DNA of 64,000 bases from a virus, in the IMG/VR virus record IMGVR_UViG_3300045988_080466, one strand, 5' to 3'. This document shows, piece by piece, positions 1-64,000 of this stretch (the stretch's first letter is position 1; every line of letters begins with the position of its first letter). The position numbers were made by a program, and so were the translations under genes. The notes beneath the pieces were generated by a model. That model did not search any database. It saw only the letters and a list, made by a program, of their open reading frames with translations, and was not told where the DNA came from.

Positions 1-1048
1 TCTTGTCTACTGTTGTACAATTTATTCCGAGCAATTCAAATAATGGAACAACTTGTTTACTACTATTCCAGTTTATATTACACCTATATGCGTTATCAAA
101 TCCAGAGAATAAATCTCCTTGTAGATTCATTTCTACATAATCGAAAGGTATTCCAAATGAATATTCTATTCCTTCATCAACGACTTTCCTCTTTACCCCA
201 AATGCAGTAGGAGGAATCTTCATCAAGTCTTTCATTTCCTTTCTAAGTGTAGTCATAATACTCGTCTTTACAAATGGACGATTCTTAAGCTGTGGGTCTG
301 GATGAACCATTTTATGTTCTTCATAAAAATCTTCCACCCATTTATTGATGCTTGCTTCTGCGTCTTTCATTTGCCTAATATCGTCCTTCATCTTAGCTCT
401 CCATTTTTCTACATCAATCTTAGCACCGCAATATTCAATATAGGCAATAACAGGAACAAAATGATTCTCGAAATCAACAGCTTTAAGAAGGTCTTTCTTT
501 ACCAACTCAACTGTTTGCTTCTCTTTAATCTTAGTAAGATAAATAACATCATGTGCAGCATAAACTATGACATCTTCTGTTAATCCAGTATTAACAATTT
601 TACCTCGAATACTCTTATCCAAATCCAAGCCTAAATAATGATGTGCTGCGGATTGTAGAGACAGACTATGAAATTGGGCTGGATATCCCAAATACAATAG
701 CTTCTCAGCTATCATTCCGTCCCATACATTTACAGGGACTATTCTATGATGATATAAAAATTTTAAATCAAATGAAAGATTCCATCCTAGTAATGTAATA
801 TCAGGATTCTCAAACACTGGTCTAAAATAATTAACATCAATTGTTGTGGTATCTACTATTATTTGGTCCTCACCTAAGCCAAATTGAATACACAATAAGG
901 CTTTTGTATAAGGGTCTAATCCTTCAGTTTCACTATCATATTCAATCCATGTATGTTCAAGGATGCGCTTTAATGCTTCTTCTTTAGACATGATTTCATA
1001 TGCATCGGACTTAAAGAATCTTTGTTGTTCAGTAACAAGATAAATCAT
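1..1048 (-). CDS. DNA polymerase, family A (PolA-like), N-terminal 3'-5' exonuclease part; partial, continues past window start
   Basis: Not in ORF track (open at window edge). ATG at 1046-1048 overlaps upstream stop (TAATG). My translation MIYLVTEQQRFF... shows ExoI EYDSETEGLDP, ExoII GWNLSFDLKF, ExoIII YAAHDVIYL. Confidence 0.8.
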   Translation of the reverse strand, partial: MIYLVTEQQRFFKSDAYEIMSKEEALKRILEHTWIEYDSETEGLDPYTKALLCIQFGLGEDQIIVDTTTIDVNYFRPVFENPDITLLGWNLSFDLKFLYHHRIVPVNVWDGMIAEKLLYLGYPAQFHSLSLQSAAHHYLGLDLDKSIRGKIVNTGLTEDVIVYAAHDVIYLTKIKEKQTVELVKKDLLKAVDFENHFVPVIAYIEYCGAKIDVEKWRAKMKDDIRQMKDAEASINKWVEDFYEEHKMVHPDPQLKNRPFVKTSIMTTLRKEMKDLMKIPPTAFGVKRKVVDEGIEYSFGIPFDYVEMNLQGDLFSGFDNAYRCNINWNSSKQVVPLFELLGINCTTVDK

Positions 1049-1278
1049 TAATCGACGTATACATCAAGTTTGGTTATGTCTATATCTCCTCTTAATGCTA
1101 AATCATCTGCAAATCTCTGCTTCAACAACTCTGCGATTTCAAATTCATCTTTATCCAATGTTCCAAAATACTCATAGAAAAAGTCTCCTGTAATCTCTAC
1201 AGAAAACTTAAACACTTTCTCGTTTATGTTGTATGGAGCGCTTTCGTCCATTTCCGCTCCTAGTGGTAGGTTTGACAT
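1048..1278 (-). CDS. hypothetical protein (76 aa, acidic)
   Basis: ORF in tightly packed minus-strand array; no motif recognised. Confidence 0.5.
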   Translation of the reverse strand: MSNLPLGAEMDESAPYNINEKVFKFSVEITGDFFYEYFGTLDKDEFEIAELLKQRFADDLALRGDIDITKLDVYVD

Positions 1279-1450
1279 CCTCTTTTTCAGATAAAATGTT
1301 ACAAATGTCTTTCATCTCACTTATTTCGTAGCCCAACATAGTTCCTAAATGACTTCCTAATTCCGGAGGAAGATACGGTAAACATAAACTTACCGCTTCA
1401 AAGAACGGAACTAGGTTACTAATCTTAGTAATTAACAATTCTCGGTTCAT
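1208..1450 (-). CDS. hypothetical protein; overlaps both neighbours, start uncertain
   Basis: ORF 1208..1498; internal ATG (MNRELLITK) at 1450; 71-nt overlap with 1048..1278 lowers confidence. Confidence 0.3.
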   Translation of the reverse strand: MNRELLITKISNLVPFFEAVSLCLPYLPPELGSHLGTMLGYEISEMKDICNILSEKEDVKPTTRSGNGRKRSIQHKRESV

Positions 1451-2063
1451 GGTAGTATAATAATGTTGGACTGTCTCTGTGGATATCAAGAGCATCAAAC
1501 CCGTTAAGTGCCAATTCTTGTTGACATTGTTCTACATCAAATTTAGATGTGATAAGATGATAACCATGTAAAGTAGGAACAACGAGCTTCACTCTATCTT
1601 CCTCATTACCTCTACACTTCGAAATAATGTCTACTATACTATGCAGCTTCCATTTATCATATACATCAACATCTACCAGTCTCAGTAGGTTCTTTCCGCT
1701 AAGGGAAGGTAATTCTCCACAAACATGGTCCCAAACTCTTGGAGCTTGGAAGGTATTTCCTTCCATAAGCATCCTTGCAAGTTTCTCTTGTGCTCCACAA
1801 GCTGTTTTGAAATAGCTTCTCTTGTTGAGATGAATGTATGCTCTTGCATTGTTATTTTGACACAGCTCGATTATTTTTTGTTTCTTTTCCTCAAGATGTT
1901 CGATACTGTGAATATAATAGGCTTTAATGAGTCTTGCTCCATTATTACCTCTTCCTGTTTCGTTTCCGTCCTTTTTGCGCTGAATCACTTGAAGGAAATA
2001 AAAATCATCTTCAGATTCAAACTTTAAGAACTCCTCAATTAAATCAAAGTTATCTACTGTCAT
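1425..2063 (-). CDS. hypothetical protein with archaeo-eukaryotic primase (AEP/PrimPol)-like motif order
   Basis: ATG at 2061-2063 overlaps upstream TGA (ATGA). Motifs in AEP order: LLRLVDVDV (DxD), VPTLHGYHLI (sGxH), LDIHRDSPTLLYY (hD..R). Confidence 0.35.
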   Translation of the reverse strand: MTVDNFDLIEEFLKFESEDDFYFLQVIQRKKDGNETGRGNNGARLIKAYYIHSIEHLEEKKQKIIELCQNNNARAYIHLNKRSYFKTACGAQEKLARMLMEGNTFQAPRVWDHVCGELPSLSGKNLLRLVDVDVYDKWKLHSIVDIISKCRGNEEDRVKLVVPTLHGYHLITSKFDVEQCQQELALNGFDALDIHRDSPTLLYYHEPRIVNY

Positions 2064-2347
2064 AATTCTTTTTCTACTACACAATTACCGTAATAATGAC
2101 TGCCACTTATTGAATATGTCAAGTTACCTTTCACAAAAGTAGCCCAATAATCCAATTCCCAACCGTTTGTTTCATGTTCAAGCTCCTCGAATCCTAGCTG
2201 TTCCATTACTTCTAGAACTATATCAAAAGGACATTTACCAACAAAACACTCCGGTAATGTCTCCATGATAGCTAGGAAATTAGCTTTAACATCTCTAAGA
2301 GATTGAGTTAACAATTCTCCATGATTTATAATATTTGTTTCAGTCAT
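2060..2347 (-). CDS. hypothetical protein (95 aa)
   Basis: ORF, translationally coupled to neighbours. Confidence 0.55.
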   Translation of the reverse strand: MTETNIINHGELLTQSLRDVKANFLAIMETLPECFVGKCPFDIVLEVMEQLGFEELEHETNGWELDYWATFVKGNLTYSISGSHYYGNCVVEKEL

Positions 2348-2453
2348 TCGGAATTACATTTAAGTCTGTCAAATAAAATCCATTATCATCTAAGTCTTTC
2401 TGTACGAAGTATCCATTAACTCCAACAGTCTCTCCTCCAAGAGTATGTATCAT
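2340..2453 (-). CDS. small hypothetical protein (37 aa)
   Basis: Below track cutoff; MIHTLGGETVGVNGYFVQKDLDDNGFYLTDLNVIPND, stop overlaps next ATG. Confidence 0.3.
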   Translation of the reverse strand: MIHTLGGETVGVNGYFVQKDLDDNGFYLTDLNVIPND

Positions 2454-2491
2454 GACTTCTCTGTCTTGGTCATATCTTTCAAGGATTTTAA

Positions 2492-2878
2492 TTAATTGCC
2501 CCACAAGTATTGCCATTTGTCATAATGTAAAGAAAACTTATATAATCTGTTAGCTGCCTCAACTGGAGTATGGCCATCCCATTCATCAGCTTTCCATCTT
2601 TCAGGAACATTGAACAGATTCCATTCTTCAGCCCTATAATGATTGCTCACTTGACCAGTAGGAAGGTTAGCCATAACAATAAACCATCCTCCTCCAAAGC
2701 ATAGTTCACCATCTGCATGTCTGTAAGATTTATGGACCTCATATTTACCTTCCAAGCTGTTAAAGAATGCTGCATTGTACAGCATTCTGTAGTGATATAA
2801 CTCATCAAAGGTATGAAATCCGTCTGAGATTTGTCCTTCTGGCAAAAATAAATTTTTAAGTCTTTGTAATAGTTTCAT
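2492..2878 (-). CDS. hypothetical protein (128 aa), directly upstream of the kinase/phosphatase gene
   Basis: ORF; Trp/His-rich (HTFDELYHYR, WDGHTP); family not recognised. Confidence 0.55.
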   Translation of the reverse strand: MKLLQRLKNLFLPEGQISDGFHTFDELYHYRMLYNAAFFNSLEGKYEVHKSYRHADGELCFGGGWFIVMANLPTGQVSNHYRAEEWNLFNVPERWKADEWDGHTPVEAANRLYKFSLHYDKWQYLWGN

Positions 2879-3792
2879 TAGAATTTTCCCTCATTAGGTT
2901 GTAAACAAGTTAAACCTTGTTCTCTCCACATCTCAACACATTTACAATTGTCTTCAAGAACGAATTGAACATTATATTTTCCCTTAATATTGTCCTCGTA
3001 GATTTTTTTCTTACATTCAGCTCCGGGACTGTAGTCTTTAACTGGACGGAAGAACAGCTCATCAACTTTAATATCATGCTTAGCCAACCATTCTTTAGTA
3101 GCTGCTACGATTTCGGGAGTGCCTTCTCTACCAGTAACAATAAATACTTTACACTTTTCATACATGCGCCTAACAAGCGTACAGGTACCTTCAATGGCAA
3201 TATCATTCAACATGCCTTCAGCTGCACCTTCTCCAAAGTAAGGTCTGCCAGTGGTATTCAAACACAAGGTGGCGTCCATATCCACTAATATAACAGGGTG
3301 ACCTCCGTCTACATGCTTGGCACTTTTACTTAACATATTTTTAATATCCTCTTGGATAATAAAGTCACGGTATCTTCTCCAAGTGTCTTTAATTACCTTA
3401 GCTCCCATTGGCTGCTCACGCATTGCATCACGACGAATACATTCATCAACTGAAATGAAGAAATCCTTAAATTCCAGTTCATATTCAAATTCTGTGGTGG
3501 CGTTAGCAACTTTAATAACGTCTTCCCACCACTTTACTTCTTTAGGATTGAGATTCATATTGTCTACAACAATATTATATCCTTTCCTCGTTGCTTCACA
3601 AGCAAAAGAACGCTTAAGTTCAGTAACCATTCCTTCTCTGTTCGGAACCCAATATTCTCCAAGCATGTTACGAATATCGTCATTATTGAAACGTACTCTA
3701 TGTTCAGGGTCTTCTTTAGCCCATGCTTTTGCCCAAGTTGATTTACCAGAGGCTTGAATTCCTCTACACAATATTAGTTTTCGCTTTTCCAT
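2878..3792 (-). CDS. polynucleotide 5'-kinase / 3'-phosphatase (T4 Pnkp type)
   Basis: N-terminal P-loop GIQASGKST; C-terminal HAD phosphatase DxDxT motif VDMDATL; about 300 aa, two-domain layout as in T4 PseT. Confidence 0.85.
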   Translation of the reverse strand: MEKRKLILCRGIQASGKSTWAKAWAKEDPEHRVRFNNDDIRNMLGEYWVPNREGMVTELKRSFACEATRKGYNIVVDNMNLNPKEVKWWEDVIKVANATTEFEYELEFKDFFISVDECIRRDAMREQPMGAKVIKDTWRRYRDFIIQEDIKNMLSKSAKHVDGGHPVILVDMDATLCLNTTGRPYFGEGAAEGMLNDIAIEGTCTLVRRMYEKCKVFIVTGREGTPEIVAATKEWLAKHDIKVDELFFRPVKDYSPGAECKKKIYEDNIKGKYNVQFVLEDNCKCVEMWREQGLTCLQPNEGKF

Positions 3793-4103
3793 TCTTTAAT
3801 TTTAAGTTTTATGTATTCAATTTTCTCTTCAGCAGAAGGCCAACCCCTTCGCAATTCTCCGTTCTCAATATAGAAAACTTCTGGATGCGATATATAGGCT
3901 TCGTCCCAGTCTTTGAAAGTTTCTTCTTGAATTTTATTATAACAAACCAAAAGGTCTCCATCAGAAATGTTACCATTTAGCACTTCTGGATAACGTCTTA
4001 TATCAGGGCAATAAATTAGGTCAAACAAATCTTCAACGGTTAAGTTAAGATAACTACTACCTCCTTCACTATCCGCCATAAATGCATGGTATAGTTTACT
4101 CAT
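3774..4103 (-). CDS. hypothetical protein (109 aa)
   Basis: ORF in array. Confidence 0.5.
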   Translation of the reverse strand: MSKLYHAFMADSEGGSSYLNLTVEDLFDLIYCPDIRRYPEVLNGNISDGDLLVCYNKIQEETFKDWDEAYISHPEVFYIENGELRRGWPSAEEKIEYIKLKIKEWKSEN

Positions 4104-4299
4104 AATATACTACTTGTTTAATTACTTTTTCCTCACCTTCATAAGTAGCACCTACTATTTGTTCTAGATTATATTCAGGATATTCTAGACCATGAGGATA
4201 CTCCTTTATAATTTCCATAGCTCGAAAGGCATTACGGGCAGCAACTACAATCAGTCCTGCCGCATAATGTCCATGAAATTCATTTGTATATAAATACAT
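4096..4299 (-). CDS. hypothetical protein (67 aa)
   Basis: ORF in array. Confidence 0.45.
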   Translation of the reverse strand: MYLYTNEFHGHYAAGLIVVAARNAFRAMEIIKEYPHGLEYPEYNLEQIVGATYEGEEKVIKQVVYYE

Positions 4300-4754
4300 T
4301 ATTTAACGGCTTTATACAAATCCATTACACTGTGTACAGCATAAGTACGATATGCTTCTTCGATAAGCTCTTGTGCTTTAACAGTTTCGGTTCTTGACAA
4401 TTCTGGAACTATAAATACCCCATCTTTAGTTTCAATAACGAATGTAATTCCCTCTACAATTGGGTTTTTATCTGTGTTTGGAAATCCAGCATATATGTAG
4501 TCATTAAACGACATCATACCAAATCTGTGTAGGCAGTCCTTGATTTTATCGAATGGTTTGCCTGTTAAGTTTCTAGGAAGAAGAGTTTCACAGTCATGTT
4601 TGTATTTTCTTCTCCACATGATTTTTACGCAAGATTCATTTACTTTGTATTCAAGGAAACCCTCTCCTACTGCAACTGGAGTTTTAGGCAGTAAAGCCCA
4701 GAATAATTTACTTATGTTCTCATCTACGATTTGTTTTACTTCTTTGTCAGTCAT
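4299..4754 (-). CDS. hypothetical protein (151 aa)
   Basis: ORF in array. Confidence 0.55.
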   Translation of the reverse strand: MTDKEVKQIVDENISKLFWALLPKTPVAVGEGFLEYKVNESCVKIMWRRKYKHDCETLLPRNLTGKPFDKIKDCLHRFGMMSFNDYIYAGFPNTDKNPIVEGITFVIETKDGVFIVPELSRTETVKAQELIEEAYRTYAVHSVMDLYKAVK

Positions 4755-4767
4755 TTTTATTTAATTT

Positions 4768-6141
4768 TTAAGATTCTGATTCAATATCTACCTCACCTTT
4801 GTCAAGAGCTTTACCTTCTCCGTCAAGGAACTTAAAGCACTTCAACTTAAAGGCTTCCGATTTCATATTCTCAATCTTGATTACAATTCCTTCATGAGGA
4901 ACTTTATTATCACAAATTGGAGAATTACATTCCATATAGAACTTCTTCTCATTAGCTAATCTAGCCAAGAAATTCTCATTCCAATGGTCAGACGGAGCCA
5001 AGTCAGGATATAAATCCTTCGCATATCCATAATAGAACTCTTCTACTGGATTAAGTCCAACCATTTTACACCACAATTGTACTTCACGAGCAGAGAACTC
5101 ATGTACTTTACCGTCTACGTTAGTAATAGTTACACGATAAATCTGAACTCCGAAATGCTTTCCATACTCATATTTCTCGTCTCCGACTGGTGGAAGGAAG
5201 CCATAATCGTAATTCTTTTGGATATACCCACCATTGGGCAAGAATCCAATGATTTCATAGTATGCAGTCATACCTTTAGACAGACACGGACGAACAATGT
5301 CATCAGCATATTTCCATACATCGACTCCATAGAATCCTCCCTGAACATTTCTGTTGTAATACTGGTTTTTGATTACAGAACGAGAAGAATACAAATAGTC
5401 GTACTTGTCAAACTCCTCTCCGGTCAACCAACGAGCAATTTTCTGTTTCCAGTTTAGTTCTTGCTTACACAATACATAAGCAGATATTCCAGAAGTTCCG
5501 TGAACTTTAGAAGTTATGCTGATAAGGTCGTTGGGATGTAAAACATGCGGACACTTTTTGATAAGGACGGTATCATAGTGGAATCTGAACTGATTTTCGA
5601 TGATTTTATCAAGTCCCTTAGGCTGCTTTCCTTTACCCGAATTGCCTGAGCCTGGCTCTCCCGGAGTGCGAGTATTTTTAGGGATATACTTCTTATTAAC
5701 CCAAAATTGTTTTCCATCGTGTTCAACTGAATCAAATTCAACTCCTTCTTCCACATTAAGTTCTACATTTACAGTAGACATTACCCAATTCTGCAAAACC
5801 ACAATAGGGATAATGAATCCCTCAGACAGCTCACCACGCAATCTGATAGCCTTCACGCGACCATTGTCCTCAAACATTCCATTCTTCGTCGGGTCGTCAT
5901 TAAGGTTCTCATGACGATATAAATTAGCGTAGCTAAGGAATTTGGGATTGATGCAACAAGCTGTCGGGAAGTACACATATAAACCCGGTTCGGAGTCAAT
6001 ACCAGTAATAATATTAAAGCCGTCAATACAGCAACATTTTAACTTAGTTACCTCTGGGTCAGAGTGTTTGTGGAAGTTTTCGATTTTTACAATCTTTGCC
6101 AAATAGTTCACATTGGCATTTTTACTTTGTACTAATTTCAT
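4768..6141 (-). CDS. ATP-dependent RNA ligase (Rnl5 / DRB0094-like, N-terminal OB-like domain)
   Basis: Nucleotidyltransferase motif I as KVHGTS (Lys-x-His-Gly, typical of DraRnl/NgrRnl-type ligases); N-terminal NYLAKIVKIENF...GFNIITG domain; 2 kb from the Pnkp gene. Confidence 0.7.
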   Translation of the reverse strand: MKLVQSKNANVNYLAKIVKIENFHKHSDPEVTKLKCCCIDGFNIITGIDSEPGLYVYFPTACCINPKFLSYANLYRHENLNDDPTKNGMFEDNGRVKAIRLRGELSEGFIIPIVVLQNWVMSTVNVELNVEEGVEFDSVEHDGKQFWVNKKYIPKNTRTPGEPGSGNSGKGKQPKGLDKIIENQFRFHYDTVLIKKCPHVLHPNDLISITSKVHGTSGISAYVLCKQELNWKQKIARWLTGEEFDKYDYLYSSRSVIKNQYYNRNVQGGFYGVDVWKYADDIVRPCLSKGMTAYYEIIGFLPNGGYIQKNYDYGFLPPVGDEKYEYGKHFGVQIYRVTITNVDGKVHEFSAREVQLWCKMVGLNPVEEFYYGYAKDLYPDLAPSDHWNENFLARLANEKKFYMECNSPICDNKVPHEGIVIKIENMKSEAFKLKCFKFLDGEGKALDKGEVDIESES

Positions 6142-6434
6142 AATTCAACTACTTGTTCTGGTGTTACAAATTCAAAATTACTTTCTTCATAAGTTTGATG
6201 GATTTTATAGGCCTCAAAATACTTTATTGCGGAGACATATTCTTGTACAGTGTCTCCTTCAAGTATTTCTGAACTCCATACATGTACCTCTCCGTTTGCC
6301 TTAAAGTAACAGGTAATTTTACCGTTCTCGGGATTAATTCCGAAACAGGAGTTTCCAACAGGCTTTAAATAACGATTTTCAACTCTTCTATAACCCATAA
6401 AGAGAGCTGCGTTCTGTAAATCCTTACTGTTCAT
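6138..6434 (-). CDS. hypothetical protein
   Basis: ORF 6138..6464; ATG at 6434 (MNSKDLQ) minimises overlap, ATG at 6464 also possible. Confidence 0.5.
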   Translation of the reverse strand: MNSKDLQNAALFMGYRRVENRYLKPVGNSCFGINPENGKITCYFKANGEVHVWSSEILEGDTVQEYVSAIKYFEAYKIHQTYEESNFEFVTPEQVVEL

Positions 6435-6630
6435 ATATACTCCATTCCTTAGACAAAACGGCATCAGTATAGAATTTAGTTACCACATAATTCACATGTG
6501 AACCTTTAATTCCACAGATGATTTTTCCATCTTCCATGTAATACATACGAGTTTTATCACCAATAGTCAAACAAACTGTAAGACCACTTTCCATAAAGGA
6601 GATTGCATCTCCAAATCCAAAATTTTCCAT
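6424..6630 (-). CDS. hypothetical protein (68 aa)
   Basis: ORF in array. Confidence 0.45.
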   Translation of the reverse strand: MENFGFGDAISFMESGLTVCLTIGDKTRMYYMEDGKIICGIKGSHVNYVVTKFYTDAVLSKEWSIYEQ

Positions 6631-6632
6631 AT

Positions 6633-6854
6633 TTATCTTTCTTTTATTAATTCTAAAAATTCATCCCAGTTTTCTGTGCTGTCATACATAGCTTCGATAA
6701 CATCACTAGTAAAACGGCTCATTAGTCTGAGAGTTTGTTCAAATACGTCTTTAAACATATCGTCTTGTTCATCCTTACTAAGCGTCTTACCAGTCATTCC
6801 GACTAGTAATTCGCCTACTTTGGATGCAATGTCTATTTGTTTCTTATAGCTCAT
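6633..6854 (-). CDS. hypothetical protein
   Basis: ORF 6633..6893; ATG at 6854 (MSYKKQ) reduces overlap with upstream gene. Confidence 0.45.
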   Translation of the reverse strand: MSYKKQIDIASKVGELLVGMTGKTLSKDEQDDMFKDVFEQTLRLMSRFTSDVIEAMYDSTENWDEFLELIKER

Positions 6855-7146
6855 AGGCTCGTGTGGCTCTGTATTCACACATAAAGTTTGCAAATGATTG
6901 TGCTAATGCTTCATCTTGCTTATTGTTGTAGAAGAACTGGAAGCAGTGAAATAACTCATGCCAGAAAGTATTTTCTATTTGCTGTTCAGTTAATTGCACT
7001 ATTTTTCCTTCATCATCCATGCTTTTGGCTACGACTATTTTTCTCCTTATATCATTGTGGTAGCCGTAATTTCCATCATCGGACTTATCTACAACTTGTA
7101 CCTCATACTCGGTATTTGCTATTTTAAACCTTTTAGGGATTTCCAT
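6844..7146 (-). CDS. small HExxH-motif protein (putative minimal zinc metallopeptidase-like)
   Basis: WHELFHCFQF contains HExxH; 100 aa. Confidence 0.4.
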   Translation of the reverse strand: MEIPKRFKIANTEYEVQVVDKSDDGNYGYHNDIRRKIVVAKSMDDEGKIVQLTEQQIENTFWHELFHCFQFFYNNKQDEALAQSFANFMCEYRATRAYEL

Positions 7147-7358
7147 TCGTTTAAGAAGTCTTCCATTATAAGTTCAGATTCTGATTCATCTATCCGCACA
7201 TCACCAGTGTCTATTTCCATACTGATTATATCATATATGGCGTCCGTTAATTCACCCTCGTCCTTACATTCCAAAAAATCTTCTGGATTCAGTTTGAGTT
7301 CAGAATAAATAAAACCTTTCCAAATGTACCTATTAAACTCTACCCAATGCTCACTCAT
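7119..7358 (-). CDS. hypothetical protein (79 aa, acidic)
   Basis: ORF in array. Confidence 0.45.
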   Translation of the reverse strand: MSEHWVEFNRYIWKGFIYSELKLNPEDFLECKDEGELTDAIYDIISMEIDTGDVRIDESESELIMEDFLNEWKSLKGLK

Positions 7359-8541
7359 AGTCTCTTATACATTTTAATACAGGTTGTAAAGGAGTTCCTT
7401 CTTCTGAATAATAGAAGAACTTAACAGTAGCCATTTTACCGATAATATCATCTAGATTGTCTCGATATTCTTGTTTCAATTCCCTACTTCCCATTGGTTT
7501 AGCCTTAAATTCTATTCCATCTTCAGTTATGCAAGTGAAACACATATCTTCATCACGAAGACCCTCCGAAATACCAGTGATTTCAAATTCCGCATCCTGA
7601 TATTCTTTGATTTTAATCATATCATTAGTTCGTTTACCAAAACCATACAGTTTACTTGGATTACGAATAACAACACCTTCAAAACCTTCACCTACATACT
7701 TATCATGTAACTTTTTAATATTTGTCCAACCACTAACTTCTTCTTGAGGAACAAGTCTTATTTGTAAATCCTTAGTAAGAATAGGGGCAAACAAATCAGA
7801 AGTAATATTCAACTCTTCTGCCATTTCAAGCATTTGCTCATTTCTTTGAGTAAAGTCAGCTTCTGCATCCATAATGTCATACATCCAAAACTCTAATTCA
7901 AGAGTTCTAGGGTCGTCTTGCTCTAACCTTGCGGTACCAGAAATCCATTGAAGTGGTCTACCATGAGAATATAGTTCTCCGTCAATAGATACATCTGGAT
8001 GATTCTTAAACCACTCTACCAAAGCTGGATTATTTCTTATGTGAGCAGTAGCAGGGTCATAATCTCCCCCACCTCTGCTTGAAGAACGAACTTCTCCATC
8101 TTTGAAGTAAAAAGAACAACGAACTCCATCAATTTTACGAGATGCTAACCACACTTTGACCTTATCATATACACTTGTTGCAACCTTATTAAAGTCTTTA
8201 GCAAGCATATGTTTCTTACATCCATTAGCATCGGTCTTATGCTCTGGAAGAATTTCATCAAGTTGAGCTTTAGTATAGTCGTTGATGCTCCCTTCGATTA
8301 ACTTATATCCTTTATCTTGATACTTTTTAAGGTGAGAGTTATATTCAAGTTCTGCTTGTTGTGTAACAGTTCTTTTAACCTTCCCTTTAGTAATTGTAAT
8401 ATCTGGCTGTGCTGTAACCTTACCTTGATATTGGTAAGTGTTTCTTTTAATAGTGAAACCAGAGAGTTCACTTCCTTCACAGGAAATCTCAACTACTCTA
8501 ATTTTTCCTTTTGAGTCTTTACTTATTAATGTATTATTCAT
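7351..8541 (-). CDS. lig: ATP-dependent DNA ligase
   Basis: Motif I SRKIDGVR (KxDG), motif IV EGVVIRNP, motif V MIKIKEY; 396 aa. Confidence 0.85.
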   Translation of the reverse strand: MNNTLISKDSKGKIRVVEISCEGSELSGFTIKRNTYQYQGKVTAQPDITITKGKVKRTVTQQAELEYNSHLKKYQDKGYKLIEGSINDYTKAQLDEILPEHKTDANGCKKHMLAKDFNKVATSVYDKVKVWLASRKIDGVRCSFYFKDGEVRSSSRGGGDYDPATAHIRNNPALVEWFKNHPDVSIDGELYSHGRPLQWISGTARLEQDDPRTLELEFWMYDIMDAEADFTQRNEQMLEMAEELNITSDLFAPILTKDLQIRLVPQEEVSGWTNIKKLHDKYVGEGFEGVVIRNPSKLYGFGKRTNDMIKIKEYQDAEFEITGISEGLRDEDMCFTCITEDGIEFKAKPMGSRELKQEYRDNLDDIIGKMATVKFFYYSEEGTPLQPVLKCIRDYE

Positions 8542-8544
8542 TCT

Positions 8545-8757
8545 TTATAAAGCTTTAACTGCCTTATATTTAGAGCTTTTGTTTTTAGATACATAATCTA
8601 TAGCTGCCTCTTTACTATGAGTCCATTTTGTGGGCCCGCTTTTTGACGTATATATTACATACATCGTTTTAGGAAGTGGAGATTCCTCTATCACTTCATA
8701 TTCGGCATCTTCTATAACTACTTCTCTATACTGTTTCAGTTTTTCTTCTAACCCCAT
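8545..8757 (-). CDS. hypothetical protein (70 aa)
   Basis: ORF in array. Confidence 0.45.
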   Translation of the reverse strand: MGLEEKLKQYREVVIEDAEYEVIEESPLPKTMYVIYTSKSGPTKWTHSKEAAIDYVSKNKSSKYKAVKAL

Positions 8758-9176
8758 ACGTAATTATCTAATTGGTGAGTTTCCATAAATTCTCCTCTTA
8801 AGTCACGAACACATTTCATATCCCATCGTGTTCCAGCATGTCTAAGTGCAGCAGCCAGATTACTGTTGTATTCTAGGCTACTTGAAGGAACAAATAAATC
8901 CTTAGATTCCCATACGGTGGATAAATTTGCTTCTTCATATCTTATTATGCACCATAGATGTCTTCTGTGGTCATAAGAAGATTCTATAGTCTCAAACACA
9001 ATTTTCCCTGAATCAGGATTAACTGCAACTATCCTAGCATTGGTAATGCCTTTGATTTTAAAGCACTTCCCAATAACTTTACTTGCTAAATCGTCCTGTA
9101 CTGATGTTAATGCATTTTTTAGTTTAGATGTGGCTGTAATTAATCCTTCAATCTCTGCCGGTACCATATTACTCAT
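8748..9176 (-). CDS. hypothetical protein (142 aa)
   Basis: ORF in array. Confidence 0.5.
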   Translation of the reverse strand: MSNMVPAEIEGLITATSKLKNALTSVQDDLASKVIGKCFKIKGITNARIVAVNPDSGKIVFETIESSYDHRRHLWCIIRYEEANLSTVWESKDLFVPSSSLEYNSNLAAALRHAGTRWDMKCVRDLRGEFMETHQLDNYVWG

Positions 9177-9197
9177 TTTTATAAAAACTTGATTATA

Positions 9198-9722
9198 TTA
9201 TTTTTCTCCAGTATGTCCAAATCCGCCCTTGCGGTCAGTTTCATTCAATCTTGCAACTTCTTCCCATTCTGCCACACAAGCCCATCCAAATACTAATTGG
9301 GCAATACGTTCTCCATCTTCAATGTACACTGCTTCGTGTCCTTGATTGATTAGAATTACATGTATTTCTTCTCTATAGTCAGCATCGACAGTTCCGGGAG
9401 TATTGAGTACTGTAATTCCTTTCTTTAAGGCCAATCCGCTTCTAGGTCTTACTTGACATTCCGCCACATATCCGTCTGTAAGATTGTCAGGAAGAGCAAT
9501 CTTCAATCCTGTTGGGATGAGTGCTCTAGCACCTGGGTCTAAACGCAGCATTGTGACTTTATTAACATCAGACTTAAAGAGAATTTCACAATCTCCAAAT
9601 GCCTTAATGGGTTTATCAACTGTTACTCTACTGAAGTCTGCACGTATATCCATACCTGCGGACATAGGAGTTTCATACTGGGGAAGTTTGTTATTCGATA
9701 GATTAATTACTTGTACCTTCAT
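9198..9722 (-). CDS. dut: dUTP diphosphatase (trimeric dUTPase)
   Basis: Motifs [45 protein letters not shown]. Confidence 0.9.
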
Positions 9723-9975
9723 TTAAATAGTTTATTAGAGAGTTCAATACGTCTTTATCTGCTTCTGAATAGAAAGCCTTAATCAATTCATCTCCTTCAT
9801 AAACTGCAACAAACGGAGTCATTCTGGCTCCGCATGATGCTTTTAGTTTATATGCTTGCTTCTTTTCTTTATAGCTTTCTTCATCGAACATTTCCAGAAA
9901 GATTCCAGACAAATTTGCGTCTAGTATCCTATCTGCATCAGAAGGATTACTATAAACAAATTTTACTGTTACCAT
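9703..9975 (-). CDS. thioredoxin/glutaredoxin-fold-like protein lacking a CxxC motif (tentative)
   Basis: 90 aa; C-terminal [17 protein letters not shown] resembles Grx/NrdH strand-turn; no redox cysteines. Confidence 0.3.
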
Positions 9976-10442
9976 TCTTCGTCTATTATTACAAGCTCAA
10001 CACTAGTATAATCCCCAGTTGAACAATAGAACTCAAACACATCGCTATTATCATAAAGGTCGTAAATACTACCGAAACGGTCATCAGCCATTGTATCCCA
10101 ATCAACATAGCATCTTACATGTTCGGGAACTGTACGTTTTTCTTCCCAGAGATAATCATCTTTAGCGTTCTCTAACATAGTGTCTATATCATCACTGTTA
10201 CAAACTTTATATGTTTTTGAAATTCCCTCTTCTTCATTTTCATAACAAACCTCACGGTCGTCATAATCATCAGTTGTAATCATTTGAAGAATATCTTTGA
10301 TGTCCTCTTCTGGAGTTTCTTCGTTGAATCTTTTGTCATGTAGGTCTAGTACTGCAACAACTCTCCAAGGTTCGTCAAAAAGTTCTCTATCTTCAATATA
10401 ATTAGCCATAAACACGAGGGTCTGTTCTCTTTCAGTCATCAT
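9969..10442 (-). CDS. hypothetical acidic protein (157 aa)
   Basis: ORF in array; very Asp/Glu rich. Confidence 0.5.
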   Translation of the reverse strand: MMTEREQTLVFMANYIEDRELFDEPWRVVAVLDLHDKRFNEETPEEDIKDILQMITTDDYDDREVCYENEEEGISKTYKVCNSDDIDTMLENAKDDYLWEEKRTVPEHVRCYVDWDTMADDRFGSIYDLYDNSDVFEFYCSTGDYTSVELVIIDEEW

Positions 10443-10454
10443 TTTCGTAAATTT

Positions 10455-11873
10455 TTATTGTAATAAATGAGCATCTTTTCTTGTTCTAGACAGAGCAACA
10501 TATTGCAACTGCCGTCTTTCATCTTCATCTTTACAAAGGTTGATATTCTTCATATCAACAAAAACCTCACCATAAGAACTTCCTTGAGACTTATGCGTTG
10601 AGCAAGCATAGCCATAGTCGAACGATTTTTTCCTAATCAATCTTCCATCATAGTATAAATCGACTGGAGTAGTGAAACTTCCAATAAGTTTATAATATTC
10701 ACTCCAAGCGGATTTAGATTGTTGCATCCGCCCTGCTTCTTTAAGATTGATAGCTTGTAATCGTAATCCTTCAATACGTGATGCAAGAGCTTGTTTATAA
10801 TCAGAATCAAGGTCTCTTGCAATCATTGATATTGTAGTTCTATCGTCTGTGGTAGAATCATACATATTCAGTTCATACCCAGGAACTTTCATAAATCCGG
10901 GTATATAAATGTCACGCTTTACTGGCTCGTCTACTATAATATAATCCATAGAGTTCCAGAATTTAACTCCGTTAAACTCGAGATTCTCATATCCAGTTAA
11001 GAACTCAAACTGATGATATTCAACAGTTCTTGCATCTTCCCAGATTACTCGTCTGATACAGTTGTTATAACTGGCAACCATAGCATTTGTATACGCTAAT
11101 ATCTTAGTTGCCAATATATCTCCATTTCTCATAGCCTTCTTGTAAGCTGGCACTGCGGCCTTTAAGAATGGAACAACATCAGAATGACAATATAGAGAAC
11201 CCTCCTCTGATTCTACAGAGTGAAACCAATCAATGGTTTTGCTCCTCAAGGTAGTTAATATAGGCATCAAGGCATTATTCTCTGCCTGCCTATAAACCTT
11301 AGTAAGAGTGTATTTGTCTTCCAAGTTAAATACTTTGGAAGTGGTAAGTGAATTAACCGGACGTAACTGACATTTATCTCCTACAAAGATAACCTTACAA
11401 TTAAATGCGGCACATTTCTCAATCAACAAATCAAATAAATCATCATTTATCATTGAAGATTCATCGCATATAACTACTCCACCTCTCGGCATTTGTATTC
11501 GTCTATCACTTACTCTAAACTTTAAATCTTTGAAATCCAAGGCAAGGATTTCTATGTTTGGAGATAATTGTAGCAATTGATGTAGAGTAATTGCATTTCT
11601 GTCGGCAAACCTGGATAGTACCAGTTTAGCTTTATGAGTTGGAGCACATAAAGCATAATCCATTTCCAATTCTGAATCCATATATTCAATAAGGTTTCTC
11701 ATTAGAAAACTTTTACCTGTACCTGCTGCCCCAATTAATGAAAATGCTCTCTTAGATTTATCTAATAAGAACCTTTCCATTAAATCCAATGCTTCTCTTT
11801 GCTGTTCTCCTAATTGAGGTTTCTCTGTTTCTACTCCTATGTTTGATAGTGTGAAATTAAACATACTATGCAA
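10455..11873 (-). CDS. SF1B DNA helicase (Dda / RecD-like)
   Basis: Walker A GAAGTGKSF, Walker B VICDESSMI, C-terminal STHKSQGSSY and YVALSRTRK motifs. Confidence 0.85.
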   Translation of the reverse strand: MHSMFNFTLSNIGVETEKPQLGEQQREALDLMERFLLDKSKRAFSLIGAAGTGKSFLMRNLIEYMDSELEMDYALCAPTHKAKLVLSRFADRNAITLHQLLQLSPNIEILALDFKDLKFRVSDRRIQMPRGGVVICDESSMINDDLFDLLIEKCAAFNCKVIFVGDKCQLRPVNSLTTSKVFNLEDKYTLTKVYRQAENNALMPILTTLRSKTIDWFHSVESEEGSLYCHSDVVPFLKAAVPAYKKAMRNGDILATKILAYTNAMVASYNNCIRRVIWEDARTVEYHQFEFLTGYENLEFNGVKFWNSMDYIIVDEPVKRDIYIPGFMKVPGYELNMYDSTTDDRTTISMIARDLDSDYKQALASRIEGLRLQAINLKEAGRMQQSKSAWSEYYKLIGSFTTPVDLYYDGRLIRKKSFDYGYACSTHKSQGSSYGEVFVDMKNINLCKDEDERRQLQYVALSRTRKDAHLLQ

Positions 11874-11894
11874 ACAATAGTGTTAACAATACTA

Positions 11895-12056
11895 TCACAT
11901 TAATGACAGTTTTATACGGATATATGTCCATATCTCTCTCTCCAAGTCATAGTATTTCCTCAAATAATCTCTCCCTACTGGATTAAGTACAAATATAGAA
12001 GTTAATACCATATTCGCAATCCATATCCATACAATGATTTGTGCTATTAAAACCAT
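11895..12056 (-). CDS. small membrane protein (53 aa)
   Basis: Below track cutoff; MVLIAQIIVWIWIANMVLTSIFVL... hydrophobic N-terminus. Confidence 0.35.
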   Translation of the reverse strand: MVLIAQIIVWIWIANMVLTSIFVLNPVGRDYLRKYYDLEREIWTYIRIKLSLM

Positions 12057-12083
12057 AATGCTATATAATAAAAAAGAGCGGTT

Positions 12084-12581
12084 CTACACGAACCACTCTC
12101 TCCAAAATAAATTAGTAATATCTTCTAATACATAAAGACCTGCTTCTTCATATGTTTTATTAACTTTATACATTTTCTGATTGGTGTTAGGATTATCAAG
12201 TGGGCCTAATTCCTCAATATACGGTCCTAACTTAATAAAATCATACTCCCCCAGTCTTCTTTCTAAACCAAGCGGTAATTGTTCTCTTCCAGAATACCAT
12301 GCTGTTTTGAGAGAAGGATAAAGAGCTCTTATATGCTTGCATAGGTAATAAATGTCCATAGGATTGGAATCTCCTCCCATAAAAGCCACACAGGTTATTC
12401 CTTCATTCTTGTTAATCAGACAATCTAGTTCGCTGTGAGTCAATTCCTTACCAATATCCTCTGCCAAGTAAGAACTATGACAGCCCTTACAATGACATGG
12501 ACAATTAGAAATGTTTATACAGAGAGTTACCTCAAGAGGAATCTCTCGTAGTGTTACTGCTGTGTCTGTATATTTAAGCAT
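12084..12581 (-). CDS. nrdG: anaerobic ribonucleotide reductase activating protein (radical SAM)
   Basis: CPCHCKGC cluster (CxxxCxxC); small size; overlaps the nrdD stop. Confidence 0.85.
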   Translation of the reverse strand: MLKYTDTAVTLREIPLEVTLCINISNCPCHCKGCHSSYLAEDIGKELTHSELDCLINKNEGITCVAFMGGDSNPMDIYYLCKHIRALYPSLKTAWYSGREQLPLGLERRLGEYDFIKLGPYIEELGPLDNPNTNQKMYKVNKTYEEAGLYVLEDITNLFWREWFV

Positions 12582-14784
12582 TTGTATATCCTAATTTAGA
12601 ATTGTCTACTGTGTAAGTAAGAGAATTGTACACTCTATGTGTTTGCTCTTCTTGTCTGCCTGCTGACCAATTCTTTATCTTAGTAAGATAACCAATGATT
12701 CTGTCATACATATCTATGTGAGTGCTTCCACACTTAGGACAAGTAGTAACAGGAACCTTAGTAATGAACCCACAATCTTGACATTCAGAGTTTGGAACAT
12801 TAAATGTTAGATAACTACATCCAACAGTGGCAGCATAGTTGAGTAACAGACTTGCCTGATTCTTAGTAGGATGTTCGGATAGATTAATATGAGCTGCACT
12901 ACCTCCGTCTAACCAATCACCAACATATTCACTTCCATGAAGTTTGATTTTCTCCAAGATTGAACTGTTAGATTCTGGTAAAAATACATAAGAAGTATAT
13001 AAGTTTCTTTCTTTAGGAACCCAATACCCATCAGCTTTATCCCAGTTGTAATTCTTCACAGCTAAAGATTCAGCAGGAACCAGTTCAGTGTTGAACATAG
13101 TTTTCTTAGTATTATGGAGTTGATTTTGCTCTTTGATAGTTCCGAAAATAAGATTACAGAACTCTTTGTACTCATCATTGTCACTACATTCAATTCCCAA
13201 GAACATTGCAGCTTCATTCAATCCATTTAAGCCAATGGTTAAATACTGATTATTCAGGTTGATAAATCCAGCTTCATATACAGGCAACAAATGTGCATTA
13301 TATAAGTCCCAAAGTAGCTCATTGTAAGCTGTATGATACTTATAGACTCTGTCTAAAATATTGGTTAGATACTCTTTTACCTCTGGATAGCAATGCTTGC
13401 TGAGTTGTGTTCCCGGAATAGGACATTCATCTTTAGTTTCTCTTATAAAATTCTGAATAATTCTATTCAGGTTAAGAGTAATTACAGATTTAGAACCAGT
13501 TTGTTCTCCAACCAATCCATTAGTAAATGTAAATTCATTAGATTGGAGTTTATTCTTTAATCGGCAGCAACTTGATAAAGAGTCCACACTATCACTTATA
13601 TAAGTAAAGAATGAATGTCCTTCTGCATACTCTTCTGAAACAAATTGTTCCCATTCCTTATCTTGAAACTCTCCGTCCTTATAAAGAAGAGATACTGTTT
13701 CTACTGGGAATGTGAGCATACAACGAAGTCTCTCTTGATTAAACCACTTCATAAATTTCTTTTGAAGCCAGTTAAGAGAATTCCATTTTGGAGTATCTCC
13801 ATCAGGGAATACAAAATGTCCATACATTCCTTCAAAGTAAGGTTTATCAAAATAACTTACATTCCAGAAAGCTGATTGAAAACCTCTTGCTGCTGCCGGC
13901 TGATTCACAGAATATACGATTTGTTGGAAGTACTGTTCTATTTGCTTACCGATAGTACCTTCGTCAATCTTATTTCCATTTTCGTCTTCGTGCCACCTAC
14001 GCTTAGCGTTATCACCATCAGCATATTTAAAATAATAATCACCCCATTTCTTACGAGCAAAGTGGTCAAACATTACTAAGAAACTTGCAGTTGCAACAGC
14101 TCCCGCAAATTGGGAAGATACAGCAAATATCATATTTACAAACATTCCACAAAATGAATCAAGGTTCTTTGGAGATGCAGATAAACCACCAATTCCCTTA
14201 ATTCCGCCTTGCAGGAATGGATAACAGGATAAAGCTACACAATATGGGAATCCAAATGTAGAATTTTCATCATGTTTATAGATGATATGGCTCTTTAAAT
14301 CTCTTTCATACTGTTTGTAGTCGAAATCAGGATATAGTACTTGAAGTTTCTCCTTTACTCTATACCTATTAAGGTCTATATTATTACTTTTATATAGCTC
14401 ATTGTTAAGTACCGCAATATTCTTATTGGCAACATTTGAGTTATCATCAACTTCTGAGCCTTCCGCTGCATTAGAAGCCTTCATAAATTCTTTTATAAAT
14501 TCTTCTCTTTCTCTCACATTCTCACGAACACGAGCTCTGTTTTCTCTATATAAGATATAAGCTTTAGCAACATCAGGGAAATCAAAGTCCATAAGAATCT
14601 CCTCTATCTGGTCTTGTATGTCCTCAATCGTTATTTCATCCCATACTTCAATAGAATCTAAAATATCCTCGACAGTATCTTCTTGTGGTGTGTATCCGCA
14701 AGCACTAAATGCTTTCAGGACTGCAATTTTGATTTTTGAGGCATTGAAAGCCTCGCTTGTTCCGTCTCTTTTTATTACGTTCAT
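12574..14784 (-). CDS. nrdD: anaerobic ribonucleoside-triphosphate reductase
   Basis: N-terminal ATP-cone VIKRDGTSEAFNASKI; C-terminal Zn site CQDCG...CPKCG followed by glycyl-radical-type RIIGYLT; 736 aa. Confidence 0.9.
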   Translation of the reverse strand: MNVIKRDGTSEAFNASKIKIAVLKAFSACGYTPQEDTVEDILDSIEVWDEITIEDIQDQIEEILMDFDFPDVAKAYILYRENRARVRENVREREEFIKEFMKASNAAEGSEVDDNSNVANKNIAVLNNELYKSNNIDLNRYRVKEKLQVLYPDFDYKQYERDLKSHIIYKHDENSTFGFPYCVALSCYPFLQGGIKGIGGLSASPKNLDSFCGMFVNMIFAVSSQFAGAVATASFLVMFDHFARKKWGDYYFKYADGDNAKRRWHEDENGNKIDEGTIGKQIEQYFQQIVYSVNQPAAARGFQSAFWNVSYFDKPYFEGMYGHFVFPDGDTPKWNSLNWLQKKFMKWFNQERLRCMLTFPVETVSLLYKDGEFQDKEWEQFVSEEYAEGHSFFTYISDSVDSLSSCCRLKNKLQSNEFTFTNGLVGEQTGSKSVITLNLNRIIQNFIRETKDECPIPGTQLSKHCYPEVKEYLTNILDRVYKYHTAYNELLWDLYNAHLLPVYEAGFINLNNQYLTIGLNGLNEAAMFLGIECSDNDEYKEFCNLIFGTIKEQNQLHNTKKTMFNTELVPAESLAVKNYNWDKADGYWVPKERNLYTSYVFLPESNSSILEKIKLHGSEYVGDWLDGGSAAHINLSEHPTKNQASLLLNYAATVGCSYLTFNVPNSECQDCGFITKVPVTTCPKCGSTHIDMYDRIIGYLTKIKNWSAGRQEEQTHRVYNSLTYTVDNSKLGYTNA

Positions 14785-14821
14785 AGATATATAATTGTTT
14801 ATATTGTGCCGAAATGCTTTA

Positions 14822-14852
14822 CAAAGATAGTAAAAAATTTCGACACTTCAAA
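14822..14852 (-). promoter_or_regulatory. Bacteroidota sigma-A-type promoter (-33 TTTG / -7 TATCTTTG) for nrdD-nrdG
   Basis: Minus-sense TTTG (14849-14852), 19-nt spacer, TATCTTTG (14822-14829); about 38 nt upstream of the nrdD ATG. Confidence 0.75.
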
Positions 14853-14860
14853 ACAAATTG

Positions 14861-15637
14861 CTATACTGTTAAGATGTCCTTTAGTAGTAAAGTTTTCTCA
14901 ACTTTATTCATTATATCTTTTCCTCCATCATTGCTGATTAATTGAGTAAATGCATTATATACAGTGAACATATTTACTGGCTGGTCTTCTGGAACATAAT
15001 ATTCGGATTTCTTGTCAAACAATAGTTTATAAGCATCTATTGGAGTACTAGTTGCTAGTTTGACTTTACCATATCCAGAGTCATATGCCATGTTAATAGA
15101 GTTTCTCACCCACATTCCAAGATTTCTCTCGATTTGTTCATCAGTTCTTTCAAACTCTGTTTTATGCAGTTTCTCTAGCCAGACTTTCATATCATTAGTC
15201 TGTTCCATTAAAGTGGTTACAGGTCTATAATTGATAGCTTTCTCTGGCGACAATTCCTGAATACTTAAGAAAGAAGGATTAAACACGCAGAGGTTAGTAC
15301 AAGCTCTGTTAAGTCCACCTCTATATATCTTTACAACTGGTTTGCGTACATCTAATCCATATATAAAACCAACTACTTCATCGTGATTGTCAAATGAATA
15401 TTCTTCTGGCATTACTGCCTGTATCCATACACGATTGTAAGTAACATCATCTACATCTATTCCTCCGTCTTTGGTTTTAGTTATCTGGTCTGGTAGTTTT
15501 ACTTGAATTCTAAAATCATCAGTAAACTTTGACATTCTTTCTAAGAAAGGTGTTACGTATGCTTCGGTTTTAAAGTACTCATTGTCTTTAATAACAGTAG
15601 CTTTACCTTTCAGTAATTCAGGCAGTGTGATTTCCAC
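14861..15637 (-). CDS. conserved hypothetical protein (possibly DUF932/DUF3871-like)
   Basis: 258 aa; GGLNRACTNLCVF segment recalls DUF932/DUF3871 phage and conjugative-element proteins (from memory, weak). Confidence 0.5.
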   Translation of the reverse strand: MEITLPELLKGKATVIKDNEYFKTEAYVTPFLERMSKFTDDFRIQVKLPDQITKTKDGGIDVDDVTYNRVWIQAVMPEEYSFDNHDEVVGFIYGLDVRKPVVKIYRGGLNRACTNLCVFNPSFLSIQELSPEKAINYRPVTTLMEQTNDMKVWLEKLHKTEFERTDEQIERNLGMWVRNSINMAYDSGYGKVKLATSTPIDAYKLLFDKKSEYYVPEDQPVNMFTVYNAFTQLISNDGGKDIMNKVEKTLLLKDILTV

Positions 15638-16052
15638 TTATATTTAATACTTTCAATGTTGTTCCACGATTTATCATATCTATGAACTGATTGAGGGAAT
15701 CCTCATAATCTTTAATTAAATCTTCCCCGAAGATTGTCTGTATCATGTCTTCATCAAACCTGAAACCTCGATTGTAGGGGTCATACTCAAGATAAATGTA
15801 ATCGGTTATTTCTGAGTACTCTTCCTCAGCTTTTTCCTCTCCAACTAAATAATCCAGAAGAGAATAGGCTGCTTCAAACTTTTGTTGAACGGCCCATAAA
15901 AATTCGCTTTCAATTTCACCTTCCTCTAAATAACATATGTTTACATCTTCCGGATGGATAAAACCGCGGGTTGCTTCACATAGAGAAAAAAGGCAATCAA
16001 TTGCCTCTTCTCCTGCGTGATTTTCTAATATTTCTCTAAACAAATAATTCAT
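15618..16052 (-). CDS. hypothetical acidic protein (144 aa)
   Basis: ORF in array. Confidence 0.5.
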   Translation of the reverse strand: MNYLFREILENHAGEEAIDCLFSLCEATRGFIHPEDVNICYLEEGEIESEFLWAVQQKFEAAYSLLDYLVGEEKAEEEYSEITDYIYLEYDPYNRGFRFDEDMIQTIFGEDLIKDYEDSLNQFIDMINRGTTLKVLNISGNHTA

Positions 16053-17653
16053 TGTAATACAATTCTTCCATCAATAATTTTTGTGCCATCTATGATTGAA
16101 TAATCAGTACAAGCCGGAGTGTTTCCAAAGTTCTTATGAATCCATTCGGAACTTCCAAATAGAGAACCTACTGATTTATATGTAAACCTACGTCCGTAGG
16201 TTGTTGCAGATTGATGTAAATCTCCCTTTACAAATACAACCTTATTTCCGAATATCTGTTTATTATCGAGGTATTCATTAATAAAGTTCTCTGTCTTTAC
16301 ATCTAAAGTCAGAGGAAGATTCTTAAACATATCCTTATTATCCTTTCCATGGCAAAGTACAAATGTTGTGTCTCCTACATTAAATTCTCCAATAAATTTA
16401 TCGAAGATTGTACAGTCTACACCTTTATGAGTAAGGATTGCTTCTAATGCTACATTGGCCGCATATCCAAAGTCTCCATCATGATTCGATTCTCCGACAC
16501 AAATGTACTTCATTTCGTTATAGTTCAAGTGATTTAAGGTATCGAAGAACTCTACCATACACTCGATAAATGTGTGAATTTGTTCTTTGTTACACATATT
16601 TTGCGGAAGAGAATGTCCACCACGAGTGGTTTGCCCATCATATCCGTCAAGAGAATCTCCAAGATTACAAACATAGATGTTATTAAATCCGCCATATAAG
16701 GCGTTAAGTCTAAACAATTCGTCTGCAATCAATCTCAATCTTCTTCCTACTTCTTCCTTGTTGTAAGGATTAGAATAAATCGAAAGAGGAGAAACATACG
16801 CTCCAATGTGCATATCTGACAAATAAATGATAATGTCCTGTTTACCACAAGATTTCTTCGGAGAATACTTGGAGAGATTAGTCAAATTCAATCCATCCAA
16901 ATCAATATGGATTCCTTCTTCAAGCTTTCTCTTTAACTCAATGTTTTCGAGAGCATACTTTTTAAGAAGTAATCTATCGTTCTTTACAGATTGTTCTTCG
17001 ATTGTTCGTAAGAAGTCATTCTCCTTTTCACGCATTTGCATATCTGCCAATTCCTCTTGGGTATGTTCCTCAATAATGTGAGGGGCAAATGGAGATACGG
17101 CTTTAGTAATGCTGAATACACGAAGAATACGTTTGAAGTCAATAAGAGAATATTCAGGGAAATATCTACTTATCTCTCTTTGAGTAATAGACATTCCATA
17201 ATATGAATACATTCGGTGAATGTTGTTCATTTCATCTCTTGTAAGTCTTCCAGTAAGAGGAGCTTTGTCTTTTCTTAAGACTTTAAATTCATAGAACTTA
17301 ATCTTCCCATCTTCGTCACGGATAAGATTAACACTATTTCTATCGTCGTCTGCTTCAAGTTGCACTTGTTCCAGAGTAGTATCATCTGACGTGGATTCTT
17401 CCATTGGAGCTGCCGTTTCTTGAGTGAAAGGAAGTTCCGGACATGAAGTTTTACTCCACAATTCATTGATTTTATCCATATCTTCTTTATTAATCATACC
17501 TTCCTTGTAATGATTACTTATGTTTTCATAAGTGTCTTCAAAATACCTTTTCGGAAGTTTGTTTGATTTAGTAAAATCTGACTTAGATGCTCCAAGTTCA
17601 ACCAGTTGTGATAAACGCGCGATAAAATTAGTAATTGTTTTTTTGTAAATCAT
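16049..17653 (-). CDS. calcineurin-like metallophosphoesterase (Mre11/SbcD-like nuclease candidate) with about 270-aa N-terminal extension
   Basis: Ordered motifs LSDMHIG (DxH), NLGDSLDG (GDxxD), GESNHDG (GNHD/E), LCHGK, GDLHQ. Confidence 0.65.
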   Translation of the reverse strand: MIYKKTITNFIARLSQLVELGASKSDFTKSNKLPKRYFEDTYENISNHYKEGMINKEDMDKINELWSKTSCPELPFTQETAAPMEESTSDDTTLEQVQLEADDDRNSVNLIRDEDGKIKFYEFKVLRKDKAPLTGRLTRDEMNNIHRMYSYYGMSITQREISRYFPEYSLIDFKRILRVFSITKAVSPFAPHIIEEHTQEELADMQMREKENDFLRTIEEQSVKNDRLLLKKYALENIELKRKLEEGIHIDLDGLNLTNLSKYSPKKSCGKQDIIIYLSDMHIGAYVSPLSIYSNPYNKEEVGRRLRLIADELFRLNALYGGFNNIYVCNLGDSLDGYDGQTTRGGHSLPQNMCNKEQIHTFIECMVEFFDTLNHLNYNEMKYICVGESNHDGDFGYAANVALEAILTHKGVDCTIFDKFIGEFNVGDTTFVLCHGKDNKDMFKNLPLTLDVKTENFINEYLDNKQIFGNKVVFVKGDLHQSATTYGRRFTYKSVGSLFGSSEWIHKNFGNTPACTDYSIIDGTKIIDGRIVLQ

Positions 17654-17700
17654 TTTTCAATGTTTTAAGTTAAGCTGTTACGCCTTTAAAGTTTATTAAA

Positions 17701-17740
17701 ATAAAAAAGGAGTCCGCCTAAATTAATAGACGAACTCCTC
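17701..17740 (-). terminator. rho-independent terminator (minus strand)
   Basis: AGGAGTCCG...CGAACTCCT stem (1 mismatch) followed in minus sense by TTTTTTATTTT; just downstream of stop at 17765. Confidence 0.6.
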
Positions 17741-17764
17741 TGGGGCTGTATTGATACATAGAAG

Positions 17765-18316
17765 TTATGCTACAATACCAAAGCAAAGGTATGTTCCTTT
17801 CTTAGCACTCTTAGATGGAGTATATTCTACCTCAAATGCGATAGGTTCTCCTTCAAGTACTTGTTTTGTGTAAGTGCAAACGATGTCACCTTTATAACCT
17901 TTGTCAGTGTAAAGGGATTTTGCGATTTCTTTAGCCTTAGCTTTTGTTTCGCTAGTTTCAGCGATAACAGAGCCAGTTTTCTTATCAATCAACTGATAAG
18001 TAGTTTTGTATTTACGTTTACCTTTTTCGTTCTTTACGTCATTTACTTTGTAAGGACGTTCACGAGTGTCAGCAGCTCCGGCTTCGATTGTAATCATACA
18101 ACCTGCGTTCTTTACATTCTTAGTGTGTTTTGCAAGATAATCCAGACAGAACTCTTTGATGTCCTTTTCTGTGATTCCACCTTCGTGGTTTTTCTTCCAA
18201 TTCTTGTACGCTTGAGTTGCGTCTTTCATTACTTCAAATGGTAATTGAGCCTTTGCTTCTTCTTTAGTAAATGCACATACTTCTAATTTCTGGAAATTCA
18301 ATACTTGTGTTGCCAT
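17765..18316 (-). CDS. Lys-rich hypothetical protein (183 aa) in its own promoter-terminator unit
   Basis: ORF flanked by two consensus promoters upstream and a terminator downstream; no motif recognised. Confidence 0.6.
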   Translation of the reverse strand: MATQVLNFQKLEVCAFTKEEAKAQLPFEVMKDATQAYKNWKKNHEGGITEKDIKEFCLDYLAKHTKNVKNAGCMITIEAGAADTRERPYKVNDVKNEKGKRKYKTTYQLIDKKTGSVIAETSETKAKAKEIAKSLYTDKGYKGDIVCTYTKQVLEGEPIAFEVEYTPSKSAKKGTYLCFGIVA

Positions 18317-18371
18317 AATTCAAAAAATTTTTTAAACATTATTCTTATTAATCATCTTCTATTTATTGTTA

Positions 18372-18403
18372 CAAAGATAGTCATTTTTCTGTAACTCACC
18401 AAA
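18372..18403 (-). promoter_or_regulatory. Bacteroidota-type promoter (proximal)
   Basis: Minus-sense TTTG (18400-18403), N20, TATCTTTG (18372-18379). Confidence 0.75.
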
Positions 18404-18480
18404 CTAATTTGGTAAATAAATCTTAATAAAGTATAATCTAATTCTTGAATTATCTATAATGTTCTTCCGAAGAAGTGATA

Positions 18481-18511
18481 CAAAGATACTACATTTTTTC
18501 GAGGTTGCAAA
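18481..18511 (-). promoter_or_regulatory. Bacteroidota-type promoter (distal, tandem)
   Basis: Minus-sense TTTG (18508-18511), N19, TATCTTTG (18481-18488). Confidence 0.7.
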
Positions 18512-18547
18512 ACCTCACTTGTTAAAAAGTGTGAAAATAAATTTATA

Positions 18548-18772
18548 TCAAATTTCTTCAATAGGATTTGGAGGAAAGCAAAAGCTGTTATTACACATTT
18601 GTTTCCATGTGATTTCGCTCTCCTCATAGAATTTATCCACTATTTCATCATTACGCTTTTCTATAAGACCCGCAGCCCATAAAAGCTGATGAAATCTTAG
18701 TTCGGGATGTTGTGCCATTAACTCTGTTAATCTACAGATAATAGCTTTATTATACATCAACGTTCGCGTCAT
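18548..18772 (-). CDS. hypothetical protein (74 aa)
   Basis: ORF in array. Confidence 0.45.
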   Translation of the reverse strand: MTRTLMYNKAIICRLTELMAQHPELRFHQLLWAAGLIEKRNDEIVDKFYEESEITWKQMCNNSFCFPPNPIEEI

Positions 18773-18774
18773 AA

Positions 18775-19137
18775 TTAAAAGGGTAAATATTCGTGAAGTA
18801 TCTTTCCAATCTGTGTCGCCATTTCAGCCGGAGTTTTAATTCCGAATGTGGGGAACTCTGTACAGCCATACATAAAGTCCTCACACATAATAGCTAGCCC
18901 CTTTATAAACTTCTCTGGAAGGGGGTCTTTGGCAGTAATCTGCATTAGTATTTTATAAGGAGTGATATCTGGTCTCTGCTGTTTGGCTTTCATAGTCAAA
19001 TGGCAAGTCAGAGCAATCACCGCAAATTTATTACTGACGTCAACATTCAGGTAGCCGAGCGAGAAGTTGTCGGCATAAAGCTGTTTCATTTCATCATACG
19101 TCATATCGTAATATTCCATTAAATAGGTGTCTCCCAT
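18775..19137 (-). CDS. hypothetical protein (120 aa)
   Basis: ORF in array. Confidence 0.5.
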   Translation of the reverse strand: MGDTYLMEYYDMTYDEMKQLYADNFSLGYLNVDVSNKFAVIALTCHLTMKAKQQRPDITPYKILMQITAKDPLPEKFIKGLAIMCEDFMYGCTEFPTFGIKTPAEMATQIGKILHEYLPF

Positions 19138-20153
19138 GGATTTACAGTATAAAATGCAACCATTCGCAATAGCTTTACAAACTCTGCGAATCCTCTTATT
19201 AGTTCTTTCTTACTGACTTTATATACTCCAGCAAAATAATTGGGAACAGTAGATACCAATAGCATGTTTGCTTTCATGTCGGGCTCTTTAAGCCCGTATA
19301 TATGTTCAGCAGCTAGCATTAGTAACCAACCATACATACCCATTTGCCGATAATAATGATATTGTTCCCAACTTTCATTAAATCGAGTCAAATAATGACC
19401 AGTAGTTTTTAAGTCATTTAATGTGATAAGGTTCTCATCTGGACAAATAGTATAATTATCCAGTTTAGCTTTTAGCTTTAATATGAAAGGCTCGTGGTCT
19501 GGAACTGTCACTTCGACGTCCAGTATAACGGCTTGTTCATTTAAAGACAATGGTGGAGTCATTATAAATTGAGGATTTAATAGAGACTGTATCTCCTTAT
19601 TCCTATTTACTGACTGCAAACAAAGCTGTAATTTCTCCCTTGATTTGGAATCCAGATAGATTGGAACCTTGGATGTATTATTTCCAAATTCATATTTCTT
19701 TCTGTCAATCCAATATTCTGTGCACTTATTACGTATGGATAAGATTTTCTTATCGTCCATTTTACCCTTGTAATAATCTATCTTGTCAGAAGCGGCTATA
19801 ATATCTTCATCAGATACTTCACCTTTTATTAAAAAGACAGAATATAGTTCATCTGCCATGAATCCAGCTTTTGCTGTTGGTCTATCGACCGAGTCCACTA
19901 AAGTAAATTCATTTGGCTGTAAAACTAACTCATGCACTGCAGAACCAAATACTAACGAATCGGAGTAAGCGGTTTTCAATCCTTCAAAATACTGCTCTGG
20001 AGACCCTCCTTGCTCAGGGTTTATATATTTAAGTCTCGAGTTACTGATATAATCTCTATATCCATTCCCAAAATACTCTTCATCAGTAATGTCAAGTACC
20101 TTGAGTGTTTCTACTAGGGGATTGAGCTTGATGTCATTCAAGCTCATAGGCAT
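19119..20153 (-). CDS. PD-(D/E)XK exonuclease, RecE/exonuclease VIII-like (DUF3799-type)
   Basis: GSAVHELVLQPNEF, LNDLKTTGH (D..DxK-type), YYRQMGMYGW (QxxxY) in the order typical of RecE-type PDDEXK domains. Confidence 0.65.
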   Translation of the reverse strand: MPMSLNDIKLNPLVETLKVLDITDEEYFGNGYRDYISNSRLKYINPEQGGSPEQYFEGLKTAYSDSLVFGSAVHELVLQPNEFTLVDSVDRPTAKAGFMADELYSVFLIKGEVSDEDIIAASDKIDYYKGKMDDKKILSIRNKCTEYWIDRKKYEFGNNTSKVPIYLDSKSREKLQLCLQSVNRNKEIQSLLNPQFIMTPPLSLNEQAVILDVEVTVPDHEPFILKLKAKLDNYTICPDENLITLNDLKTTGHYLTRFNESWEQYHYYRQMGMYGWLLMLAAEHIYGLKEPDMKANMLLVSTVPNYFAGVYKVSKKELIRGFAEFVKLLRMVAFYTVNPWETPI

Positions 20154-20391
20154 GTAATTCTAATTTAAATGTTGCACTCGGAGTATCTAAATCATCAGCT
20201 GATTCATATACACTCATTGTCCCATTCTCATAGTCCATATCAATACAATATGCTTTGTCTCCCGCTTTATATTTACCAACGTCCTTGATAAATACACAAT
20301 TCATAAAAGTTATAAAAAGAGTATCGCATAAATCCCAACTTCCCCAAGTGAATAATTGTTTTTCCATTAACCGTAGGTTTTCATAAAGCAA
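20134..20391 (-). CDS. hypothetical protein (85 aa)
   Basis: ORF in array. Confidence 0.45.
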   Translation of the reverse strand: MLYENLRLMEKQLFTWGSWDLCDTLFITFMNCVFIKDVGKYKAGDKAYCIDMDYENGTMSVYESADDLDTPSATFKLELHAYELE

Positions 20392-20876
20392 TAGGCATCC
20401 ATAATTTCGTCCTTACAAAGAGAGAAAACCTTATACATAGGAAAATCTGAAGTTCTTTCTGTATGATATACCAATGCAGGTAAGCCTGAATTGTGACATT
20501 TCAATACATTGCTGACTGAATCATCAATAAATACATCGACCTTACCTTTAATCATATCAGCTTTATTGCCGTGCTGATAGACCATTTGATAGATAGGAGC
20601 TTTCGGGAATCCGTTCATCTCCAGCCACTTCTTAGTCCATTCCTTATTGTTTACTCTTTTTGTGCAATACAGAGCTGGCTGGAAATCTGGCATATTAATA
20701 ACCTTCAGACCAAGCCAAAAATCTCTGTCTTTAGATAATACCTGCTGCACGTTTTTAGTAATTATACTATCTTCGAGCATACGTGGATTGTTTTTTGTAT
20801 CAAAATACTCACAATATGCTCCCCAAAAGTCGGCTAGACAATCGTCTATGTCTAATCCAATTCTAAATCTCTTCAT
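20367..20876 (-). CDS. HAD-family 5'(3')-deoxyribonucleotidase-like phosphatase
   Basis: N-terminal IGLDIDDCLADF (DxDxx nucleophile motif), late FIDDS; about 170 aa as in NT5C-type enzymes. Confidence 0.6.
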   Translation of the reverse strand: MKRFRIGLDIDDCLADFWGAYCEYFDTKNNPRMLEDSIITKNVQQVLSKDRDFWLGLKVINMPDFQPALYCTKRVNNKEWTKKWLEMNGFPKAPIYQMVYQHGNKADMIKGKVDVFIDDSVSNVLKCHNSGLPALVYHTERTSDFPMYKVFSLCKDEIMDAYCFMKTYG

Positions 20877-20894
20877 TTAATAAAATTTTATTCT

Positions 20895-21107
20895 TTATAA
20901 AGCGTCTATATCAATGACATCACCTACTTGGGCATTTGCGGCTTCGATGATGTCAACAAACTCACTCCAATCCCCAGGATAGTCTAAATCCCAGAGATTT
21001 ACATAAGTTTCAATGATTTTATCCTTAGCTTCTTGAAGGCTTCTGGCTGTAATTTTCTCAACCCAGACGCTATCACTGGTGCTAAAAGGAACTACGTATG
21101 TGTTCAT
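20895..21107 (-). CDS. hypothetical protein (70 aa)
   Basis: ORF in array. Confidence 0.45.
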   Translation of the reverse strand: MNTYVVPFSTSDSVWVEKITARSLQEAKDKIIETYVNLWDLDYPGDWSEFVDIIEAANAQVGDVIDIDAL

Positions 21108-21910
21108 TCACAAACTTCGTCAAAGTTTTCAACAATGTCAATCATCTCATTATCGAGAACATCCCAGACTTGGTCGAATATGGTTTGTGGCATCTTTTCG
21201 TAATAGGCATAAGCAATACTGCCGGCCATAGCTGCAATAGTATCACTATCTCCACCCATAGAAATAGCTAGTTTTAAACAATCCTCGTAGTCTTTAGACT
21301 CAAGAAATGCAAGTAAAGCAATAGGAACACTGCCTTGACAAGTAGAATCGAAATGATATTCTGGACGAATCTCATCCAAAGTCTTAGATGCATACTCTGG
21401 ATAATATTTATTGAGAATGTCTCTCACAGAATTTTTAGTCCGAAGTTTCTGTTTCATTACGTATATTGCCAATGCAATAGCTTGAGCACCTTTCACTCCC
21501 TCTGGGTCATTATGAGAACACAGAGCAGAGTTCTTAGCGAGTTCAAGACACTCCTCAGCACTTTTAGCTGCATAGCCACAAGGACTTACACGCATTGCCG
21601 AACCATTACCATAGCTTCCATAAGGAACAGGATTATCAATCCATTTACGGAACATTCCACCATATCCTCTGTTGGGATATTTCTTACACATTTCTTGGAT
21701 GCACTCTCCAAATTGCTCTGGAGTAGGATTTCCGTACTTTAGAATAGCATTTGCTACTCCAATAGTACATACAGTATCGTCTGTAAAACCATTACCTGTT
21801 CTTACTAAACGAACCACTTCATACAGTTTAGTTCTTCCGAACTTTGCTTCATAGGAGGAACCGCAGACATCACCTGCAATTGCTCCAAATAGTACATAGT
21901 CTATTATCAT
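21104..21910 (-). CDS. ADP-ribosylglycohydrolase family protein (DraG/ARH-like)
   Basis: GAIAGDVCGSSYE, FTDDTVCT, YGNGSAMRVSPCG, GGDSDTIAAMAGSIAYAYY. Confidence 0.85.
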   Translation of the reverse strand: MIIDYVLFGAIAGDVCGSSYEAKFGRTKLYEVVRLVRTGNGFTDDTVCTIGVANAILKYGNPTPEQFGECIQEMCKKYPNRGYGGMFRKWIDNPVPYGSYGNGSAMRVSPCGYAAKSAEECLELAKNSALCSHNDPEGVKGAQAIALAIYVMKQKLRTKNSVRDILNKYYPEYASKTLDEIRPEYHFDSTCQGSVPIALLAFLESKDYEDCLKLAISMGGDSDTIAAMAGSIAYAYYEKMPQTIFDQVWDVLDNEMIDIVENFDEVCE

Positions 21911-22212
21911 TGGTAGCTGACTGAGTTTTTAATAGTTATTTCTTCGTTGTAAAAGTTGAATCCTTCAGGGGTTCCAAAATCTGTTAATGTAAAAGAGCTA
22001 TCCGTTGCTCCTTCAAAAATTTCATCGTCCATGTCCTTGTTAAACACTTTAACAATTATTCCTTTAAAGCTCTTGAGTGATGGTTCTACTGCAAGAACAA
22101 CATAATCATAACCATGACTTGCATATCTAAGAAGGCATGGATACGGGAGTGTTTCAGATGTCATAGGAGATGTAATTTTTACACCCTCTATTTTTGGAGT
22201 CGATTTAATCAT
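21907..22212 (-). CDS. hypothetical protein (101 aa)
   Basis: ORF coupled between the radical-SAM and ARH genes. Confidence 0.5.
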   Translation of the reverse strand: MIKSTPKIEGVKITSPMTSETLPYPCLLRYASHGYDYVVLAVEPSLKSFKGIIVKVFNKDMDDEIFEGATDSSFTLTDFGTPEGFNFYNEEITIKNSVSYQ

Positions 22213-23129
22213 AATTCAATTATTTTAATTGGATTTAAGTTAAATGAACTTGGGGTTATTTGTACTTTATCTTTTGTAAGAATCACGTTCTTACTTAAAG
22301 ATTCGGGTGGATAAAGATAAGTAGGAATCTTAGAAGTTTCCAGATACTTAGAGAAATGGGCTCCGAAAGCAATGTTTTCCATACCTTCTGTGAGTACTTT
22401 CTCTTCAAGATACTCGAATACTCCCTCATCAATTCCACTATCACTACGTCCAGAAGGCATCAACGGCAACAGAACATGATATTTTACATCACTTCCATAG
22501 CGTTTCCATTCATTAACAAAATAGTCAACGGATTCCTTGTTGGAAATAATATGGTGAATATTTACATTTGTGTCACCCATCGTAATGAGATTGCAAATAG
22601 CCATATCAGCATATTTACGCAACTCTCTATTTCCTAAACTTACAGCAACTCCGCCTACGAAGTTACGAGTATATTCAAGCAACTCTCGATTAGTAGCTTT
22701 AGACAATGTAATGCCATTAGTAGTATAATTAGGAACTACTCCTGTATTATACACTGTCTCTAAGAACTTACAGAAGTCTGGATGAATAGTAGGCTCACCA
22801 GTAGAACCGATAGCAATTTGAAATGGCTTATCGGTAATAGTAACGTGATTTGCCTTTTCTTCTTTATAAAGACTCATCCACTTTACCCATGTTTCGCATA
22901 TATCAGGATAGTTAATTCCTTTATGTGAAGCACTTACGTAACAGAATGGACATTCTGCATTACAAAGAGTGTTAATACCCACATCGTAGAACTCTGCTTT
23001 ATCAGCCGGAAGTTCTTTTGCAACTCCTTCACCAAGTCTAATAGTCTTTAAATTTGGAGACCAAATTGCATTATAATTGTAGTCTGGAAACACTCTTCTT
23101 TTTAAACCCCAATGGTTAAAATCTTTCAT
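22209..23129 (-). CDS. radical SAM enzyme (no SPASM/twitch Cys cluster seen)
   Basis: CNAECPFCY (CxxxCxxC), GSTGEPTIHPDF, TTNGITL; 306 aa; no further Cys-rich region. Confidence 0.8.
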   Translation of the reverse strand: MKDFNHWGLKRRVFPDYNYNAIWSPNLKTIRLGEGVAKELPADKAEFYDVGINTLCNAECPFCYVSASHKGINYPDICETWVKWMSLYKEEKANHVTITDKPFQIAIGSTGEPTIHPDFCKFLETVYNTGVVPNYTTNGITLSKATNRELLEYTRNFVGGVAVSLGNRELRKYADMAICNLITMGDTNVNIHHIISNKESVDYFVNEWKRYGSDVKYHVLLPLMPSGRSDSGIDEGVFEYLEEKVLTEGMENIAFGAHFSKYLETSKIPTYLYPPESLSKNVILTKDKVQITPSSFNLNPIKIIEL

Positions 23130-23146
23130 CTTTTAATTGTTTTTTT

Positions 23147-23671
23147 TTAGTTTCTTTCGTTTTCTGGAAGTTCTTTCCATTCAGAATAAGATACAACTTC
23201 TATCACTCTTTTGGTTTCTGGGTCAATGCGACAATAACTGTCACAAGTTACCACTTCAAGGTTATTAAGTAACCAATTGATTGTGGCTCTTCTGCTGTGG
23301 TCTATATCAACCCACACGAATTTTTCCAACTCTTCAAGAGATTCTTTAAATTGTAAAGAGAAGACTTCCTTGGTGAATAAATCCCGCTTGTTTTCAGGTA
23401 TATATTCATTCTTATCTTCGTTGTAATAATCATCAAAAGTCTTTATCTCCAATTCCCCGCCCATACCGGATGAAGAATCGTACTTGGCTCTTTCTTCGTC
23501 AGATAGTTTCTCCCACTCATCCCAATCGCCATCAAAATAGTTCTTGTTTGCAACTTGCTCAATTAGATTTACTAAATCATTGACTGGAGTAGTTGCCTTA
23601 ACTACGAATACCTCTGAACTAGAGTTCGTAATAATGTCTGAAACAGACTGTAATTTAATTCCTAATCGCAT
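23147..23671 (-). CDS. ITNSSS-motif paralog 4 (174 aa)
   Basis: N-terminus MRLGIKLQSVSDIITNSSSEVF shared with 3 upstream genes. Confidence 0.65.
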   Translation of the reverse strand: MRLGIKLQSVSDIITNSSSEVFVVKATTPVNDLVNLIEQVANKNYFDGDWDEWEKLSDEERAKYDSSSGMGGELEIKTFDDYYNEDKNEYIPENKRDLFTKEVFSLQFKESLEELEKFVWVDIDHSRRATINWLLNNLEVVTCDSYCRIDPETKRVIEVVSYSEWKELPENERN

Positions 23672-24003
23672 CTTTCTACTGTATAATTTTCTTCTCCGAA
23701 CTTATCTTTGAGAATAGCCTTAACTCCTACTTCAAAGAATGTATCACATTCTATTCCATAAGGAAGACTTAATTCACAGACAAATCCTTCAAATCCTTCT
23801 TCATTCTCATGATAATATTCAGTCTCGTCACTAATAACAGGACTTAGTTCCCAGTCATGAGAAGGGAAAAGGTCCTTTAGCGCGTTATATATTTCATCAT
23901 GCAGGACTTTGTCCTTAGTATCTACTCTAAGAAATGTTTCAGAACTTGAATTTGTAATGAGGTCGGAAATTGATTGAATTTTAAGTGTAATTTTTAATTT
24001 CAT
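23662..24003 (-). CDS. ITNSSS-motif paralog 3 (113 aa)
   Basis: N-terminus MKLKITLKIQSISDLITNSSSETF. Confidence 0.65.
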   Translation of the reverse strand: MKLKITLKIQSISDLITNSSSETFLRVDTKDKVLHDEIYNALKDLFPSHDWELSPVISDETEYYHENEEGFEGFVCELSLPYGIECDTFFEVGVKAILKDKFGEENYTVERCD

Positions 24004-24191
24004 ACTCTAATCTTTTTGAATTTACCACATTTTTTACATAAAAAAGTGATTTCTACCCAAGTGGGACATTTATCAGTCCCGCTCCAGTATAATTCACTCT
24101 GTTTTACTTGTTCCCATTCGTGGCAGCATAGGAATTTCTTTTTAAACGCTTCTACTAAGTCTTTAAACATATCAATAACGATAGTCAGCAC
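24000..24191 (-). CDS. small Cys-rich (zinc-ribbon-like) protein (63 aa)
   Basis: CCHEW ... CPTW ... CKKCG; sits between paralogs 2 and 3. Confidence 0.45.
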   Translation of the reverse strand: MLTIVIDMFKDLVEAFKKKFLCCHEWEQVKQSELYWSGTDKCPTWVEITFLCKKCGKFKKIRV

Positions 24192-24711
24192 TGTATAGAG
24201 TATCTAAAGAGTTCAGAGCTTTGGCAGCCATTTCAGCGTCCTCATTGTCTAATCCGTCCTTAACTCTAATGTTCAATTCTTCAAGAGCTGGGAAAGAGTC
24301 CCAGGCACCGTCATTTTGTTCTATACAGTATTCTTCGTATGTCTGTGCTCCATTTTCAATTGCAACTCTTTTTACTTCATCAAAAATATATTCAAGTGCT
24401 TTAGACTTACTTTCACTCCAATCTCCTGCATCCCAGCCGTCAGAGTAAATTTTTTCAAGAGATTTAGCATAATCATTATCCCCGTCCTTGATATAATTTT
24501 TGATGTAGTCATAGTATGCGTCCTCCCATCTATCATCGAACTTAGTGTCGAATACAAATAGGTCAGAGAACATAAGAGTACTTCCTACCGATGCAAGTAA
24601 AGAATCCACAATATTCCTGATAATACATTCTGCATTGTCATTCAATACTGTAAATGTTTCAGTGGAACTGTTAGTAATTAAATCTGTAATAGATTGAATT
24701 TTGATTTTCAT
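24172..24711 (-). CDS. ITNSSS-motif paralog 2 (179 aa)
   Basis: N-terminus MKIKIQSITDLITNSSTETF. Confidence 0.65.
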   Translation of the reverse strand: MKIKIQSITDLITNSSTETFTVLNDNAECIIRNIVDSLLASVGSTLMFSDLFVFDTKFDDRWEDAYYDYIKNYIKDGDNDYAKSLEKIYSDGWDAGDWSESKSKALEYIFDEVKRVAIENGAQTYEEYCIEQNDGAWDSFPALEELNIRVKDGLDNEDAEMAAKALNSLDTLYSADYRY

Positions 24712-24712
24712 T

Positions 24713-25045
24713 TTATCCTAAATGATAACGGTTAATATTTGAATAATCTAGACTTTCTATAAACTCCATTACCCATCCCGGTATGCTGTTATCTGTTACT
24801 GACTCGATGACTAAGTCTCCTCTTTTTATTTTAATGTGTCTGTAAAAATCATAGGTCATATCATTTGATGCTACCCAAGTTTTGTATAATTCGCTCGGAA
24901 CTAATCCGGCAGCGGTTACTACTTTATCAATCAATTCTTCTATTTCCTGATTTTTACTTTTTTGATTGTGAACTACAAACAACTCACTCGAGCTATTTGT
25001 TATCACATCTGATATTGACTGCGTCCTCAAGATTACTATCATCAT
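24713..25045 (-). CDS. ITNSSS-motif paralog 1 (110 aa)
   Basis: N-terminus MMIVILRTQSISDVITNSSSELF. Confidence 0.65.
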   Translation of the reverse strand: MMIVILRTQSISDVITNSSSELFVVHNQKSKNQEIEELIDKVVTAAGLVPSELYKTWVASNDMTYDFYRHIKIKRGDLVIESVTDNSIPGWVMEFIESLDYSNINRYHLG

Positions 25046-25169
25046 CTAAAAGTGTTTGTAAGTTATTAATTTCTCTTTGGTGATAGTCTATTTCGTCCTC
25101 TAAATCCATAATTATAAGATTATGTTCAAGGATTTGGCTCTCTATCACTTCTCTCTGTTCATTTGTCAT
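24993..25169 (-). CDS. small coiled-coil hypothetical protein (58 aa)
   Basis: Below track cutoff; MTNEQREVIESQILEHNLIIMDLEDEIDYHQREINNLQTLL...; 53-nt overlap with paralog 1. Confidence 0.25.
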   Translation of the reverse strand: MTNEQREVIESQILEHNLIIMDLEDEIDYHQREINNLQTLLDDDSNLEDAVNIRCDNK

Positions 25170-25173
25170 AACA

Positions 25174-25203
25174 ATAAAAAAGGCGACTATTGTTTAGTCG
25201 CCT
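25174..25203 (-). terminator. rho-independent terminator (minus strand)
   Basis: Perfect 9-bp stem AGGCGACTA/TAGTCGCCT, 5-nt loop, followed in minus sense by TTTTT; overlaps stop of 25187..25582. Confidence 0.8.
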
Positions 25204-25582
25204 TAATTAGTTCATAGAAATATTCTTTTGTCATAATGACATATTCTCCAATAGAGCCCATGTTGACTTCCTTATTTACCTGATAGTTATGAAATACTAC
25301 CAATGGTCTGTCTTTACGAGGGCATCCGGGAATAATGTCTTGATACGAGGGCTTATTCTTAGTACATTTGCATTGCACATAGAATGGTAACGTGTTTGGA
25401 ATTGTCTCTGCTATATCTATTTTATCAGCATCAAGGTTTTTCGATTCAGAACGAGAGGACTTCAATCCTTCAAATCCAAGTGCAGTTAATTCCTTGATAA
25501 TCTTTAACTCATAATTGTTACCCTTCCTCTTTGCATACGCTCCTGTGTGTTTCTTCTTTGGTTTCTCTTGTTCTTCTGCCAT
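25187..25582 (-). CDS. PD-(D/E)XK nuclease, Hjc-like Holliday junction resolvase candidate
   Basis: KRKGNNYELKIIKELTALGFEG...SSRSES...DKIDI...FYVQCK follows the G..E..L..GF..R.S..D...(E/Q)xK pattern. Confidence 0.5.
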   Translation of the reverse strand: MAEEQEKPKKKHTGAYAKRKGNNYELKIIKELTALGFEGLKSSRSESKNLDADKIDIAETIPNTLPFYVQCKCTKNKPSYQDIIPGCPRKDRPLVVFHNYQVNKEVNMGSIGEYVIMTKEYFYELIKATKQ

Positions 25583-26567
25583 AATAATTTACTCCTTCTT
25601 GGATTAGTTCCAAGGTCTTTTTGTGTCCATACTTTTTGTGAAAATCTGAAATATCCTTAGCACCATAGCTACGAGGTATCATAAGACAGATTAAACCAGT
25701 GTCTTTTCTAATTTTTTTCATATTAGAAACACCGGCTAAATCATTATCATATAATACACATATGTGCTCAAATCTACTTTTCAATTCATCAAAAAGAGTT
25801 TGCGGAATAAATAAATTCTCAGAGTTAGGTGCTATGGCAGGTATTCCACACGAATAAAAAGTCATTACGTCTTTCAGAGACTTAGTAATAACCAGAACTT
25901 TACCCTTTTTAGGTAACTGGTCTAGTCCCTGTATCATTTTAGCAGACCAATTAGAAAGGAATCTATACGACTTTCGTTTAGGAAAATAAATTCTCCATAA
26001 TTCTAGTCCATCCTTTTTACCTTTATAATAACCATAAATGGGACTTTGTTCGTTGGAAGAAGCAAAATAATTTCCATTTAAAAAAATGGATTTACAAGAA
26101 TATACCCTAAACTTTTTCAGTATAGGGGGCGTGATACCATAAGAAGCCCACCACTCAAGCTCTTTTTGAGAGAAATCTTGCATCTCAATTTGAATACTGG
26201 CTGGCCCAGTTTCCTCAAATTTCTCAGCTCGTTCATTAATTTTGCCTTTGTTCTTTTTAAGATGTGGGGAAGATATTAGTCCGAAATCATTGGCGATAAT
26301 TTTCAAGGCCTGATGATAAGTACAACTAAATTTCCGCATTACAACGCTAATGAAGTTTCCGTAGAAATCTCCCTTAAAGTCATTAAAGATAACATCGCCC
26401 GATTTATTCACATAAAATGAACAAGTTGGGTGGTCATCAATCCTTAGAGGTGATTTAAATAATCCCTTCTTTACAGGAATACCCAAATAGTATTCCATGT
26501 AAGTTTCTTGGGAGTATTTAGATAACAAATAGTCTTTTGTGATTGTAGGTTCAATCGTGAATTGCAT
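25518..26567 (-). CDS. DNA primase (TOPRIM, DnaG/T7-like)
   Basis: N-terminal SPLRIDDHPTCSFY, central VLVITKSLKDVM...IPAIAPNSEN...VLYDNDLAG (TOPRIM E...DxD). Confidence 0.7.
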   Translation of the reverse strand: MQFTIEPTITKDYLLSKYSQETYMEYYLGIPVKKGLFKSPLRIDDHPTCSFYVNKSGDVIFNDFKGDFYGNFISVVMRKFSCTYHQALKIIANDFGLISSPHLKKNKGKINERAEKFEETGPASIQIEMQDFSQKELEWWASYGITPPILKKFRVYSCKSIFLNGNYFASSNEQSPIYGYYKGKKDGLELWRIYFPKRKSYRFLSNWSAKMIQGLDQLPKKGKVLVITKSLKDVMTFYSCGIPAIAPNSENLFIPQTLFDELKSRFEHICVLYDNDLAGVSNMKKIRKDTGLICLMIPRSYGAKDISDFHKKYGHKKTLELIQEGVNYYGRRTRETKEETHRSVCKEEG

Positions 26568-26592
26568 ATTAACATACTATTTTATTGAACCA

Positions 26593-26624
26593 CAAAGATA
26601 ACAGTTTTAAATCTCAATTCCAAA
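26593..26624 (-). promoter_or_regulatory. Bacteroidota-type promoter for the primase operon
   Basis: Minus-sense TTTG (26621-26624), N20, TATCTTTG (26593-26600). Confidence 0.75.
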
Positions 26625-26627
26625 TAA

Positions 26628-26665
26628 CTCTTAATGAGATTAGTAAGAGCTAAGGGATATTAGCT
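26628..26665 (-). terminator. possible tandem-hairpin terminator (minus strand)
   Basis: AGCTAA/TTAGCT and CTCTTA/TAAGAG hairpins after stop at 26667, then T-rich run in minus sense. Confidence 0.4.
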
Positions 26666-26666
26666 T

Positions 26667-27365
26667 TTACTTCAAAGAGTTAAAGTCAATAGCATCGACA
26701 GATGCAGTATCAGAGGCTGCGTCAGCTGCACTATTCTTTTTCTCAATAGCATCAACGTCAGTCGGCTTCTTAGCCTTTAAATCTTCTTTTCTCTTTAAAT
26801 CATATTCAGTAAAGAATAAATTTTCTCCAATGAAGTTATCAGAAACGAATACTTCACCTTGTTTGTTAAGAGCCAAGAAATAAGGAAGACGAGGTACGAA
26901 ATTTCCGTCTTTGTCTGTTGCCCCTATAAGTTTCAAGTTAGTCTCTGTACCAAATTTTGGTTTAAGGATGTTGATGAAATTTTCACAAAGTTCACCGAAT
27001 GTCTTAAAGGGAATACCCTTTAGTCTTTCGAACTCTTTCGGAGCTATCACAGTTCCTAATTGAGCAATAAAGGACATTGTTCTTTCAAAGTTGCTAGGGC
27101 TTTCAACTTCGTGTCCTTCTTTGTTTTGGCGAGTTGGTCTCTTGTCGTCTCCTTCTTTTGGGAAGAAGATGCTTTCTTCATAGTAACCGTCGTTGTTCTC
27201 AAATCTCACTTTCAAAATTTCATATACAGCATCAGGGTCTTTCTTTCCCTTTAATGTCTCTACCTTAACGTCCGCGAGCTTAACTCTGTGAATCTCATAA
27301 GGTTTCAATCTTGGTTTAGATGTTGATACTGCGGGTGCTGCTGAAAGGTTAAAATTTAATTCCAT
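26667..27365 (-). CDS. putative ssDNA-binding protein
   Basis: Position between the helicase/ATPase genes and primase; acidic C-terminal tail ending DAIDFNSLK; no direct motif. Confidence 0.4.
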   Translation of the reverse strand: MELNFNLSAAPAVSTSKPRLKPYEIHRVKLADVKVETLKGKKDPDAVYEILKVRFENNDGYYEESIFFPKEGDDKRPTRQNKEGHEVESPSNFERTMSFIAQLGTVIAPKEFERLKGIPFKTFGELCENFINILKPKFGTETNLKLIGATDKDGNFVPRLPYFLALNKQGEVFVSDNFIGENLFFTEYDLKRKEDLKAKKPTDVDAIEKKNSAADAASDTASVDAIDFNSLK

Positions 27366-27373
27366 ATTGTAGA

Positions 27374-27982
27374 TTATTTTAATGTAAAGTCGAATTTTGT
27401 TATAGTATCTTCTTCTACTGAATCATCTTGTACCATATTTGCAAGTTGAATATCCAATGGAATATCCTCACTTGGCTCTTCATCTACTTCATTTACATCA
27501 ATCTTATCATCTACTACTTCTGATTCCTCTGGCATACTGTCCCCTATAAGCATGAATAGTCCATCCTTATGTGCATGGGGTATAAGTGTAAATTGGGAAC
27601 CATATTCACTAAGAGTTTCATTAGCTTTACCTCTACAACTTACAGTTAAAGAGTTAGTTAGCTTATTTCCTCCCTTAGTTCCAAATGCTTCATTAGAACC
27701 TATCACAGGCTTTAGAAGCTTTCCGTGCTTTTCGTACTTAATATCGATTCTATCATCAGGACTAACACCAAGTGCTTCTGCAGCGGCTTCATTTAATATA
27801 TATTTATTGTCTTCGAGAACAATTAAAGGTTCTTTGCTATCTGGAAGTGTAGACTTACCTTTACCCTTTTTAGGAGTTTCAGCTTTAGTCTTCTTTGCAC
27901 CAGTTTCTCCTTCGTTCAAGATTTCGCGAGACACAGGAGTGTATTCCCCTGTCTCTGGGTCGAAATCGAACACAATCAGCAT
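27374..27982 (-). CDS. hypothetical protein with acidic C-terminal third
   Basis: ORF 27374..27997; ATG at 27982 avoids overlap. Confidence 0.5.
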   Translation of the reverse strand: MLIVFDFDPETGEYTPVSREILNEGETGAKKTKAETPKKGKGKSTLPDSKEPLIVLEDNKYILNEAAAEALGVSPDDRIDIKYEKHGKLLKPVIGSNEAFGTKGGNKLTNSLTVSCRGKANETLSEYGSQFTLIPHAHKDGLFMLIGDSMPEESEVVDDKIDVNEVDEEPSEDIPLDIQLANMVQDDSVEEDTITKFDFTLK

Positions 27983-27983
27983 T

Positions 27984-28682
27984 TTAATCCTCACCATTAT
28001 ATTCCTTAATACGTTGAATTACCATGTTCAAATCATTATCTATCAATAGTTCATCAAACAATCCCATTGGAGACTTAGCAGTGCAAGTTCCGTCCGAGTT
28101 AGTCTTGAACATATAACGAGGTTTATTTTCTTCATCCTTCTCGATTGTAGTGAAAAGTACATAAGTGAACAAACCTTCTAGAGTAATAACTGAATCCAAC
28201 ATCTTACCAAGAGTTTTAATCTTTAGATATTGGTTAACTCTATCCCCAATATTCTCACTATGAGTAGATACTACAATATACAAATCATCACGAAGATTCA
28301 TTGCATTTTTCAGCACTGAATAAGCATGTTGTGCCATTTCAGTAAACTTCTCATATCCCTTCTCTTTAGCTCTATCCATAGCTTCAAACGCCATGAAATA
28401 CTGGAAGTCATCAATAATAACGTATTTAATCCACGCCATTTTGCTATTGATTAGTTTCAACATAGTTGCCACATTATCAACGCTAGTTGTTGTGTAGAAG
28501 TTACCCAACTCTTCTGGTGTTTTACCAGCTGTGTTTAAGTTACGATACTTCTTTTTTGCACCAGGAATACCCGGTCTTTTACCTGTTGTTGTGATGATAA
28601 AAGTTTCTTCTGGATTTAAATTTCTGATTGAAGTAGTCTTTCCAGAACCAGACTCTCCGCAAATACAAATCATTTCTGCCAT
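27984..28682 (-). CDS. P-loop NTPase (AAA_24/Sak4-like RecA-fold ATPase candidate)
   Basis: Walker A GESGSGKTT at N-terminus, Walker B-like VIIDDFQ. Confidence 0.55.
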   Translation of the reverse strand: MAEMICICGESGSGKTTSIRNLNPEETFIITTTGKRPGIPGAKKKYRNLNTAGKTPEELGNFYTTTSVDNVATMLKLINSKMAWIKYVIIDDFQYFMAFEAMDRAKEKGYEKFTEMAQHAYSVLKNAMNLRDDLYIVVSTHSENIGDRVNQYLKIKTLGKMLDSVITLEGLFTYVLFTTIEKDEENKPRYMFKTNSDGTCTAKSPMGLFDELLIDNDLNMVIQRIKEYNGED

Positions 28683-29782
28683 TATAGTGTAATAGTTATT
28701 TGTAAAGGTTTATTTTCTTTGGCATCTATTTTCTTTGGCTGAATCTCTTCATACTTTTCCTTTACATAGTCGGAAGTTAAATACTTCCCGTAATCATAGA
28801 TTTCGTCAGATTTTGGCAACTCTTTCCAGAGTCCGCACTTTCCATAGAAAGCAGTTCCTACCTCTATATCCGACTCGCCATAACGATTCTTTAGAACAGT
28901 TATGCTTCTAAATCTAGATTGTAATGTTTTTATGTCGTAACCCTTATATTTATTCAGTCTTTCTCTGAACGGATTGAATATAGAAATAATGATTTCACTA
29001 TCCTGAGCTGGAGAACCACTATCCTTTATATCTGAGATTTGCATATTATCAAATCCGGCTTTCTTTCTGTCCATTGAAGTAGAATCTCTATTCGCCTGCA
29101 TAATAACTAGCGGACTAATTCCACATCTATTTCTCAAAGTTACCAAATAAGATGAAATTAAATCCATTTCTTCCTTTAGACTTCTTCCTTGAGATTTACG
29201 AACAAGACTCAAGTGGTCTATCACTACTAAATGAATCAGGTCTTCGTTGTCTGGCTCATAAATAGTTCTAGTTTCAGTCTCAATAAATTTACCTCTTCCC
29301 TCCAGTTCCTTCATTAGGGATGAATACAGAATCTCTGCATTTAAAGCCTTATCGTGAACTGTAATTACCTTTTCAACATCATGTAACCAAGGTAAAGATG
29401 CAAGAACTAAATTATAGTGCTCTTCGCTTAATGTATATCCCTTCTCTTTAGAAAGTAATTCTTTAGTAGATAATTCAACTCCATATTCCTCGAATATGTG
29501 CATACATAGTAGTTTAGCAAAGAGTAACTCACTACTCATTTCCAAACTATAATATGTAACTTTGAAGTTGTCGTCATGTAAATGTTCAACCAGTGGTCTG
29601 TAAATGTAAGAATACAAAGCTAATGAGGTCTTACCAGAACCAGTTCCACTAAATAACAGAGTGTAAGTTCCCTTAGTTACTCCATCTATTATACTCTCCA
29701 ACTTGGGCATACCCATACTTAATCCCCAGTTCTTTCCACTTCTTCCTAATGTGATTTGATGTACTAACGAGTTTGTTATCAT
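28682..29782 (-). CDS. DnaB-like replicative DNA helicase (RecA-type domain)
   Basis: Walker A SGTGSGKTS, Walker B HLVVIDHLSL, LVIMQANR, DSGSPAQDSEIIISIF. Confidence 0.75.
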   Translation of the reverse strand: MITNSLVHQITLGRSGKNWGLSMGMPKLESIIDGVTKGTYTLLFSGTGSGKTSLALYSYIYRPLVEHLHDDNFKVTYYSLEMSSELLFAKLLCMHIFEEYGVELSTKELLSKEKGYTLSEEHYNLVLASLPWLHDVEKVITVHDKALNAEILYSSLMKELEGRGKFIETETRTIYEPDNEDLIHLVVIDHLSLVRKSQGRSLKEEMDLISSYLVTLRNRCGISPLVIMQANRDSTSMDRKKAGFDNMQISDIKDSGSPAQDSEIIISIFNPFRERLNKYKGYDIKTLQSRFRSITVLKNRYGESDIEVGTAFYGKCGLWKELPKSDEIYDYGKYLTSDYVKEKYEEIQPKKIDAKENKPLQITITL

Positions 29783-30399
29783 AAAGACCTAATTGCTGAA
29801 AAGTTTATACCATCATAATCTCCACTCATTAATAATTCTATGTCTTTCCATTTTTGCGAAATGACAAACTCACAAATGCCGAAGTTTATAAAGCTAGTAT
29901 TTTCAAGTGCCCAGTTTAAGCACTCCAACACATGCTCATGTTCGGCTGGATTATGTCTTATAGATTTACCATAAAATCGGAAGAAATCCTCAAGACTGTC
30001 AAATTTCTTAGCAATATTACGTAATCCATACGTAACTCCATTAATGTTAGTAAATGCAGGATATGCTTCAAACAGCTCTTTTCCCATTTCAAACGAAGCT
30101 CTATAAAAAGTCTTTAAGAAATTAACAGCAAAATCAACCTTTTCAGGATGAAACTGTTCTCCTTTATTGGGAATCTTATAAGACTTCAATATTACTCCCT
30201 TGTTCTGTAAAGAAACAAGTGTATCTCTCAAAGGACCTCTCATTTCTTCTGGAATTGCTAAAAATCTAAATACATATTCAGGGTTATATTCTTCTTTCGC
30301 AAAAAGTAAAATTCTAATTGTAAATAGCTCATTCGGAGAGATTTGATACTTCTCCAAAATTGCTAGCTCATTGTCTATTGTTAAACTTAATTTATCCAA
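29779..30399 (-). CDS. hypothetical protein (replication-associated by position)
   Basis: TTG start; overlaps helicase start; no motif. Confidence 0.5.
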   Translation of the reverse strand: MDKLSLTIDNELAILEKYQISPNELFTIRILLFAKEEYNPEYVFRFLAIPEEMRGPLRDTLVSLQNKGVILKSYKIPNKGEQFHPEKVDFAVNFLKTFYRASFEMGKELFEAYPAFTNINGVTYGLRNIAKKFDSLEDFFRFYGKSIRHNPAEHEHVLECLNWALENTSFINFGICEFVISQKWKDIELLMSGDYDGINFSAIRSL

Positions 30400-30447
30400 A
30401 CAGTTAAAAATTAAATAGTAAAATATTAATCTCTAACTGTAATCACT

Positions 30448-30633
30448 TTAATCTCCTCTCAGAGCGTTATCAATTACATACGGTTCTAAAAACTCTTCCA
30501 AAAGTTTGTCTACTCGGTTTTCTATAGCTACTGGGCTATATATCTTATCGTTAACCTCGAAAAAGTCCATCTCTTCTGTTGCGTCCAAAATTCTAGCCAA
30601 CAACAGTAATTCTACTTGTTTCTCTAATATCAT
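30448..30633 (-). CDS. hypothetical protein (61 aa)
   Basis: Track ORF 30448..30699 trimmed to ATG 30633 (MILEKQ) because a consensus promoter lies inside the extension. Confidence 0.45.
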   Translation of the reverse strand: MILEKQVELLLLARILDATEEMDFFEVNDKIYSPVAIENRVDKLLEEFLEPYVIDNALRGD

Positions 30634-30647
30634 TTCGAATTGGATTA

Positions 30648-30679
30648 CAAAGATAATAAAAATAATCGACATTTCCAAA
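30648..30679 (-). promoter_or_regulatory. Bacteroidota-type promoter
   Basis: Minus-sense TTTG (30676-30679), N20, TATCTTTG (30648-30655). Confidence 0.7.
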
Positions 30680-30711
30680 CCTAAGTGAGATTTAGGCAAT
30701 TTTAACCTAAA

Positions 30712-30912
30712 TCACTTGGTCGGTCCTTTCCATGTCTCTAAAAAGAATTCTAGGTTTCTCTGACATTCGGCAGGGTCTTTATATGTATATTTGCTATCCC
30801 AGCATTGATACCCACAGTTTAATGTCCAAGCCCATCCCCATAAGTCAGCTTCCTCATCGTACCAATAGTTCATTGATACGTCATAGTTTTTTCCTGCTTC
30901 CTGTATTGTCAT
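30712..30912 (-). CDS. hypothetical protein (66 aa, Trp-rich)
   Basis: ORF in array. Confidence 0.45.
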   Translation of the reverse strand: MTIQEAGKNYDVSMNYWYDEEADLWGWAWTLNCGYQCWDSKYTYKDPAECQRNLEFFLETWKGPTK

Positions 30913-31283
30913 ATTATATTAAATATGTTGTCTATTGCCTTTTTGACAACAGCATTATTACAAATATCATATTTCTCACTCCAGTTTGATTTTCTGTAGT
31001 AAGAAAATATCTGACTAGAGGTTAACTGTGTTGTTTTAATATGGGAATACTTAGAAAGTTTATTTATAAACAATTTACTAGGCATTATTTGCAAACAATA
31101 GTGCTTTCCCGAAACTCCGTCTATCGGACCATCATCTTGTATAATAAAACGATATTCAATATCATAAGCCTCTAACCACTCTGCTATCAAGTAAGCAAAA
31201 TAACAGCAACCTCCAGAATTCATACTATATCTCCTATCTAGCTCGGATGCTAGATAGTTTAACTTTTTAATCAGAAATTCCAT
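30909..31283 (-). CDS. transglutaminase-like / papain-fold Cys-His protein, paralog A
   Basis: NSGGCCYFAYLIAEWLEAYDIEYRF ... GKHYCLQI fits the GxCxxFA...(I/V)xxR...H pattern of transglutaminase-like cysteine proteases. Confidence 0.5.
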   Translation of the reverse strand: MEFLIKKLNYLASELDRRYSMNSGGCCYFAYLIAEWLEAYDIEYRFIIQDDGPIDGVSGKHYCLQIMPSKLFINKLSKYSHIKTTQLTSSQIFSYYRKSNWSEKYDICNNAVVKKAIDNIFNII

Positions 31284-31286
31284 ATG

Positions 31287-31406
31287 TTAATCATAGTATC
31301 CACTCATCCAACGTTGTCTTTCTATATACTGTTTAGCAGTTTTAGACACTGGAGCATTATACCAGTTTTTTAACTTCTTCATTTCGTTATCATAATCGCT
31401 TGACAT
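31287..31406 (-). CDS. small hypothetical protein (39 aa)
   Basis: Below cutoff; MSSDYDNEMKKLKNWYNAPVSKTAKQYIERQRWMSGYYD. Confidence 0.3.
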   Translation of the reverse strand: MSSDYDNEMKKLKNWYNAPVSKTAKQYIERQRWMSGYYD

Positions 31407-31440
31407 AATTTTGTATTTTTAAATAAGTTAGTAAAATATC

Positions 31441-32718
31441 TCAATACCTAAACATGAAGGTCATTGGCTTTTTCTTTATCTCTTCAAAAGGTTCTCTTTT
31501 CAATACGTGCATTAATTGTTCTTCGTCTAAAGTTACATACTTTTTATTGGCATGTGACTTATTAAACCACTCTTCTTCAACAGTTCCTCTTACCACAAAG
31601 GTAAATATTTCTGCACGCTTGTTCGGAGCAAACCTAACTACTCTTCCAGTTCTTTGTATCATTTTGGTAGGACTTGAATCCATTCCTAGAATTATAGCTA
31701 CAGATAATCCAGAAACATCCATTCCCTCATCTGCTTTTTTAACGGTATTTAATACCCCAGTATCCATTTTACTGAACTCTTCAAGAGTTATTCTGCTTTT
31801 CTTTTTTGAATCTTTTCCAGTATAAACAGACCCTCGTTTTATTTTTTCTGCAATTTTAGTAGTTGCAGAAAATGTGACTATTTTACAATCCTGCCTGTAA
31901 TCACAAATTAATTGAGTAAGTCTGATTTTATCTGGGTGATTATAAATGAATTGTTTTCTTTGCTGCATAGTTCTTGCAAAACCAACAGCATGAAATGTGA
32001 TATCCTTTAGAACTTCAGACTTTATTTTCCCATCCTTTATCTTGTCTCTTTCACATATAAAGTCTCTATAAACCATTCTATATTTATAGCCCTCTTTACC
32101 AATCATTTGCATGGCTAAAGAGAAGTTATAATCAAAGTAAGAGAAGTGTTCAGTAAACTCTCTATTATATTTCTGGTACTCGGAGATGTCTGCATCAATA
32201 TACACTTTATATTCAACATAATCAGAAACCCATCCATTCTGAAGAGCTTCTTCAAGAGAAATAGTATCAATAATTGGACAATATTTCTCAATAATTTTAT
32301 GTCTTCCATCAAGTCTCTCAAGTGTTGCGGTTAGACCAAGTATCATTCGATACTTGACTCTTTCAAATACTTCACTAAATGTATCAGCTCCCATTCTATG
32401 AATTTCATCAATTATAAGTATATCGCAAGTCCATTCGTGTTTAACGACGGTATTGATTACTACAACCTCTGCGTTCATAAAGATTCCATGCTTAGTAAGT
32501 TGCATAATCCATTGCTCTTTAAGCAAGTCTGTCGGGACTACAACCAATATTCTAAACTGTGGATATTTATTCAAGACACTCTTTGCACATTTAATGGCAG
32601 TATAAGTTTTGCCTACACCAGTACCATATTCTAAAGTTCCTCTACATTTATTATCAATCCATTTAATTCTACCTTCTTCCTGTCTTTCATCACGAGTTGG
32701 CGGTGTAAATAAATCCAA
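31441..32718 (-). CDS. SF2 DEAD/DEAH-box helicase (UvsW / type III res-like)
   Basis: Motif I GTGVGKT, motif II IIDEIH, motif III LTAT, late QRTGRVVR; TTG start. Confidence 0.75.
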   Translation of the reverse strand: MDLFTPPTRDERQEEGRIKWIDNKCRGTLEYGTGVGKTYTAIKCAKSVLNKYPQFRILVVVPTDLLKEQWIMQLTKHGIFMNAEVVVINTVVKHEWTCDILIIDEIHRMGADTFSEVFERVKYRMILGLTATLERLDGRHKIIEKYCPIIDTISLEEALQNGWVSDYVEYKVYIDADISEYQKYNREFTEHFSYFDYNFSLAMQMIGKEGYKYRMVYRDFICERDKIKDGKIKSEVLKDITFHAVGFARTMQQRKQFIYNHPDKIRLTQLICDYRQDCKIVTFSATTKIAEKIKRGSVYTGKDSKKKSRITLEEFSKMDTGVLNTVKKADEGMDVSGLSVAIILGMDSSPTKMIQRTGRVVRFAPNKRAEIFTFVVRGTVEEEWFNKSHANKKYVTLDEEQLMHVLKREPFEEIKKKPMTFMFRY

Positions 32719-32777
32719 AATTAGATTATAGATGCTAATATTACATAATTATCTACAGGAATAGTAGAAAGTTTCCC

Positions 32778-32785
32778 CAAAATTA
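32778..32785 (-). promoter_or_regulatory. possible -7 promoter element (TAATTTTG)
   Basis: Matches TAnnTTTG about 60 nt upstream of the helicase start; no clear -33 TTTG. Confidence 0.3.
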
Positions 32786-32814
32786 ATGAAACTTTAAAGA
32801 GAAACAACTCAATT

Positions 32815-33678
32815 TTAGAGGGTGTATCCATGATATTCAGCAACCTTTTCGATTTGCTCCATTCTAGTTTCCCACTGCTCGATATGATACTTCACTTCTT
32901 CTTCAAGTAAGAACAATACTTTATCTCTCAAAGTAGTCAGTTGTTCGGTAGTTAAATCGAAATACTTCTTACTCTTCAAGTTAATCATTGCTCTCAATTG
33001 TCCATATGTCAATCCTCTCGAATTTACATATAGTTTAGCAGTAGATTTTAAATTGAGACGTTCCCTTACTACTTCTAATCTGTCTCTGATATTACCGTTC
33101 TCGTCCTTTTCAGTCAAGTCTTTCATTTCCTGTGGAGTGAACCATAATCCCTGTTTCAGAATAAAGGTAAGGGTTATATGTTGTTTGTTAAATTTACCTA
33201 GTGCATCTAGGCATCCATCCAATACTAGCTCGATAGGTATGCTTGCAAATTCCAACGGGATTCCGTTTGTAAGGGTAGAGATAGGATATTCTTTTAGTTT
33301 ATCCTTAGTAAGTTGTTCCTTGTTGGCTTCAATGACTTTACTCAAATCATTTCTATACAAGAATCTCGGATAACGCTTTCTGTCTTCTGTTTCTTTCTCA
33401 AGATAACGAAGATAAAGCTCAGTGTTACATTTGTCTCTCTGTTCCTTAATAATATCTAACAATACATATCTTCCCGGATGTGCTTTGTCAGTGTTATATA
33501 ACATAGATTTACAGTGTTGATAAAAACTTCTCAACTGTTCTTCTGTACAGTCAACCAGACGATATTCTGATTGAACTTTTTCTCCACCAAACTCTTCTTT
33601 AGCACCTTTCCAAATGAAAGATTTAATATTATTATCCTTTGCTGCAAGCGCTTCTTCTAGCTTTTCTTTAACTATCAT
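32815..33678 (-). CDS. hypothetical protein (287 aa)
   Basis: ORF in array. Confidence 0.6.
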   Translation of the reverse strand: MIVKEKLEEALAAKDNNIKSFIWKGAKEEFGGEKVQSEYRLVDCTEEQLRSFYQHCKSMLYNTDKAHPGRYVLLDIIKEQRDKCNTELYLRYLEKETEDRKRYPRFLYRNDLSKVIEANKEQLTKDKLKEYPISTLTNGIPLEFASIPIELVLDGCLDALGKFNKQHITLTFILKQGLWFTPQEMKDLTEKDENGNIRDRLEVVRERLNLKSTAKLYVNSRGLTYGQLRAMINLKSKKYFDLTTEQLTTLRDKVLFLLEEEVKYHIEQWETRMEQIEKVAEYHGYTL

Positions 33679-33755
33679 AACTTTTATAAACTTTTACTAT
33701 TCTTAATTTTTCATCATCTCTTTGTTTTAAAAGTTATCTATTGTGTTCTTAGCCG

Positions 33756-34052
33756 TTACATATACATAACATACTCTTTCTTTTCTTCTGGTTTAGGTAT
33801 AAACTTAATAAATTGTATGTTATTATAATTATAGGGAATCATTTTACTCCCATCGAACCATGTATCAATTCCGGCTCTAATCTCTTTATACTCTAGAAAG
33901 CCTACTTCTCCCAGACGTAGTGAGCGGTGTTCCCAATTCGGGAACTGCACACACATAAGATACTCTTTACTTTCTAAATCCTGAAATACATACGTGACAT
34001 ATTGCTCGGGGTCAGTACTACTCGCAACCAGTTTCGCAAGTATTGTTATCAT
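33756..34052 (-). CDS. hypothetical protein (98 aa)
   Basis: ORF; ATG start; 35-nt overlap with upstream gene. Confidence 0.45.
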   Translation of the reverse strand: MITILAKLVASSTDPEQYVTYVFQDLESKEYLMCVQFPNWEHRSLRLGEVGFLEYKEIRAGIDTWFDGSKMIPYNYNNIQFIKFIPKPEEKKEYVMYM

Positions 34053-34437
34053 CCTCTATGATGTAGTCACGAATAAGGTCTTCCTTATCTGTTTCCGTGT
34101 CTTCATCTGTGGGGATTGCACAATACTCAATCCAGTCTTCCATGTAGCTATCAAACACCTCATTGGCATATGCTACCAATTCCGGGTCTTCATCGTCTCT
34201 ATCCCAACCGAGTTCTCCATGGGCTTCTTCTATTGCATCCGCATAAGTACCTAAGCCATTGGTACCTTCATAAGAATCATACTCTTCACAAGCTGCTTCC
34301 CATGCTTCATGTTCTGCATCTTCGTGAGATTCGAACATACCGGTGTATAAATATTTCTTTCCACCGAAACCTCCACCGAGTCCAGCATAAATGTTATATT
34401 CTTTCATTTTACTTCTATCAATTGTTTTTACTGCCAT
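34018..34437 (-). CDS. hypothetical acidic protein (139 aa)
   Basis: ORF in array. Confidence 0.5.
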   Translation of the reverse strand: MAVKTIDRSKMKEYNIYAGLGGGFGGKKYLYTGMFESHEDAEHEAWEAACEEYDSYEGTNGLGTYADAIEEAHGELGWDRDDEDPELVAYANEVFDSYMEDWIEYCAIPTDEDTETDKEDLIRDYIIEDDNNTCETGCE

Positions 34438-34898
34438 AATACGTCGTTTTCAGGAATTTCAATACCAATCTGTTTGCACTTATTATATTGAGCTTGAGAA
34501 ATTCTACCTCTATATCCTGGAGTGTTTCTCATAACACGAATCCAGCCAGATGCTTCAAGTTGCTCTACTGATTTCTTAAAATAGTAATATGCAAGGTCAT
34601 CATGTTGCATCCAGTCACAAGGATAGAGTTTTCCGTCTCTATCTATCCAACCATTACCATTCCATTCTTTACCAGTGGGGTCTAAATAAGTGTCTTTATA
34701 ATCAAGCTCTTCGAAGCAGATTGCTTCTACTTCTTCTAATACATCGAAAGCACTTACTGGGCATCTCCCGTAATTCCCATTATAGCATAAAACATCCACT
34801 CCGTCACGGTAATCCTTAATATCTTTATCAAGGATTTGTCTCCAGCCAGGTTGTACACGTTCTAACCCAGCTTCTCTTATTTTTATAAACAAGCCCAT
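34428..34898 (-). CDS. hypothetical protein
   Basis: Track ORF starts at TTG 34988; ATG at 34898 (MGLFIKIRE) avoids overlap with the membrane-protein gene. Confidence 0.5.
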   Translation of the reverse strand: MGLFIKIREAGLERVQPGWRQILDKDIKDYRDGVDVLCYNGNYGRCPVSAFDVLEEVEAICFEELDYKDTYLDPTGKEWNGNGWIDRDGKLYPCDWMQHDDLAYYYFKKSVEQLEASGWIRVMRNTPGYRGRISQAQYNKCKQIGIEIPENDVLWQ

Positions 34899-34932
34899 AT
34901 TGTAATAAGCATTAAGTAATATAAGTATGTTT

Positions 34933-35196
34933 TCATTTCTTAAATAACCAATATAAAAGTTTGTTTTCTTCCCAGCCTTTCCACTCAAATTGTATGAAGC
35001 TTATTGCAGTTACTAAAATGAACGCAAGAGCCACATTAAGAAATGGAATTATACAAACAGCATAAAGTAATATCTTTACAATGTTAGGAACTTTAATCTT
35101 TTTTTCATCCCAGTCATCGTAAGCATACTTATTTGCTATCTTTATCCACCAAGATATTACTATAATGGATATAATTATTGTTATTAAATATGTCAT
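34933..35196 (-). CDS. membrane protein (2 predicted TM helices)
   Basis: MTYLITIIISIIVISWW... and LLYAVCIIPFLNVALAFILVTAISF. Confidence 0.5.
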   Translation of the reverse strand: MTYLITIIISIIVISWWIKIANKYAYDDWDEKKIKVPNIVKILLYAVCIIPFLNVALAFILVTAISFIQFEWKGWEENKLLYWLFKK

Positions 35197-35197
35197 T

Positions 35198-35359
35198 TTA
35201 TTTTTCTCTATAATCTACACAACCATACTTCGCAAAGTCACAAATCTTCTTTTCGATTCCTATAAAACAAGGATATTTTACACACTCTTTACAAGTTCGA
35301 GCCGGATATTTGTATTTAACTCCGTCCTTATCCTTATCTATTGCCTGCTTTTTTGCCAT
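35198..35359 (-). CDS. small Cys-rich protein
   Basis: ATG at 35359 (MAKKQAIDK...); CKEC..YPC..C...C. Confidence 0.4.
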   Translation of the reverse strand: MAKKQAIDKDKDGVKYKYPARTCKECVKYPCFIGIEKKICDFAKYGCVDYREK

Positions 35360-35585
35360 TAGTTTTTGGTTTATAATTCTCACAGAAATTTACAGCGGCA
35401 TCTAATGCTTCGCTATATTTCAAATATCCAGCTCTCGGCAATCCATTATTGGAATCTGCCCAATGAGCTGTTGTGACATTACCTACATAAACTCCAGCAG
35501 TCCACAACCATTGACCTTTATTTTGTTGTGGAAATATGCAGATTCGGAATCCTTTTGCTTCCCATTGTTCGATTGTTTCAATCAT
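35334..35585 (-). CDS. hypothetical protein (83 aa)
   Basis: ORF in array. Confidence 0.45.
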   Translation of the reverse strand: MIETIEQWEAKGFRICIFPQQNKGQWLWTAGVYVGNVTTAHWADSNNGLPRAGYLKYSEALDAAVNFCENYKPKTNGKKAGNR

Positions 35586-35712
35586 CGGCTAACCATGCTA
35601 AGAATATTGCCCAAGCAACACATGTAAGAGCCATAGCTATTACATTGCTTATTAAGGATGATATTACAGCAGCTCCGAGAATTAAACCAATCCAGTACCT
35701 TACGTCTTTCAT
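35578..35712 (-). CDS. small membrane protein (about 44 aa)
   Basis: ATG at 35712 (MKDVRYWIGLILGAAVISSLISNVIAMALTCVAWAIFLAWL); ATGA overlap with upstream stop. Confidence 0.4.
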   Translation of the reverse strand: MKDVRYWIGLILGAAVISSLISNVIAMALTCVAWAIFLAWLADD

Positions 35713-36131
35713 TTTATAAATAACACAGCAAAAAGTCCAGCAGCGACAGTAAATCCACCTATTGATAGATTTCTCCACTTCTTTATCCTTTTCTCTTTCT
35801 TAGTCAATTGTAAATTGAGTGAACTAATAACTTGGTCGTTCAAGTCAGCCTGTAACATACACCTATTTAACTGGGATAATCTCAAAGAATCAGCAACAGC
35901 TAAATTCTTATTAATGGTCTCCAATCCATTTACTTGCTGAATAAGCAAGTCTACTTCTTTAGAGAGTTTTCTATGCTCTAAAAAGATTAAGTTAGTGTGT
36001 TTCAGTTGCTGGGGAGTTATCACCACCAAAGAATCTTCCGTAACTTTCGGATAGGTAGTCTGAGAAAAACTTGACATCGTCCCCAAGAGGCTGATTAGTA
36101 ATATCAATATAATCTGCTTCATATTTTTCAC
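35709..36131 (-). CDS. secreted/membrane protein: N-terminal signal-like segment plus C-terminal TM (u-spanin-like topology, no lipobox Cys)
   Basis: MKNMKQIILILLISLLGTMSSFSQ ... LSIGGFTVAAGLFAVLFIK; 140-nt out-of-frame overlap with 35992..36363. Confidence 0.45.
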   Translation of the reverse strand: MKNMKQIILILLISLLGTMSSFSQTTYPKVTEDSLVVITPQQLKHTNLIFLEHRKLSKEVDLLIQQVNGLETINKNLAVADSLRLSQLNRCMLQADLNDQVISSLNLQLTKKEKRIKKWRNLSIGGFTVAAGLFAVLFIK

Positions 36132-36363
36132 GAATTTTAATTATTTTTACTTTAGTAGTATCAACAGCATTACGTAAACTGTCATTAACTTTATTAATAC
36201 TACTGATGTGATTATTTAAAGAGTCGATGTCTCGCACCAACTCTTTATAATCCTCACTGGGAGATGTCGGAAGGTTTTTTCTGTAGACCCTATCCATAAT
36301 AGTCATTGTGCCTGCTATGCAGATTAATGCTATTAATAGATAAAGTGCCCAGTTACCTCTCAT
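35992..36363 (-). CDS. N-terminally anchored coiled-coil protein (i-spanin-like topology)
   Basis: NWALYLLIALICIAGTMTIM TM, then heptad-like region. Confidence 0.5.
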   Translation of the reverse strand: MRGNWALYLLIALICIAGTMTIMDRVYRKNLPTSPSEDYKELVRDIDSLNNHISSINKVNDSLRNAVDTTKVKIIKIREKYEADYIDITNQPLGDDVKFFSDYLSESYGRFFGGDNSPATETH

Positions 36364-36884
36364 TACAACTCTCCTCTTCTTTGCAATTCGGCATCATATT
36401 GCAGACACTCGCTAAGGATTTCGAGTTCCCAATCCGGAGCAGTCAGCAGATAATCATGAACTTCCTTCATTCTTGGGCTCAGACTTTGACGTTTTTCTTC
36501 AAGTTCAAGTTCGAAGAAATATCTCTCTGCATCAGCTTTATAAGCTGCAAGATACTTACCCGGATTCTTTTCAAAGAACTCTGCTTCCTGTTCAAGAACA
36601 GCCTGTACCATAGTAGAATTGATAACACCACAAGTGTCAGCGCGAAGGATAGTGAATGGGTTTTCTTTTGCCTTTCTTTCAGCTTCGGTTATACCAATTC
36701 CACGAACATATTCATCACCATCACGTCTTACTGCAATACCCAGGCGAAGTTGTTTTACTTCTGTATCGCTTGCGTTATCGTCACCTTCCTCAATCGGGCA
36801 ACTAAGTGCACAGATTGTATACTCACGTTCGTCACCTTTATAATCAATAAAAGTTCCTTCAATAAATTCAGCTACTTTTTTCAT
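36363..36884 (-). CDS. hypothetical protein (173 aa)
   Basis: ORF in array. Confidence 0.55.
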   Translation of the reverse strand: MKKVAEFIEGTFIDYKGDEREYTICALSCPIEEGDDNASDTEVKQLRLGIAVRRDGDEYVRGIGITEAERKAKENPFTILRADTCGVINSTMVQAVLEQEAEFFEKNPGKYLAAYKADAERYFFELELEEKRQSLSPRMKEVHDYLLTAPDWELEILSECLQYDAELQRRGEL

Positions 36885-36906
36885 TTTGTTTATTTTTTAA
36901 TGTTTA

Positions 36907-37482
36907 TTAATCGTCATTTGGGTTTCTTCCTGGATAATCCAGATAGAAACTCAGGATAGTATCCTGTTTAGTTTGCCAGTCAGTGTCCTCATTTGCCATT
37001 TCAGCAATAGTACGACTGATTGACTCTTCTTCGATCTGTTCCAGAACAAGTTTACCATGTTCATCATCGTTGCCTTTCAACCATGCTTCTGTAGCCCAAT
37101 CACCTTCCTGTATAGCCTGCTTTACAATCTTATTAATTGATTCTGTAGTTTCGATTTCTCTGTCTACAGTAGCTTCGAATGGATAAGCTCTATTAGGAAT
37201 ATCCACATTTATAGCTTCAATTCTTGGATACTGAAATTCGGCATCATTATAGTTTAGATACCAAAGAATCCAGTTGTGGTGATTATCTTCTTCGTCAGCT
37301 CTCAAGATAAAATATTCTTCAAGCTTGGGAAGTCCTTGACAACTAAAATAGTTGGCAAATGTTCTGTAAAGATTGTGATTGCTCAATTCTGCACCGAGTT
37401 GTTTTACCAACATTTCAATCATTGCATGACTAAGAGTACATACTCTTCTGCTCTTGTCGATTGTTTGCTCGGTCTTTGCCAT
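36907..37482 (-). CDS. ferritin-like protein
   Basis: Trimmed to ATG 37482 (MAKTEQ...). QLGAELSNHNLYRTFANYF..GLPKLEEYFILRADEEDNHHNWILWYL fits the ferritin E...ExxH di-iron pattern. Confidence 0.65.
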   Translation of the reverse strand: MAKTEQTIDKSRRVCTLSHAMIEMLVKQLGAELSNHNLYRTFANYFSCQGLPKLEEYFILRADEEDNHHNWILWYLNYNDAEFQYPRIEAINVDIPNRAYPFEATVDREIETTESINKIVKQAIQEGDWATEAWLKGNDDEHGKLVLEQIEEESISRTIAEMANEDTDWQTKQDTILSFYLDYPGRNPNDD

Positions 37483-37495
37483 TGTAGGAGCAACA

Positions 37496-37813
37496 CTATC
37501 GTTTTTTACGACTGGTCTTTCGCTTTCCTTTTTCTCCATTTTTATCGTATAATTTAAATCCATTACTCTCAATATATGACATAGGAGCGCCAACCCATGC
37601 AACACATTTCATATAAGTACATGTCTTGGTCTTTACGGTTTCACACTCCTTAAACTTGCCAATTGGTTTATCAGTTGAGTAGTGTTGAGAGCCTACACAT
37701 TCAGCTCTATCCTTGAAGACTCTATAAAGATTCACTTCGTAGATAAAGCTGTCTGTCACTACTACTTTAACGTCCCCAGAATGGTAGACTGGTTCCGGTG
37801 TAGGTTTTGCCAT
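37496..37813 (-). CDS. hypothetical protein (105 aa)
   Basis: ORF in array. Confidence 0.45.
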   Translation of the reverse strand: MAKPTPEPVYHSGDVKVVVTDSFIYEVNLYRVFKDRAECVGSQHYSTDKPIGKFKECETVKTKTCTYMKCVAWVGAPMSYIESNGFKLYDKNGEKGKRKTSRKKR

Positions 37814-38183
37814 TCCATGAATAGTTTACAAGGTTGTCTTTGTACTTTGCCAAGATTTTTGGAATATCACTTTGTCCACATTTAATGGATAAAGTGGTCT
37901 TTCCACCCTTCGGAACCTTGTGTAACCTTACTATGAGCTTGTCATAGAACGGAATACTCTTTTTCTTTCCTGCCCATCGGGTAAGAAACTCGGTCTTGTC
38001 ACGAGCCCGCTCACGCTTCAGGATGAATTTTTCGGAAGGAGTCTTAGTCCAAACCGAAGGGTCTCTCGGCACAAGTGGTGGAACACGTAATCCCAACGCT
38101 ACCATTTCTGCGTCGTTATATACATCAACTCTTAATTCTTCGTCACTCTGTTGTACTCTTTTTGGTTTTTCAATCTTTTTCAT
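37767..38183 (-). CDS. hypothetical basic protein (138 aa)
   Basis: ORF in array. Confidence 0.5.
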   Translation of the reverse strand: MKKIEKPKRVQQSDEELRVDVYNDAEMVALGLRVPPLVPRDPSVWTKTPSEKFILKRERARDKTEFLTRWAGKKKSIPFYDKLIVRLHKVPKGGKTTLSIKCGQSDIPKILAKYKDNLVNYSWNGKTYTGTSLPFWGR

Positions 38184-38191
38184 GATTATAA

Positions 38192-38425
38192 TTATTTATT
38201 GATTTGAATTACTGATACTCCACCCTTATAGCCATTACTGACTATAATAAATTCATAACCTTTATAGGTAAAGGTATGTACAGTGCCGTCGTTTTTGAAG
38301 CTAGAACCGAATGTTCCTATACGATTAACAACTACACCATTATAACTCCTGTTTTCAGCCGGAGTTCCACTGCAACCTACCATGAGAGCTACTCCCAAGG
38401 CAAGCCCAAGTAATAATTTTTTCAA
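38192..38425 (-). CDS. small lipoprotein
   Basis: MKKLLLGLALGVALMVGCSG signal peptide plus lipobox Cys. Confidence 0.65.
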   Translation of the reverse strand: MKKLLLGLALGVALMVGCSGTPAENRSYNGVVVNRIGTFGSSFKNDGTVHTFTYKGYEFIIVSNGYKGGVSVIQINK

Positions 38426-38691
38426 ATTTTCCTGAATAGAATTTTAAAAACTATGCTATACTTAGCCAATGTAGTCCAATCATCACCAGACATATCCGCG
38501 ACGGCTCGTATAACTAGAACTAAAAACACTAAATTAACAACAGGACAAAGTGCTAAGACTATTCCAATAATGGCATGGATTAACAGCACATCATCCTCTT
38601 CCTCTTCCTTCGCTATTTTATAGGTCGCTTGTAATAAGTCTACCCATAATAAAACGGGAAGTATATAAAAGAATATAATTACCCAAATCAT
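38422..38691 (-). CDS. membrane protein (89 aa)
   Basis: Hydrophobic N-terminus and central helix. Confidence 0.5.
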   Translation of the reverse strand: MIWVIIFFYILPVLLWVDLLQATYKIAKEEEEDDVLLIHAIIGIVLALCPVVNLVFLVLVIRAVADMSGDDWTTLAKYSIVFKILFRKI

Positions 38692-38742
38692 ATAGAACGC
38701 ACTGTTTTACAAATGTTGCACTTATAGATTTTGTTCTCATAA

Positions 38743-39297
38743 TCACATAAGGAGTGATTTGTCTGACCTTGACAACGGGCACAGAAGAGATTCTTCACTG
38801 GAGTATACACTTCTTTCTTTTTTGTTTCTTTTTTGGATTGCTTTTTCATATTTATCAAATGCTTTAACTACCATACGTTCTACAGTGGGATTGTTTTTTC
38901 TTTTATAAAAGTCATTCCACCTTCCTGTTTTATAAATCCAGTTAATGTCTTCGGAGTTTACATAACTTATTAAAATTACTTCACTTCCCCAACTTGATTC
39001 ATAGTTGACCAATTCCCCACCTACCATTAAGGTAAAATGGTTGCAATTAACCAAACTATTTCCTCCAACATAAGATTGTCTACTCTTAAGAGCTCTCCTT
39101 GCTTTTAGTCGATTGGTTTTACAGAATTTCTTTGAGAAAGTCCAATCCTCTATTGCAAGTTTATACTTTATCTTACGTTTATCAAGTTCACGGGCCACTA
39201 AATAAGCAAAATAACAGCAACCTCCAGAATTTATGTTAAATTTTTCTTCACAAGTAGCTGCCACTGCATTTATAGTCTCAATTAATTCGGTATACAT
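38743..39297 (-). CDS. transglutaminase-like / papain-fold Cys-His protein, paralog B
   Basis: NSGGCCYFAYLVARELDKRKIKYKL ... CNHFTLMV; N-terminal half aligns with 30909..31283. Confidence 0.5.
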   Translation of the reverse strand: MYTELIETINAVAATCEEKFNINSGGCCYFAYLVARELDKRKIKYKLAIEDWTFSKKFCKTNRLKARRALKSRQSYVGGNSLVNCNHFTLMVGGELVNYESSWGSEVILISYVNSEDINWIYKTGRWNDFYKRKNNPTVERMVVKAFDKYEKAIQKRNKKERSVYSSEESLLCPLSRSDKSLLM

Positions 39298-39560
39298 ATT
39301 TTTTCTATTTCCTTCTGAATCTGTTTATAGTCTTCCAAATACTTTTTTAAAGATATGGCACCATCTCCATGTTTGGACTGTATCCTATAGCTGATAATTC
39401 GTTTTATAGCAGCATCTAGAGGCAATCCATACCCAGCAATTTTAAATTCCTCTCTTGGTTCTCCACCTTTGGGCCTTACAATATGTAAAAGCTCAAGGTC
39501 GAACATTGGAGAAGATTCATTTACTGGGGTTAACTTAAAGTCTTTTTCTTTAATCGTCAT
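39282..39560 (-). CDS. hypothetical protein (92 aa)
   Basis: ORF in array. Confidence 0.45.
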   Translation of the reverse strand: MTIKEKDFKLTPVNESSPMFDLELLHIVRPKGGEPREEFKIAGYGLPLDAAIKRIISYRIQSKHGDGAISLKKYLEDYKQIQKEIEKICIPN

Positions 39561-39960
39561 TTATTATTTCATCAATTACAATGCTTTGTGAGACATAGTT
39601 TGGAGCTCCTCCCATATCTTCTCCCTGATAATAGTAACTTCCTTTAGGAATATGACAACGTACCATTACTACTTCGTCGTTTTCTTTGCGGATAGGACTA
39701 AAATCCTCGTGACAGTCACAGGAATGAATAAAACTGTGGAATCCTCCATGGTCTATCACGTTAAAGTAAATTCCTCCAACTGCAATATTCGAGAAATCTT
39801 CTTCCGTAGTATAACACTTACCTATTTCATAAGGAAATTTCAAGAAATAAGAGGTTAATTGTCCTTCCTTGAAATTTAGAAACTTGTAACAAGGGACATC
39901 GTGTTCCGCAAGTGTGGGCTTAAGAGCAGATGTTCCAGAGACAGTAATATACAGACACAT
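39550..39960 (-). CDS. hypothetical protein (136 aa)
   Basis: ORF in array. Confidence 0.5.
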   Translation of the reverse strand: MCLYITVSGTSALKPTLAEHDVPCYKFLNFKEGQLTSYFLKFPYEIGKCYTTEEDFSNIAVGGIYFNVIDHGGFHSFIHSCDCHEDFSPIRKENDEVVMVRCHIPKGSYYYQGEDMGGAPNYVSQSIVIDEIINDD

Positions 39961-39962
39961 AG

Positions 39963-40280
39963 CTAAACCTCCTCTACTTTATAGATAGAATTTTTAGTAT
40001 ATACCAAGTTATCCTCCATTTTCAATACTTCGGAAGTGTGGAAGTAATCCAGTATTCCTCTATCTCCACTCATTTCCAACATCCAGCCAACCTTTACTCC
40101 TAAAAGCCTTCCTTCCATTGTATAGCCTTCTTCGATACCGTTAGGATGCCCGTCTTTATATCTAACGGATTCCAGTTTGGTTAATCGAACTTTCTTTCCA
40201 ATTAATTCTTCTACTTTACTCATTCGTGTTTTCTTTTTTAATCCAATTACAGGTTTAGAACTCGGCACAAATAGTTCCAT
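39963..40280 (-). CDS. hypothetical protein (105 aa)
   Basis: ORF in array. Confidence 0.5.
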   Translation of the reverse strand: MELFVPSSKPVIGLKKKTRMSKVEELIGKKVRLTKLESVRYKDGHPNGIEEGYTMEGRLLGVKVGWMLEMSGDRGILDYFHTSEVLKMEDNLVYTKNSIYKVEEV

Positions 40281-40282
40281 AA

Positions 40283-40603
40283 TTAAAACGGATAAATTAA
40301 ACCTTGATTAACAAATTGTGTCATTAACATATCCTCTGTCAGTCTAGGTTCAAATTCTACTCTATTATCCAGAATGGCATTGAACTCTGCTGCTAAAGCC
40401 TTTACATTCAGAACTTTACATAAGTTCGGATTCTTGACAGCACCAGTGATTGCCTTTACCTCTATGGTGTTATTACTATAATGATATTTAATCCTAACTT
40501 TAATGACGTCAGAAAGGATTTTATACTTTAGTACGGCATGTACATACTGCCCATCCTTTGTGTCAGGAAGTAGGATGAACTTCTTAATTTTCTTTTTAGT
40601 CAT
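40283..40603 (-). CDS. hypothetical protein (106 aa)
   Basis: ORF in array. Confidence 0.5.
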   Translation of the reverse strand: MTKKKIKKFILLPDTKDGQYVHAVLKYKILSDVIKVRIKYHYSNNTIEVKAITGAVKNPNLCKVLNVKALAAEFNAILDNRVEFEPRLTEDMLMTQFVNQGLIYPF

Positions 40604-40613
40604 GAATTAAGTC

Positions 40614-40664
40614 AAAAAAAAAATAAGCCCCACCCACATAGCTAAGTGTATATGGATAGGGCTT
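40614..40664 (-). terminator. rho-independent terminator (minus strand)
   Basis: Imperfect long hairpin AAGCCC...GGGCTT followed in minus sense by T10; downstream of the SPFH gene stop. Confidence 0.8.
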
Positions 40665-40692
40665 TTAAGATTAGTTTTAGATATTATACTGC

Positions 40693-41901
40693 TTATTTAG
40701 ATTTGTTCAGTTTGTCGGCGATATCCATTACCATCTTCAAACCTACTGCATCCATTGCATTACCTCCATTGCTGCCACCCATCATGACATCAGGAACCCA
40801 CTTAACCTCTGATTTAGACAATGCTTCTGCTACACCAACAGTTGTCTTATAGTCCCATTCAGCTTTCTCCTGTGGAGTTAAACCTGCTTGAACTTTAAGT
40901 TTATTAGCTTCTGCTTCTGCTCTACCTTCAGCGATAATTTTCTTAGCTTTCTCATTAGCTTCTTTAGCTTGCAACTCAGCCACTTCAAATGCTTGTTGTG
41001 CTTTAGTTACTTCTACAGCCTTAACTTTTTCCTGTTCCCATTTAGCCTGTGCTGCGGATGCTTTACCTTCTTCTTCAATCTGAATTGTTTTCTGAACAGC
41101 TTCCAACGCTTTAGCCTTTGCAGTTACAATAGACATATCAGCTTCTCTTTGTTTAGAAATCTGAGCCAAAGTTGCTGATTCATATTCCAAATCGTTGATT
41201 GATAATTGAGAAACTTTCAAACCATAGAAAGCAAACGGAGACTCTTCCTGTCTTTTCACACCATTAGGAGCAAGACTATCCGAAATTGCTTCTGCTACTT
41301 TCTGTAATTGTTTTTCACCAGTAAGAGGATTGATAGTTTCTACTGTCTTAACACGAGTCTTATAAACACCATAATTCAACTGGTCTGTAATAAGTGCAAT
41401 TAAGTCAGTTCTTTTCTCACTTACTGATTCCAATGAAGACATAAGAGGGCCACATGATATAACTACTTTACCAAGAGTCGGTTTAACTAAGTCTTTAATA
41501 AGTCTCTCCTGTGAACCATAGTGAGTTTGAATACGTTCAAGATACTTTTGCTCTAACGGCATTTCTACTCGAACTGAACCCAATACGAAACCTTTACCCT
41601 TATCATTGTAAGTAATAGCCATTGCCGGATTTTCCATACTTACATCCACAGATACGTTACCTTCTTGGTCTTTCTTTACTTCATTGAACCAAATCTGACT
41701 GGTTTTGTCATAAACGGATACGTTGCCGAACTTCTGCCATTGGAAACCACCATTGGTCCAATATTCATACGTACCGGAGATAGGAATTTGATTGATACCA
41801 ATCTTACTCTTATCCATGTCTTCCATCAACATCGGGAAACAAGCAATTAACACTACGGCAAAAATGCCAACAATAATACCTAAAAGTTTAAATCTTTTCA
41901 T
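40693..41901 (-). CDS. SPFH/band-7 (prohibitin/flotillin-like) membrane protein
   Basis: N-terminal TM LLGIIVGIFAVVLIACF, long Ala/Glu/Lys coiled-coil, C-terminal SKSEVKWVPDVMMGG. Confidence 0.6.
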   Translation of the reverse strand: MKRFKLLGIIVGIFAVVLIACFPMLMEDMDKSKIGINQIPISGTYEYWTNGGFQWQKFGNVSVYDKTSQIWFNEVKKDQEGNVSVDVSMENPAMAITYNDKGKGFVLGSVRVEMPLEQKYLERIQTHYGSQERLIKDLVKPTLGKVVISCGPLMSSLESVSEKRTDLIALITDQLNYGVYKTRVKTVETINPLTGEKQLQKVAEAISDSLAPNGVKRQEESPFAFYGLKVSQLSINDLEYESATLAQISKQREADMSIVTAKAKALEAVQKTIQIEEEGKASAAQAKWEQEKVKAVEVTKAQQAFEVAELQAKEANEKAKKIIAEGRAEAEANKLKVQAGLTPQEKAEWDYKTTVGVAEALSKSEVKWVPDVMMGGSNGGNAMDAVGLKMVMDIADKLNKSK

Positions 41902-41931
41902 TGTTTTTAAATATTTAAAAATTATACAATC

Positions 41932-42087
41932 TTATTTATAGCTCTCTGGATTTGCTATCCAGTAATAGAATGGAATAATACACCTTACAAGTGTAATTTT
42001 CCTGTTAGTTAATTTGAACGCACCGAGCAAGTGGAACACTAACATACCGTAATATATTGCCAATAGCAACATAATTACGAAAACCAT
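41932..42087 (-). CDS. small membrane protein (51 aa)
   Basis: Below cutoff; MVFVIMLLLAIYYGMLVFHLLGAF... Confidence 0.35.
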   Translation of the reverse strand: MVFVIMLLLAIYYGMLVFHLLGAFKLTNRKITLVRCIIPFYYWIANPESYK

Positions 42088-42101
42088 GACTTTAAATGCT
42101 A

Positions 42102-42491
42102 TCATTCTTTCTTTTTACTTAGAGTTTCAACAATCCAATTACCAAAATCATCCTGAATCTTTGCGGCTTTCTCTGCTGAAAGATTCAATCCTCCAGTACC
42201 AATTAGATAACCCCAACCACGAACCACCATGATTTTAAACCATTTATCCTCCCTTTTAATGGAGATATATCCATCCTCATATTTCAAAGGATATTCAATA
42301 CTCTGGCTGTCATCACCGTTAAGAATATTAATTATTTTCTTCTGTGATTCTTCCGCCACGTGCACTATGTCTTCATCTTCGCCCTTATATCTGCGAAGGA
42401 AGTCAAATGCCATGTGTCCATTTGCATGGAACACCTTATCCATACCTTCATATTTCTCTAAAGGTAGTTTATATACATCTTTAAAATTCAT
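42102..42491 (-). CDS. hypothetical protein (129 aa)
   Basis: ORF in array. Confidence 0.5.
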   Translation of the reverse strand: MNFKDVYKLPLEKYEGMDKVFHANGHMAFDFLRRYKGEDEDIVHVAEESQKKIINILNGDDSQSIEYPLKYEDGYISIKREDKWFKIMVVRGWGYLIGTGGLNLSAEKAAKIQDDFGNWIVETLSKKKE

Positions 42492-42493
42492 AC

Positions 42494-42817
42494 TTATATT
42501 TTTGGTTGAGTAATGTAAAAGTTTTCAATTCCTTGTTCTATGGCTTTAATAAGAGCTTCCTTGTATTCATTAAATCCAAAAGGAGAAAATATTCTCTCGT
42601 AACAAGGTTTTCCTGCTGTTGATTTCTCGTGGTTCAACAAGAATGTTTCTGCTGTAAAATATCCAGTACTTCGTCTAATTCCTACTGATGCAAGAATATC
42701 AAGATTAATTAGGTTTTGTTGAATATCCACAAGTTGAGAGAGACTTAGAGAAGATTTGTGTGTTTCAAATAACTCTTTTAAATCTTCAAGTTCGTTCTGT
42801 AGTTTCATAATGTTCAA
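42494..42817 (-). CDS. hypothetical protein (107 aa)
   Basis: ORF in array. Confidence 0.5.
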   Translation of the reverse strand: MNIMKLQNELEDLKELFETHKSSLSLSQLVDIQQNLINLDILASVGIRRSTGYFTAETFLLNHEKSTAGKPCYERIFSPFGFNEYKEALIKAIEQGIENFYITQPKI

Positions 42818-43094
42818 TCAATTTATCAAATGCTTTAACTCTAGCATTGTGTCCTTCCTCGCTATCTGGAGTCCACCAAAATGCCTTACCGTTTCTATCC
42901 CTTGGAGCATTAAGAAAATTCCTGTTAAATTCAGGAAATAGTGCTACTATATCACGTTCATCGTATATAGTACTACCTCTTTCAGTCCCAGCCATAGCGT
43001 GCTCAATACAAAAACACATTCCCCAATATTCTGGGTGTTCTACAAACAGCTTTTTAGCTTGCTTGAGAATCTTAAGTTTTTCTGAATTTGTCAT
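42786..43094 (-). CDS. hypothetical protein (102 aa)
   Basis: ORF in array. Confidence 0.5.
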   Translation of the reverse strand: MTNSEKLKILKQAKKLFVEHPEYWGMCFCIEHAMAGTERGSTIYDERDIVALFPEFNRNFLNAPRDRNGKAFWWTPDSEEGHNARVKAFDKLIEHYETTERT

Positions 43095-43262
43095 AAATTT
43101 ACAATAATTTTATCCTCTTCTTTTAAAGGTTCTGCAGGAGTGTTATATCCGTGCAGTTTACCGCAACGAACACACCATACTACTCCATAAGAATTTTCTC
43201 TCGGTTTACATTTGCCTTTAGCACAAAACTTGGCAACTTTTTGATAGTTTTCTTTATCCATT
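43092..43262 (-). CDS. small zinc-ribbon-like protein (56 aa)
   Basis: Below cutoff; MDKENYQKVAKFCAKGKCKP...WCVRCGKLHG; ATGA coupling to next gene. Confidence 0.4.
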
Positions 43263-43278
43263 GTAATTTAGATTATAC

Positions 43279-43311
43279 AAAAAATCCCCGAACTTTAATA
43301 AGTCCGAGGAT
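43279..43311 (-). terminator. rho-independent terminator (minus strand)
   Basis: 10-bp stem (2 G-U pairs in minus-sense RNA) ATCCUCGGAC/GUUCGGGGAU followed by UUUUUU. Confidence 0.7.
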
Positions 43312-43457
43312 TATTTAGACGTTAAATGATAAGAGTTACATTCACTACAGTAGTAATACCTTTTTTCATTACGTAAAGGATTGTAGTTGCCAATTCTTTT
43401 ACATTGGGATAATGCAAACATTGCTCCCAACTTATCATACTTTCTTTTCTTACACAT
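43311..43457 (-). CDS. small basic Cys-containing protein (48 aa)
   Basis: Below cutoff; MCKKRKYDKLGAMFALSQCKRIGNYNPLRNEKRYYYCSECNSYHLTSK. Confidence 0.4.
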   Translation of the reverse strand: MCKKRKYDKLGAMFALSQCKRIGNYNPLRNEKRYYYCSECNSYHLTSK

Positions 43458-43529
43458 TAGCTTAACCAAATAGTTAAAAATTCATCTTCAGAGATTTCAA
43501 GTAAATGCTTCTCATACCGCTACTTTTAG

Positions 43530-43602
43530 TACCCCGTGCTGGATTCAAACCAGCGACCCGCACATTAGAAGTGTGCTGCTCTATTCACTGAGCTAACGGG
43601 GC
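43530..43602 (-). tRNA. tRNA-Arg (anticodon UCU)
   Basis: Hand-folded cloverleaf GCCCCGT..., anticodon loop CTTCTAA, T-loop TTTGAAT; 73 nt, no encoded CCA. Confidence 0.85.
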
Positions 43603-43994
43603 AAGTGTAGGTATTTATCTCGTTACACCTACGGGTCCGGCAATCCTGTCTTATATACCGCGTGAGCTAGCGGTCTATGCCCAGTACAAAGACCATAATC
43701 TATGTGTGGGACTTTTGTCCGTTTTAAAGTGCATTATGGTAGGATATACCTACCAAGTGCACTTGTACTCCTAACAGCACTCCTATGGAATTACCCAATG
43801 GTCTGTCACCTATTCTAATAGAGGTAAGGGTTGAAATACATCTTTCTTACTTATCAGTTTTAAGGTTCAAGGGCTCTGGTTTGAGTACTTTAATATAGCC
43901 CTTTATTATTTGGAGAGCAGCCGTTCTCTCCATGTCCGGTTCGTGCTCTACAGAGCATACAAGGTTTCGATATTATCGCAGAGGCCGGCTTCCC
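43603..43994 (-). ncRNA. candidate structured noncoding RNA (unclassified), about 390 nt
   Basis: No credible ORF; visibly GC-richer than surroundings; at least 8 stable hairpins, e.g. GTGTAGGT/ACACCTAC, AAGTGCA..GGTAGG/CCTACC..TGCACTT, GGAGAG/CTCTCC, AAGGGCT/AGCCCTT. Confidence 0.4.
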
Positions 43995-44372
43995 TTACTC
44001 CGAACGGCTTTCTTGTAATTCATCCCACGGAATATACCAATAAGTTTCAAATTCTTCATCAGACAAGATTACATCAGAATTTTCAAATCCAGTCCAACCC
44101 ATACTACTTCTAAATCCTACGATACAGTTTTCACAACTTTCAGAATTATATCCTACTAGGACAGCTTCCTGACCCTCAACAATGAAAGTTTCTCCAATGC
44201 ATCTTTTTATTTCAGTAGGAATGTGTTCTTCATATAAACTCTCGGGAACCATATAGGTACTATCTGGACAAGGATGTCCATCAATTGCTTGGCAGAATAT
44301 ACATTCTCCCCATCTCTCATGTTCCATGAAATCTTGGATTTCAGGAAACGTAACCATTACATATTTTTCCAT
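43995..44372 (-). CDS. hypothetical protein (125 aa)
   Basis: ORF. Confidence 0.55.
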   Translation of the reverse strand: MEKYVMVTFPEIQDFMEHERWGECIFCQAIDGHPCPDSTYMVPESLYEEHIPTEIKRCIGETFIVEGQEAVLVGYNSESCENCIVGFRSSMGWTGFENSDVILSDEEFETYWYIPWDELQESRSE

Positions 44373-44373
44373 A

Positions 44374-44487
44374 CTATCTTACTTTTACAGAACCGGGTTT
44401 CTTGTTTGCTGCTTGGTAATCTTTACCTTGTTTATCCCACCAATCTTGGCGAGCCTTTAAATACGCTAGTCTTTTTCTATATTTCAT
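44374..44487 (-). CDS. small basic protein (37 aa)
   Basis: Below cutoff; MKYRKRLAYLKARQDWWDKQGKDYQAANKKPGSVKVR. Confidence 0.3.
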   Translation of the reverse strand: MKYRKRLAYLKARQDWWDKQGKDYQAANKKPGSVKVR

Positions 44488-44502
44488 ATTTAATAAATTT
44501 GA

Positions 44503-44904
44503 TTAATCCCACCAAGTTCTCATTTTATATGTTCTAATGAGATTATACAGGTGTAACGCTTTAGCTTGTCTCAAATCATCGAGGTAGTAATTGGAAGAAG
44601 GAATTGGACATCGAGATATAAACCTTTTCCAATTCTTACTGTTTACATAAGGAAGTGTTCTAGTACCATTAAAGAAGTAACCTTTTGGGTCTCTTTCCAT
44701 AATAATATCAATCAGCTTTATGCATAGATTGATTTCAGAAACCATTTGTTCCCATCCATGTACCAATTGAGATTCAGCAAAATATTTGGACATTCTCTTA
44801 AGCTTGAATTGTTCTAACTCGAGCATATATGCCCAGTCCCAATCTCTATCTTCTTTAAGAAGTTTAGAGTATTTTTTAACTGTTGTACTTCTATTTCTAC
44901 TCAT
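44503..44904 (-). CDS. hypothetical protein (133 aa)
   Basis: ORF. Confidence 0.5.
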   Translation of the reverse strand: MSRNRSTTVKKYSKLLKEDRDWDWAYMLELEQFKLKRMSKYFAESQLVHGWEQMVSEINLCIKLIDIIMERDPKGYFFNGTRTLPYVNSKNWKRFISRCPIPSSNYYLDDLRQAKALHLYNLIRTYKMRTWWD

Positions 44905-44908
44905 ATAT

Positions 44909-45166
44909 TTATTTATTCACATTGAATGTTTCCTTACACCACCCTATCCATGTTCTTTTTATATTTGTCAATATATTTTTTATAGAAAGAGATGGAATCT
45001 GACGCATCAAATATATTACATACAGTGTATTTACAATTGGACACAAAGTGATTACGAATGAAACAGGGTTAATAGAAATCTCTATTTTTGCATAATCACA
45101 AATAAATGTGTATGAAATGAGAGTAACTAAATACAATATAACTGAAAATAACAATAATGTATTCAT
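44909..45166 (-). CDS. membrane protein (85 aa)
   Basis: Two hydrophobic helices. Confidence 0.5.
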   Translation of the reverse strand: MNTLLLFSVILYLVTLISYTFICDYAKIEISINPVSFVITLCPIVNTLYVIYLMRQIPSLSIKNILTNIKRTWIGWCKETFNVNK

Positions 45167-45190
45167 AATCTAATTAATTTTTAAAGTTAG

Positions 45191-45262
45191 TTGGGCTACT
45201 AGGATTCGAACCTAGACTACAACAGTCAAAGTGTTGTGTGCTAACCACTACACTATAGCCCA
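45191..45262 (-). tRNA. tRNA-Gln (UUG)
   Basis: TGGGCTA acceptor, loop CTTTGAC, T-arm CTAGG-TTCGAAT-CCTAG. Confidence 0.85.
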
Positions 45263-45268
45263 ATAATC

Positions 45269-45365
45269 AGATGACTTTTCTACATATTTTACCTCTAAGT
45301 AGTAGAGGGTTCTACTTATCCTAACTCTAGTATTTGTTGTTATATTGCTGTAAGTCATCTTTGTT
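45269..45365 (-). ncRNA. tRNA-leader hairpin family, copy 1 (ACAGCAA motif)
   Basis: Minus sense ACAAAGATGACTT-ACAGCAAT...AAGTCATCT, 9-bp closing stem, 6 nt before the tRNA-Gln 5' end. Confidence 0.6.
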
Positions 45366-45420
45366 GTTTATTTTAGCTAAATGGAATCTGATACTATTTC
45401 CAAAGTAACATATTCTTTAT

Positions 45421-45858
45421 TCATGTCATAAGTTGTTGACTTGCATCTACCGCTATTTTATCAGCCCTAGCATTAAATTCATCTTCATAATGTCCTTTTA
45501 CCCATTCAATATGAAGATTTCCTATAAGACTTCGCTTTTCTTTAACAATATTATCAAGTTCTTGTAAAACATCTAAATTTGTATTTCTCTTATACTTTAT
45601 ACTTCCAATCCGAGAAGTTCCTATTGCATACATAGAGTCACTAATAATAGTCACATCTTCTATATAAGCTGCTATACACTTAAATGCAATAATGATAGCT
45701 TTAAGCTCCATTCTGTTGTTAGTTGTATTTTTATAGCCTTTAGATACTTCTGCAATCTTAGTAAGTTTACCATCTACTTCTTTTACAAATACTACTCCTA
45801 CACCACCTTGGTTAAGAGCACTACTGTATGCACCGTCAGTATAAATTCTATATTTCAA
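45421..45858 (-). CDS. rnhA: ribonuclease HI
   Basis: IYTDGAY (D), NNRMELKAII (E), IISDSMY (D), WVKGHYEDEFNARADKIA (H..D). Confidence 0.85.
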   Translation of the reverse strand: MKYRIYTDGAYSSALNQGGVGVVFVKEVDGKLTKIAEVSKGYKNTTNNRMELKAIIIAFKCIAAYIEDVTIISDSMYAIGTSRIGSIKYKRNTNLDVLQELDNIVKEKRSLIGNLHIEWVKGHYEDEFNARADKIAVDASQQLMT

Positions 45859-46271
45859 GTTTCAGTTTTTTCTACCTGCTTACTTACTAAGAGATAAGAA
45901 TCTCTTCCCAAGCAAGTTGCAATTCTTAATAAATCATCGTCACTTTCAACAACAATTTTATTTAAGATGAAGGTGTCCATTTCAGAAGGAACTACCATTC
46001 TGCCTTTAAGCTCAACAAACTTCTGTTTCCAAAATACTAATTGAGGTTTATAACGTCTAACATTCCATTTTATTGGAGTAAGCTGTTCATCAGGGTTACC
46101 TGCCTTGAATCCATCTGCTTCCATTTCTTTACAGACTTCTTCAATAAAGAATCCAAAATAATAAGCTCTAGCTACATCACCTTTAATGAATCCTTCGTAG
46201 TAATCATCATTGGCGTACATTTCCTCCATAAAACGTTGTCTCCATTTATCGCTCTTTTCTAATGTAATCAT
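45855..46271 (-). CDS. hypothetical protein (138 aa)
   Basis: ORF coupled to rnhA. Confidence 0.5.
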   Translation of the reverse strand: MITLEKSDKWRQRFMEEMYANDDYYEGFIKGDVARAYYFGFFIEEVCKEMEADGFKAGNPDEQLTPIKWNVRRYKPQLVFWKQKFVELKGRMVVPSEMDTFILNKIVVESDDDLLRIATCLGRDSYLLVSKQVEKTET

Positions 46272-46297
46272 CTTGATGTAAATTTAAGTTTTACAAG

Positions 46298-46382
46298 TGG
46301 AGGGTGTCAGATTCGAACTGACGGACCCCGAAGGGCCGGCACGTTAGCAGTGTGCTGGGTTAAACCACTCCCCCAACCCTCC
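46298..46382 (-). tRNA. tRNA-Ser (GCU), class II
   Basis: Loop CTGCTAA; long variable arm GGCCC-TTCG-GGGTC. Confidence 0.85.
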
Positions 46383-46388
46383 TTACCA

Positions 46389-46628
46389 TTAACCCAATAA
46401 GTCGGTTAACTTATTAAGTGTTTGTTCGTTTTTGTTGGCTACTTCTTCAAGAGCTTGTTTCTCCGCCAAAGCAGCGTCAGCTTCTTGTTGTTTGATTGCA
46501 GCTTGTTCTCTAGCTTTAGTAATTACTCCAGACAAGCCGGAAACAGTGTTCTTAAATACTTTCAATAAGTTGTCAGCAGATGATGCTAAATCGGCAGCAG
46601 TACTAGCCTTCTTTGAAATTAATGCCAT
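46389..46628 (-). CDS. small Ala/Lys-rich coiled-coil protein (79 aa)
   Basis: ORF ending 6 nt before tRNA-Ser. Confidence 0.5.
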   Translation of the reverse strand: MALISKKASTAADLASSADNLLKVFKNTVSGLSGVITKAREQAAIKQQEADAALAEKQALEEVANKNEQTLNKLTDLLG

Positions 46629-46661
46629 AATCTTTATAAATTTAATTGTTAATATTAAGCG

Positions 46662-46743
46662 TATCCGAGGTCAGATTCGAACTGACACGAGCTTTGCTCA
46701 TTGGTTCCTAAGACCAACGCGGCTACCATTTCGCCACTCGGAC
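46662..46743 (-). tRNA. tRNA-Leu (UAG), class II
   Basis: Loop CTTAGGA; variable arm GAGC-AAA-GCTC. Confidence 0.85.
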
Positions 46744-46748
46744 AAGTA

Positions 46749-46828
46749 GCAAGGAGTCTATAGTGGGCTGCAGGACGTCTAAATCCACAGCGAACTAAAA
46801 CAATGGAAGATTTCGGGAGACTCCTTGC
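46749..46828 (-). ncRNA. tRNA-Leu 5' leader hairpin (11-bp closing stem; lacks the ACAGCAA motif)
   Basis: GCAAGGAGTCT (46749-59) pairs with AGACTCCTTGC (46818-28); 5 nt from the tRNA 5' end. Confidence 0.5.
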
Positions 46829-46835
46829 GAATATT

Positions 46836-47105
46836 TTAGTTGTGGGCTCTTAATAGCTCCCCATATTTGTAGTGATTACAATACCTATGTAAGTAGGCAA
46901 TGTAGACGTACTTATCCTTTATTAAGTCATAGTGCTTTTGTTGAAAGCGAAGAACAGAATCTCTGTCTCCATTTAAAAATTCAACATGATACTCTGCAAC
47001 TGAAGGATGCACAAAGATACTACTTTTAGTCGATTGTGCAAAGACAATCGCTATAAAAAATGTTAAAATTAAAACCAGTATTCTATTAGACTTTATAATG
47101 GTCAT
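46836..47105 (-). CDS. secreted or membrane-anchored small protein
   Basis: N-terminal ILVLILTFFIAIVFAQS signal-like segment. Confidence 0.5.
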   Translation of the reverse strand: MTIIKSNRILVLILTFFIAIVFAQSTKSSIFVHPSVAEYHVEFLNGDRDSVLRFQQKHYDLIKDKYVYIAYLHRYCNHYKYGELLRAHN

Positions 47106-47382
47106 ACAGCAATGAAATTAAATTTGGATTAATCCATTTCTGTGTGTCTATTGTTCTAAACAGATGCAGGAAATCACTCGCTACACGTTCATTGTCAAGA
47201 TACCAGTCAATTTTACTTATCTCAATTTCAAGGTCTTTAATAGACCTCTCATCGGGAAGAGACTCACAAATTTCATCAATTCTGTTATTAAGTCTCTTGG
47301 AACACATCACCAAACAGATTAATACTGTTACTGCTCTTACAAAGTAAATTGCAAGAAATAAACATATAAAAAGGTTCATCAT
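47086..47382 (-). CDS. membrane-anchored protein (98 aa)
   Basis: N-terminal TM MMNLFICLFLAIYFVRAVTVLICLV. Confidence 0.5.
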   Translation of the reverse strand: MMNLFICLFLAIYFVRAVTVLICLVMCSKRLNNRIDEICESLPDERSIKDLEIEISKIDWYLDNERVASDFLHLFRTIDTQKWINPNLISLLYDHYKV

Positions 47383-48335
47383 AAGCTCATTAGTTTTTCG
47401 TAAGCTGCTGTTAGTTCCTTAAATTTCTCTTCACTGCCACCTCTATCAGGGTGATAAACAAGAACCAATTTCCTATAAGCTGCTTTAATTATTTTCTTAT
47501 CAGTTGTTGGAGAGATTTGCAACATTGTGTAAAGAGAAGCGTAAGGATTAACTGTCTCTTGTTGGCGTTTAGCTTGTTCTCTTGAGAAATTATCCCACCA
47601 ACTCTGGTATTGGTGATTAAACCCTGCAAAATCATCATTAAACTCAAATCCTTGATTACCATAGAATCTAGCTCTCTGATATGCATTTTCTTGTTTAACC
47701 CTTTCTCTTTCTCTTCTTTCACGCTCTATCCTTTCTTCCCACTCTCTTTGTGCTCTTCTTGCTGCTTCTTGTGCCTTTCTTATGTTTTCCTCTACTTTAG
47801 CGGGAATCTCATAAAATATGTGGTCGAGAGTTTTATCAGCAATAGTCCACAAGATACTAATATGGATGGGCTTACTAATAGCATACTTCATTCCAGCATC
47901 CCAGAGATTTCCTTTCACATTAGCGTATATGGAAATATTTTGCCGATTTTCTTTCAAACCTTTCTCTATAGCTTCTATAACAGCATAGAAATAAGGCTCT
48001 TTCTTCCCTTCAAGAAGTTTCAGTATAGCTCTGAATTGAGGAATCCTTTCCCTATCAAGTTGGCTACTTAACAAATAAGCAAACCACTTAAAGTGATTGT
48101 ACTTTTTCAATTCCGAGAAATTACACTTTATAAGGGAATGTTCAGGCTCAAAGTCAGATTCCTCAACGAAATGTGCTCCGCTAAAGAAATTATAGTATTC
48201 AAACTCAAGATTGTACTTCCTACAAGCATATATAAACGCTTTATCTCTACTTGTAATAATGTCTCTTTCCTCTCCCTCATTTAGATTAGAAGAGCCATTA
48301 AAGTATTTTAAAGAAATCTTTTTAAAAACATTCAT
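47379..48335 (-). CDS. J-domain (DnaJ-like co-chaperone) protein
   Basis: C-terminal YTMLQISPTTDKKIIKAAYRKLVLVYHPDRGGSEEKFKELTAAYEKL with HPD tripeptide. Confidence 0.75.
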   Translation of the reverse strand: MNVFKKISLKYFNGSSNLNEGEERDIITSRDKAFIYACRKYNLEFEYYNFFSGAHFVEESDFEPEHSLIKCNFSELKKYNHFKWFAYLLSSQLDRERIPQFRAILKLLEGKKEPYFYAVIEAIEKGLKENRQNISIYANVKGNLWDAGMKYAISKPIHISILWTIADKTLDHIFYEIPAKVEENIRKAQEAARRAQREWEERIERERRERERVKQENAYQRARFYGNQGFEFNDDFAGFNHQYQSWWDNFSREQAKRQQETVNPYASLYTMLQISPTTDKKIIKAAYRKLVLVYHPDRGGSEEKFKELTAAYEKLMSL

Positions 48336-48361
48336 TGTCTCATCTATTTAGTTGTTAAACG

Positions 48362-48435
48362 TGGGCCTGACCGGACTTGAACCGATAACCTCAACATTAT
48401 GAGTGTTTTGCTCTGACCGATTGAGCTACAGGCCC
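48362..48435 (-). tRNA. tRNA-Met type (CAU; could be elongator Met or lysidine-Ile2)
   Basis: GGGCCTG acceptor, loop CTCATAA, T-loop TTCAAGT. Confidence 0.8.
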
Positions 48436-48438
48436 AAT

Positions 48439-48465
48439 AAAAAAGGACAGCTGTTAACTGTCCTT
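48439..48465 (-). terminator. rho-independent terminator (minus strand), 3 nt upstream of the tRNA 5' end
   Basis: AAGGACAG/CTGTCCTT 8-bp stem followed in minus sense by TTTTTTATT. Confidence 0.8.
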
Positions 48466-48470
48466 AGTTT

Positions 48471-48881
48471 TTACTCTTCAATTTCTTTATCATCGGATTC
48501 TTCATCCATAAGAATGATTCCTAAACCGACAACGTTGCCAAGTTCTTTTGGCAATGTGACTGCATCTTCTGGAAACCATTCGTTGTAAGTTTCAACAGCA
48601 ATTTTCCAATCAACGAGAACATCACGAAGTCCGCTTTTCTTAGTATGGATAGTTTCAACAAACTGTTTCGGATTGAAGTCTTTATCTACCGGAGATAAAG
48701 ATGTTGTGTTGTTGATTGATAAATCCATGAGGTTCGTTAACTCATTGATGAGTCTTTGAGCTTCTCTTTTGTAGGTGGCAATTACTTGTTCTTGTTCTGC
48801 CTTTACAATGTTAGCAATGTTAGTTGCGCGAGCGTTCAGCAATCCTTGTCCGCTGCGAGATAAGATACTTTTAAATTTCAT
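48471..48881 (-). CDS. hypothetical protein (136 aa)
   Basis: ORF. Confidence 0.55.
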   Translation of the reverse strand: MKFKSILSRSGQGLLNARATNIANIVKAEQEQVIATYKREAQRLINELTNLMDLSINNTTSLSPVDKDFNPKQFVETIHTKKSGLRDVLVDWKIAVETYNEWFPEDAVTLPKELGNVVGLGIILMDEESDDKEIEE

Positions 48882-48911
48882 TTCCTTACGTAATTTTTAT
48901 TAAGATATTTT

Positions 48912-49487
48912 TTAATCAATCAAAAGCCAGCGATAATCAACTTTATCTGCATAGATAGCGTCAAATACCAGTTGTCCAAACTGCTTACATACATATAAAG
49001 CCGTTTCTTCATCCTTACAGGATAAAATCCCTACATAGGAGCCGGAAGCGCTGACCCCAGCATAAGAATAGAAGCAACCAGGGCCAGCATCACTACTGCT
49101 ATCAGGAGCGTTGCTGCTAAGCAGATAATATGTTTCTCCTTCGCAGATGAACTTTCCGATAATATTCTTCTTTTCACTGTTGGGCAACTTACTTTCCAGA
49201 TAGAAACGAACCCAGGGATACCATATTCTTCCTTCTGTTAAGCTGAAATCATGACCCTGATTCAAAGCACGAAGCACAGTCTGTAGTTCATACATTTTAC
49301 GAATGGAACAAGGAGCGGATTCCAACCAAGAAGGATACTTCTCTCCTAACGCTTCAAAAGCATCAGCCACACTCTTTACCCTTGATTTGATGTCTTCATC
49401 AATAAAGCTAATTGTGCGAGTGCTTTTATCATATACAGGAATCTTACCTTCTGGAGCCTGTACTTCAATTACATGTTTCTTACTCAT
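48912..49487 (-). CDS. hypothetical protein (191 aa)
   Basis: Track ORF 48912..49601 trimmed to ATG 49487 (MSKKHVIEV) because its N-terminal extension overlaps a tRNA. Confidence 0.55.
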   Translation of the reverse strand: MSKKHVIEVQAPEGKIPVYDKSTRTISFIDEDIKSRVKSVADAFEALGEKYPSWLESAPCSIRKMYELQTVLRALNQGHDFSLTEGRIWYPWVRFYLESKLPNSEKKNIIGKFICEGETYYLLSSNAPDSSSDAGPGCFYSYAGVSASGSYVGILSCKDEETALYVCKQFGQLVFDAIYADKVDYRWLLID

Positions 49488-49516
49488 ACTAAAATATTTA
49501 ATAAAGTTTTTAATTG

Positions 49517-49599
49517 AGCCCTCTGTCCGATTCGAACGGACGTGTCCTTGCGGAACATCATTACAAGTGACGTGCAATCGACCACTATGCGAAGAGGGC
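49517..49599 (-). tRNA. tRNA with UGU (Thr) anticodon and a class II-type long variable arm
   Basis: GCCCTCT/AGAGGGC acceptor, 3-bp D stem, loop CTTGTAA, variable TTCC-GCAA-GGACAC (GNRA-capped), discriminator U. Confidence 0.7.
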
Positions 49600-49605
49600 A
49601 AATAC

Positions 49606-49727
49606 AGATGTGAGTTTTTAAGACGGACTCGAACCGAAATCTCCTAGCAAGCTAGGCGTAATAACCATTATACTATACTTCCTTGTTGGTGGGAGTTAAT
49701 TATTAACTTGCTGTTACACATCTTTAG
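49606..49727 (-). ncRNA. tRNA-leader hairpin family, copy 2 (loop carries tRNA-like arms)
   Basis: Stem AGATGTG/CACATCT, TAACAGCAAG motif; loop contains a D-arm-like GTATAATGGTTATTAC, CCTAG-CTTG-CTAGG hairpin and CGG-TTCGAGT-CCG. Confidence 0.55.
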
Positions 49728-49751
49728 ATATAACCTTGCCAGGTTAGGTTG

Positions 49752-49823
49752 TCGAGAGCGGGGGATTCGAACCCCAACTACCACAGTGACAGTGTGGCGT
49801 GCAGCCATTACACTACGCCCTCG
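49752..49823 (-). tRNA. tRNA-Asp (GUC)
   Basis: Loop CTGTCAC, T-arm GGGG-TTCGAAT-CCCC; acceptor/D junction slightly irregular, ends +/- 3 nt. Confidence 0.75.
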
Positions 49824-49960
49824 AAGGAGTGGATGTCAGCCGTTTCTATTCCACCATTGCGTACTACGCTGCTGACTAGCGTCTAAGACTTCTTTTCCTC
49901 ACGTCGTCTTAGAATGTACTTGATTATTATTGCCAGTTAAGGGAGGATTAAGTACAAGAG

Positions 49961-50035
49961 CACCGCCCACGGGATTCGAACCCGTATTAGCATCATCGAA
50001 AGTGATGTGTCCTAGTCCAATTAGACGAGAGCGGC
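49961..50035 (-). tRNA. tRNA-Glu (UUC)
   Basis: GCCGCTC acceptor, loop CTTTCGA, T-arm ACGGG-TTCGAAT-CCCGT. Confidence 0.85.
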
Positions 50036-50042
50036 AGAAAGC

Positions 50043-50165
50043 GGAAGACCTTTTATTACGTTGCTCTACCTGACTGAGCTAAATGAAGCAAGCTTCACTA
50101 TGAGATTTGAACTCATGACCGACGGCTTACAAGGCTGAATAGTTATTGCTGCAAGTCTTCCTTAT
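50043..50165 (-). ncRNA. tRNA-leader hairpin family, copy 3: encloses a circularly permuted tRNA-like domain (YrlA / Y-RNA-like architecture)
   Basis: Basal stem GGAAGAC/GTCTTCC, TTGCAGCAAT motif. Then, 5' to 3': T-arm ATGAG-TTCAAAT-CTCAT, acceptor-like 7-bp stem AGTGAAG-CTTG-CTTCATT closed by a tetraloop, U8-A9, canonical D-arm GCTC-AGTCAGGTA-GAGC. Confidence 0.6.
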
Positions 50166-50178
50166 TTATTAACTTAAC

Positions 50179-50493
50179 CTATTTTTCTTTTGGCTTAAAA
50201 ATGAATCTGGCAGGATAGATTTCACCAAGACCTGGCTTGTCATATTCAACTTCCCAACCATTTTTACGGTATTCATCTTCTACATTTAACCATCTGTTTT
50301 CCCAAATAGTTTGAACAGTTATGTCGTCAAGGGGGCAAAGACGAATAATTTCAGTAATAACTTCATCTTGCAATATTACAGTGCTATAAGCATCATAATT
50401 CTTTACAAGAAGATTGTTAAACGCCCCATACACAAAATCAGGAATGGATGCAAGTTTATGTTCCTTAGCATCTTTTGGTGTAAATACTTTCAT
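50179..50493 (-). CDS. hypothetical protein (104 aa)
   Basis: Track ORF trimmed from GTG 50544 to ATG 50493 (MKVFTPKD). Confidence 0.5.
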   Translation of the reverse strand: MKVFTPKDAKEHKLASIPDFVYGAFNNLLVKNYDAYSTVILQDEVITEIIRLCPLDDITVQTIWENRWLNVEDEYRKNGWEVEYDKPGLGEIYPARFIFKPKEK

Positions 50494-50521
50494 ATTATTT
50501 ATTTTTAAGTAGTAATCTCTA

Positions 50522-50725
50522 TTAATCCCAAAACCAAATTTCACGAGCCATAGCTCGTCTCATCGATATTTTACCATCAAGAATTTTAAACCATTTTTGG
50601 TGTCTGAAATGTTGAAATCTACATTTTCCTTTCTTTCCACCTAATACGTGATAAATCCACCGTCTTCCATGAGAGCGTTTACCAATGTATTTACTAGCAG
50701 TTTTCCATTTCTTTCCGTTGCTCAT
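50522..50725 (-). CDS. small highly basic protein (67 aa)
   Basis: Lys/Arg/Trp-rich ORF. Confidence 0.4.
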   Translation of the reverse strand: MSNGKKWKTASKYIGKRSHGRRWIYHVLGGKKGKCRFQHFRHQKWFKILDGKISMRRAMAREIWFWD

Positions 50726-50743
50726 ATTATTAATAAAGGTTAG

Positions 50744-50831
50744 AGGAGGCTGTAGGAGTCGAACCTACTCAACGAATGGGTACGTTACATCGGATTTCAA
50801 GTCCGTTCCATTACCGTTCTGGCAAACCTCC
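50744..50831 (-). tRNA. tRNA-Ser (UGA), class II
   Basis: Loop CTTGAAA, long variable arm with AACG/CGTT stem. Confidence 0.8.
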
Positions 50832-50860
50832 ATTTTATTCATAAAATAACATTATTTACG

Positions 50861-50944
50861 GGTGTAGTATGGGATTCGAACCCATGCGTTTCTTATGTAC
50901 CAGAACCACAATCTGGCGGCATCAACCACTAGCCGAACTACACC
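50861..50944 (-). tRNA. tRNA-His (GUG) with encoded G-1 and an unusually long (about 14 nt) variable region
   Basis: G-1:C73, stem CCAGA/TCTGG, loop TTGTGGT; variable TACATAAGAAACGC. Confidence 0.75.
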
Positions 50945-50952
50945 ATGTTTAT

Positions 50953-51303
50953 TTATCGGTAAACGAAGAAATATCTTGGAAACTCTCCTCCAAATAGAGT
51001 AAGGGCTACATTACATAACCAAATGCTTGGAACAGGGACATCAGAACAAGAAATCCATTCATAAGTTGCTCCAAATTCATCTTGTTGTGGAGTGATATGA
51101 AAATAAAGGTCGTTTCTTCCTACCTCAATTTCTGTATCAACTTTCAATGTAACAACTTCTTTATTGTCAGGATATTCGGTAACATACCATTCTAAGAAAT
51201 CATCAGCACCGTTTACCATTTGTAAATCATCAATGCTTCCAGCCCAAGGAATATCAACAAACCATCGTTGAGCTAATTTTTTAAATGTTAGTTCAAGTTT
51301 CAT
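50953..51303 (-). CDS. hypothetical protein (116 aa)
   Basis: ORF. Confidence 0.5.
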   Translation of the reverse strand: MKLELTFKKLAQRWFVDIPWAGSIDDLQMVNGADDFLEWYVTEYPDNKEVVTLKVDTEIEVGRNDLYFHITPQQDEFGATYEWISCSDVPVPSIWLCNVALTLFGGEFPRYFFVYR

Positions 51304-51320
51304 ATTATTTCTTTATTAAG

Positions 51321-51394
51321 TGGAGCCAGTGGGACTCGAACCCACGACTTTCTGCGTGCAAGGCAGACGTTCTAGCCATCTGAACTATGACCCC
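51321..51394 (-). tRNA. tRNA-Ala (UGC)
   Basis: G3:U70 pair present, loop CTTGCAC. Confidence 0.85.
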
Positions 51395-51411
51395 AAGTTA
51401 TAGTTGAGGGG

Positions 51412-51485
51412 AGGGGAGTGTCGGGTTCGAACCGACAACCTATGGGTTAACAGCCCATTGCTCTGCCAATTATAGCTAACTCCCC
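51412..51485 (-). tRNA. tRNA-Asn (GUU)
   Basis: GGGGAGT acceptor, loop CTGTTAA. Confidence 0.85.
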
Positions 51486-51491
51486 GAATAC

Positions 51492-51562
51492 GGATTACTA
51501 TTTAAATGTGTCGCTATTTTCTGGTGCAATAATTTAAGGTAATTGCTGTAAGTAATCCTTGT
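51492..51562 (-). ncRNA. tRNA-leader hairpin family, copy 4
   Basis: ACAAGGATTACT-TACAGCAATTA...AGTAATCC, 6 nt before tRNA-Asn. Confidence 0.6.
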
Positions 51563-51901
51563 AATATATTTTAATATGTAAAAACAGTAGTCATTTATAA
51601 TCCCTATGTGTAGGAACTTACTCCCCCATTGGAAGTGTTCCCGTTGGTAACCAAGTATAGCTGTGTGAAGCTTGCTCGAAATACCATACAAAAGCTCTTT
51701 TTAATAATTTCATAACTTTCATACTTTTAAGGGTTAAATGAATAAATAAATAATCTAAAAACTCTGGTCAACCACACGCATCCCACCAGTTTGTACTTCC
51801 CGCTCCTCTTAGTACAAGTGACTCTGTTGTTCCTACAGATTATCTCCTAAGTATCCAAGCGAGTTATCACCTGCCAAAGCCTTGTCCGTTGTGAGTTTTT
51901 G

Positions 51902-51975
51902 TGCGCCCGTTGTGATTCGAACACAAGACCCACGGATTAAAAATCCGTTGCTCTAACCAACTGAGCTACGAGCGC
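51902..51975 (-). tRNA. tRNA-Lys (UUU)
   Basis: GCGCTCG acceptor, loop TTTTTAA. Confidence 0.85.
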
Positions 51976-51997
51976 AATCCTAAATTGCCTTTCGGGC

Positions 51998-52067
51998 AGA
52001 ACACTATAATAAGCTGTGTCAAATTAAAAGTTTGATGCTGAATATAATTGCTGTAAGTGTTCTTTAT
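51998..52067 (-). ncRNA. tRNA-leader hairpin family, copy 5
   Basis: ATAAAGAACACT-TACAGCAATTA...AGTGTTCT; 22 nt (with a GCC/GGC mini-hairpin) before tRNA-Lys. Confidence 0.6.
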
Positions 52068-52085
52068 TATTAACTAAAATGGAAG

Positions 52086-52167
52086 AGCCCAGAGTCGGAT
52101 TCAAACCGACGACAGATTTCTCAAACGGTTTTGCAGACCGCCCCCTTAATCACTCGGGCATCTGGGC
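52086..52167 (-). tRNA. tRNA with GCA (Cys) anticodon, U73, and a long variable region
   Basis: GCCCAGA/TCTGGGC acceptor, 3-bp D stem CCC/GGG, loop CTGCAAA, variable TTGA-GAAA-TCTGTC. Confidence 0.7.
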
Positions 52168-52173
52168 ATAAAC

Positions 52174-52236
52174 AGAAGTCTTTTTGTTGACAATATAACC
52201 AATTGTTGTATTAAATTTGCTGTGAGACTTCTTTGT
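52174..52236 (-). ncRNA. tRNA-leader hairpin family, copy 6
   Basis: ACAAAGAAGTCT-CACAGCAAAT...AGACTTCT, 6 nt before tRNA-Cys. Confidence 0.6.
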
Positions 52237-52430
52237 ATTTTTGGTATTCTGAAATATTCTACTAAAGAGAACCACTTTCGATAGTCTTCTCACGTACCAA
52301 TCGAGTTAATTCCCTGTCACACTTACGTGCCTTGTGCAGTTTTTTACCTGCTGCCCAGTACACTTATTTCTTGTTGAATAAGTATGAAAAAGTCACCCGA
52401 ATTTATCGTCACATTCGGTAAACGGTGAGG

Positions 52431-52504
52431 TCGGACGGGTAGGACTTGAACCTACGACCCTTACCTTATCAGAGTAATGCTCTAACCAACTGAGCTACCG
52501 TCCG
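52431..52504 (-). tRNA. tRNA-Ile (GAU)
   Basis: Loop CTGATAA, canonical D and T arms; C1:G72. Confidence 0.8.
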
Positions 52505-52719
52505 GATTACGAGACTTGCCTATATGCGTCCATATAAGTAGTATCTCAACCTATCTTCTACTTCGGTCGTTGATAGGACTGATTTCCTCCCACCTTTGCG
52601 CATCCATATCCGAATTTGGAGAGGCGTAGGAAGGATATTTGGTATTCCACGATAAGAGGTCGTTACTCTCTCACCACCGCTTGTTTAAGGCGGCTATGCA
52701 ACTCTACACTATATCGTCT

Positions 52720-53103
52720 TTATAATTTATAAATTAAAGTTTTATATTTGTCTTTCATTATTTTGAATCCCAATGGAAGTAAAGCATATTCATATACCTT
52801 TCTTCTCCTCTCATCGTCAGGATAAACCTCAATAGAGTCTCCTGGGAATTTCCATTTAGCATAATCAATAAAGTCAAGTAAACATTTTTTAGCCCACAAT
52901 AAAGACTTTATTCCGTCTTTACCAGTTGTTTTACCTTCTTGATAACCATGCTTCCTTTTAGTGGTTACATAAAAGGCAAAGTTTAAGGTCTCATTGTAAG
53001 TTCTATATACTTCACAGACAATTATTTGATTACACTCATTACGCGATTTATAAATGTAATGGTCAAGGTATTCTTTACCTGATTCTCTTTGTACATCATA
53101 CAT
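52720..53103 (-). CDS. hypothetical protein (127 aa)
   Basis: Trimmed to ATG 53103. Confidence 0.5.
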   Translation of the reverse strand: MYDVQRESGKEYLDHYIYKSRNECNQIIVCEVYRTYNETLNFAFYVTTKRKHGYQEGKTTGKDGIKSLLWAKKCLLDFIDYAKWKFPGDSIEVYPDDERRRKVYEYALLPLGFKIMKDKYKTLIYKL

Positions 53104-53410
53104 AATCCTCACATTCTTCTCTAATTAACTTTTTAGCTTCATATCGTTTTTTACGATTTTCTTTCTTTACGTCATACTGATGCATTTTACTTCTGCCGAC
53201 AACTGTACTATGTTTAAGTTTCTTAGCAAACTTGGAATCATTAAGAAAATCTGTAATAGATTCACAATTTCTATAAGTTGCTATTGTGTTTGGATAACTA
53301 TGTTTAATTCCTCTTATCGGGACATCAAAAGTTCCCCATGAATTGTAAATCTTTCTTGCTCTCGAAATCCATTTATTTCTTGTGCGTTCACGTCTAAGTT
53401 CTCTATTCAC
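53096..53410 (-). CDS. hypothetical basic protein (104 aa), GTG start
   Basis: ORF; Arg/Lys-rich. Confidence 0.45.
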   Translation of the reverse strand: MNRELRRERTRNKWISRARKIYNSWGTFDVPIRGIKHSYPNTIATYRNCESITDFLNDSKFAKKLKHSTVVGRSKMHQYDVKKENRKKRYEAKKLIREECEDYV

Positions 53411-53514
53411 AACTATCTTTTATTAATGATGTTACTTATATCCATTCATTTGTTATTTTTAGTAGAATTGGTTGGTTATCCAGTCACACCACGTGGAGGT
53501 TTCTACTATGTGAC

Positions 53515-53587
53515 CTGCGGAGCTGGGAATCGAACCCAGAACCCGAGGATATGAGCCTCGTGAGATACCATTTCTACGCACTCCGCA
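53515..53587 (-). tRNA. tRNA-Met type (CAU), second copy (initiator/elongator/Ile2 unresolved)
   Basis: Stem CGAGG/CCTCG, loop CTCATAT, T-arm CTGGG-TTCGATT-CCCAG; D arm irregular. Confidence 0.7.
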
Positions 53588-53590
53588 ATA

Positions 53591-53761
53591 TCATTTGTTT
53601 ATTCCTTGCATTAATATATCTCCAGTAATATCACCTGCTACATTTAGAAGATACTCTGCAAAATTATTTTCAGCTGATGGTTGGGTATTTTTATCTATCC
53701 TTTTTGCTATTTTAAGCAATTCATCTAACTTTTTAATAATTAAATCGAGTTTGTCTTCCAT
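53591..53761 (-). CDS. small hypothetical protein (56 aa)
   Basis: Below cutoff; MEDKLDLIIKKLDELLKIAKRIDKNTQPSAENNFAEYLLNVAGDITGDILMQGINK; the plus-strand track ORF here is its antisense. Confidence 0.4.
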   Translation of the reverse strand: MEDKLDLIIKKLDELLKIAKRIDKNTQPSAENNFAEYLLNVAGDITGDILMQGINK

Positions 53762-53776
53762 AGTAGTAATTATATG

Positions 53777-53852
53777 TGCGGATAGAGAGACTCGAACTCT
53801 CCCCTTCTGATTGGAAGTCAGACATGCTCAAAACCATTGACACCACACCCGC
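53777..53852 (-). tRNA. tRNA-Gly (UCC)
   Basis: Loop CTTCCAA, T-arm GAGAG-TTCGAGT-CTCTC; long D loop. Confidence 0.8.
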
Positions 53853-53857
53853 AGATT

Positions 53858-53879
53858 AAAAAGGCTTAATTAGCCTTTT
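53858..53879 (-). terminator. A/U-flanked hairpin, probable terminator (overlaps the MazG-like stop)
   Basis: AAAAGGCT-TAATT-AGCCTTTT. Confidence 0.45.
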
Positions 53880-54180
53880 GTTTGTTATATTTTTCAATCC
53901 ATTTGTCACACTTTACTTTGAGTCTTTCTTCAAAGAGTTTTTGGAAATCATCTCCGTAAACACTTACTCCCAAGTCTACTACATTAATAAATGTATCGAC
54001 CAATTCATCACAAAGATTGAGAGCTTCTGTTTTCTTATAATCAGAAAGGCCAGTAATAATACTGATTTCTCCCATTACCTCACCACTCTCTTCTGCCAAC
54101 TTAATGGCAATGTCCTGAGTTGTTCGCCCGTTCTTAATAGACTTTCCAACTTCAACAACGTGTTCAATCACATCAATCAT
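53866..54180 (-). CDS. MazG-like nucleoside triphosphate pyrophosphohydrolase
   Basis: 104 aa all-helical; LAEESGEVMGE (EExxE) and CDELVD motifs. Confidence 0.6.
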   Translation of the reverse strand: MIDVIEHVVEVGKSIKNGRTTQDIAIKLAEESGEVMGEISIITGLSDYKKTEALNLCDELVDTFINVVDLGVSVYGDDFQKLFEERLKVKCDKWIEKYNKQKAN

Positions 54181-54203
54181 AATTTATTTCCTTAATTGTG
54201 AGT

Positions 54204-54235
54204 ACAAAGATACTACATATTTTTAATGTTACAAA
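54204..54235 (-). promoter_or_regulatory. Bacteroidota-type promoter
   Basis: Minus-sense TTTG (54232-35), N20, TATCTTTG (54204-11). Confidence 0.75.
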
Positions 54236-54340
54236 ATAGTAACTGTTAATTTCTGTTAAAGAATGGACTACTTTCCCAAGCAATCCATTTATGTGTCTAA
54301 TTTAAAAAATAAAATTATAGAAACTATGAGAACTTTTTTG

Positions 54341-54423
54341 CTGAACGGTCAGGATTCGAACCTGAGTGAGCTTTCGCTGATGGTTTTGGAGACCATTCTC
54401 GTCGACCACTTGAGTACCGCCCA
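54341..54423 (-). tRNA. tRNA with CCA (Trp) anticodon, G73, and a class II-type long variable arm
   Basis: 3-bp D stem CTC/GAG, stem ATGGT/ACCAT, loop CTCCAAA, variable CAGC-GAAA-GCTCAC (GNRA-capped). Confidence 0.7.
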
Positions 54424-54429
54424 GTGTAC

Positions 54430-54488
54430 AGATGTCCTTTTTGTATATTCAGTAAATAATATTAAATATTGCTGCAAGACATCTTTAA
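54430..54488 (-). ncRNA. tRNA-leader hairpin family, copy 7
   Basis: TTAAAGATGTC-TTGCAGCAATA...GACATCT, 6 nt before tRNA-Trp. Confidence 0.6.
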
Positions 54489-54510
54489 AAATAATAAAAA
54501 TGAACAAATG

Positions 54511-54594
54511 TGGGCCCGGCAGGACTCGAACCTGCAGTCCAATTAAGGAGGGGATTTACAGTCCCCGCGGCTACCAATTACCGGTTACGTGCCC
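54511..54594 (-). tRNA. tRNA-Tyr (GUA), class II
   Basis: Stem GGGGA/TCCCC, loop CTGTAAA, variable arm TCC-TTAATT-GGA. Confidence 0.8.
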
Positions 54595-54601
54595 GAAAAA
54601 C

Positions 54602-54664
54602 AGATGTGCATTTACGATGTTAATATTTGGTAAACATTATAAGTTTGCTGTTGCACATCTTTGT
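54602..54664 (-). ncRNA. tRNA-leader hairpin family, copy 8
   Basis: ACAAAGATGTGCA-ACAGCAAAC...TGCACATCT, 7 nt before tRNA-Tyr. Confidence 0.6.
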
Positions 54665-54696
54665 AATCAATTAACAACTAAAAATCAACACAAAAG

Positions 54697-54769
54697 TCTG
54701 GGTAGCAGGATTCGAACCTGCGGTCTCTACATCCCAAATGTAGCGTGTTGCCAACTCCACCATACCCAG
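54697..54769 (-). tRNA. tRNA-Pro (UGG)
   Basis: C1:G72, loop TTTGGGA. Confidence 0.85.
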
Positions 54770-54773
54770 AAAT

Positions 54774-54791
54774 GGAGACTATTTTGTCTCC
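54774..54791 (-). terminator. hairpin at gene end / tRNA-Pro leader (weak terminator)
   Basis: GGAGAC-TATTTT-GTCTCC; weak U tract. Confidence 0.35.
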
Positions 54792-55408
54792 AAATATTTC
54801 ATTAAATCAAGAGATGAACTTCCTGCATACAATGCTCCAGCATTAATTGCATCTTTCAACTTCTCAATTACTACATCCACTGTTTGTCCTTTACAAGCCT
54901 TATAAATCACTGTCCTCTTCTTGGAAGTCATGAACTTCTTATAATTTGGAAACGTACTATTTACAACAGCCCAGAAACTTACCCATTCTGCTTCGTTTGT
55001 ATAATTGCAGGTAAGACCCGATTCCGCTTTAGAAATCTTCCTAGAACATTTAACAGCATTTTGCGCCTTCACTACCTTGTTTGCCTTTGCAACATTAGAT
55101 ATTATTTCCTTTTTCAATTCCTTTATTTCTCTTATATATAAATAGTTAGAGATAAAGGTCTTAAGTCCAGCTAAGTTAAATGTCAATATCTGTGGTCCTT
55201 CTTTCACTTGAACCAAATATACTGTCTTAGCATTTAAAGGATTTACTATTCTAATATCACAAGTGATTTTAGCTGCTTCTGGAAAATGGTCACTTATTCC
55301 TATTTTAAGCTTTCCAATGTTATAATAAACACTGTTAGTTGTTTTGGAATTTGTGACTTTATCCTTCTTGGTCATTAAAGACTCAAGATACTTACTTATA
55401 TACGACAT
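54779..55408 (-). CDS. hypothetical protein (209 aa)
   Basis: ORF. Confidence 0.55.
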   Translation of the reverse strand: MSYISKYLESLMTKKDKVTNSKTTNSVYYNIGKLKIGISDHFPEAAKITCDIRIVNPLNAKTVYLVQVKEGPQILTFNLAGLKTFISNYLYIREIKELKKEIISNVAKANKVVKAQNAVKCSRKISKAESGLTCNYTNEAEWVSFWAVVNSTFPNYKKFMTSKKRTVIYKACKGQTVDVVIEKLKDAINAGALYAGSSSLDLMKYLETK

Positions 55409-55635
55409 TAGTGTTGATATTTACGGATTCTACACTTGCAATCAGGGTCATGAACTACTCCCATAGTTCTTGTCTTAGCACTACCTGTGGTAAATGAAAT
55501 ATACGTATGACCACTGTATTCAAATTTCTCGACTCTTGTTGAATATGCCTGAACTTTAATGACAGAGTATCGTGGCTCAACTCTAGTACATCCAACTAAG
55601 GATATAATAACTAATAAGTAAATTACCTTTCTCAT
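55408..55635 (-). CDS. small lipoprotein
   Basis: Trimmed to ATG 55635: MRKVIYLLVIISLVGCTRV (lipobox). Confidence 0.6.
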   Translation of the reverse strand: MRKVIYLLVIISLVGCTRVEPRYSVIKVQAYSTRVEKFEYSGHTYISFTTGSAKTRTMGVVHDPDCKCRIRKYQH

Positions 55636-55636
55636 A

Positions 55637-55780
55637 CTAGGCCTTTTTTGGATAAAAAGATGCAACTATTGAGGATAAGAAAAGCCCTCCTGCCATACCA
55701 CAAAGGTAAGCACTAGGTTCCTTAAATAGGATTGAAGCCACAAGCATAATAAATCCCAACACTATTAATAATCCATTCAT
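55637..55780 (-). CDS. small membrane protein (47 aa)
   Basis: Below cutoff; MNGLLIVLGFIMLVASILFKEPSAYLCGMAGGLFLSSIVASFYPKKA. Confidence 0.4.
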   Translation of the reverse strand: MNGLLIVLGFIMLVASILFKEPSAYLCGMAGGLFLSSIVASFYPKKA

Positions 55781-55814
55781 AATATTAATCTTTAATTAAT
55801 AACTCATTTAATTG

Positions 55815-55891
55815 TGGGGAATGGCAGAATCGAACTGCCGCTATCGTCCTGGATTTTCAGTCCAGCGCTCTACCAACTGAGCTAATTCCCC
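55815..55891 (-). tRNA. tRNA-Phe (GAA) with 9-nt variable region
   Basis: Loop CTGAAAA; variable GACGATAGC instead of the usual 5 nt. Confidence 0.8.
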
Positions 55892-55978
55892 GTTTGCCTG
55901 CGAACCTCACAGTCTCTTTTTTAGTTCACAGGCTACTCTCTATCCTCCCGTATTCTGGGATTTGACACTATTGATTAC

Positions 55979-56077
55979 GGATTAGGTTCGTGCCTCTTCT
56001 TACCTTCCGGTACCTTCGAGAGCTTTCGTCCTTATTTATATAGTATAAGTTGTGTACTTGCTGTACCTAATCCTTGT
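55979..56077 (-). ncRNA. tRNA-leader hairpin family, copy 9
   Basis: ACAAGGATTAGGT-ACAGCAAGT...ACCTAATCC; 87 nt (with an extra 10-bp hairpin) upstream of tRNA-Phe, directly downstream of the TROVE/vWA gene. Confidence 0.55.
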
Positions 56078-56116
56078 TAGACATTACCTATCTACTTAAT
56101 CTTTACCTAACCGCTG

Positions 56117-57838
56117 TTAGAGAGTAAGCATATTCAGTAATTCTTGATTCATTGCTGCTTGGAACAATTCCAGAGCATTTTTCGGAATACTTTCAACAGG
56201 TGTTTTACCAGTAAGGAAGGCAATTCCAGCTGGGTCAAGACCACTCATATAGAAAGTATATGCGTCGTCACAGAGTGATTCAAACTTCGGACGAGGACTT
56301 GAGGAATAATATCCGTTAGGAATATCCCATAGAACCATAACGAAGTTATCAACGAACTCTTTAGAGAATCTCGTTCTCAATAGTTGACGGAACGCAGTAA
56401 ATACTGACTGATTACGTCCAACAGAGTTGAACTCACCATCAGAAATACAGATGATACCACTTGGGAAATCTTCTTCTGCATATCCCTTATCTCTAAGAGA
56501 TACAAGAAGTTGTGCAACTGACATTAAATTGGTTCCACAATAACCGCCACCATGAAACTTAGTGAATTTTTCATAAGGAGTATCTCCCCTCCACTCTTTC
56601 ATTAGGCATGTATTTGAGAACTCAAGTACAGTATTTGCAAATTTCCCTTCCAGTAAGTATGACAGATACAGAGCAATGGATTTTGCTACATGATATGCAC
56701 TTACTTCAAGTCCGGCAGCCTTGGAAGTCATAGAACCAGATGTGTCAAGAACAGCGATAAGATTAGTCTTGCGATTCATATCTTGTTTAGCTGTTTCGAT
56801 AAGAGACATAAACTGCTTATTAACAGTGTCTATCTGGTAAGGTTTCAGAGCTGTTTTTCTTCCATTATAACAATCGTTATCAGGGAACAGTTCATACACA
56901 AATCCAGTGAACTTAGCCACTGGTTTCGCTGTAAGCCATTCCTCATAAGCCTGTGTCAAGTTGTGGTTTTCTAAGAACTTACCTTTAGCAAGTAATGCAA
57001 GTGCTCTACCAGCAATCGAATCGAAATCAAGATTTTTGTAGTCTTGACGGCTAATTGCCTGCTGCCATTTGTGGGCATTGCCTGATGCTTTAATTTCACG
57101 ATACATTTTATATGCACGCCACTTACCTCCTTCACCTTCTCCCAAGTCGAATATTTCTTTAACGATTTTCTTTGCAATAAAGTTATTGCATTGAGAACGC
57201 AAAGAAGTACACTTCTTGCTTGGCTTTATCTGTGGAAGATACTTTCTCACCAAGTTAGTTTGGCTATCATCAGCCAATCCACCGACAATAAACCTGATGA
57301 TGTATTTCCAATCAAGAACTTTATTGACTGCACCATGATATTCAAGGTCAAGCCTTAGAATTTCAAAGACATCATCCCACGAACCTGCTGTAACAAACAC
57401 AGGTAAGTTCTTTTTGAAGATTTTTGGGTGATTGATGGCAAGCCAAATCATTCTCATGAAGAACTCGGATTTAAGTCCTTGTCCTCTTTGAACACCCAAT
57501 TTCTTGCCAGTAAACAGTTTCGGATTACGAGTAATCAAACGAATGTACACTGCTTCTTTAATAGCTGTCAATGGGTCTACTGCCCAAAGCCTTTCCATAG
57601 TCTGGGAAACCTCAGCAAACTCTCTGGGTTTTCTGTAATTACCAATGGCTGCGAAGTCATCGATAAATACATTACCTGACGTATCATACTTCAAACTTCC
57701 GTTACCGGATAAAGTTTGATGTTCCATCTTATATGCTTCTCTCTGGAAGATATTTTCAAACTTGGGAGCTTGTACTCCCGAACCTTTAGTAACTTTAGGA
57801 GTTACTTCATAAAGCGATGTTCTTTTTCTGTCAAACAT
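56117..57838 (-). CDS. Ro60-like TROVE + von Willebrand A domain protein (DUF2828-type)
   Basis: N-terminal TLSGNGSLKYDTSGNVFIDDFAAIGNYR then helical repeats; C-terminal vWA with MIDAS VLDTSGSMTS and ICISDGEFN; same order as Ro60/Rsr. Confidence 0.6.
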   Translation of the reverse strand: MFDRKRTSLYEVTPKVTKGSGVQAPKFENIFQREAYKMEHQTLSGNGSLKYDTSGNVFIDDFAAIGNYRKPREFAEVSQTMERLWAVDPLTAIKEAVYIRLITRNPKLFTGKKLGVQRGQGLKSEFFMRMIWLAINHPKIFKKNLPVFVTAGSWDDVFEILRLDLEYHGAVNKVLDWKYIIRFIVGGLADDSQTNLVRKYLPQIKPSKKCTSLRSQCNNFIAKKIVKEIFDLGEGEGGKWRAYKMYREIKASGNAHKWQQAISRQDYKNLDFDSIAGRALALLAKGKFLENHNLTQAYEEWLTAKPVAKFTGFVYELFPDNDCYNGRKTALKPYQIDTVNKQFMSLIETAKQDMNRKTNLIAVLDTSGSMTSKAAGLEVSAYHVAKSIALYLSYLLEGKFANTVLEFSNTCLMKEWRGDTPYEKFTKFHGGGYCGTNLMSVAQLLVSLRDKGYAEEDFPSGIICISDGEFNSVGRNQSVFTAFRQLLRTRFSKEFVDNFVMVLWDIPNGYYSSSPRPKFESLCDDAYTFYMSGLDPAGIAFLTGKTPVESIPKNALELFQAAMNQELLNMLTL

Positions 57839-57866
57839 ATTCAGGTTATTAATTCGTTATTACTTG

Positions 57867-57952
57867 TAGCTCCAGTGAGACTCGAACTCACACGTCCATT
57901 TCTGGACATCAGGGCTTAAACCTGACGCGTCTACCAATTCCGCCATAGAGCC
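57867..57952 (-). tRNA. tRNA-Leu (UAA), class II
   Basis: Loop TTTAAGC, variable arm GTCCA-GAAA-TGGAC. Confidence 0.85.
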
Positions 57953-57963
57953 ATCCTTGTTAT

Positions 57964-58095
57964 TTAGAAGCCATCTTCATCAATATCGTCGTTGTAAATG
58001 TAGTCAATCATTGCACCAGCAAGAATAAACATTCCGAATAAAACGAATAAGAATAAAATGAAGATTATGATTACTCCCAGTATAAATTCTATCAT
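57964..58095 (-). CDS. small membrane protein (43 aa)
   Basis: Below cutoff; MIEFILGVIIIFILFLFVLFGMFILAGAMIDYIYNDDIDEDGF; consensus promoter upstream. Confidence 0.45.
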   Translation of the reverse strand: MIEFILGVIIIFILFLFVLFGMFILAGAMIDYIYNDDIDEDGF

Positions 58096-58120
58096 ACTTT
58101 TCCTTTTTGATTAAGTGATG

Positions 58121-58151
58121 CAAAGATACTACAAAAAATTGAGCTTACAAA
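58121..58151 (-). promoter_or_regulatory. Bacteroidota-type promoter
   Basis: Minus-sense TTTG (58148-51), N19, TATCTTTG (58121-28). Confidence 0.75.
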
Positions 58152-58439
58152 CCTTTATTAGTTAAAATTTGTAAATTCAATCTTTAAATATCTTGGTTGA
58201 TAGCCAACATATAAAAGTAAATCCAGCAGCAATGGCTGCCATACACAAAGTTCCCTGAAGAAGGTAAATTATGAAATCCATACTAAACTCCTTTCTTCCA
58301 TTTAACATACAAGATAGCCAATCCATATATAATTGGAAAGGCTATCATACCATAAAGAAATTCCATTAATTCGGTGTACTAAAGATGAAACACAGAATCA
58401 ATACCACGCATAATGCTATTAATACACCATTCATAATAA

Positions 58440-58790
58440 TTACATTTGGGCGATTTGAGATTTCATGCAGATGTTCGGAGTGCTGAAAACTGCATATGCC
58501 TGCACATCGCCAATTCCTACCATTTTGACCTTTACGTGGCCGGAATCAACAACAATAGGTGTAACATCGTCACCATATTGGTCAGTGTCAAGTACTACAG
58601 CGACAACCCCAAGTTCAGAAGAGATGTGGCTACAAATATCAGAAAGAACTTCCGGGAACTCATTGTTCACCAGAATACACTCAAGCATTTCGTTGTGTGA
58701 TATAACAGCCACTACTGGAGAATCGTTGTTCATTTCAATTGCCAGTTTATTTTCACCTTCTTGTACTTTTGCAAATTCTAATTTCTTCAT
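58440..58790 (-). CDS. hypothetical protein (116 aa)
   Basis: ORF. Confidence 0.5.
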   Translation of the reverse strand: MKKLEFAKVQEGENKLAIEMNNDSPVVAVISHNEMLECILVNNEFPEVLSDICSHISSELGVVAVVLDTDQYGDDVTPIVVDSGHVKVKMVGIGDVQAYAVFSTPNICMKSQIAQM

Positions 58791-58808
58791 CTTTATATGA
58801 TTTTATGA

Positions 58809-58964
58809 TTAATAAATGTCGTTTTCAAGTTGTGCTGATACACATACTTGTTCCATATCATAGTCAGGATTTTTCTGAGCTATTTCAATGGCTGATTTTA
58901 CTACTTCGTTGAGACAGCCGTGTTCTTGAGCATTCTCTAACATTCGTTCAATGATTCCGTTCAT
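58809..58964 (-). CDS. small hypothetical protein (51 aa)
   Basis: Below cutoff; MNGIIERMLENAQEHGCLNEVVKSAIEIAQKNPDYDMEQVCVSAQLENDIY; ATGA coupling. Confidence 0.35.
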   Translation of the reverse strand: MNGIIERMLENAQEHGCLNEVVKSAIEIAQKNPDYDMEQVCVSAQLENDIY

Positions 58965-59212
58965 AGTTCAATAAGTGTTCCTTTTTGTAAGATTTTAACT
59001 TTATTGGAATAACACACAGCAGATATAGGAGCAGCAAAAAGAGTAGTATATGCTTTACCGCTTGGCTTTCCTATAGGAATAATAGCATCCTGATATCTCT
59101 GTATAACGTCACCTGGACTTAAATCTCGGTTATGCCAATTGAGGATTTCTGCCACATCTCCATCTCGCATATCTGCAAGACAAGATAACTGAGAATTTGA
59201 TACTTTAGCCAT
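58961..59212 (-). CDS. hypothetical protein (83 aa)
   Basis: ORF. Confidence 0.5.
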   Translation of the reverse strand: MAKVSNSQLSCLADMRDGDVAEILNWHNRDLSPGDVIQRYQDAIIPIGKPSGKAYTTLFAAPISAVCYSNKVKILQKGTLIEL

Positions 59213-59777
59213 TTAATTTACACTGTTTAATGATTTCTTTAGTTATAACTCCACCATTTTCTCTGGATAAAGCGTCAAGCATATCAAGGTCAAACTCCTC
59301 TTTTTGGAATTTGAATTGAATCCATGTCGGCTCACTTTGTCTGTAATCTAAGAATGTTTTACATTCTGTAGTTCCAAGAACTTCATGTACCATGGCAAGA
59401 ATACGTTCACCTGCCTTCTTAGTTCTTACAAATCCAGATAAATCATATCCAACACCTCTAGAACTCCAATATTCTCCTTCTTCAGGACGTTCATCCTTAG
59501 GCATCCAATGCCAACTTGGAATACCAGCTCTTGGATGTGGAATACGGATTGCTTGCTCCATTACATATTCAGAACGAGGATTCTCCGGGTCTTCTGGATA
59601 GCCTGCATACTCACAAATCATAGAAACCTGTGGAGCTCTTAATTCAAAGTGTAAGCCACAATGTCTACAAGTTGCAGAGGATAATCCTCCACCAGATGCA
59701 CAACTCCCTTTAGCAGAATCACATCCACAATTTGGGCAACCGAACTGTTTAAAATCAGAATATAGTATTGATAACAT
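59205..59777 (-). CDS. hypothetical protein with N-terminal zinc-ribbon (190 aa)
   Basis: CPNCGC...CRHCG. Confidence 0.55.
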   Translation of the reverse strand: MLSILYSDFKQFGCPNCGCDSAKGSCASGGGLSSATCRHCGLHFELRAPQVSMICEYAGYPEDPENPRSEYVMEQAIRIPHPRAGIPSWHWMPKDERPEEGEYWSSRGVGYDLSGFVRTKKAGERILAMVHEVLGTTECKTFLDYRQSEPTWIQFKFQKEEFDLDMLDALSRENGGVITKEIIKQCKLNG

Positions 59778-60077
59778 TTAGTAATTGGATTTAAATACAA
59801 CTTCTTTAAAGCACACAAATGATTTTCCATCTTCTTCGATAATACAATCGTTCTCTTCTAAGAACTTAGTAATAAAGAATGTAGGAATGTCATAGTTATC
59901 AGTCACAAACATATCACGCTCTTTATCATAATGATAGCGTTCATGTCTTTCAAGCCGAGTAGGATTTCCATTAAGGGTAATTTCACCAGACAAAGGATTA
60001 TCTTCATCTGGTTTAATTCCCTTTATATAGATTGAGTACTTGGCATCCGGCAAATAAACTTGCTGAATTACACTCAC
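59778..60077 (-). CDS. hypothetical protein (99 aa), GTG start
   Basis: ORF. Confidence 0.45.
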   Translation of the reverse strand: MSVIQQVYLPDAKYSIYIKGIKPDEDNPLSGEITLNGNPTRLERHERYHYDKERDMFVTDNYDIPTFFITKFLEENDCIIEEDGKSFVCFKEVVFKSNY

Positions 60078-60521
60078 TTACACTTCCTCCCAAGTAATGG
60101 TTACAACTTTCTTCAGGATTCTGTAGTCTCCAGTCTGCTTAAGGATGGCGATTGCTGATTCAACCAAATCATTTTCATTCATGATTTCTGGCTGATTGTT
60201 CTCTGGCTGATTATCTCCAACGACAGTTTCCTTTGGCTTCGCTTTCTTCTTGGAATTGGATTCAGCGGCAGCCTTCCTGTATTCTTTGAGGTAACTTTCA
60301 ACACGACCAATGTAGATTGGTTCAGATGGCAGAGAATAAGTTCCATACTTTTCTTTGTTAATCAATCCAAACTTCACAGCAATGGTGAAATAGGTTGGAA
60401 GACCCGGAACAATTCCTTTCAACAGTTCCAACACTTCTTTTTTTGAAAGGTCGCAGTTACAATTGTTGTCTCTTACTACATTGAGGTTTTTACAAACTTC
60501 TCTTGAATCATTTTTTCTCAT
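60078..60521 (-). CDS. hypothetical protein (147 aa)
   Basis: ORF. Confidence 0.5.
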   Translation of the reverse strand: MRKNDSREVCKNLNVVRDNNCNCDLSKKEVLELLKGIVPGLPTYFTIAVKFGLINKEKYGTYSLPSEPIYIGRVESYLKEYRKAAAESNSKKKAKPKETVVGDNQPENNQPEIMNENDLVESAIAILKQTGDYRILKKVVTITWEEV

Positions 60522-60561
60522 AATCTTGAAATATTTAGTTAATAATTGATTTATTGAGTTT

Positions 60562-60729
60562 TTATAACCAAATCTCTTTAAATTCAGAGAATTGATGATG
60601 ATATCCCTCTGTGTATGGATATATAGAAATTACTCTTTCTCTAAACTCTTTTAAAGATTCATTGTCTCTGGACAGCATACATTCAGCACTTCTTCCATAT
60701 GACCATATTCTACAAATGTATTGTTTCAT
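60562..60729 (-). CDS. small hypothetical protein (55 aa)
   Basis: Below cutoff; MKQYICRIWSYGRSAECMLSRDNESLKEFRERVISIYPYTEGYHHQFSEFKEIWL. Confidence 0.35.
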   Translation of the reverse strand: MKQYICRIWSYGRSAECMLSRDNESLKEFRERVISIYPYTEGYHHQFSEFKEIWL

Positions 60730-60753
60730 CTTTTTAGGTATTTAAATTGATTG

Positions 60754-61328
60754 TGGACCTGGGCGGAGTCGAACCGCCGTCCAAACAAAGTCCAATAATA
60801 GAATTTTACGTGTGTCTTGATTTAATTATATCACCAGTTAAGTTCTGGGTGTAGATAGTTTTATTAGAAGAGCTAGATTCTTTACAAGTGGGCTCATCTA
60901 GCACCTTCCCACTTAACTAATTAGCAAACTACCAAACTTAAAGGTTCAGAAGCTGACGCTTCCAAACCTGGGCTGACCGAAGTCACTCTTCCACCACTCC
61001 ATTTACGTTGGAGAACGGATGATATTTAGAGATTCGTCACATCTCTTGGACCACATCTTCCATCTGCTTTACGACATAGGAGATTTCAGCTTTACTAACC
61101 TTTGGCTTTCAAGTTAAGTGGGCTGCCCTATATGCTTCTTCCCACACCTCTTCTGTTTCTAGGTCTCTCCAATTAACCCGACTTAGAGCTAAATTAATAG
61201 ATAAGCCAGCAGCTTAGGCTGCCATTCTGTAGTCGCTTCTTTCAGCATTTATTGTTTTCCTTTGTTTAAAGAGATTGCGCTCTACACGTTCTATTACCTT
61301 CTCTATGCTGTCAAAACCATACAGGCCC
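60754..61328 (-). ncRNA. ssrA: tmRNA (transfer-messenger RNA), about 575 nt
   Basis: 5' GGGCCTGTATGGTTTTGACAGC... pairs with 3' ...GGACGGCGGTTCGACTCCGCCCAGGTCCA, giving an acceptor stem with G3:U70 and a T-arm. Internal tag frame GCT GAA AGA AGC GAC TAC AGA ATG GCA GCC TAA (AERSDYRMAA), stop inside a GCAGC/GCTGC hairpin. Confidence 0.8.
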
Positions 61329-61336
61329 AAAAGTTT

Positions 61337-61597
61337 TTATTCTAATTCCTGAATCTGTTTCATAACTTCAGTTACTTTATCTTTAGTGAGATGAGGTAAA
61401 ACATCACTAGTAATTGAAGTACTATAATCTATATATCCTTCTTCATCAAGAACAGCAACTTCATATGTATCTACTCCATTAGAGTAAAACCAGCTTCCGC
61501 ATACCACACTAATTCCACGACCATTGTCAAAGAACAGATGTGCTATTATTCCACCTAAAGGATGTGGTTCGAAAATCAAATCATCAAATGTTTTCAT
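61337..61597 (-). CDS. hypothetical protein (86 aa)
   Basis: ORF ending 9 nt before the tmRNA 5' end. Confidence 0.5.
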   Translation of the reverse strand: MKTFDDLIFEPHPLGGIIAHLFFDNGRGISVVCGSWFYSNGVDTYEVAVLDEEGYIDYSTSITSDVLPHLTKDKVTEVMKQIQELE

Positions 61598-61764
61598 TTC
61601 TTTTTTACTTTAAATTGATAGTATTCGTTCCATCTGTTATTTATAGAGGCTTTGGACTCTCATATCTAAGATATGGCTACATTAAACGGGCGATTTGCCC
61701 TGTATTCACATACAAGACAAATCTTTACTAATTTAAAAAAATGAAGTAACAACATAAATTTTTG

Positions 61765-61839
61765 AGGGAATGAAGAGATTCGAACTCTCAACCTTACCGT
61801 TCGTAGCGGTATGCTCTAATCCAATTGAGCTACATTCCC
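61765..61839 (-). tRNA. tRNA-Arg (ACG)
   Basis: GGGAATG acceptor, loop CTACGAA, canonical D and T arms. Confidence 0.85.
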
Positions 61840-62188
61840 GACCAGCGGATTTCCCCGCTTTTGTCATATTCGCTTTATAAAAAATGGTTGTAATGGTTAC
61901 CAACCCGGCTGGATTTCGTCTTGGCCTTCGACTACTTGGAATATAGCAATTATTCCTTTCTCATTACCACTATCTTGGAAATATAAATACACTGCTTTCA
62001 TAATACTGTTTCATCTATAAACATCGTTGTTTAGCGGGCTGTATTATTAAATAGTATGATAGTCAGTCTCTATCAGAGTGTTGCGCACCACTCAACAGTA
62101 TATTGAAAGTCATACAAGGCCTGACTCCCTTATTGGCACAATTAATAAATATAATATAACTAAAATCAATTATTCATAAGATTGGATT

Positions 62189-62458
62189 TTAAATGCCTTC
62201 TGCTTCGAGAGCAATAGGCAACGACTGTGCAACAGTGAGTTGCAAGTCAAATGTGTTAATACCATTGTTACTGCCGCAGAGGTAGAGTTCGTCAATCAAA
62301 TTCTTACACTCATCGCGTTCATTTGGGTTGTCGACTTGGGCGAGTTCCATTTCTGTATCAACTATACCCGAAAACAAAATACCTGGAAGATAGATTTTCT
62401 TATCCTCTTCTGATAATGATTCAATCACTGCATTTACTGGAAGTTCTTTCAATTTCAT
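62189..62458 (-). CDS. hypothetical acidic protein (89 aa)
   Basis: ORF. Confidence 0.5.
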   Translation of the reverse strand: MKLKELPVNAVIESLSEEDKKIYLPGILFSGIVDTEMELAQVDNPNERDECKNLIDELYLCGSNNGINTFDLQLTVAQSLPIALEAEGI

Positions 62459-62520
62459 ATTGTTCTAAGATTTGAGCTCTATTAGTGACTACAAATATCC
62501 TTTACGGAATCTTAACGGTG

Positions 62521-62757
62521 TTACAGTTCATTAACTAATGCTGTAATTTCATCCTGCACATCGTCAATACATTCGCGGAAGTTTTCGACAATTGCAAGAT
62601 TTTCTTCAGTTGGCTCTTGAGCCCATGCGAGTTCAGCCTTCTCTAAGTAACCCAAGAGTTTACGGCGACGTTCGTTCAACTTCTCTAATCTTTCTTCAGG
62701 ATGTTCTCCTTCCAAGATAAGAGCAAAAAATACTGATGTTATAACTCTTCTTTGCAT
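62521..62757 (-). CDS. hypothetical helical protein (78 aa)
   Basis: ORF. Confidence 0.45.
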   Translation of the reverse strand: MQRRVITSVFFALILEGEHPEERLEKLNERRRKLLGYLEKAELAWAQEPTEENLAIVENFRECIDDVQDEITALVNEL

Positions 62758-62990
62758 TGTTTAAAGAATTTATTACGGATATAGTTAATGAATAGGAGAA
62801 TTGGAGATAATGCAAGTATGTTCATACAAACAGTATCAAAAAGGTTCCAATTCCAGTGAGTGATTTCGTAGCCTGCAATATACTTAATTGCAACTCCAGT
62901 TGTAGCTAACAGAATTAAGGCACTGATTAACAGACCAAGGCAAACAATCCCAACTAAGATTAATGCCACTACATTCTTTATTATATTCAT
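62739..62990 (-). CDS. membrane protein (83 aa, 2-3 TM)
   Basis: Hydrophobic throughout. Confidence 0.5.
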   Translation of the reverse strand: MNIIKNVVALILVGIVCLGLLISALILLATTGVAIKYIAGYEITHWNWNLFDTVCMNILALSPILLFINYIRNKFFKQCKEEL

Positions 62991-63099
62991 CTATGTTTAT
63001 TAGTTAAAATAAAAAATAGGATATAAATAGGGTTAAAAAATACAGAATGAGCGAATTAATTGTAATTGACTACATCCACTGTATTTCTGGTGAGTTTTT

Positions 63100-63129
63100 G
63101 AAAATTGGAAAAATTGGGAAAATAGTGGG
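63100..63129. repeat. three tandem about 10-bp A-rich repeats
   Basis: GAAAATTGG AAAAATTGGG AAAATAGTGGG. Confidence 0.5.
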
Positions 63130-63167
63130 CGAACGGTAGAGTCCTCTCGCGCTCCTATCTACCCTCC

Positions 63168-63386
63168 TCACACCGGCAAGACTCGAATTATTTCCCAAAC
63201 TGTTGCTTTACTTTGCTTAAAAAGAAGTAAATACATTAAGGGAGTTGTGGGATAACATTGTGAACAAGGGAGATATTCATTTGTCCGCATGTCACGAATC
63301 CGCTTAACCTTTTCATCTGTAACATATCCTAGAACAGTTTTAAACTGTCCAGTCTTTTTTCCATAGTGCTTCGTTGCTGTATACAT
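63168..63386 (-). CDS. doubtful ORF (72 aa)
   Basis: Only ORF in a 490-nt gap; composition atypical. Confidence 0.25.
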   Translation of the reverse strand: MYTATKHYGKKTGQFKTVLGYVTDEKVKRIRDMRTNEYLPCSQCYPTTPLMYLLLFKQSKATVWEIIRVLPV

Positions 63387-63432
63387 GGCTACATGCTGCT
63401 TTAGATTATAGGAGTGCTACATGAAGGATAAT

Positions 63433-63459
63433 AAAAAGGATAGTCATTTCTGACTATCC
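63433..63459 (-). terminator. rho-independent terminator (minus strand)
   Basis: Perfect 9-bp stem GGATAGTCA/TGACTATCC, loop TTTC, followed in minus sense by TTTTTATT. Confidence 0.85.
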
Positions 63460-63481
63460 TATTGGTTTACAGATTAACAGA

Positions 63482-64000
63482 TTAACGGGTAAACGGTAAA
63501 TCTATGTTTGCAGCGTCAAAATGTGATTTTAGATTTTCGTCTTGCGAAGCGTCGTATAATTCTTTCAATACCTCACCAACTTTTTCGTAAATCTTTTCAT
63601 TTACTTTTGCTTCAAATAGCCAGCGTTTACGAACTGTTGTGCCTTCCATTGTGGGCTGTCCGTTTGCGTCAAAACCAATATTAACACAGTTCTTTTGCTC
63701 AATTGGTGCAATTTCCCGTTTTTCTTTCCACCACGTTTCAATAGTTTCGTAAGCTGATTTTCCGTTTTGGCGCGAACTTCCTGCAATGATTTCAACCTGT
63801 GGCATTTTTCTAATCATTTCGAGAGTGCAATTTTCGGGCAAAGTATCACTTTCGCAAACATTTGCCGTTCTTTGTACCCCACGTACTGAAACGCTGCCAA
63901 TTTTTACAAATTCCAAATTTTCAGGATTGAACAACAAAGTAACAAAAGCCGCATACGGTTTTGCACCGCCTCTAATTGTTTTAGGCTCAATAATAGGGGT
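63482..64000 (-). CDS. hypothetical protein, partial (frame stays open to window end)
   Basis: Track ORF begins at a TTG, but the frame is open upstream to position 64000 (…TPIIEPKTIRGGAKPYAAFVTLLFNPENLEF…); GC-richer than the phage core. Confidence 0.55.
   Translation of the reverse strand, partial: TPIIEPKTIRGGAKPYAAFVTLLFNPENLEFVKIGSVSVRGVQRTANVCESDTLPENCTLEMIRKMPQVEIIAGSSRQNGKSAYETIETWWKEKREIAPIEQKNCVNIGFDANGQPTMEGTTVRKRWLFEAKVNEKIYEKVGEVLKELYDASQDENLKSHFDAANIDLPFTR

What the first reader, a model, noticed from the sequence alone, without database searches (positions are those of the whole stretch)
50043..50165. Circularly permuted tRNA-like domain inside a stem-closed element: a YrlA / Y-RNA-like tRNA mimic
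Read 5' to 3' on the minus strand: basal stem GGAAGAC, the family motif TTGCAGCAAT, then variable-loop-like CGGTC. Next come a canonical T-arm ATGAG-TTCAAAT-CTCAT and a 7-bp acceptor-like stem AGTGAAG/CTTCATT closed by a CTTG tetraloop, so there is no free CCA end. These are followed by U8-A9, a canonical D-arm GCTC-AGTCAGGTA-GAGC with G18G19, A26, a 3-bp remnant where the anticodon stem would be, and finally the basal stem 3' strand GTCTTCC. All elbow-forming nucleotides (U8, A14, GG in the D loop, TTC in the T loop) are present, but the gene order is T-arm, acceptor, D-arm. That is the architecture reported for bacterial YrlA Y RNAs, which bind Ro60/Rsr: a tRNA-like module with a capped acceptor stem, attached where the anticodon stem would be to a stem formed by the RNA ends. 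A Ro60-like gene lies 6 kb away in the same island.
Basis: partly seen in the sequence, partly recalled or inferred. Interest (0 to 1): 0.8.

Follow-up and report, generated by a model that had tools for sequence, protein, structure and literature searches.

The report
Phage Y-RNA-like permuted tRNA-Thr mimic
This is a complete threonine tRNA written in scrambled order (back half first, front half second), sealed at the end where an amino acid would attach and clamped by a short stem that recurs throughout this phage's tRNA cluster next to a gene for a Ro60-shaped RNA-binding protein, so it most likely extends the Ro/Y-RNA partnership known from animals and bacteria to many tRNA-rich phages.

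Summary
On the minus strand, 50163..50041 holds a T arm, a 7-bp acceptor stem capped by CUUG, and a D arm, all enclosed by a 7-bp terminal stem.

The leader carries GC-CUUGUAA-GCCGU, which with A27-C28-G29 rebuilds a perfect anticodon arm. The element is therefore a complete tRNA-Thr(UGU), circularly permuted at 29|30.

Thirty divergent relatives keep 98.6% of pairs, with compensatory changes in 19 of 28.

The terminal stem plus CUUGCAGCAAU is a cassette. It is present at least 9 times in this island and in hundreds of viral contigs.

The 573-aa gene 6 kb upstream (Pfam DUF2828) has a Ro60 fold. Of 80 loci chosen by that protein alone, 79 carry cassettes on its strand.

The same tRNA-like core sits beside true TROVE Ro60 genes in bacteria, but with a different end motif. 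The motif tracks the protein family (64:1 versus 0:32).

Best reading: a YrlA-type tRNA mimic serving a divergent phage Ro-like protein. It is not a formal YrlA member: 34.6 bits against a threshold of 69, no GNCGAA motif, and an anticodon loop that YrlA lacks.

The main rival is a split tRNA gene that needs splicing. I rate it a new variant of a known kind.

The parts
50041..50163 (-). Whole element: the cassette-enclosed, circularly permuted tRNA-Thr(UGU)-like RNA
   Evidence: Own covariance model R1 scores 108.3 bits, E 2e-23, and this is the only hit in the window; the model includes this sequence. The sequence was read.
50155..50161 (-). Terminal (basal) stem, 5' strand GGAAGAC, preceded by AA
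   Evidence: It pairs with 50043-50049. All 7 pairs show compensatory changes among homologues. Base-pair probability is about 1.0.
50145..50154 (-). Cassette motif UUGCAGCAAU (family consensus C-UUACAGCAAU; it begins with the YUAY seen in YrlA)
   Evidence: There are 15 matches with at most 1 mismatch in the window against 5.4 expected. C13, G15 and C16 are invariant in alignment A3. Sibling cassettes align to the 11-nt motif of Rfam RF01414.
50136..50144 (-). Leader spacer AACUAUUCA, variable among homologues
50122..50135 (-). Lower anticodon stem G30-C31, loop C32-U33-U34-G35-U36-A37-A38 (anticodon UGU at 50131-50129), and 3' strand G39-U43
   Evidence: Un-permuting the sequence gives a tRNA-Thr(UGU) cloverleaf. 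Pair 31-39 covaries (CG:25, AU:3, GC:2).
50117..50121 (-). Variable loop CGGUC; C48 can form the Levitt pair with G15
   Evidence: Read directly from the sequence.
50100..50116 (-). T arm AUGAG-UUCAAAU-CUCAU
   Evidence: Four of its 5 pairs show compensatory changes.
50082..50099 (-). Acceptor-stem hairpin AGUGAAG-CUUG-CUUCAUU (7 bp, CUUG tetraloop at 50092-50089), with no free 3' end
   Evidence: All 7 pairs are compensatory among homologues. Homologues are capped by CUUG, UACG, UUCG or GAAA.
50063..50081 (-). U8-A9 and the D arm GCUC-AGUCAGGUA-GAGC (A14, G15, G18, G19)
   Evidence: It shares the YrlA consensus GUAGCUCA..GGUAGAGC.
50059..50062 (-). A26 and A27-C28-G29, the upper anticodon-stem 5' strand; the permutation break lies after G29
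   Evidence: It pairs with C41-G42-U43 (50124-50122). ARAGORN finds a unique best junction there.
50050..50058 (-). Trailer UAAUAAAAG; UA follows ACG in all 30 aligned homologues (which were retrieved with patterns ending ...ACGTA)
   Evidence: The YrlA consensus also reads ..ggcg-uA.
50043..50049 (-). Terminal stem, 3' strand GUCUUCC, followed by GC and, 7 nt on, tRNA-Glu (50035-49960)
56117..57838 (-). 573-aa Ro60-fold protein (Pfam DUF2828 + DUF7788; HEAT-like repeats plus vWA), the presumed protein partner
   Evidence: Pfam. AF2 model pLDDT 84, pTM 0.83. Foldseek top hits are Ro60/Rsr. Linkage to cassettes is shown.
55979..56074 (-). Sibling cassette (AGGAUUAG-GUACAGCAAG ... CUAAUCC-GU)
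54602..54661 (-). Sibling cassette, 7 nt upstream of tRNA-Tyr
54430..54485 (-). Sibling cassette, 6 nt upstream of tRNA-Trp; Rfam Dicty_Class_I 30.7 bits
52174..52233 (-). Sibling cassette, 6 nt upstream of tRNA-Cys; Rfam Dicty_Class_I 27.2 bits
51998..52064 (-). Sibling cassette upstream of tRNA-Lys; Rfam Dicty_Class_I 27.7 bits
51492..51559 (-). Sibling cassette, 6 nt upstream of tRNA-Asn
49606..49724 (-). Sibling cassette enclosing a degenerate, non-permuted tRNA-like core
   Evidence: (Rfam tRNA 28.1 bits, partial).
45269..45361 (-). Sibling cassette, 6 nt upstream of tRNA-Gln; Rfam Dicty_Class_I 26.8 bits

Best explanation
The element encodes a Y-RNA-like tRNA mimic of the YrlA type, and it is built from a whole tRNA.

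Shown:
- It is a complete tRNA-Thr(UGU) sequence, circularly permuted at position 29|30 of the anticodon stem.
- Its acceptor end is sealed by a CUUG tetraloop.
- Its two ends are closed by a 7-bp stem followed by the motif CUUGCAGCAAU.
- That stem-plus-motif 'cassette' recurs at least 9 times in this tRNA island. Most copies end 6-7 nt before a tRNA gene.
- The cassette is genomically coupled, over wide phage diversity, to a Ro60-fold protein of the DUF2828 family.

Inferred:
- The cassette is the docking site for that Ro-like protein.
- The RNA is cut out of the tRNA-cluster transcript. RNase P cleavage of the downstream tRNA-Glu would set its 3' end.
- It folds into an L-shape with the cassette helix branching from the anticodon stem.
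- The tRNA-Thr-shaped module then presents elbow, anticodon loop and closed acceptor to a tRNA-recognising partner. Candidates are a modification enzyme, ThrRS, RNase P, an exonuclease, or a host tRNA-targeting nuclease. This would tether the partner to the Ro-like protein or act as a decoy, as YrlA is proposed to do for bacterial Rsr.
- The tRNA-less sibling cassettes would be the simpler Y RNAs of the same protein, analogous to YrlB.
For: 1. Fold: the Rfam YrlA local match covers T arm, acceptor stem and D arm. The structure is conserved in 30 divergent homologues: 98.6% of cells paired, 19 of 28 pairs compensatory, covariation score 0.712 against 0.178 for shuffles. RNAalifold agrees.

2. 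Partner protein: the AF2 model (pLDDT 84) best matches Ro60/Rsr structures over its full length.

3. Linkage in both directions: loci found through the RNA contain DUF2828 homologues down to 22-30% identity. Of 80 loci found through the protein alone, 79 carry cassettes, with 591 on its strand against 59 on the opposite strand. All 147 model-R1 hits in those loci lie on the protein's strand.

4. Cultured phages show the same layout. In coliphage VpaE1 the DUF2828 gene gp045 is followed by the tRNA array, which holds 4 cassettes, one of them a permuted tRNA-like element (R1 42.9 bits). In Leptolyngbya phage Lbo-JY46 five tandem cassettes directly follow the gene.

5. The same tRNA-like core with the ...ACG|UA junction lies next to genuine TROVE Ro60 genes in bacteria. 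In Chryseobacterium it sits in a WYL/RlaP/TROVE RNA-repair locus.

6. The end motif tracks the protein family: DUF2828 loci have 64 CAGCAA against 1 UACUUCG, and TROVE loci have 0 against 32.

7. Against a plain tRNA role: the acceptor caps are stable tetraloops (CUUG, UACG, UUCG, GAAA) and only 1 of 30 carries an encoded CCA. An ordinary tRNA with the same anticodon coexists in 19 of 41 cases, including this window. Sibling permuted elements have non-decoding loops, or a Ser anticodon on a class-I body.
Against: - No binding, expression or RNA-end data exist. The protein-RNA pairing is inferred from linkage and from motif/protein covariation, which is partly confounded by phylogeny and by the collection searched.
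- The element fails the Rfam YrlA threshold and lacks the GNCGAA Ro-binding motif.
- The single-sequence MFE prefers another fold by 7.7 kcal/mol.
- The anticodon loop is perfectly canonical and conserved. C2-G71, a ThrRS identity pair in E. coli (from my own knowledge), is present in most Thr-type homologues by my reading. Non-permuted relatives have free acceptor ends, and L122 carries an encoded ACCA. Some loci show no ordinary tRNA-Thr within the sequence held. All of these are equally or better explained if the RNA is a tRNA precursor.
- Sequence-level homology between DUF2828 and TROVE is weak (hhalign probability 56%, E 1e-4, mainly the vWA part).
Confidence: 0.6

Rival explanations
1. 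It is a disrupted (circularly permuted) tRNA gene that yields a working tRNA. The leader and trailer would be removed at G29|U and A|G30 and the ends ligated, giving a circular intermediate. RNase P and 3' trimming would then open the acceptor stem, CCA would be added, and a functional tRNA-Thr(UGU) would result, as for the permuted tRNA genes of Cyanidioschyzon. The cassette would be an intron-like processing handle, possibly held by the Ro-like protein.
For: - The un-permuted sequence is a flawless tRNA-Thr(UGU), and it folds to the cloverleaf as its MFE.
- The same junction occurs as a 39-79-nt insertion in ordinary-order tRNA genes with free ends. L122 has an encoded ACCA.
- Anticodon loops across the family are canonical and diverse: Thr, Asn, Pro, Arg, Lys, Asp, Gly and others.
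- Pairs 30-40 and 31-39 are kept, and 31-39 covaries.
- Some loci hold a permuted Thr but no ordinary tRNA-Thr in the sequence available.
- The phage encodes a Pnkp-like end-healing enzyme.
- M. smegmatis YrlA shows that bacteria can open a capped 7-bp acceptor stem with RNase P and add CCA.
Against: - I see no bulge-helix-bulge motif, and the splice-site flanks are variable (my inspection).
- The Pfam sweep of 117 ORFs listed no splicing endonuclease, RtcB or dedicated RNA ligase. Only the top 25 of 36 families were shown, and the ligase found is DNA-ligase-like.
- An ordinary tRNA-Thr(UGU) is already present in this window and in many relatives.
- The acceptor is capped by stable tetraloops with no conserved discriminator, and here G-1 can pair with C73.
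- Bacterial counterparts sit inside Ro60/RNA-repair operons rather than among housekeeping tRNAs.
- Several sibling elements could not decode at all.
Confidence: 0.2
2. It is a bona fide member of the described YrlA family (Rfam RF02553), merely too divergent for the model.
For: - Local YrlA match.
- Shared GUAGCUCA..GGUAGAGC..CGUA core and a YUAY after the stem.
- YrlA RNAs were reported in 22 phages.
Against: - It scores 34.6 bits against 69, and model positions 1-22 and 88-114 do not match.
- There is no GNCGAAN0-1G motif.
- The neighbouring protein is not TROVE by Pfam or NCBIfam and lies 5.96 kb away.
- The element has an anticodon loop, which S. Typhimurium YrlA lacks.
- The end motif is systematically different in DUF2828 loci.
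Confidence: 0.1
3. The cassette is a small selfish or mobile insertion that landed in a spare tRNA gene, or the element is a by-product of tandem-tRNA recombination. Under this reading the RNA has no function of its own (a rearranged pseudogene).
For: - The cassette is multi-copy.
- It occurs both as an insertion and as a permuted closure at the same tRNA position.
- Disrupted copies are often redundant with intact tRNAs.
- Permutation is most simply produced by tandem duplication of an interrupted gene.
Against: - Pseudogenes decay, but here 98.6% of pairs are kept through near-saturating sequence change, with compensatory substitutions in every variable helix.
- Cassette stems differ between copies yet stay complementary, unlike the terminal repeats of a mobile element.
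- Strand and position relative to the Ro-like gene and to tRNAs are conserved.
Confidence: 0.04
4. It is a false positive from two adjacent tRNA genes: the T arm of one and the D arm of the next. This is the known artefact of YrlA searches.
For: Chen et al. warn that dimeric tRNAs score as YrlA. The element lies in a dense tRNA array.
Against: - The two 'acceptor' strands are complementary over 7 bp and separated by only 4 nt.
- There is no 5' half upstream and no 3' half downstream.
- ARAGORN and the Rfam tRNA model find no tRNA there.
- True dimer artefacts in related loci match only model positions 28-105 of R1.
Confidence: 0.01

Closest known systems
YrlA (Y RNA-like A; Rfam RF02553), the tRNA-like Y RNAs bound by bacterial and mycobacteriophage Ro60/Rsr (Chen et al. 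2014, PMC4201824; Wang et al. 2018, doi 10.1101/312249)
   Same: - The order is 5' stem strand, (V hairpin), T arm, capped acceptor stem, D arm, 3' stem strand.
- The D arm GUAGCUCA..GGUAGAGC is nearly identical, and 'CG-UA' follows it.
- A YUAY follows the 5' stem strand.
- All elbow-forming nucleotides are present.
- It is encoded on the same strand as, and a few kb from, a Ro60-fold gene.
- Simpler sibling RNAs exist, like YrlB.
   Different: - There is no GNCGAAN0-1G motif and no two-tier Ro-binding stem. Instead there is a single 7-bp stem plus CUUACAGCAAU.
- The partner is DUF2828/DUF7788, not Pfam TROVE.
- The 'V' hairpin plus the 3-bp stem forms a canonical anticodon arm (UGU), whereas S. 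Typhimurium YrlA is described as lacking the anticodon loop.
- It scores below half the Rfam gathering score.
- The module is multi-copy and embedded in a phage tRNA array.
Circularly permuted tRNA genes of Cyanidioschyzon merolae, some green algae and Thermofilum (Soma et al.; PMC3978253, PMC3218864)
   Same: - The 3' half is encoded upstream of the 5' half.
- The acceptor ends are joined by a short linker.
- Joining the outer ends restores a perfect cloverleaf.
- Insertion-type and permuted versions share the same junction. This fits an origin by tandem duplication of an interrupted gene.
   Different: - The junction lies in the anticodon stem (29|30), with no bulge-helix-bulge motif.
- The host is bacterial (a tmRNA-carrying phage), and no splicing endonuclease was found.
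- The linker is a stable tetraloop.
- The ends are closed by a conserved protein-linked cassette.
- An intact tRNA with the same anticodon coexists.
- No evidence of maturation exists.
Dictyostelium Class I RNAs (Rfam RF01414; Kjellin et al. 2021, PMC7919456)
   Same: This applies to the cassette only.
- A short covarying stem joins the 5' and 3' ends.
- An 11-nt motif, (C)CUUACAGCAA(U), lies directly after the 5' strand.
- The interior is variable.
- The cassettes start with AAG and most siblings end with CUGU.
- Sibling cassettes match the full-length model at 27-31 bits, and a cassette in Leptolyngbya phage Lbo-JY46 reaches 39.3 bits (gathering score 41.5).
   Different: - All matches fall below the gathering score.
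- The setting is a phage, not a dictyostelid.
- There is no DUSE promoter.
- The focal copy ends CCGC, not CUGU, and carries a 95-nt tRNA module.
- Class I RNAs are reported to bind an RRM protein, and no link to DUF2828 is known.
- Homology versus convergence is untested.
Metazoan and Deinococcus Y RNAs with Ro60/Rsr
   Same: A small RNA whose paired ends plus an adjacent conserved single-stranded motif dock a Ro60-fold ring protein, while an internal module engages a second factor.
   Different: The conserved bulged helix GGUCCGA/UUGACU is absent, the internal module is a full tRNA, and the protein is highly diverged.

Membership tests
YrlA (Rfam RF02553) | Scores at or above the Rfam gathering score (69 bits) over the whole model | tested here: not met
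   It scores 34.6 bits, and only model positions 23-87 of 114 match.
YrlA (Rfam RF02553) | tRNA-like domain in the order T arm, closed acceptor stem, D arm, with the tRNA tertiary-pair nucleotides | tested here: met
   The cmscan alignment shows the order. U8, A14, G15-C48, G18, G19, U54-A58 and C56 are read from the sequence. Covariation supports the helices.
YrlA (Rfam RF02553) | GNCGAAN0-1G motif near the 5' end (the proposed Rsr contact) | tested here: not met
   The leader AAGGAAGACUUGCAGCAAUAACUAUUCA contains no GNCGAA.
YrlA (Rfam RF02553) | Encoded within about 4 kb of a TROVE-domain Ro60 orthologue, on the same strand | tested here: not met
   The strand is the same, but the distance is 5.96 kb. 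The protein hits DUF2828/DUF7788, not TROVE. A Ro60 fold is supported by Foldseek only.
YrlA (Rfam RF02553) | Bound by Rsr/Ro60 in vivo and modified by TruB/DusA | not testable with these tools
   This needs immunoprecipitation and modification mapping.
Circularly permuted tRNA genes | The 3' half lies upstream of the 5' half, and joining the outer ends restores a canonical cloverleaf with a 7-nt anticodon loop | tested here: met
   ARAGORN on the rearranged sequence calls tRNA-Thr(UGU), with a unique best junction G29|G30 at 116% stringency.
Circularly permuted tRNA genes | Bulge-helix-bulge motif at the leader/trailer junction, recognised by a tRNA-splicing endonuclease | tested here: not met
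   By inspection of 22 Thr-type homologues and 35 insertion-type relatives, I found no 3-nt bulge / 4-bp helix / 3-nt bulge. The leader end is variable. No endonuclease family appeared in the Pfam sweep.
Circularly permuted tRNA genes | A mature, aminoacylatable tRNA is produced through a circular intermediate | not testable with these tools
   This needs junction RT-PCR or RNA-seq and acid-gel Northern blots.
Dictyostelium Class I RNA (Rfam RF01414), cassette only | Scores at or above the gathering score (41.5 bits) | tested here: not met
   The focal copy gives no match up to E = 10 in the 401-nt search. Four siblings score 26.8-30.7 bits, and the best relative scores 39.3 bits.
Dictyostelium Class I RNA (Rfam RF01414), cassette only | A 6-7-bp covarying stem joining the ends, with the 11-nt motif CCUUACAGCAA next to the 5' strand | tested here: met
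   The sequence reads GGAAGAC/GUCUUCC followed by CUUGCAGCAAU. The stems differ between copies but stay complementary.
Dictyostelium Class I RNA (Rfam RF01414), cassette only | AAG start, CUGU end, DUSE promoter about 60 nt upstream, dictyostelid genome | tested here: inconclusive
   The AAG start is present. The end is CCGC here and CUGU or CCGU in most siblings. The DUSE promoter was not searched, and the genome is a phage.
Ro60/TROVE proteins (the neighbouring ORF) | HEAT-repeat ring plus C-terminal vWA/MIDAS domain | tested here: met
   In the AF2 model, helical repeats span about residues 30-350 and an alpha/beta domain spans 360-545, with DxSGS at 365-369. The top 6 Foldseek hits are Ro60/Rsr.
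Ro60/TROVE proteins (the neighbouring ORF) | Sequence-level membership (Pfam TROVE PF05731) | tested here: not met
   There is no TROVE hit and no NCBIfam hit. hhalign against a TROVE protein gives probability 56%, E 1e-4.

The most novel reading that the evidence does not exclude
DUF2828 proteins are a previously unrecognised, phage-borne branch of the Ro60 family. Their cognate Y RNAs are the 'stem + CUUACAGCAAU' cassettes. The tRNA-bearing cassettes are complete, anticodon-carrying permuted tRNAs that act as decoys or sensors for host tRNA-targeting defences, or as tethers for tRNA enzymes. The same RNA module is the evolutionary relative of the Dictyostelium Class I RNAs, which were thought to be unique to social amoebae.
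Probability: 0.2. Interest if true: 0.9.

Novelty: new variant of a known kind. Interest (0 to 1): 0.8.

Why it matters
- It would give a function (RNA partner and genomic context) to DUF2828, an uncharacterised family. DUF2828 is present in hundreds of isolated phages, including Felix O1-like coliphages and Listeria, Enterococcus, Bacillus and jumbo phages.
- It would extend Ro60/Y-RNA biology to phage tRNA arrays.
- It shows that YrlA-type mimics can be whole permuted tRNAs that keep a canonical anticodon arm. The Ro-docking helix is inserted at 29|30 rather than replacing the anticodon arm. This changes the list of candidate effectors to include anticodon-reading proteins such as aaRSs, t6A enzymes and anticodon nucleases.
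- The end motif switches with the protein family. That offers a natural specificity code for Ro-RNA recognition.
- The system exists in a cultivable E. coli phage (VpaE1), so it is directly testable.
- The unexpected match of the cassette to Dictyostelium Class I RNAs opens a testable question about the origin of those RNAs.

Tried and rejected
- A DNA search of INPHARED with 3.5 kb around the element found only tRNA-sized matches and no close isolate.
- ARAGORN and Rfam at gathering thresholds see nothing at the element.
- Single-sequence folding gives a different MFE with z = -1.45, so thermodynamics alone does not support the tRNA fold. Covariation does.
- A sigma-70 promoter at the cassette starts was rejected. 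No consensus promoter abuts any cassette, and fewer promoter-like sites are found than in shuffles.
- The hairpin at 48443-48465 first looked like a minimal cassette, but it is a terminator-like hairpin.
- The candidate at 9147 lies inside a coding region and was dropped.
- A bulge-helix-bulge intron was rejected by inspection.
- A Pfam sweep of 117 ORFs looked for a splicing endonuclease, RtcB or an RNA ligase. It found only Pnkp and a DNA-ligase-like enzyme.
- The idea that the Thr element is the phage's only tRNA-Thr was rejected for this window, because a class-II-like tRNA-Thr(UGU) lies at 49516-49599. For some relatives the test is inconclusive because only part of each contig is held.
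- Un-permuting the Leu-like elements (L036, L093) gave no unique canonical anticodon arm.
- PDB sequence search, NCBIfam and the literature gave nothing for the DUF2828 protein.
- Literature searches found no report of permuted tRNAs in phages.
Full report
**Setting**

The window is phage-like. All large ORFs are on the minus strand. A tRNA island runs from 43.5 to 61.8 kb. It holds 22 ARAGORN tRNAs, one further tRNA found only by Rfam, and a tmRNA. No close isolate exists at the DNA level.

**1. The observation**

- tRNA detectors do not call it.
- The Rfam YrlA model matches 50057-50124(-) locally. The match covers model positions 23-87 of 114, scores 34.6 bits against a gathering score of 69, and has E 5.6e-6 in 401 nt and 2.7e-4 in 19.5 kb.
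- It is the only canonical T arm in the island outside an annotated tRNA.
- Single-sequence folding does not settle the matter. The MFE of -29.4 kcal/mol (z = -1.45) keeps the terminal stem, T hairpin and D hairpin but re-pairs the acceptor cap with the leader. The tRNA-like fold scores -21.7 kcal/mol.

**2.

The leader holds GC-CUUGUAA-GCCGU at 50135-50122. The 5' half ends A26-A27-C28-G29. Joining G29 to G30 gives ACGGC/GCCGU around the loop C-U-UGU-A-A. The result is a flawless tRNA-Thr(UGU) cloverleaf.

I scanned the trimmings of leader and trailer with ARAGORN at rising stringency. The scan leaves exactly that junction. The rearranged sequence folds to the cloverleaf as its MFE.

In the transcript as encoded, all five anticodon-stem pairs can still form. 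The leader/trailer helix then branches from the stem between nucleotides 29 and 30. The element is therefore a complete, circularly permuted tRNA, not an anticodon-less mimic.

**3. Conservation**

Pattern scans of IMG/VR found about 22 distinct Thr-type homologues. A search with the D-arm/junction signature found at least 119 distinct loci. Only 3 of these were ordinary tRNAs.

Of the other 119 sequences classified:
- 66 are permuted.
- 36 carry the same kind of element as an insertion at the same position in an ordinary-order tRNA (35 of them 39-79 nt long).
- 16 are unclear and 1 is ambiguous.

One example is L122, an unpermuted tRNA-Thr(UGU) with an encoded ACCA and a 44-nt insertion at 29|30.

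On a MAFFT alignment of 30 distinct permuted elements, the full structure is paired in 98.6% of cells. Shuffled partners give 71.8% and slid partners give 36-43%. Nineteen of 28 pairs show compensatory changes, including all 7 pairs of the terminal stem, all 7 of the acceptor, and 4 of 5 in the T stem. The covariation score is 0.712 against 0.178 for shuffles.

The invariant D stem and upper anticodon stem were fixed by the search pattern and carry no weight. RNAalifold independently predicts the terminal stem, the 2-bp lower anticodon hairpin, the T arm, the acceptor and the D arm.

This refutes random decay of a pseudogene. It also refutes the tandem-tRNA artefact that Chen et al. warn about.

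**4. The terminal stem plus motif is a repeated cassette**

The window holds at least 9 minus-strand copies of the form AARGA-nnnn, nnACAGCAAn, a variable interior of 31-95 nt, nnnn-UCY-G. Seven of the nine end 6-7 nt before a tRNA 5' end. The stems differ between copies yet stay complementary.

Four copies match the full-length Rfam model of Dictyostelium Class I RNAs at 26.8-30.7 bits, against a gathering score of 41.5. The published hallmarks of Class I RNAs are an AAG start, a short covarying end-joining stem, the 11-nt motif CCUUACAGCAA next to the 5' strand, and a CUGU end. All are present in most cassettes. Whether this reflects homology or convergence is open.

**5. The neighbouring protein**

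ORF 56117-57838(-) encodes 573 aa on the same strand, 5.96 kb upstream. It hits Pfam DUF2828 and DUF7788, not TROVE.

An AlphaFold2 model built on 44 homologues has pLDDT 84 and pTM 0.83. Its six best PDB matches are Xenopus and human Ro60 and Deinococcus Rsr, over the full length (E 5e-8 to 4e-6, TM 0.37-0.53). Isolated vWA domains follow.

Profile comparison with a bacterial TROVE protein is weak: probability 56%, E 1e-4. The description 'Ro60-like' therefore holds at the level of fold.

**6. Linkage of RNA and protein**

- Loci retrieved through the RNA contain DUF2828 homologues down to 22-30% identity.
- In the reverse direction, 80 viral loci were retrieved through the protein alone, at 40-99% identity. 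Of these, 79 carry at least one cassette and 73 carry at least three on the protein's strand. The totals are 591 cassettes on that strand against 59 on the other.
- A covariance model of the permuted element (R1) finds the window copy at 108.3 bits. It also finds 147 matches in those loci, all on the protein's strand and up to 8 per locus.
- Isolated phages show the same layout. DUF2828 homologues occur in 277 INPHARED records.
- In coliphage vB_EcoM-VpaE1 (Felixounavirus), the gene annotated 'RNA-binding protein' gp045 is followed 165 nt downstream by the 20-tRNA array. That array contains four cassettes, one enclosing a permuted tRNA-like core (R1 42.9 bits, E 6e-7).
- In Leptolyngbya phage Lbo-JY46, five tandem cassettes follow the gene. 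One reaches 39.3 bits on the Class I model.

**7. Connection to genuine Ro60 systems**

The same signature, GUAGCUCA..GGUAGAGCAACG|UA, occurs in bacterial genomes.

In Chryseobacterium kwangjuense, an ordinary-order tRNA-Lys(UUU)-like gene carries a 57-nt insertion at 29|30. It lies about 100 nt upstream of a TROVE-domain ORF, in a locus that also holds RlaP and a WYL regulator.

Prevotellaceae and Bacillus contigs hold permuted versions. They match YrlA locally at 30-38 bits, like the phage element.

The Rfam YrlA consensus itself reads ..GUAGCUCAauuuGGUAGAGCggcguA.. and has CUA after its inner stem. Chen et al. note a conserved YUAY there.

The bacterial elements end in ...UUACUUCG rather than ...UUACAGCAA. 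Across all loci held, the end motif tracks the protein family. DUF2828 loci show 64 CAGCAA against 1 UACUUCG. TROVE loci show 0 CAGCAA-only against 32. This is the pattern expected if the end module is the protein-recognition site. It is partly confounded by phylogeny and by the collection searched.

**8. Mechanism**

Shown: the fold, its conservation, the cassette family, the Ro60 fold of the neighbouring protein, and the genomic coupling.

Inferred:
- The cassette docks the Ro-like protein.
- The RNA is released from the tRNA-cluster transcript. Its 3' end lies 7 nt before tRNA-Glu, so RNase P cleavage of that tRNA would define it.
- The tRNA-Thr-shaped module engages a tRNA-recognising partner, as proposed for YrlA and Rsr.

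Four observations favour a mimic over a decoding tRNA:
1. The acceptor caps are stable tetraloops (CUUG, UACG, UUCG, GAAA). There is no conserved discriminator, and only 1 of 30 has an encoded CCA.
2. An ordinary tRNA with the same anticodon coexists in 19 of 41 cases. In this window it is a class-II-like tRNA-Thr(UGU) at 49516-49599 with G1-C72 and C2-G71.
3. Sibling permuted elements have non-decoding loops (UUAUGGU, 12 matches; loops of 12-21 nt) or a Ser anticodon on a class-I body.
4. The bacterial counterparts sit in Ro60 repair operons.

**9. The main rival**

The main rival is a true split tRNA gene, matured by excision, ligation, RNase P opening and CCA addition.

For it:
- The anticodon loops are canonical and diverse across the family.
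- Insertion-type relatives have free acceptor ends.
- By my reading, most Thr-type homologues keep C2-G71. I know this pair as a ThrRS identity element in E. coli from my own knowledge.
- A Pnkp-like enzyme is encoded at 2878-3792.
- M. smegmatis YrlA shows that a capped 7-bp acceptor stem can be opened and CCA-tailed in vivo.
- Some relatives show no ordinary tRNA-Thr in the partial sequence held.

Against it: I see no bulge-helix-bulge motif and no splicing endonuclease, RtcB or dedicated RNA ligase, and the four points in section 8 also apply.

My probabilities are about 0.6 for the Y-RNA-like mimic and about 0.2 for the tRNA precursor. The two are not mutually exclusive, because the Ro-like protein could be a maturation platform.

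**10. Comparison with known families, and novelty**

The element works like YrlA but is not a member by the family's own criteria:
- It falls below the Rfam gathering score.
- It lacks the GNCGAAN0-1G motif.
- No Pfam TROVE protein lies within 4 kb.
- It has an anticodon loop, which S. Typhimurium YrlA is said to lack.

It has the gene anatomy of the permuted tRNA genes of Cyanidioschyzon and Thermofilum, but not their BHB junction or their known processing machinery. Its closing module resembles Dictyostelium Class I RNAs.

Searches of the held literature found no report of permuted tRNAs in phages and no functional study of DUF2828.

Verdict: a real, conserved feature and a new variant of a known kind. 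It is a YrlA-type tRNA-mimic Y RNA, built from a complete permuted tRNA-Thr. It uses a different end module and is paired with a divergent, phage-borne Ro60-like protein.

Noticed in passing
window 60751-61328 (-): The tmRNA gene is 578 nt against a 374-position model, with an insertion of about 186 nt after the tag-reading-frame region (Rfam 81.2 bits). ARAGORN did not report it.
   Followed up: no
window 61626-61688 (-): A sub-threshold but full-length match to the type-P1 twister ribozyme (47.4 bits, gathering score 67.2, E 6.5e-8 in 19.5 kb). It lies between the tmRNA and tRNA-Arg(ACG).
   Followed up: no
window 49516-49599, 54340-54423, 50860-50943, 52085-52167 (-): Several tRNAs of the island are 83-84 nt long, with a long variable arm where I inspected the sequence (Thr UGU, Trp CCA, Cys GCA). 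Their anticodons are Thr UGU, Trp CCA, His GUG and Cys GCA, which in bacteria normally sit on class-I bodies.
   Followed up: partly
window 49606-49724 (-): The cassette next to the focal one encloses a degenerate, non-permuted tRNA-like core (Rfam tRNA 28.1 bits, model 7-64). A 4-5-nt-loop hairpin stands in place of the anticodon arm, and it covaries in relatives (CCUAG/CUAGG versus CCUAAC/GUUAGG). Upstream lies 'CUCCCACCA', which looks like an acceptor 3' end plus CCA. I could not resolve its architecture.
   Followed up: partly
window 53777-53852 (-); whole window: One tRNA is found only by Rfam (49.8 bits) and missed by ARAGORN. No tRNA-Gly or tRNA-Val is present in the 64 kb, although nearly every other amino acid is covered.
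   Followed up: no
window 45269-56074 (-), eight further cassettes: Stem-closed 56-119-nt elements (AAG, 7-bp stem, CUUACAGCAAU ... stem, CUGU). Six of the eight end 6-7 nt before a tRNA. They match the Dictyostelium Class I RNA model at 27-31 bits, a class reported as unique to dictyostelids.
   Followed up: partly
L331 (Escherichia phage vB_EcoM-VpaE1, NC_027337) 16725-17503; also 16967-17040, 17733-17806, 21217-21306: A cultured Felix O1-like coliphage carries four cassettes, one of them a permuted tRNA-like element at 17375-17503. They lie after its DUF2828 'RNA-binding protein' gene. The Rfam tRNA model also hits three places with no tRNA feature in the record's table.
   Followed up: partly
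L357 (Chryseobacterium kwangjuense) 6364-6494 and 6599-7975; L360 (Prevotellaceae MAG); L341 (Bacillus sp. BP-3): Bacterial genomes hold ordinary-order and permuted tRNA-like genes interrupted at 29|30 by a different element (...UUACUUCG). In Chryseobacterium kwangjuense the gene lies directly upstream of a TROVE Ro60 ORF, beside RlaP and WYL genes. They carry canonical anticodon loops for Lys, Asp, Met and others, so anticodon-bearing Y RNAs may be common beyond phages.
   Followed up: partly
L280, L283, L300, L252 and similar (IMG/VR relatives): Related phages carry up to 8 permuted tRNA-like cassettes per 20 kb, with junctions at 26|27, 28|29 or 29|30. One conserved type has the odd loop UUAUGGU (anticodon position AUG). 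Another has an encoded A-CCA after the acceptor 3' strand (L058 5622..5466).
   Followed up: partly
window 2878-3792 (-) and 7351-8541 (-): A Pnkp-like kinase/phosphatase (AAA_33 + HAD_PNKP) and an ATP-dependent DNA-ligase-like enzyme are encoded about 45 kb from the element. No RtcB or Rnl-type RNA ligase was seen in the window.
   Followed up: partly
phage records MK773491 (Salmonella phage 7t3) and KU574722 (Pectobacterium phage CBB): The DUF2828 homologue is annotated as 'structural protein' in two jumbo phages. This hints that the Ro-like protein may be packaged in virions.
   Followed up: no
window 48443-48465: A perfect hairpin, AAGGACAG-UUAACAG-CUGUCCUU followed by a U run, is terminator-like. 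Its loop imitates the cassette motif (UUAACAGC), and it sits 8 nt upstream of tRNA-Met.
   Followed up: partly
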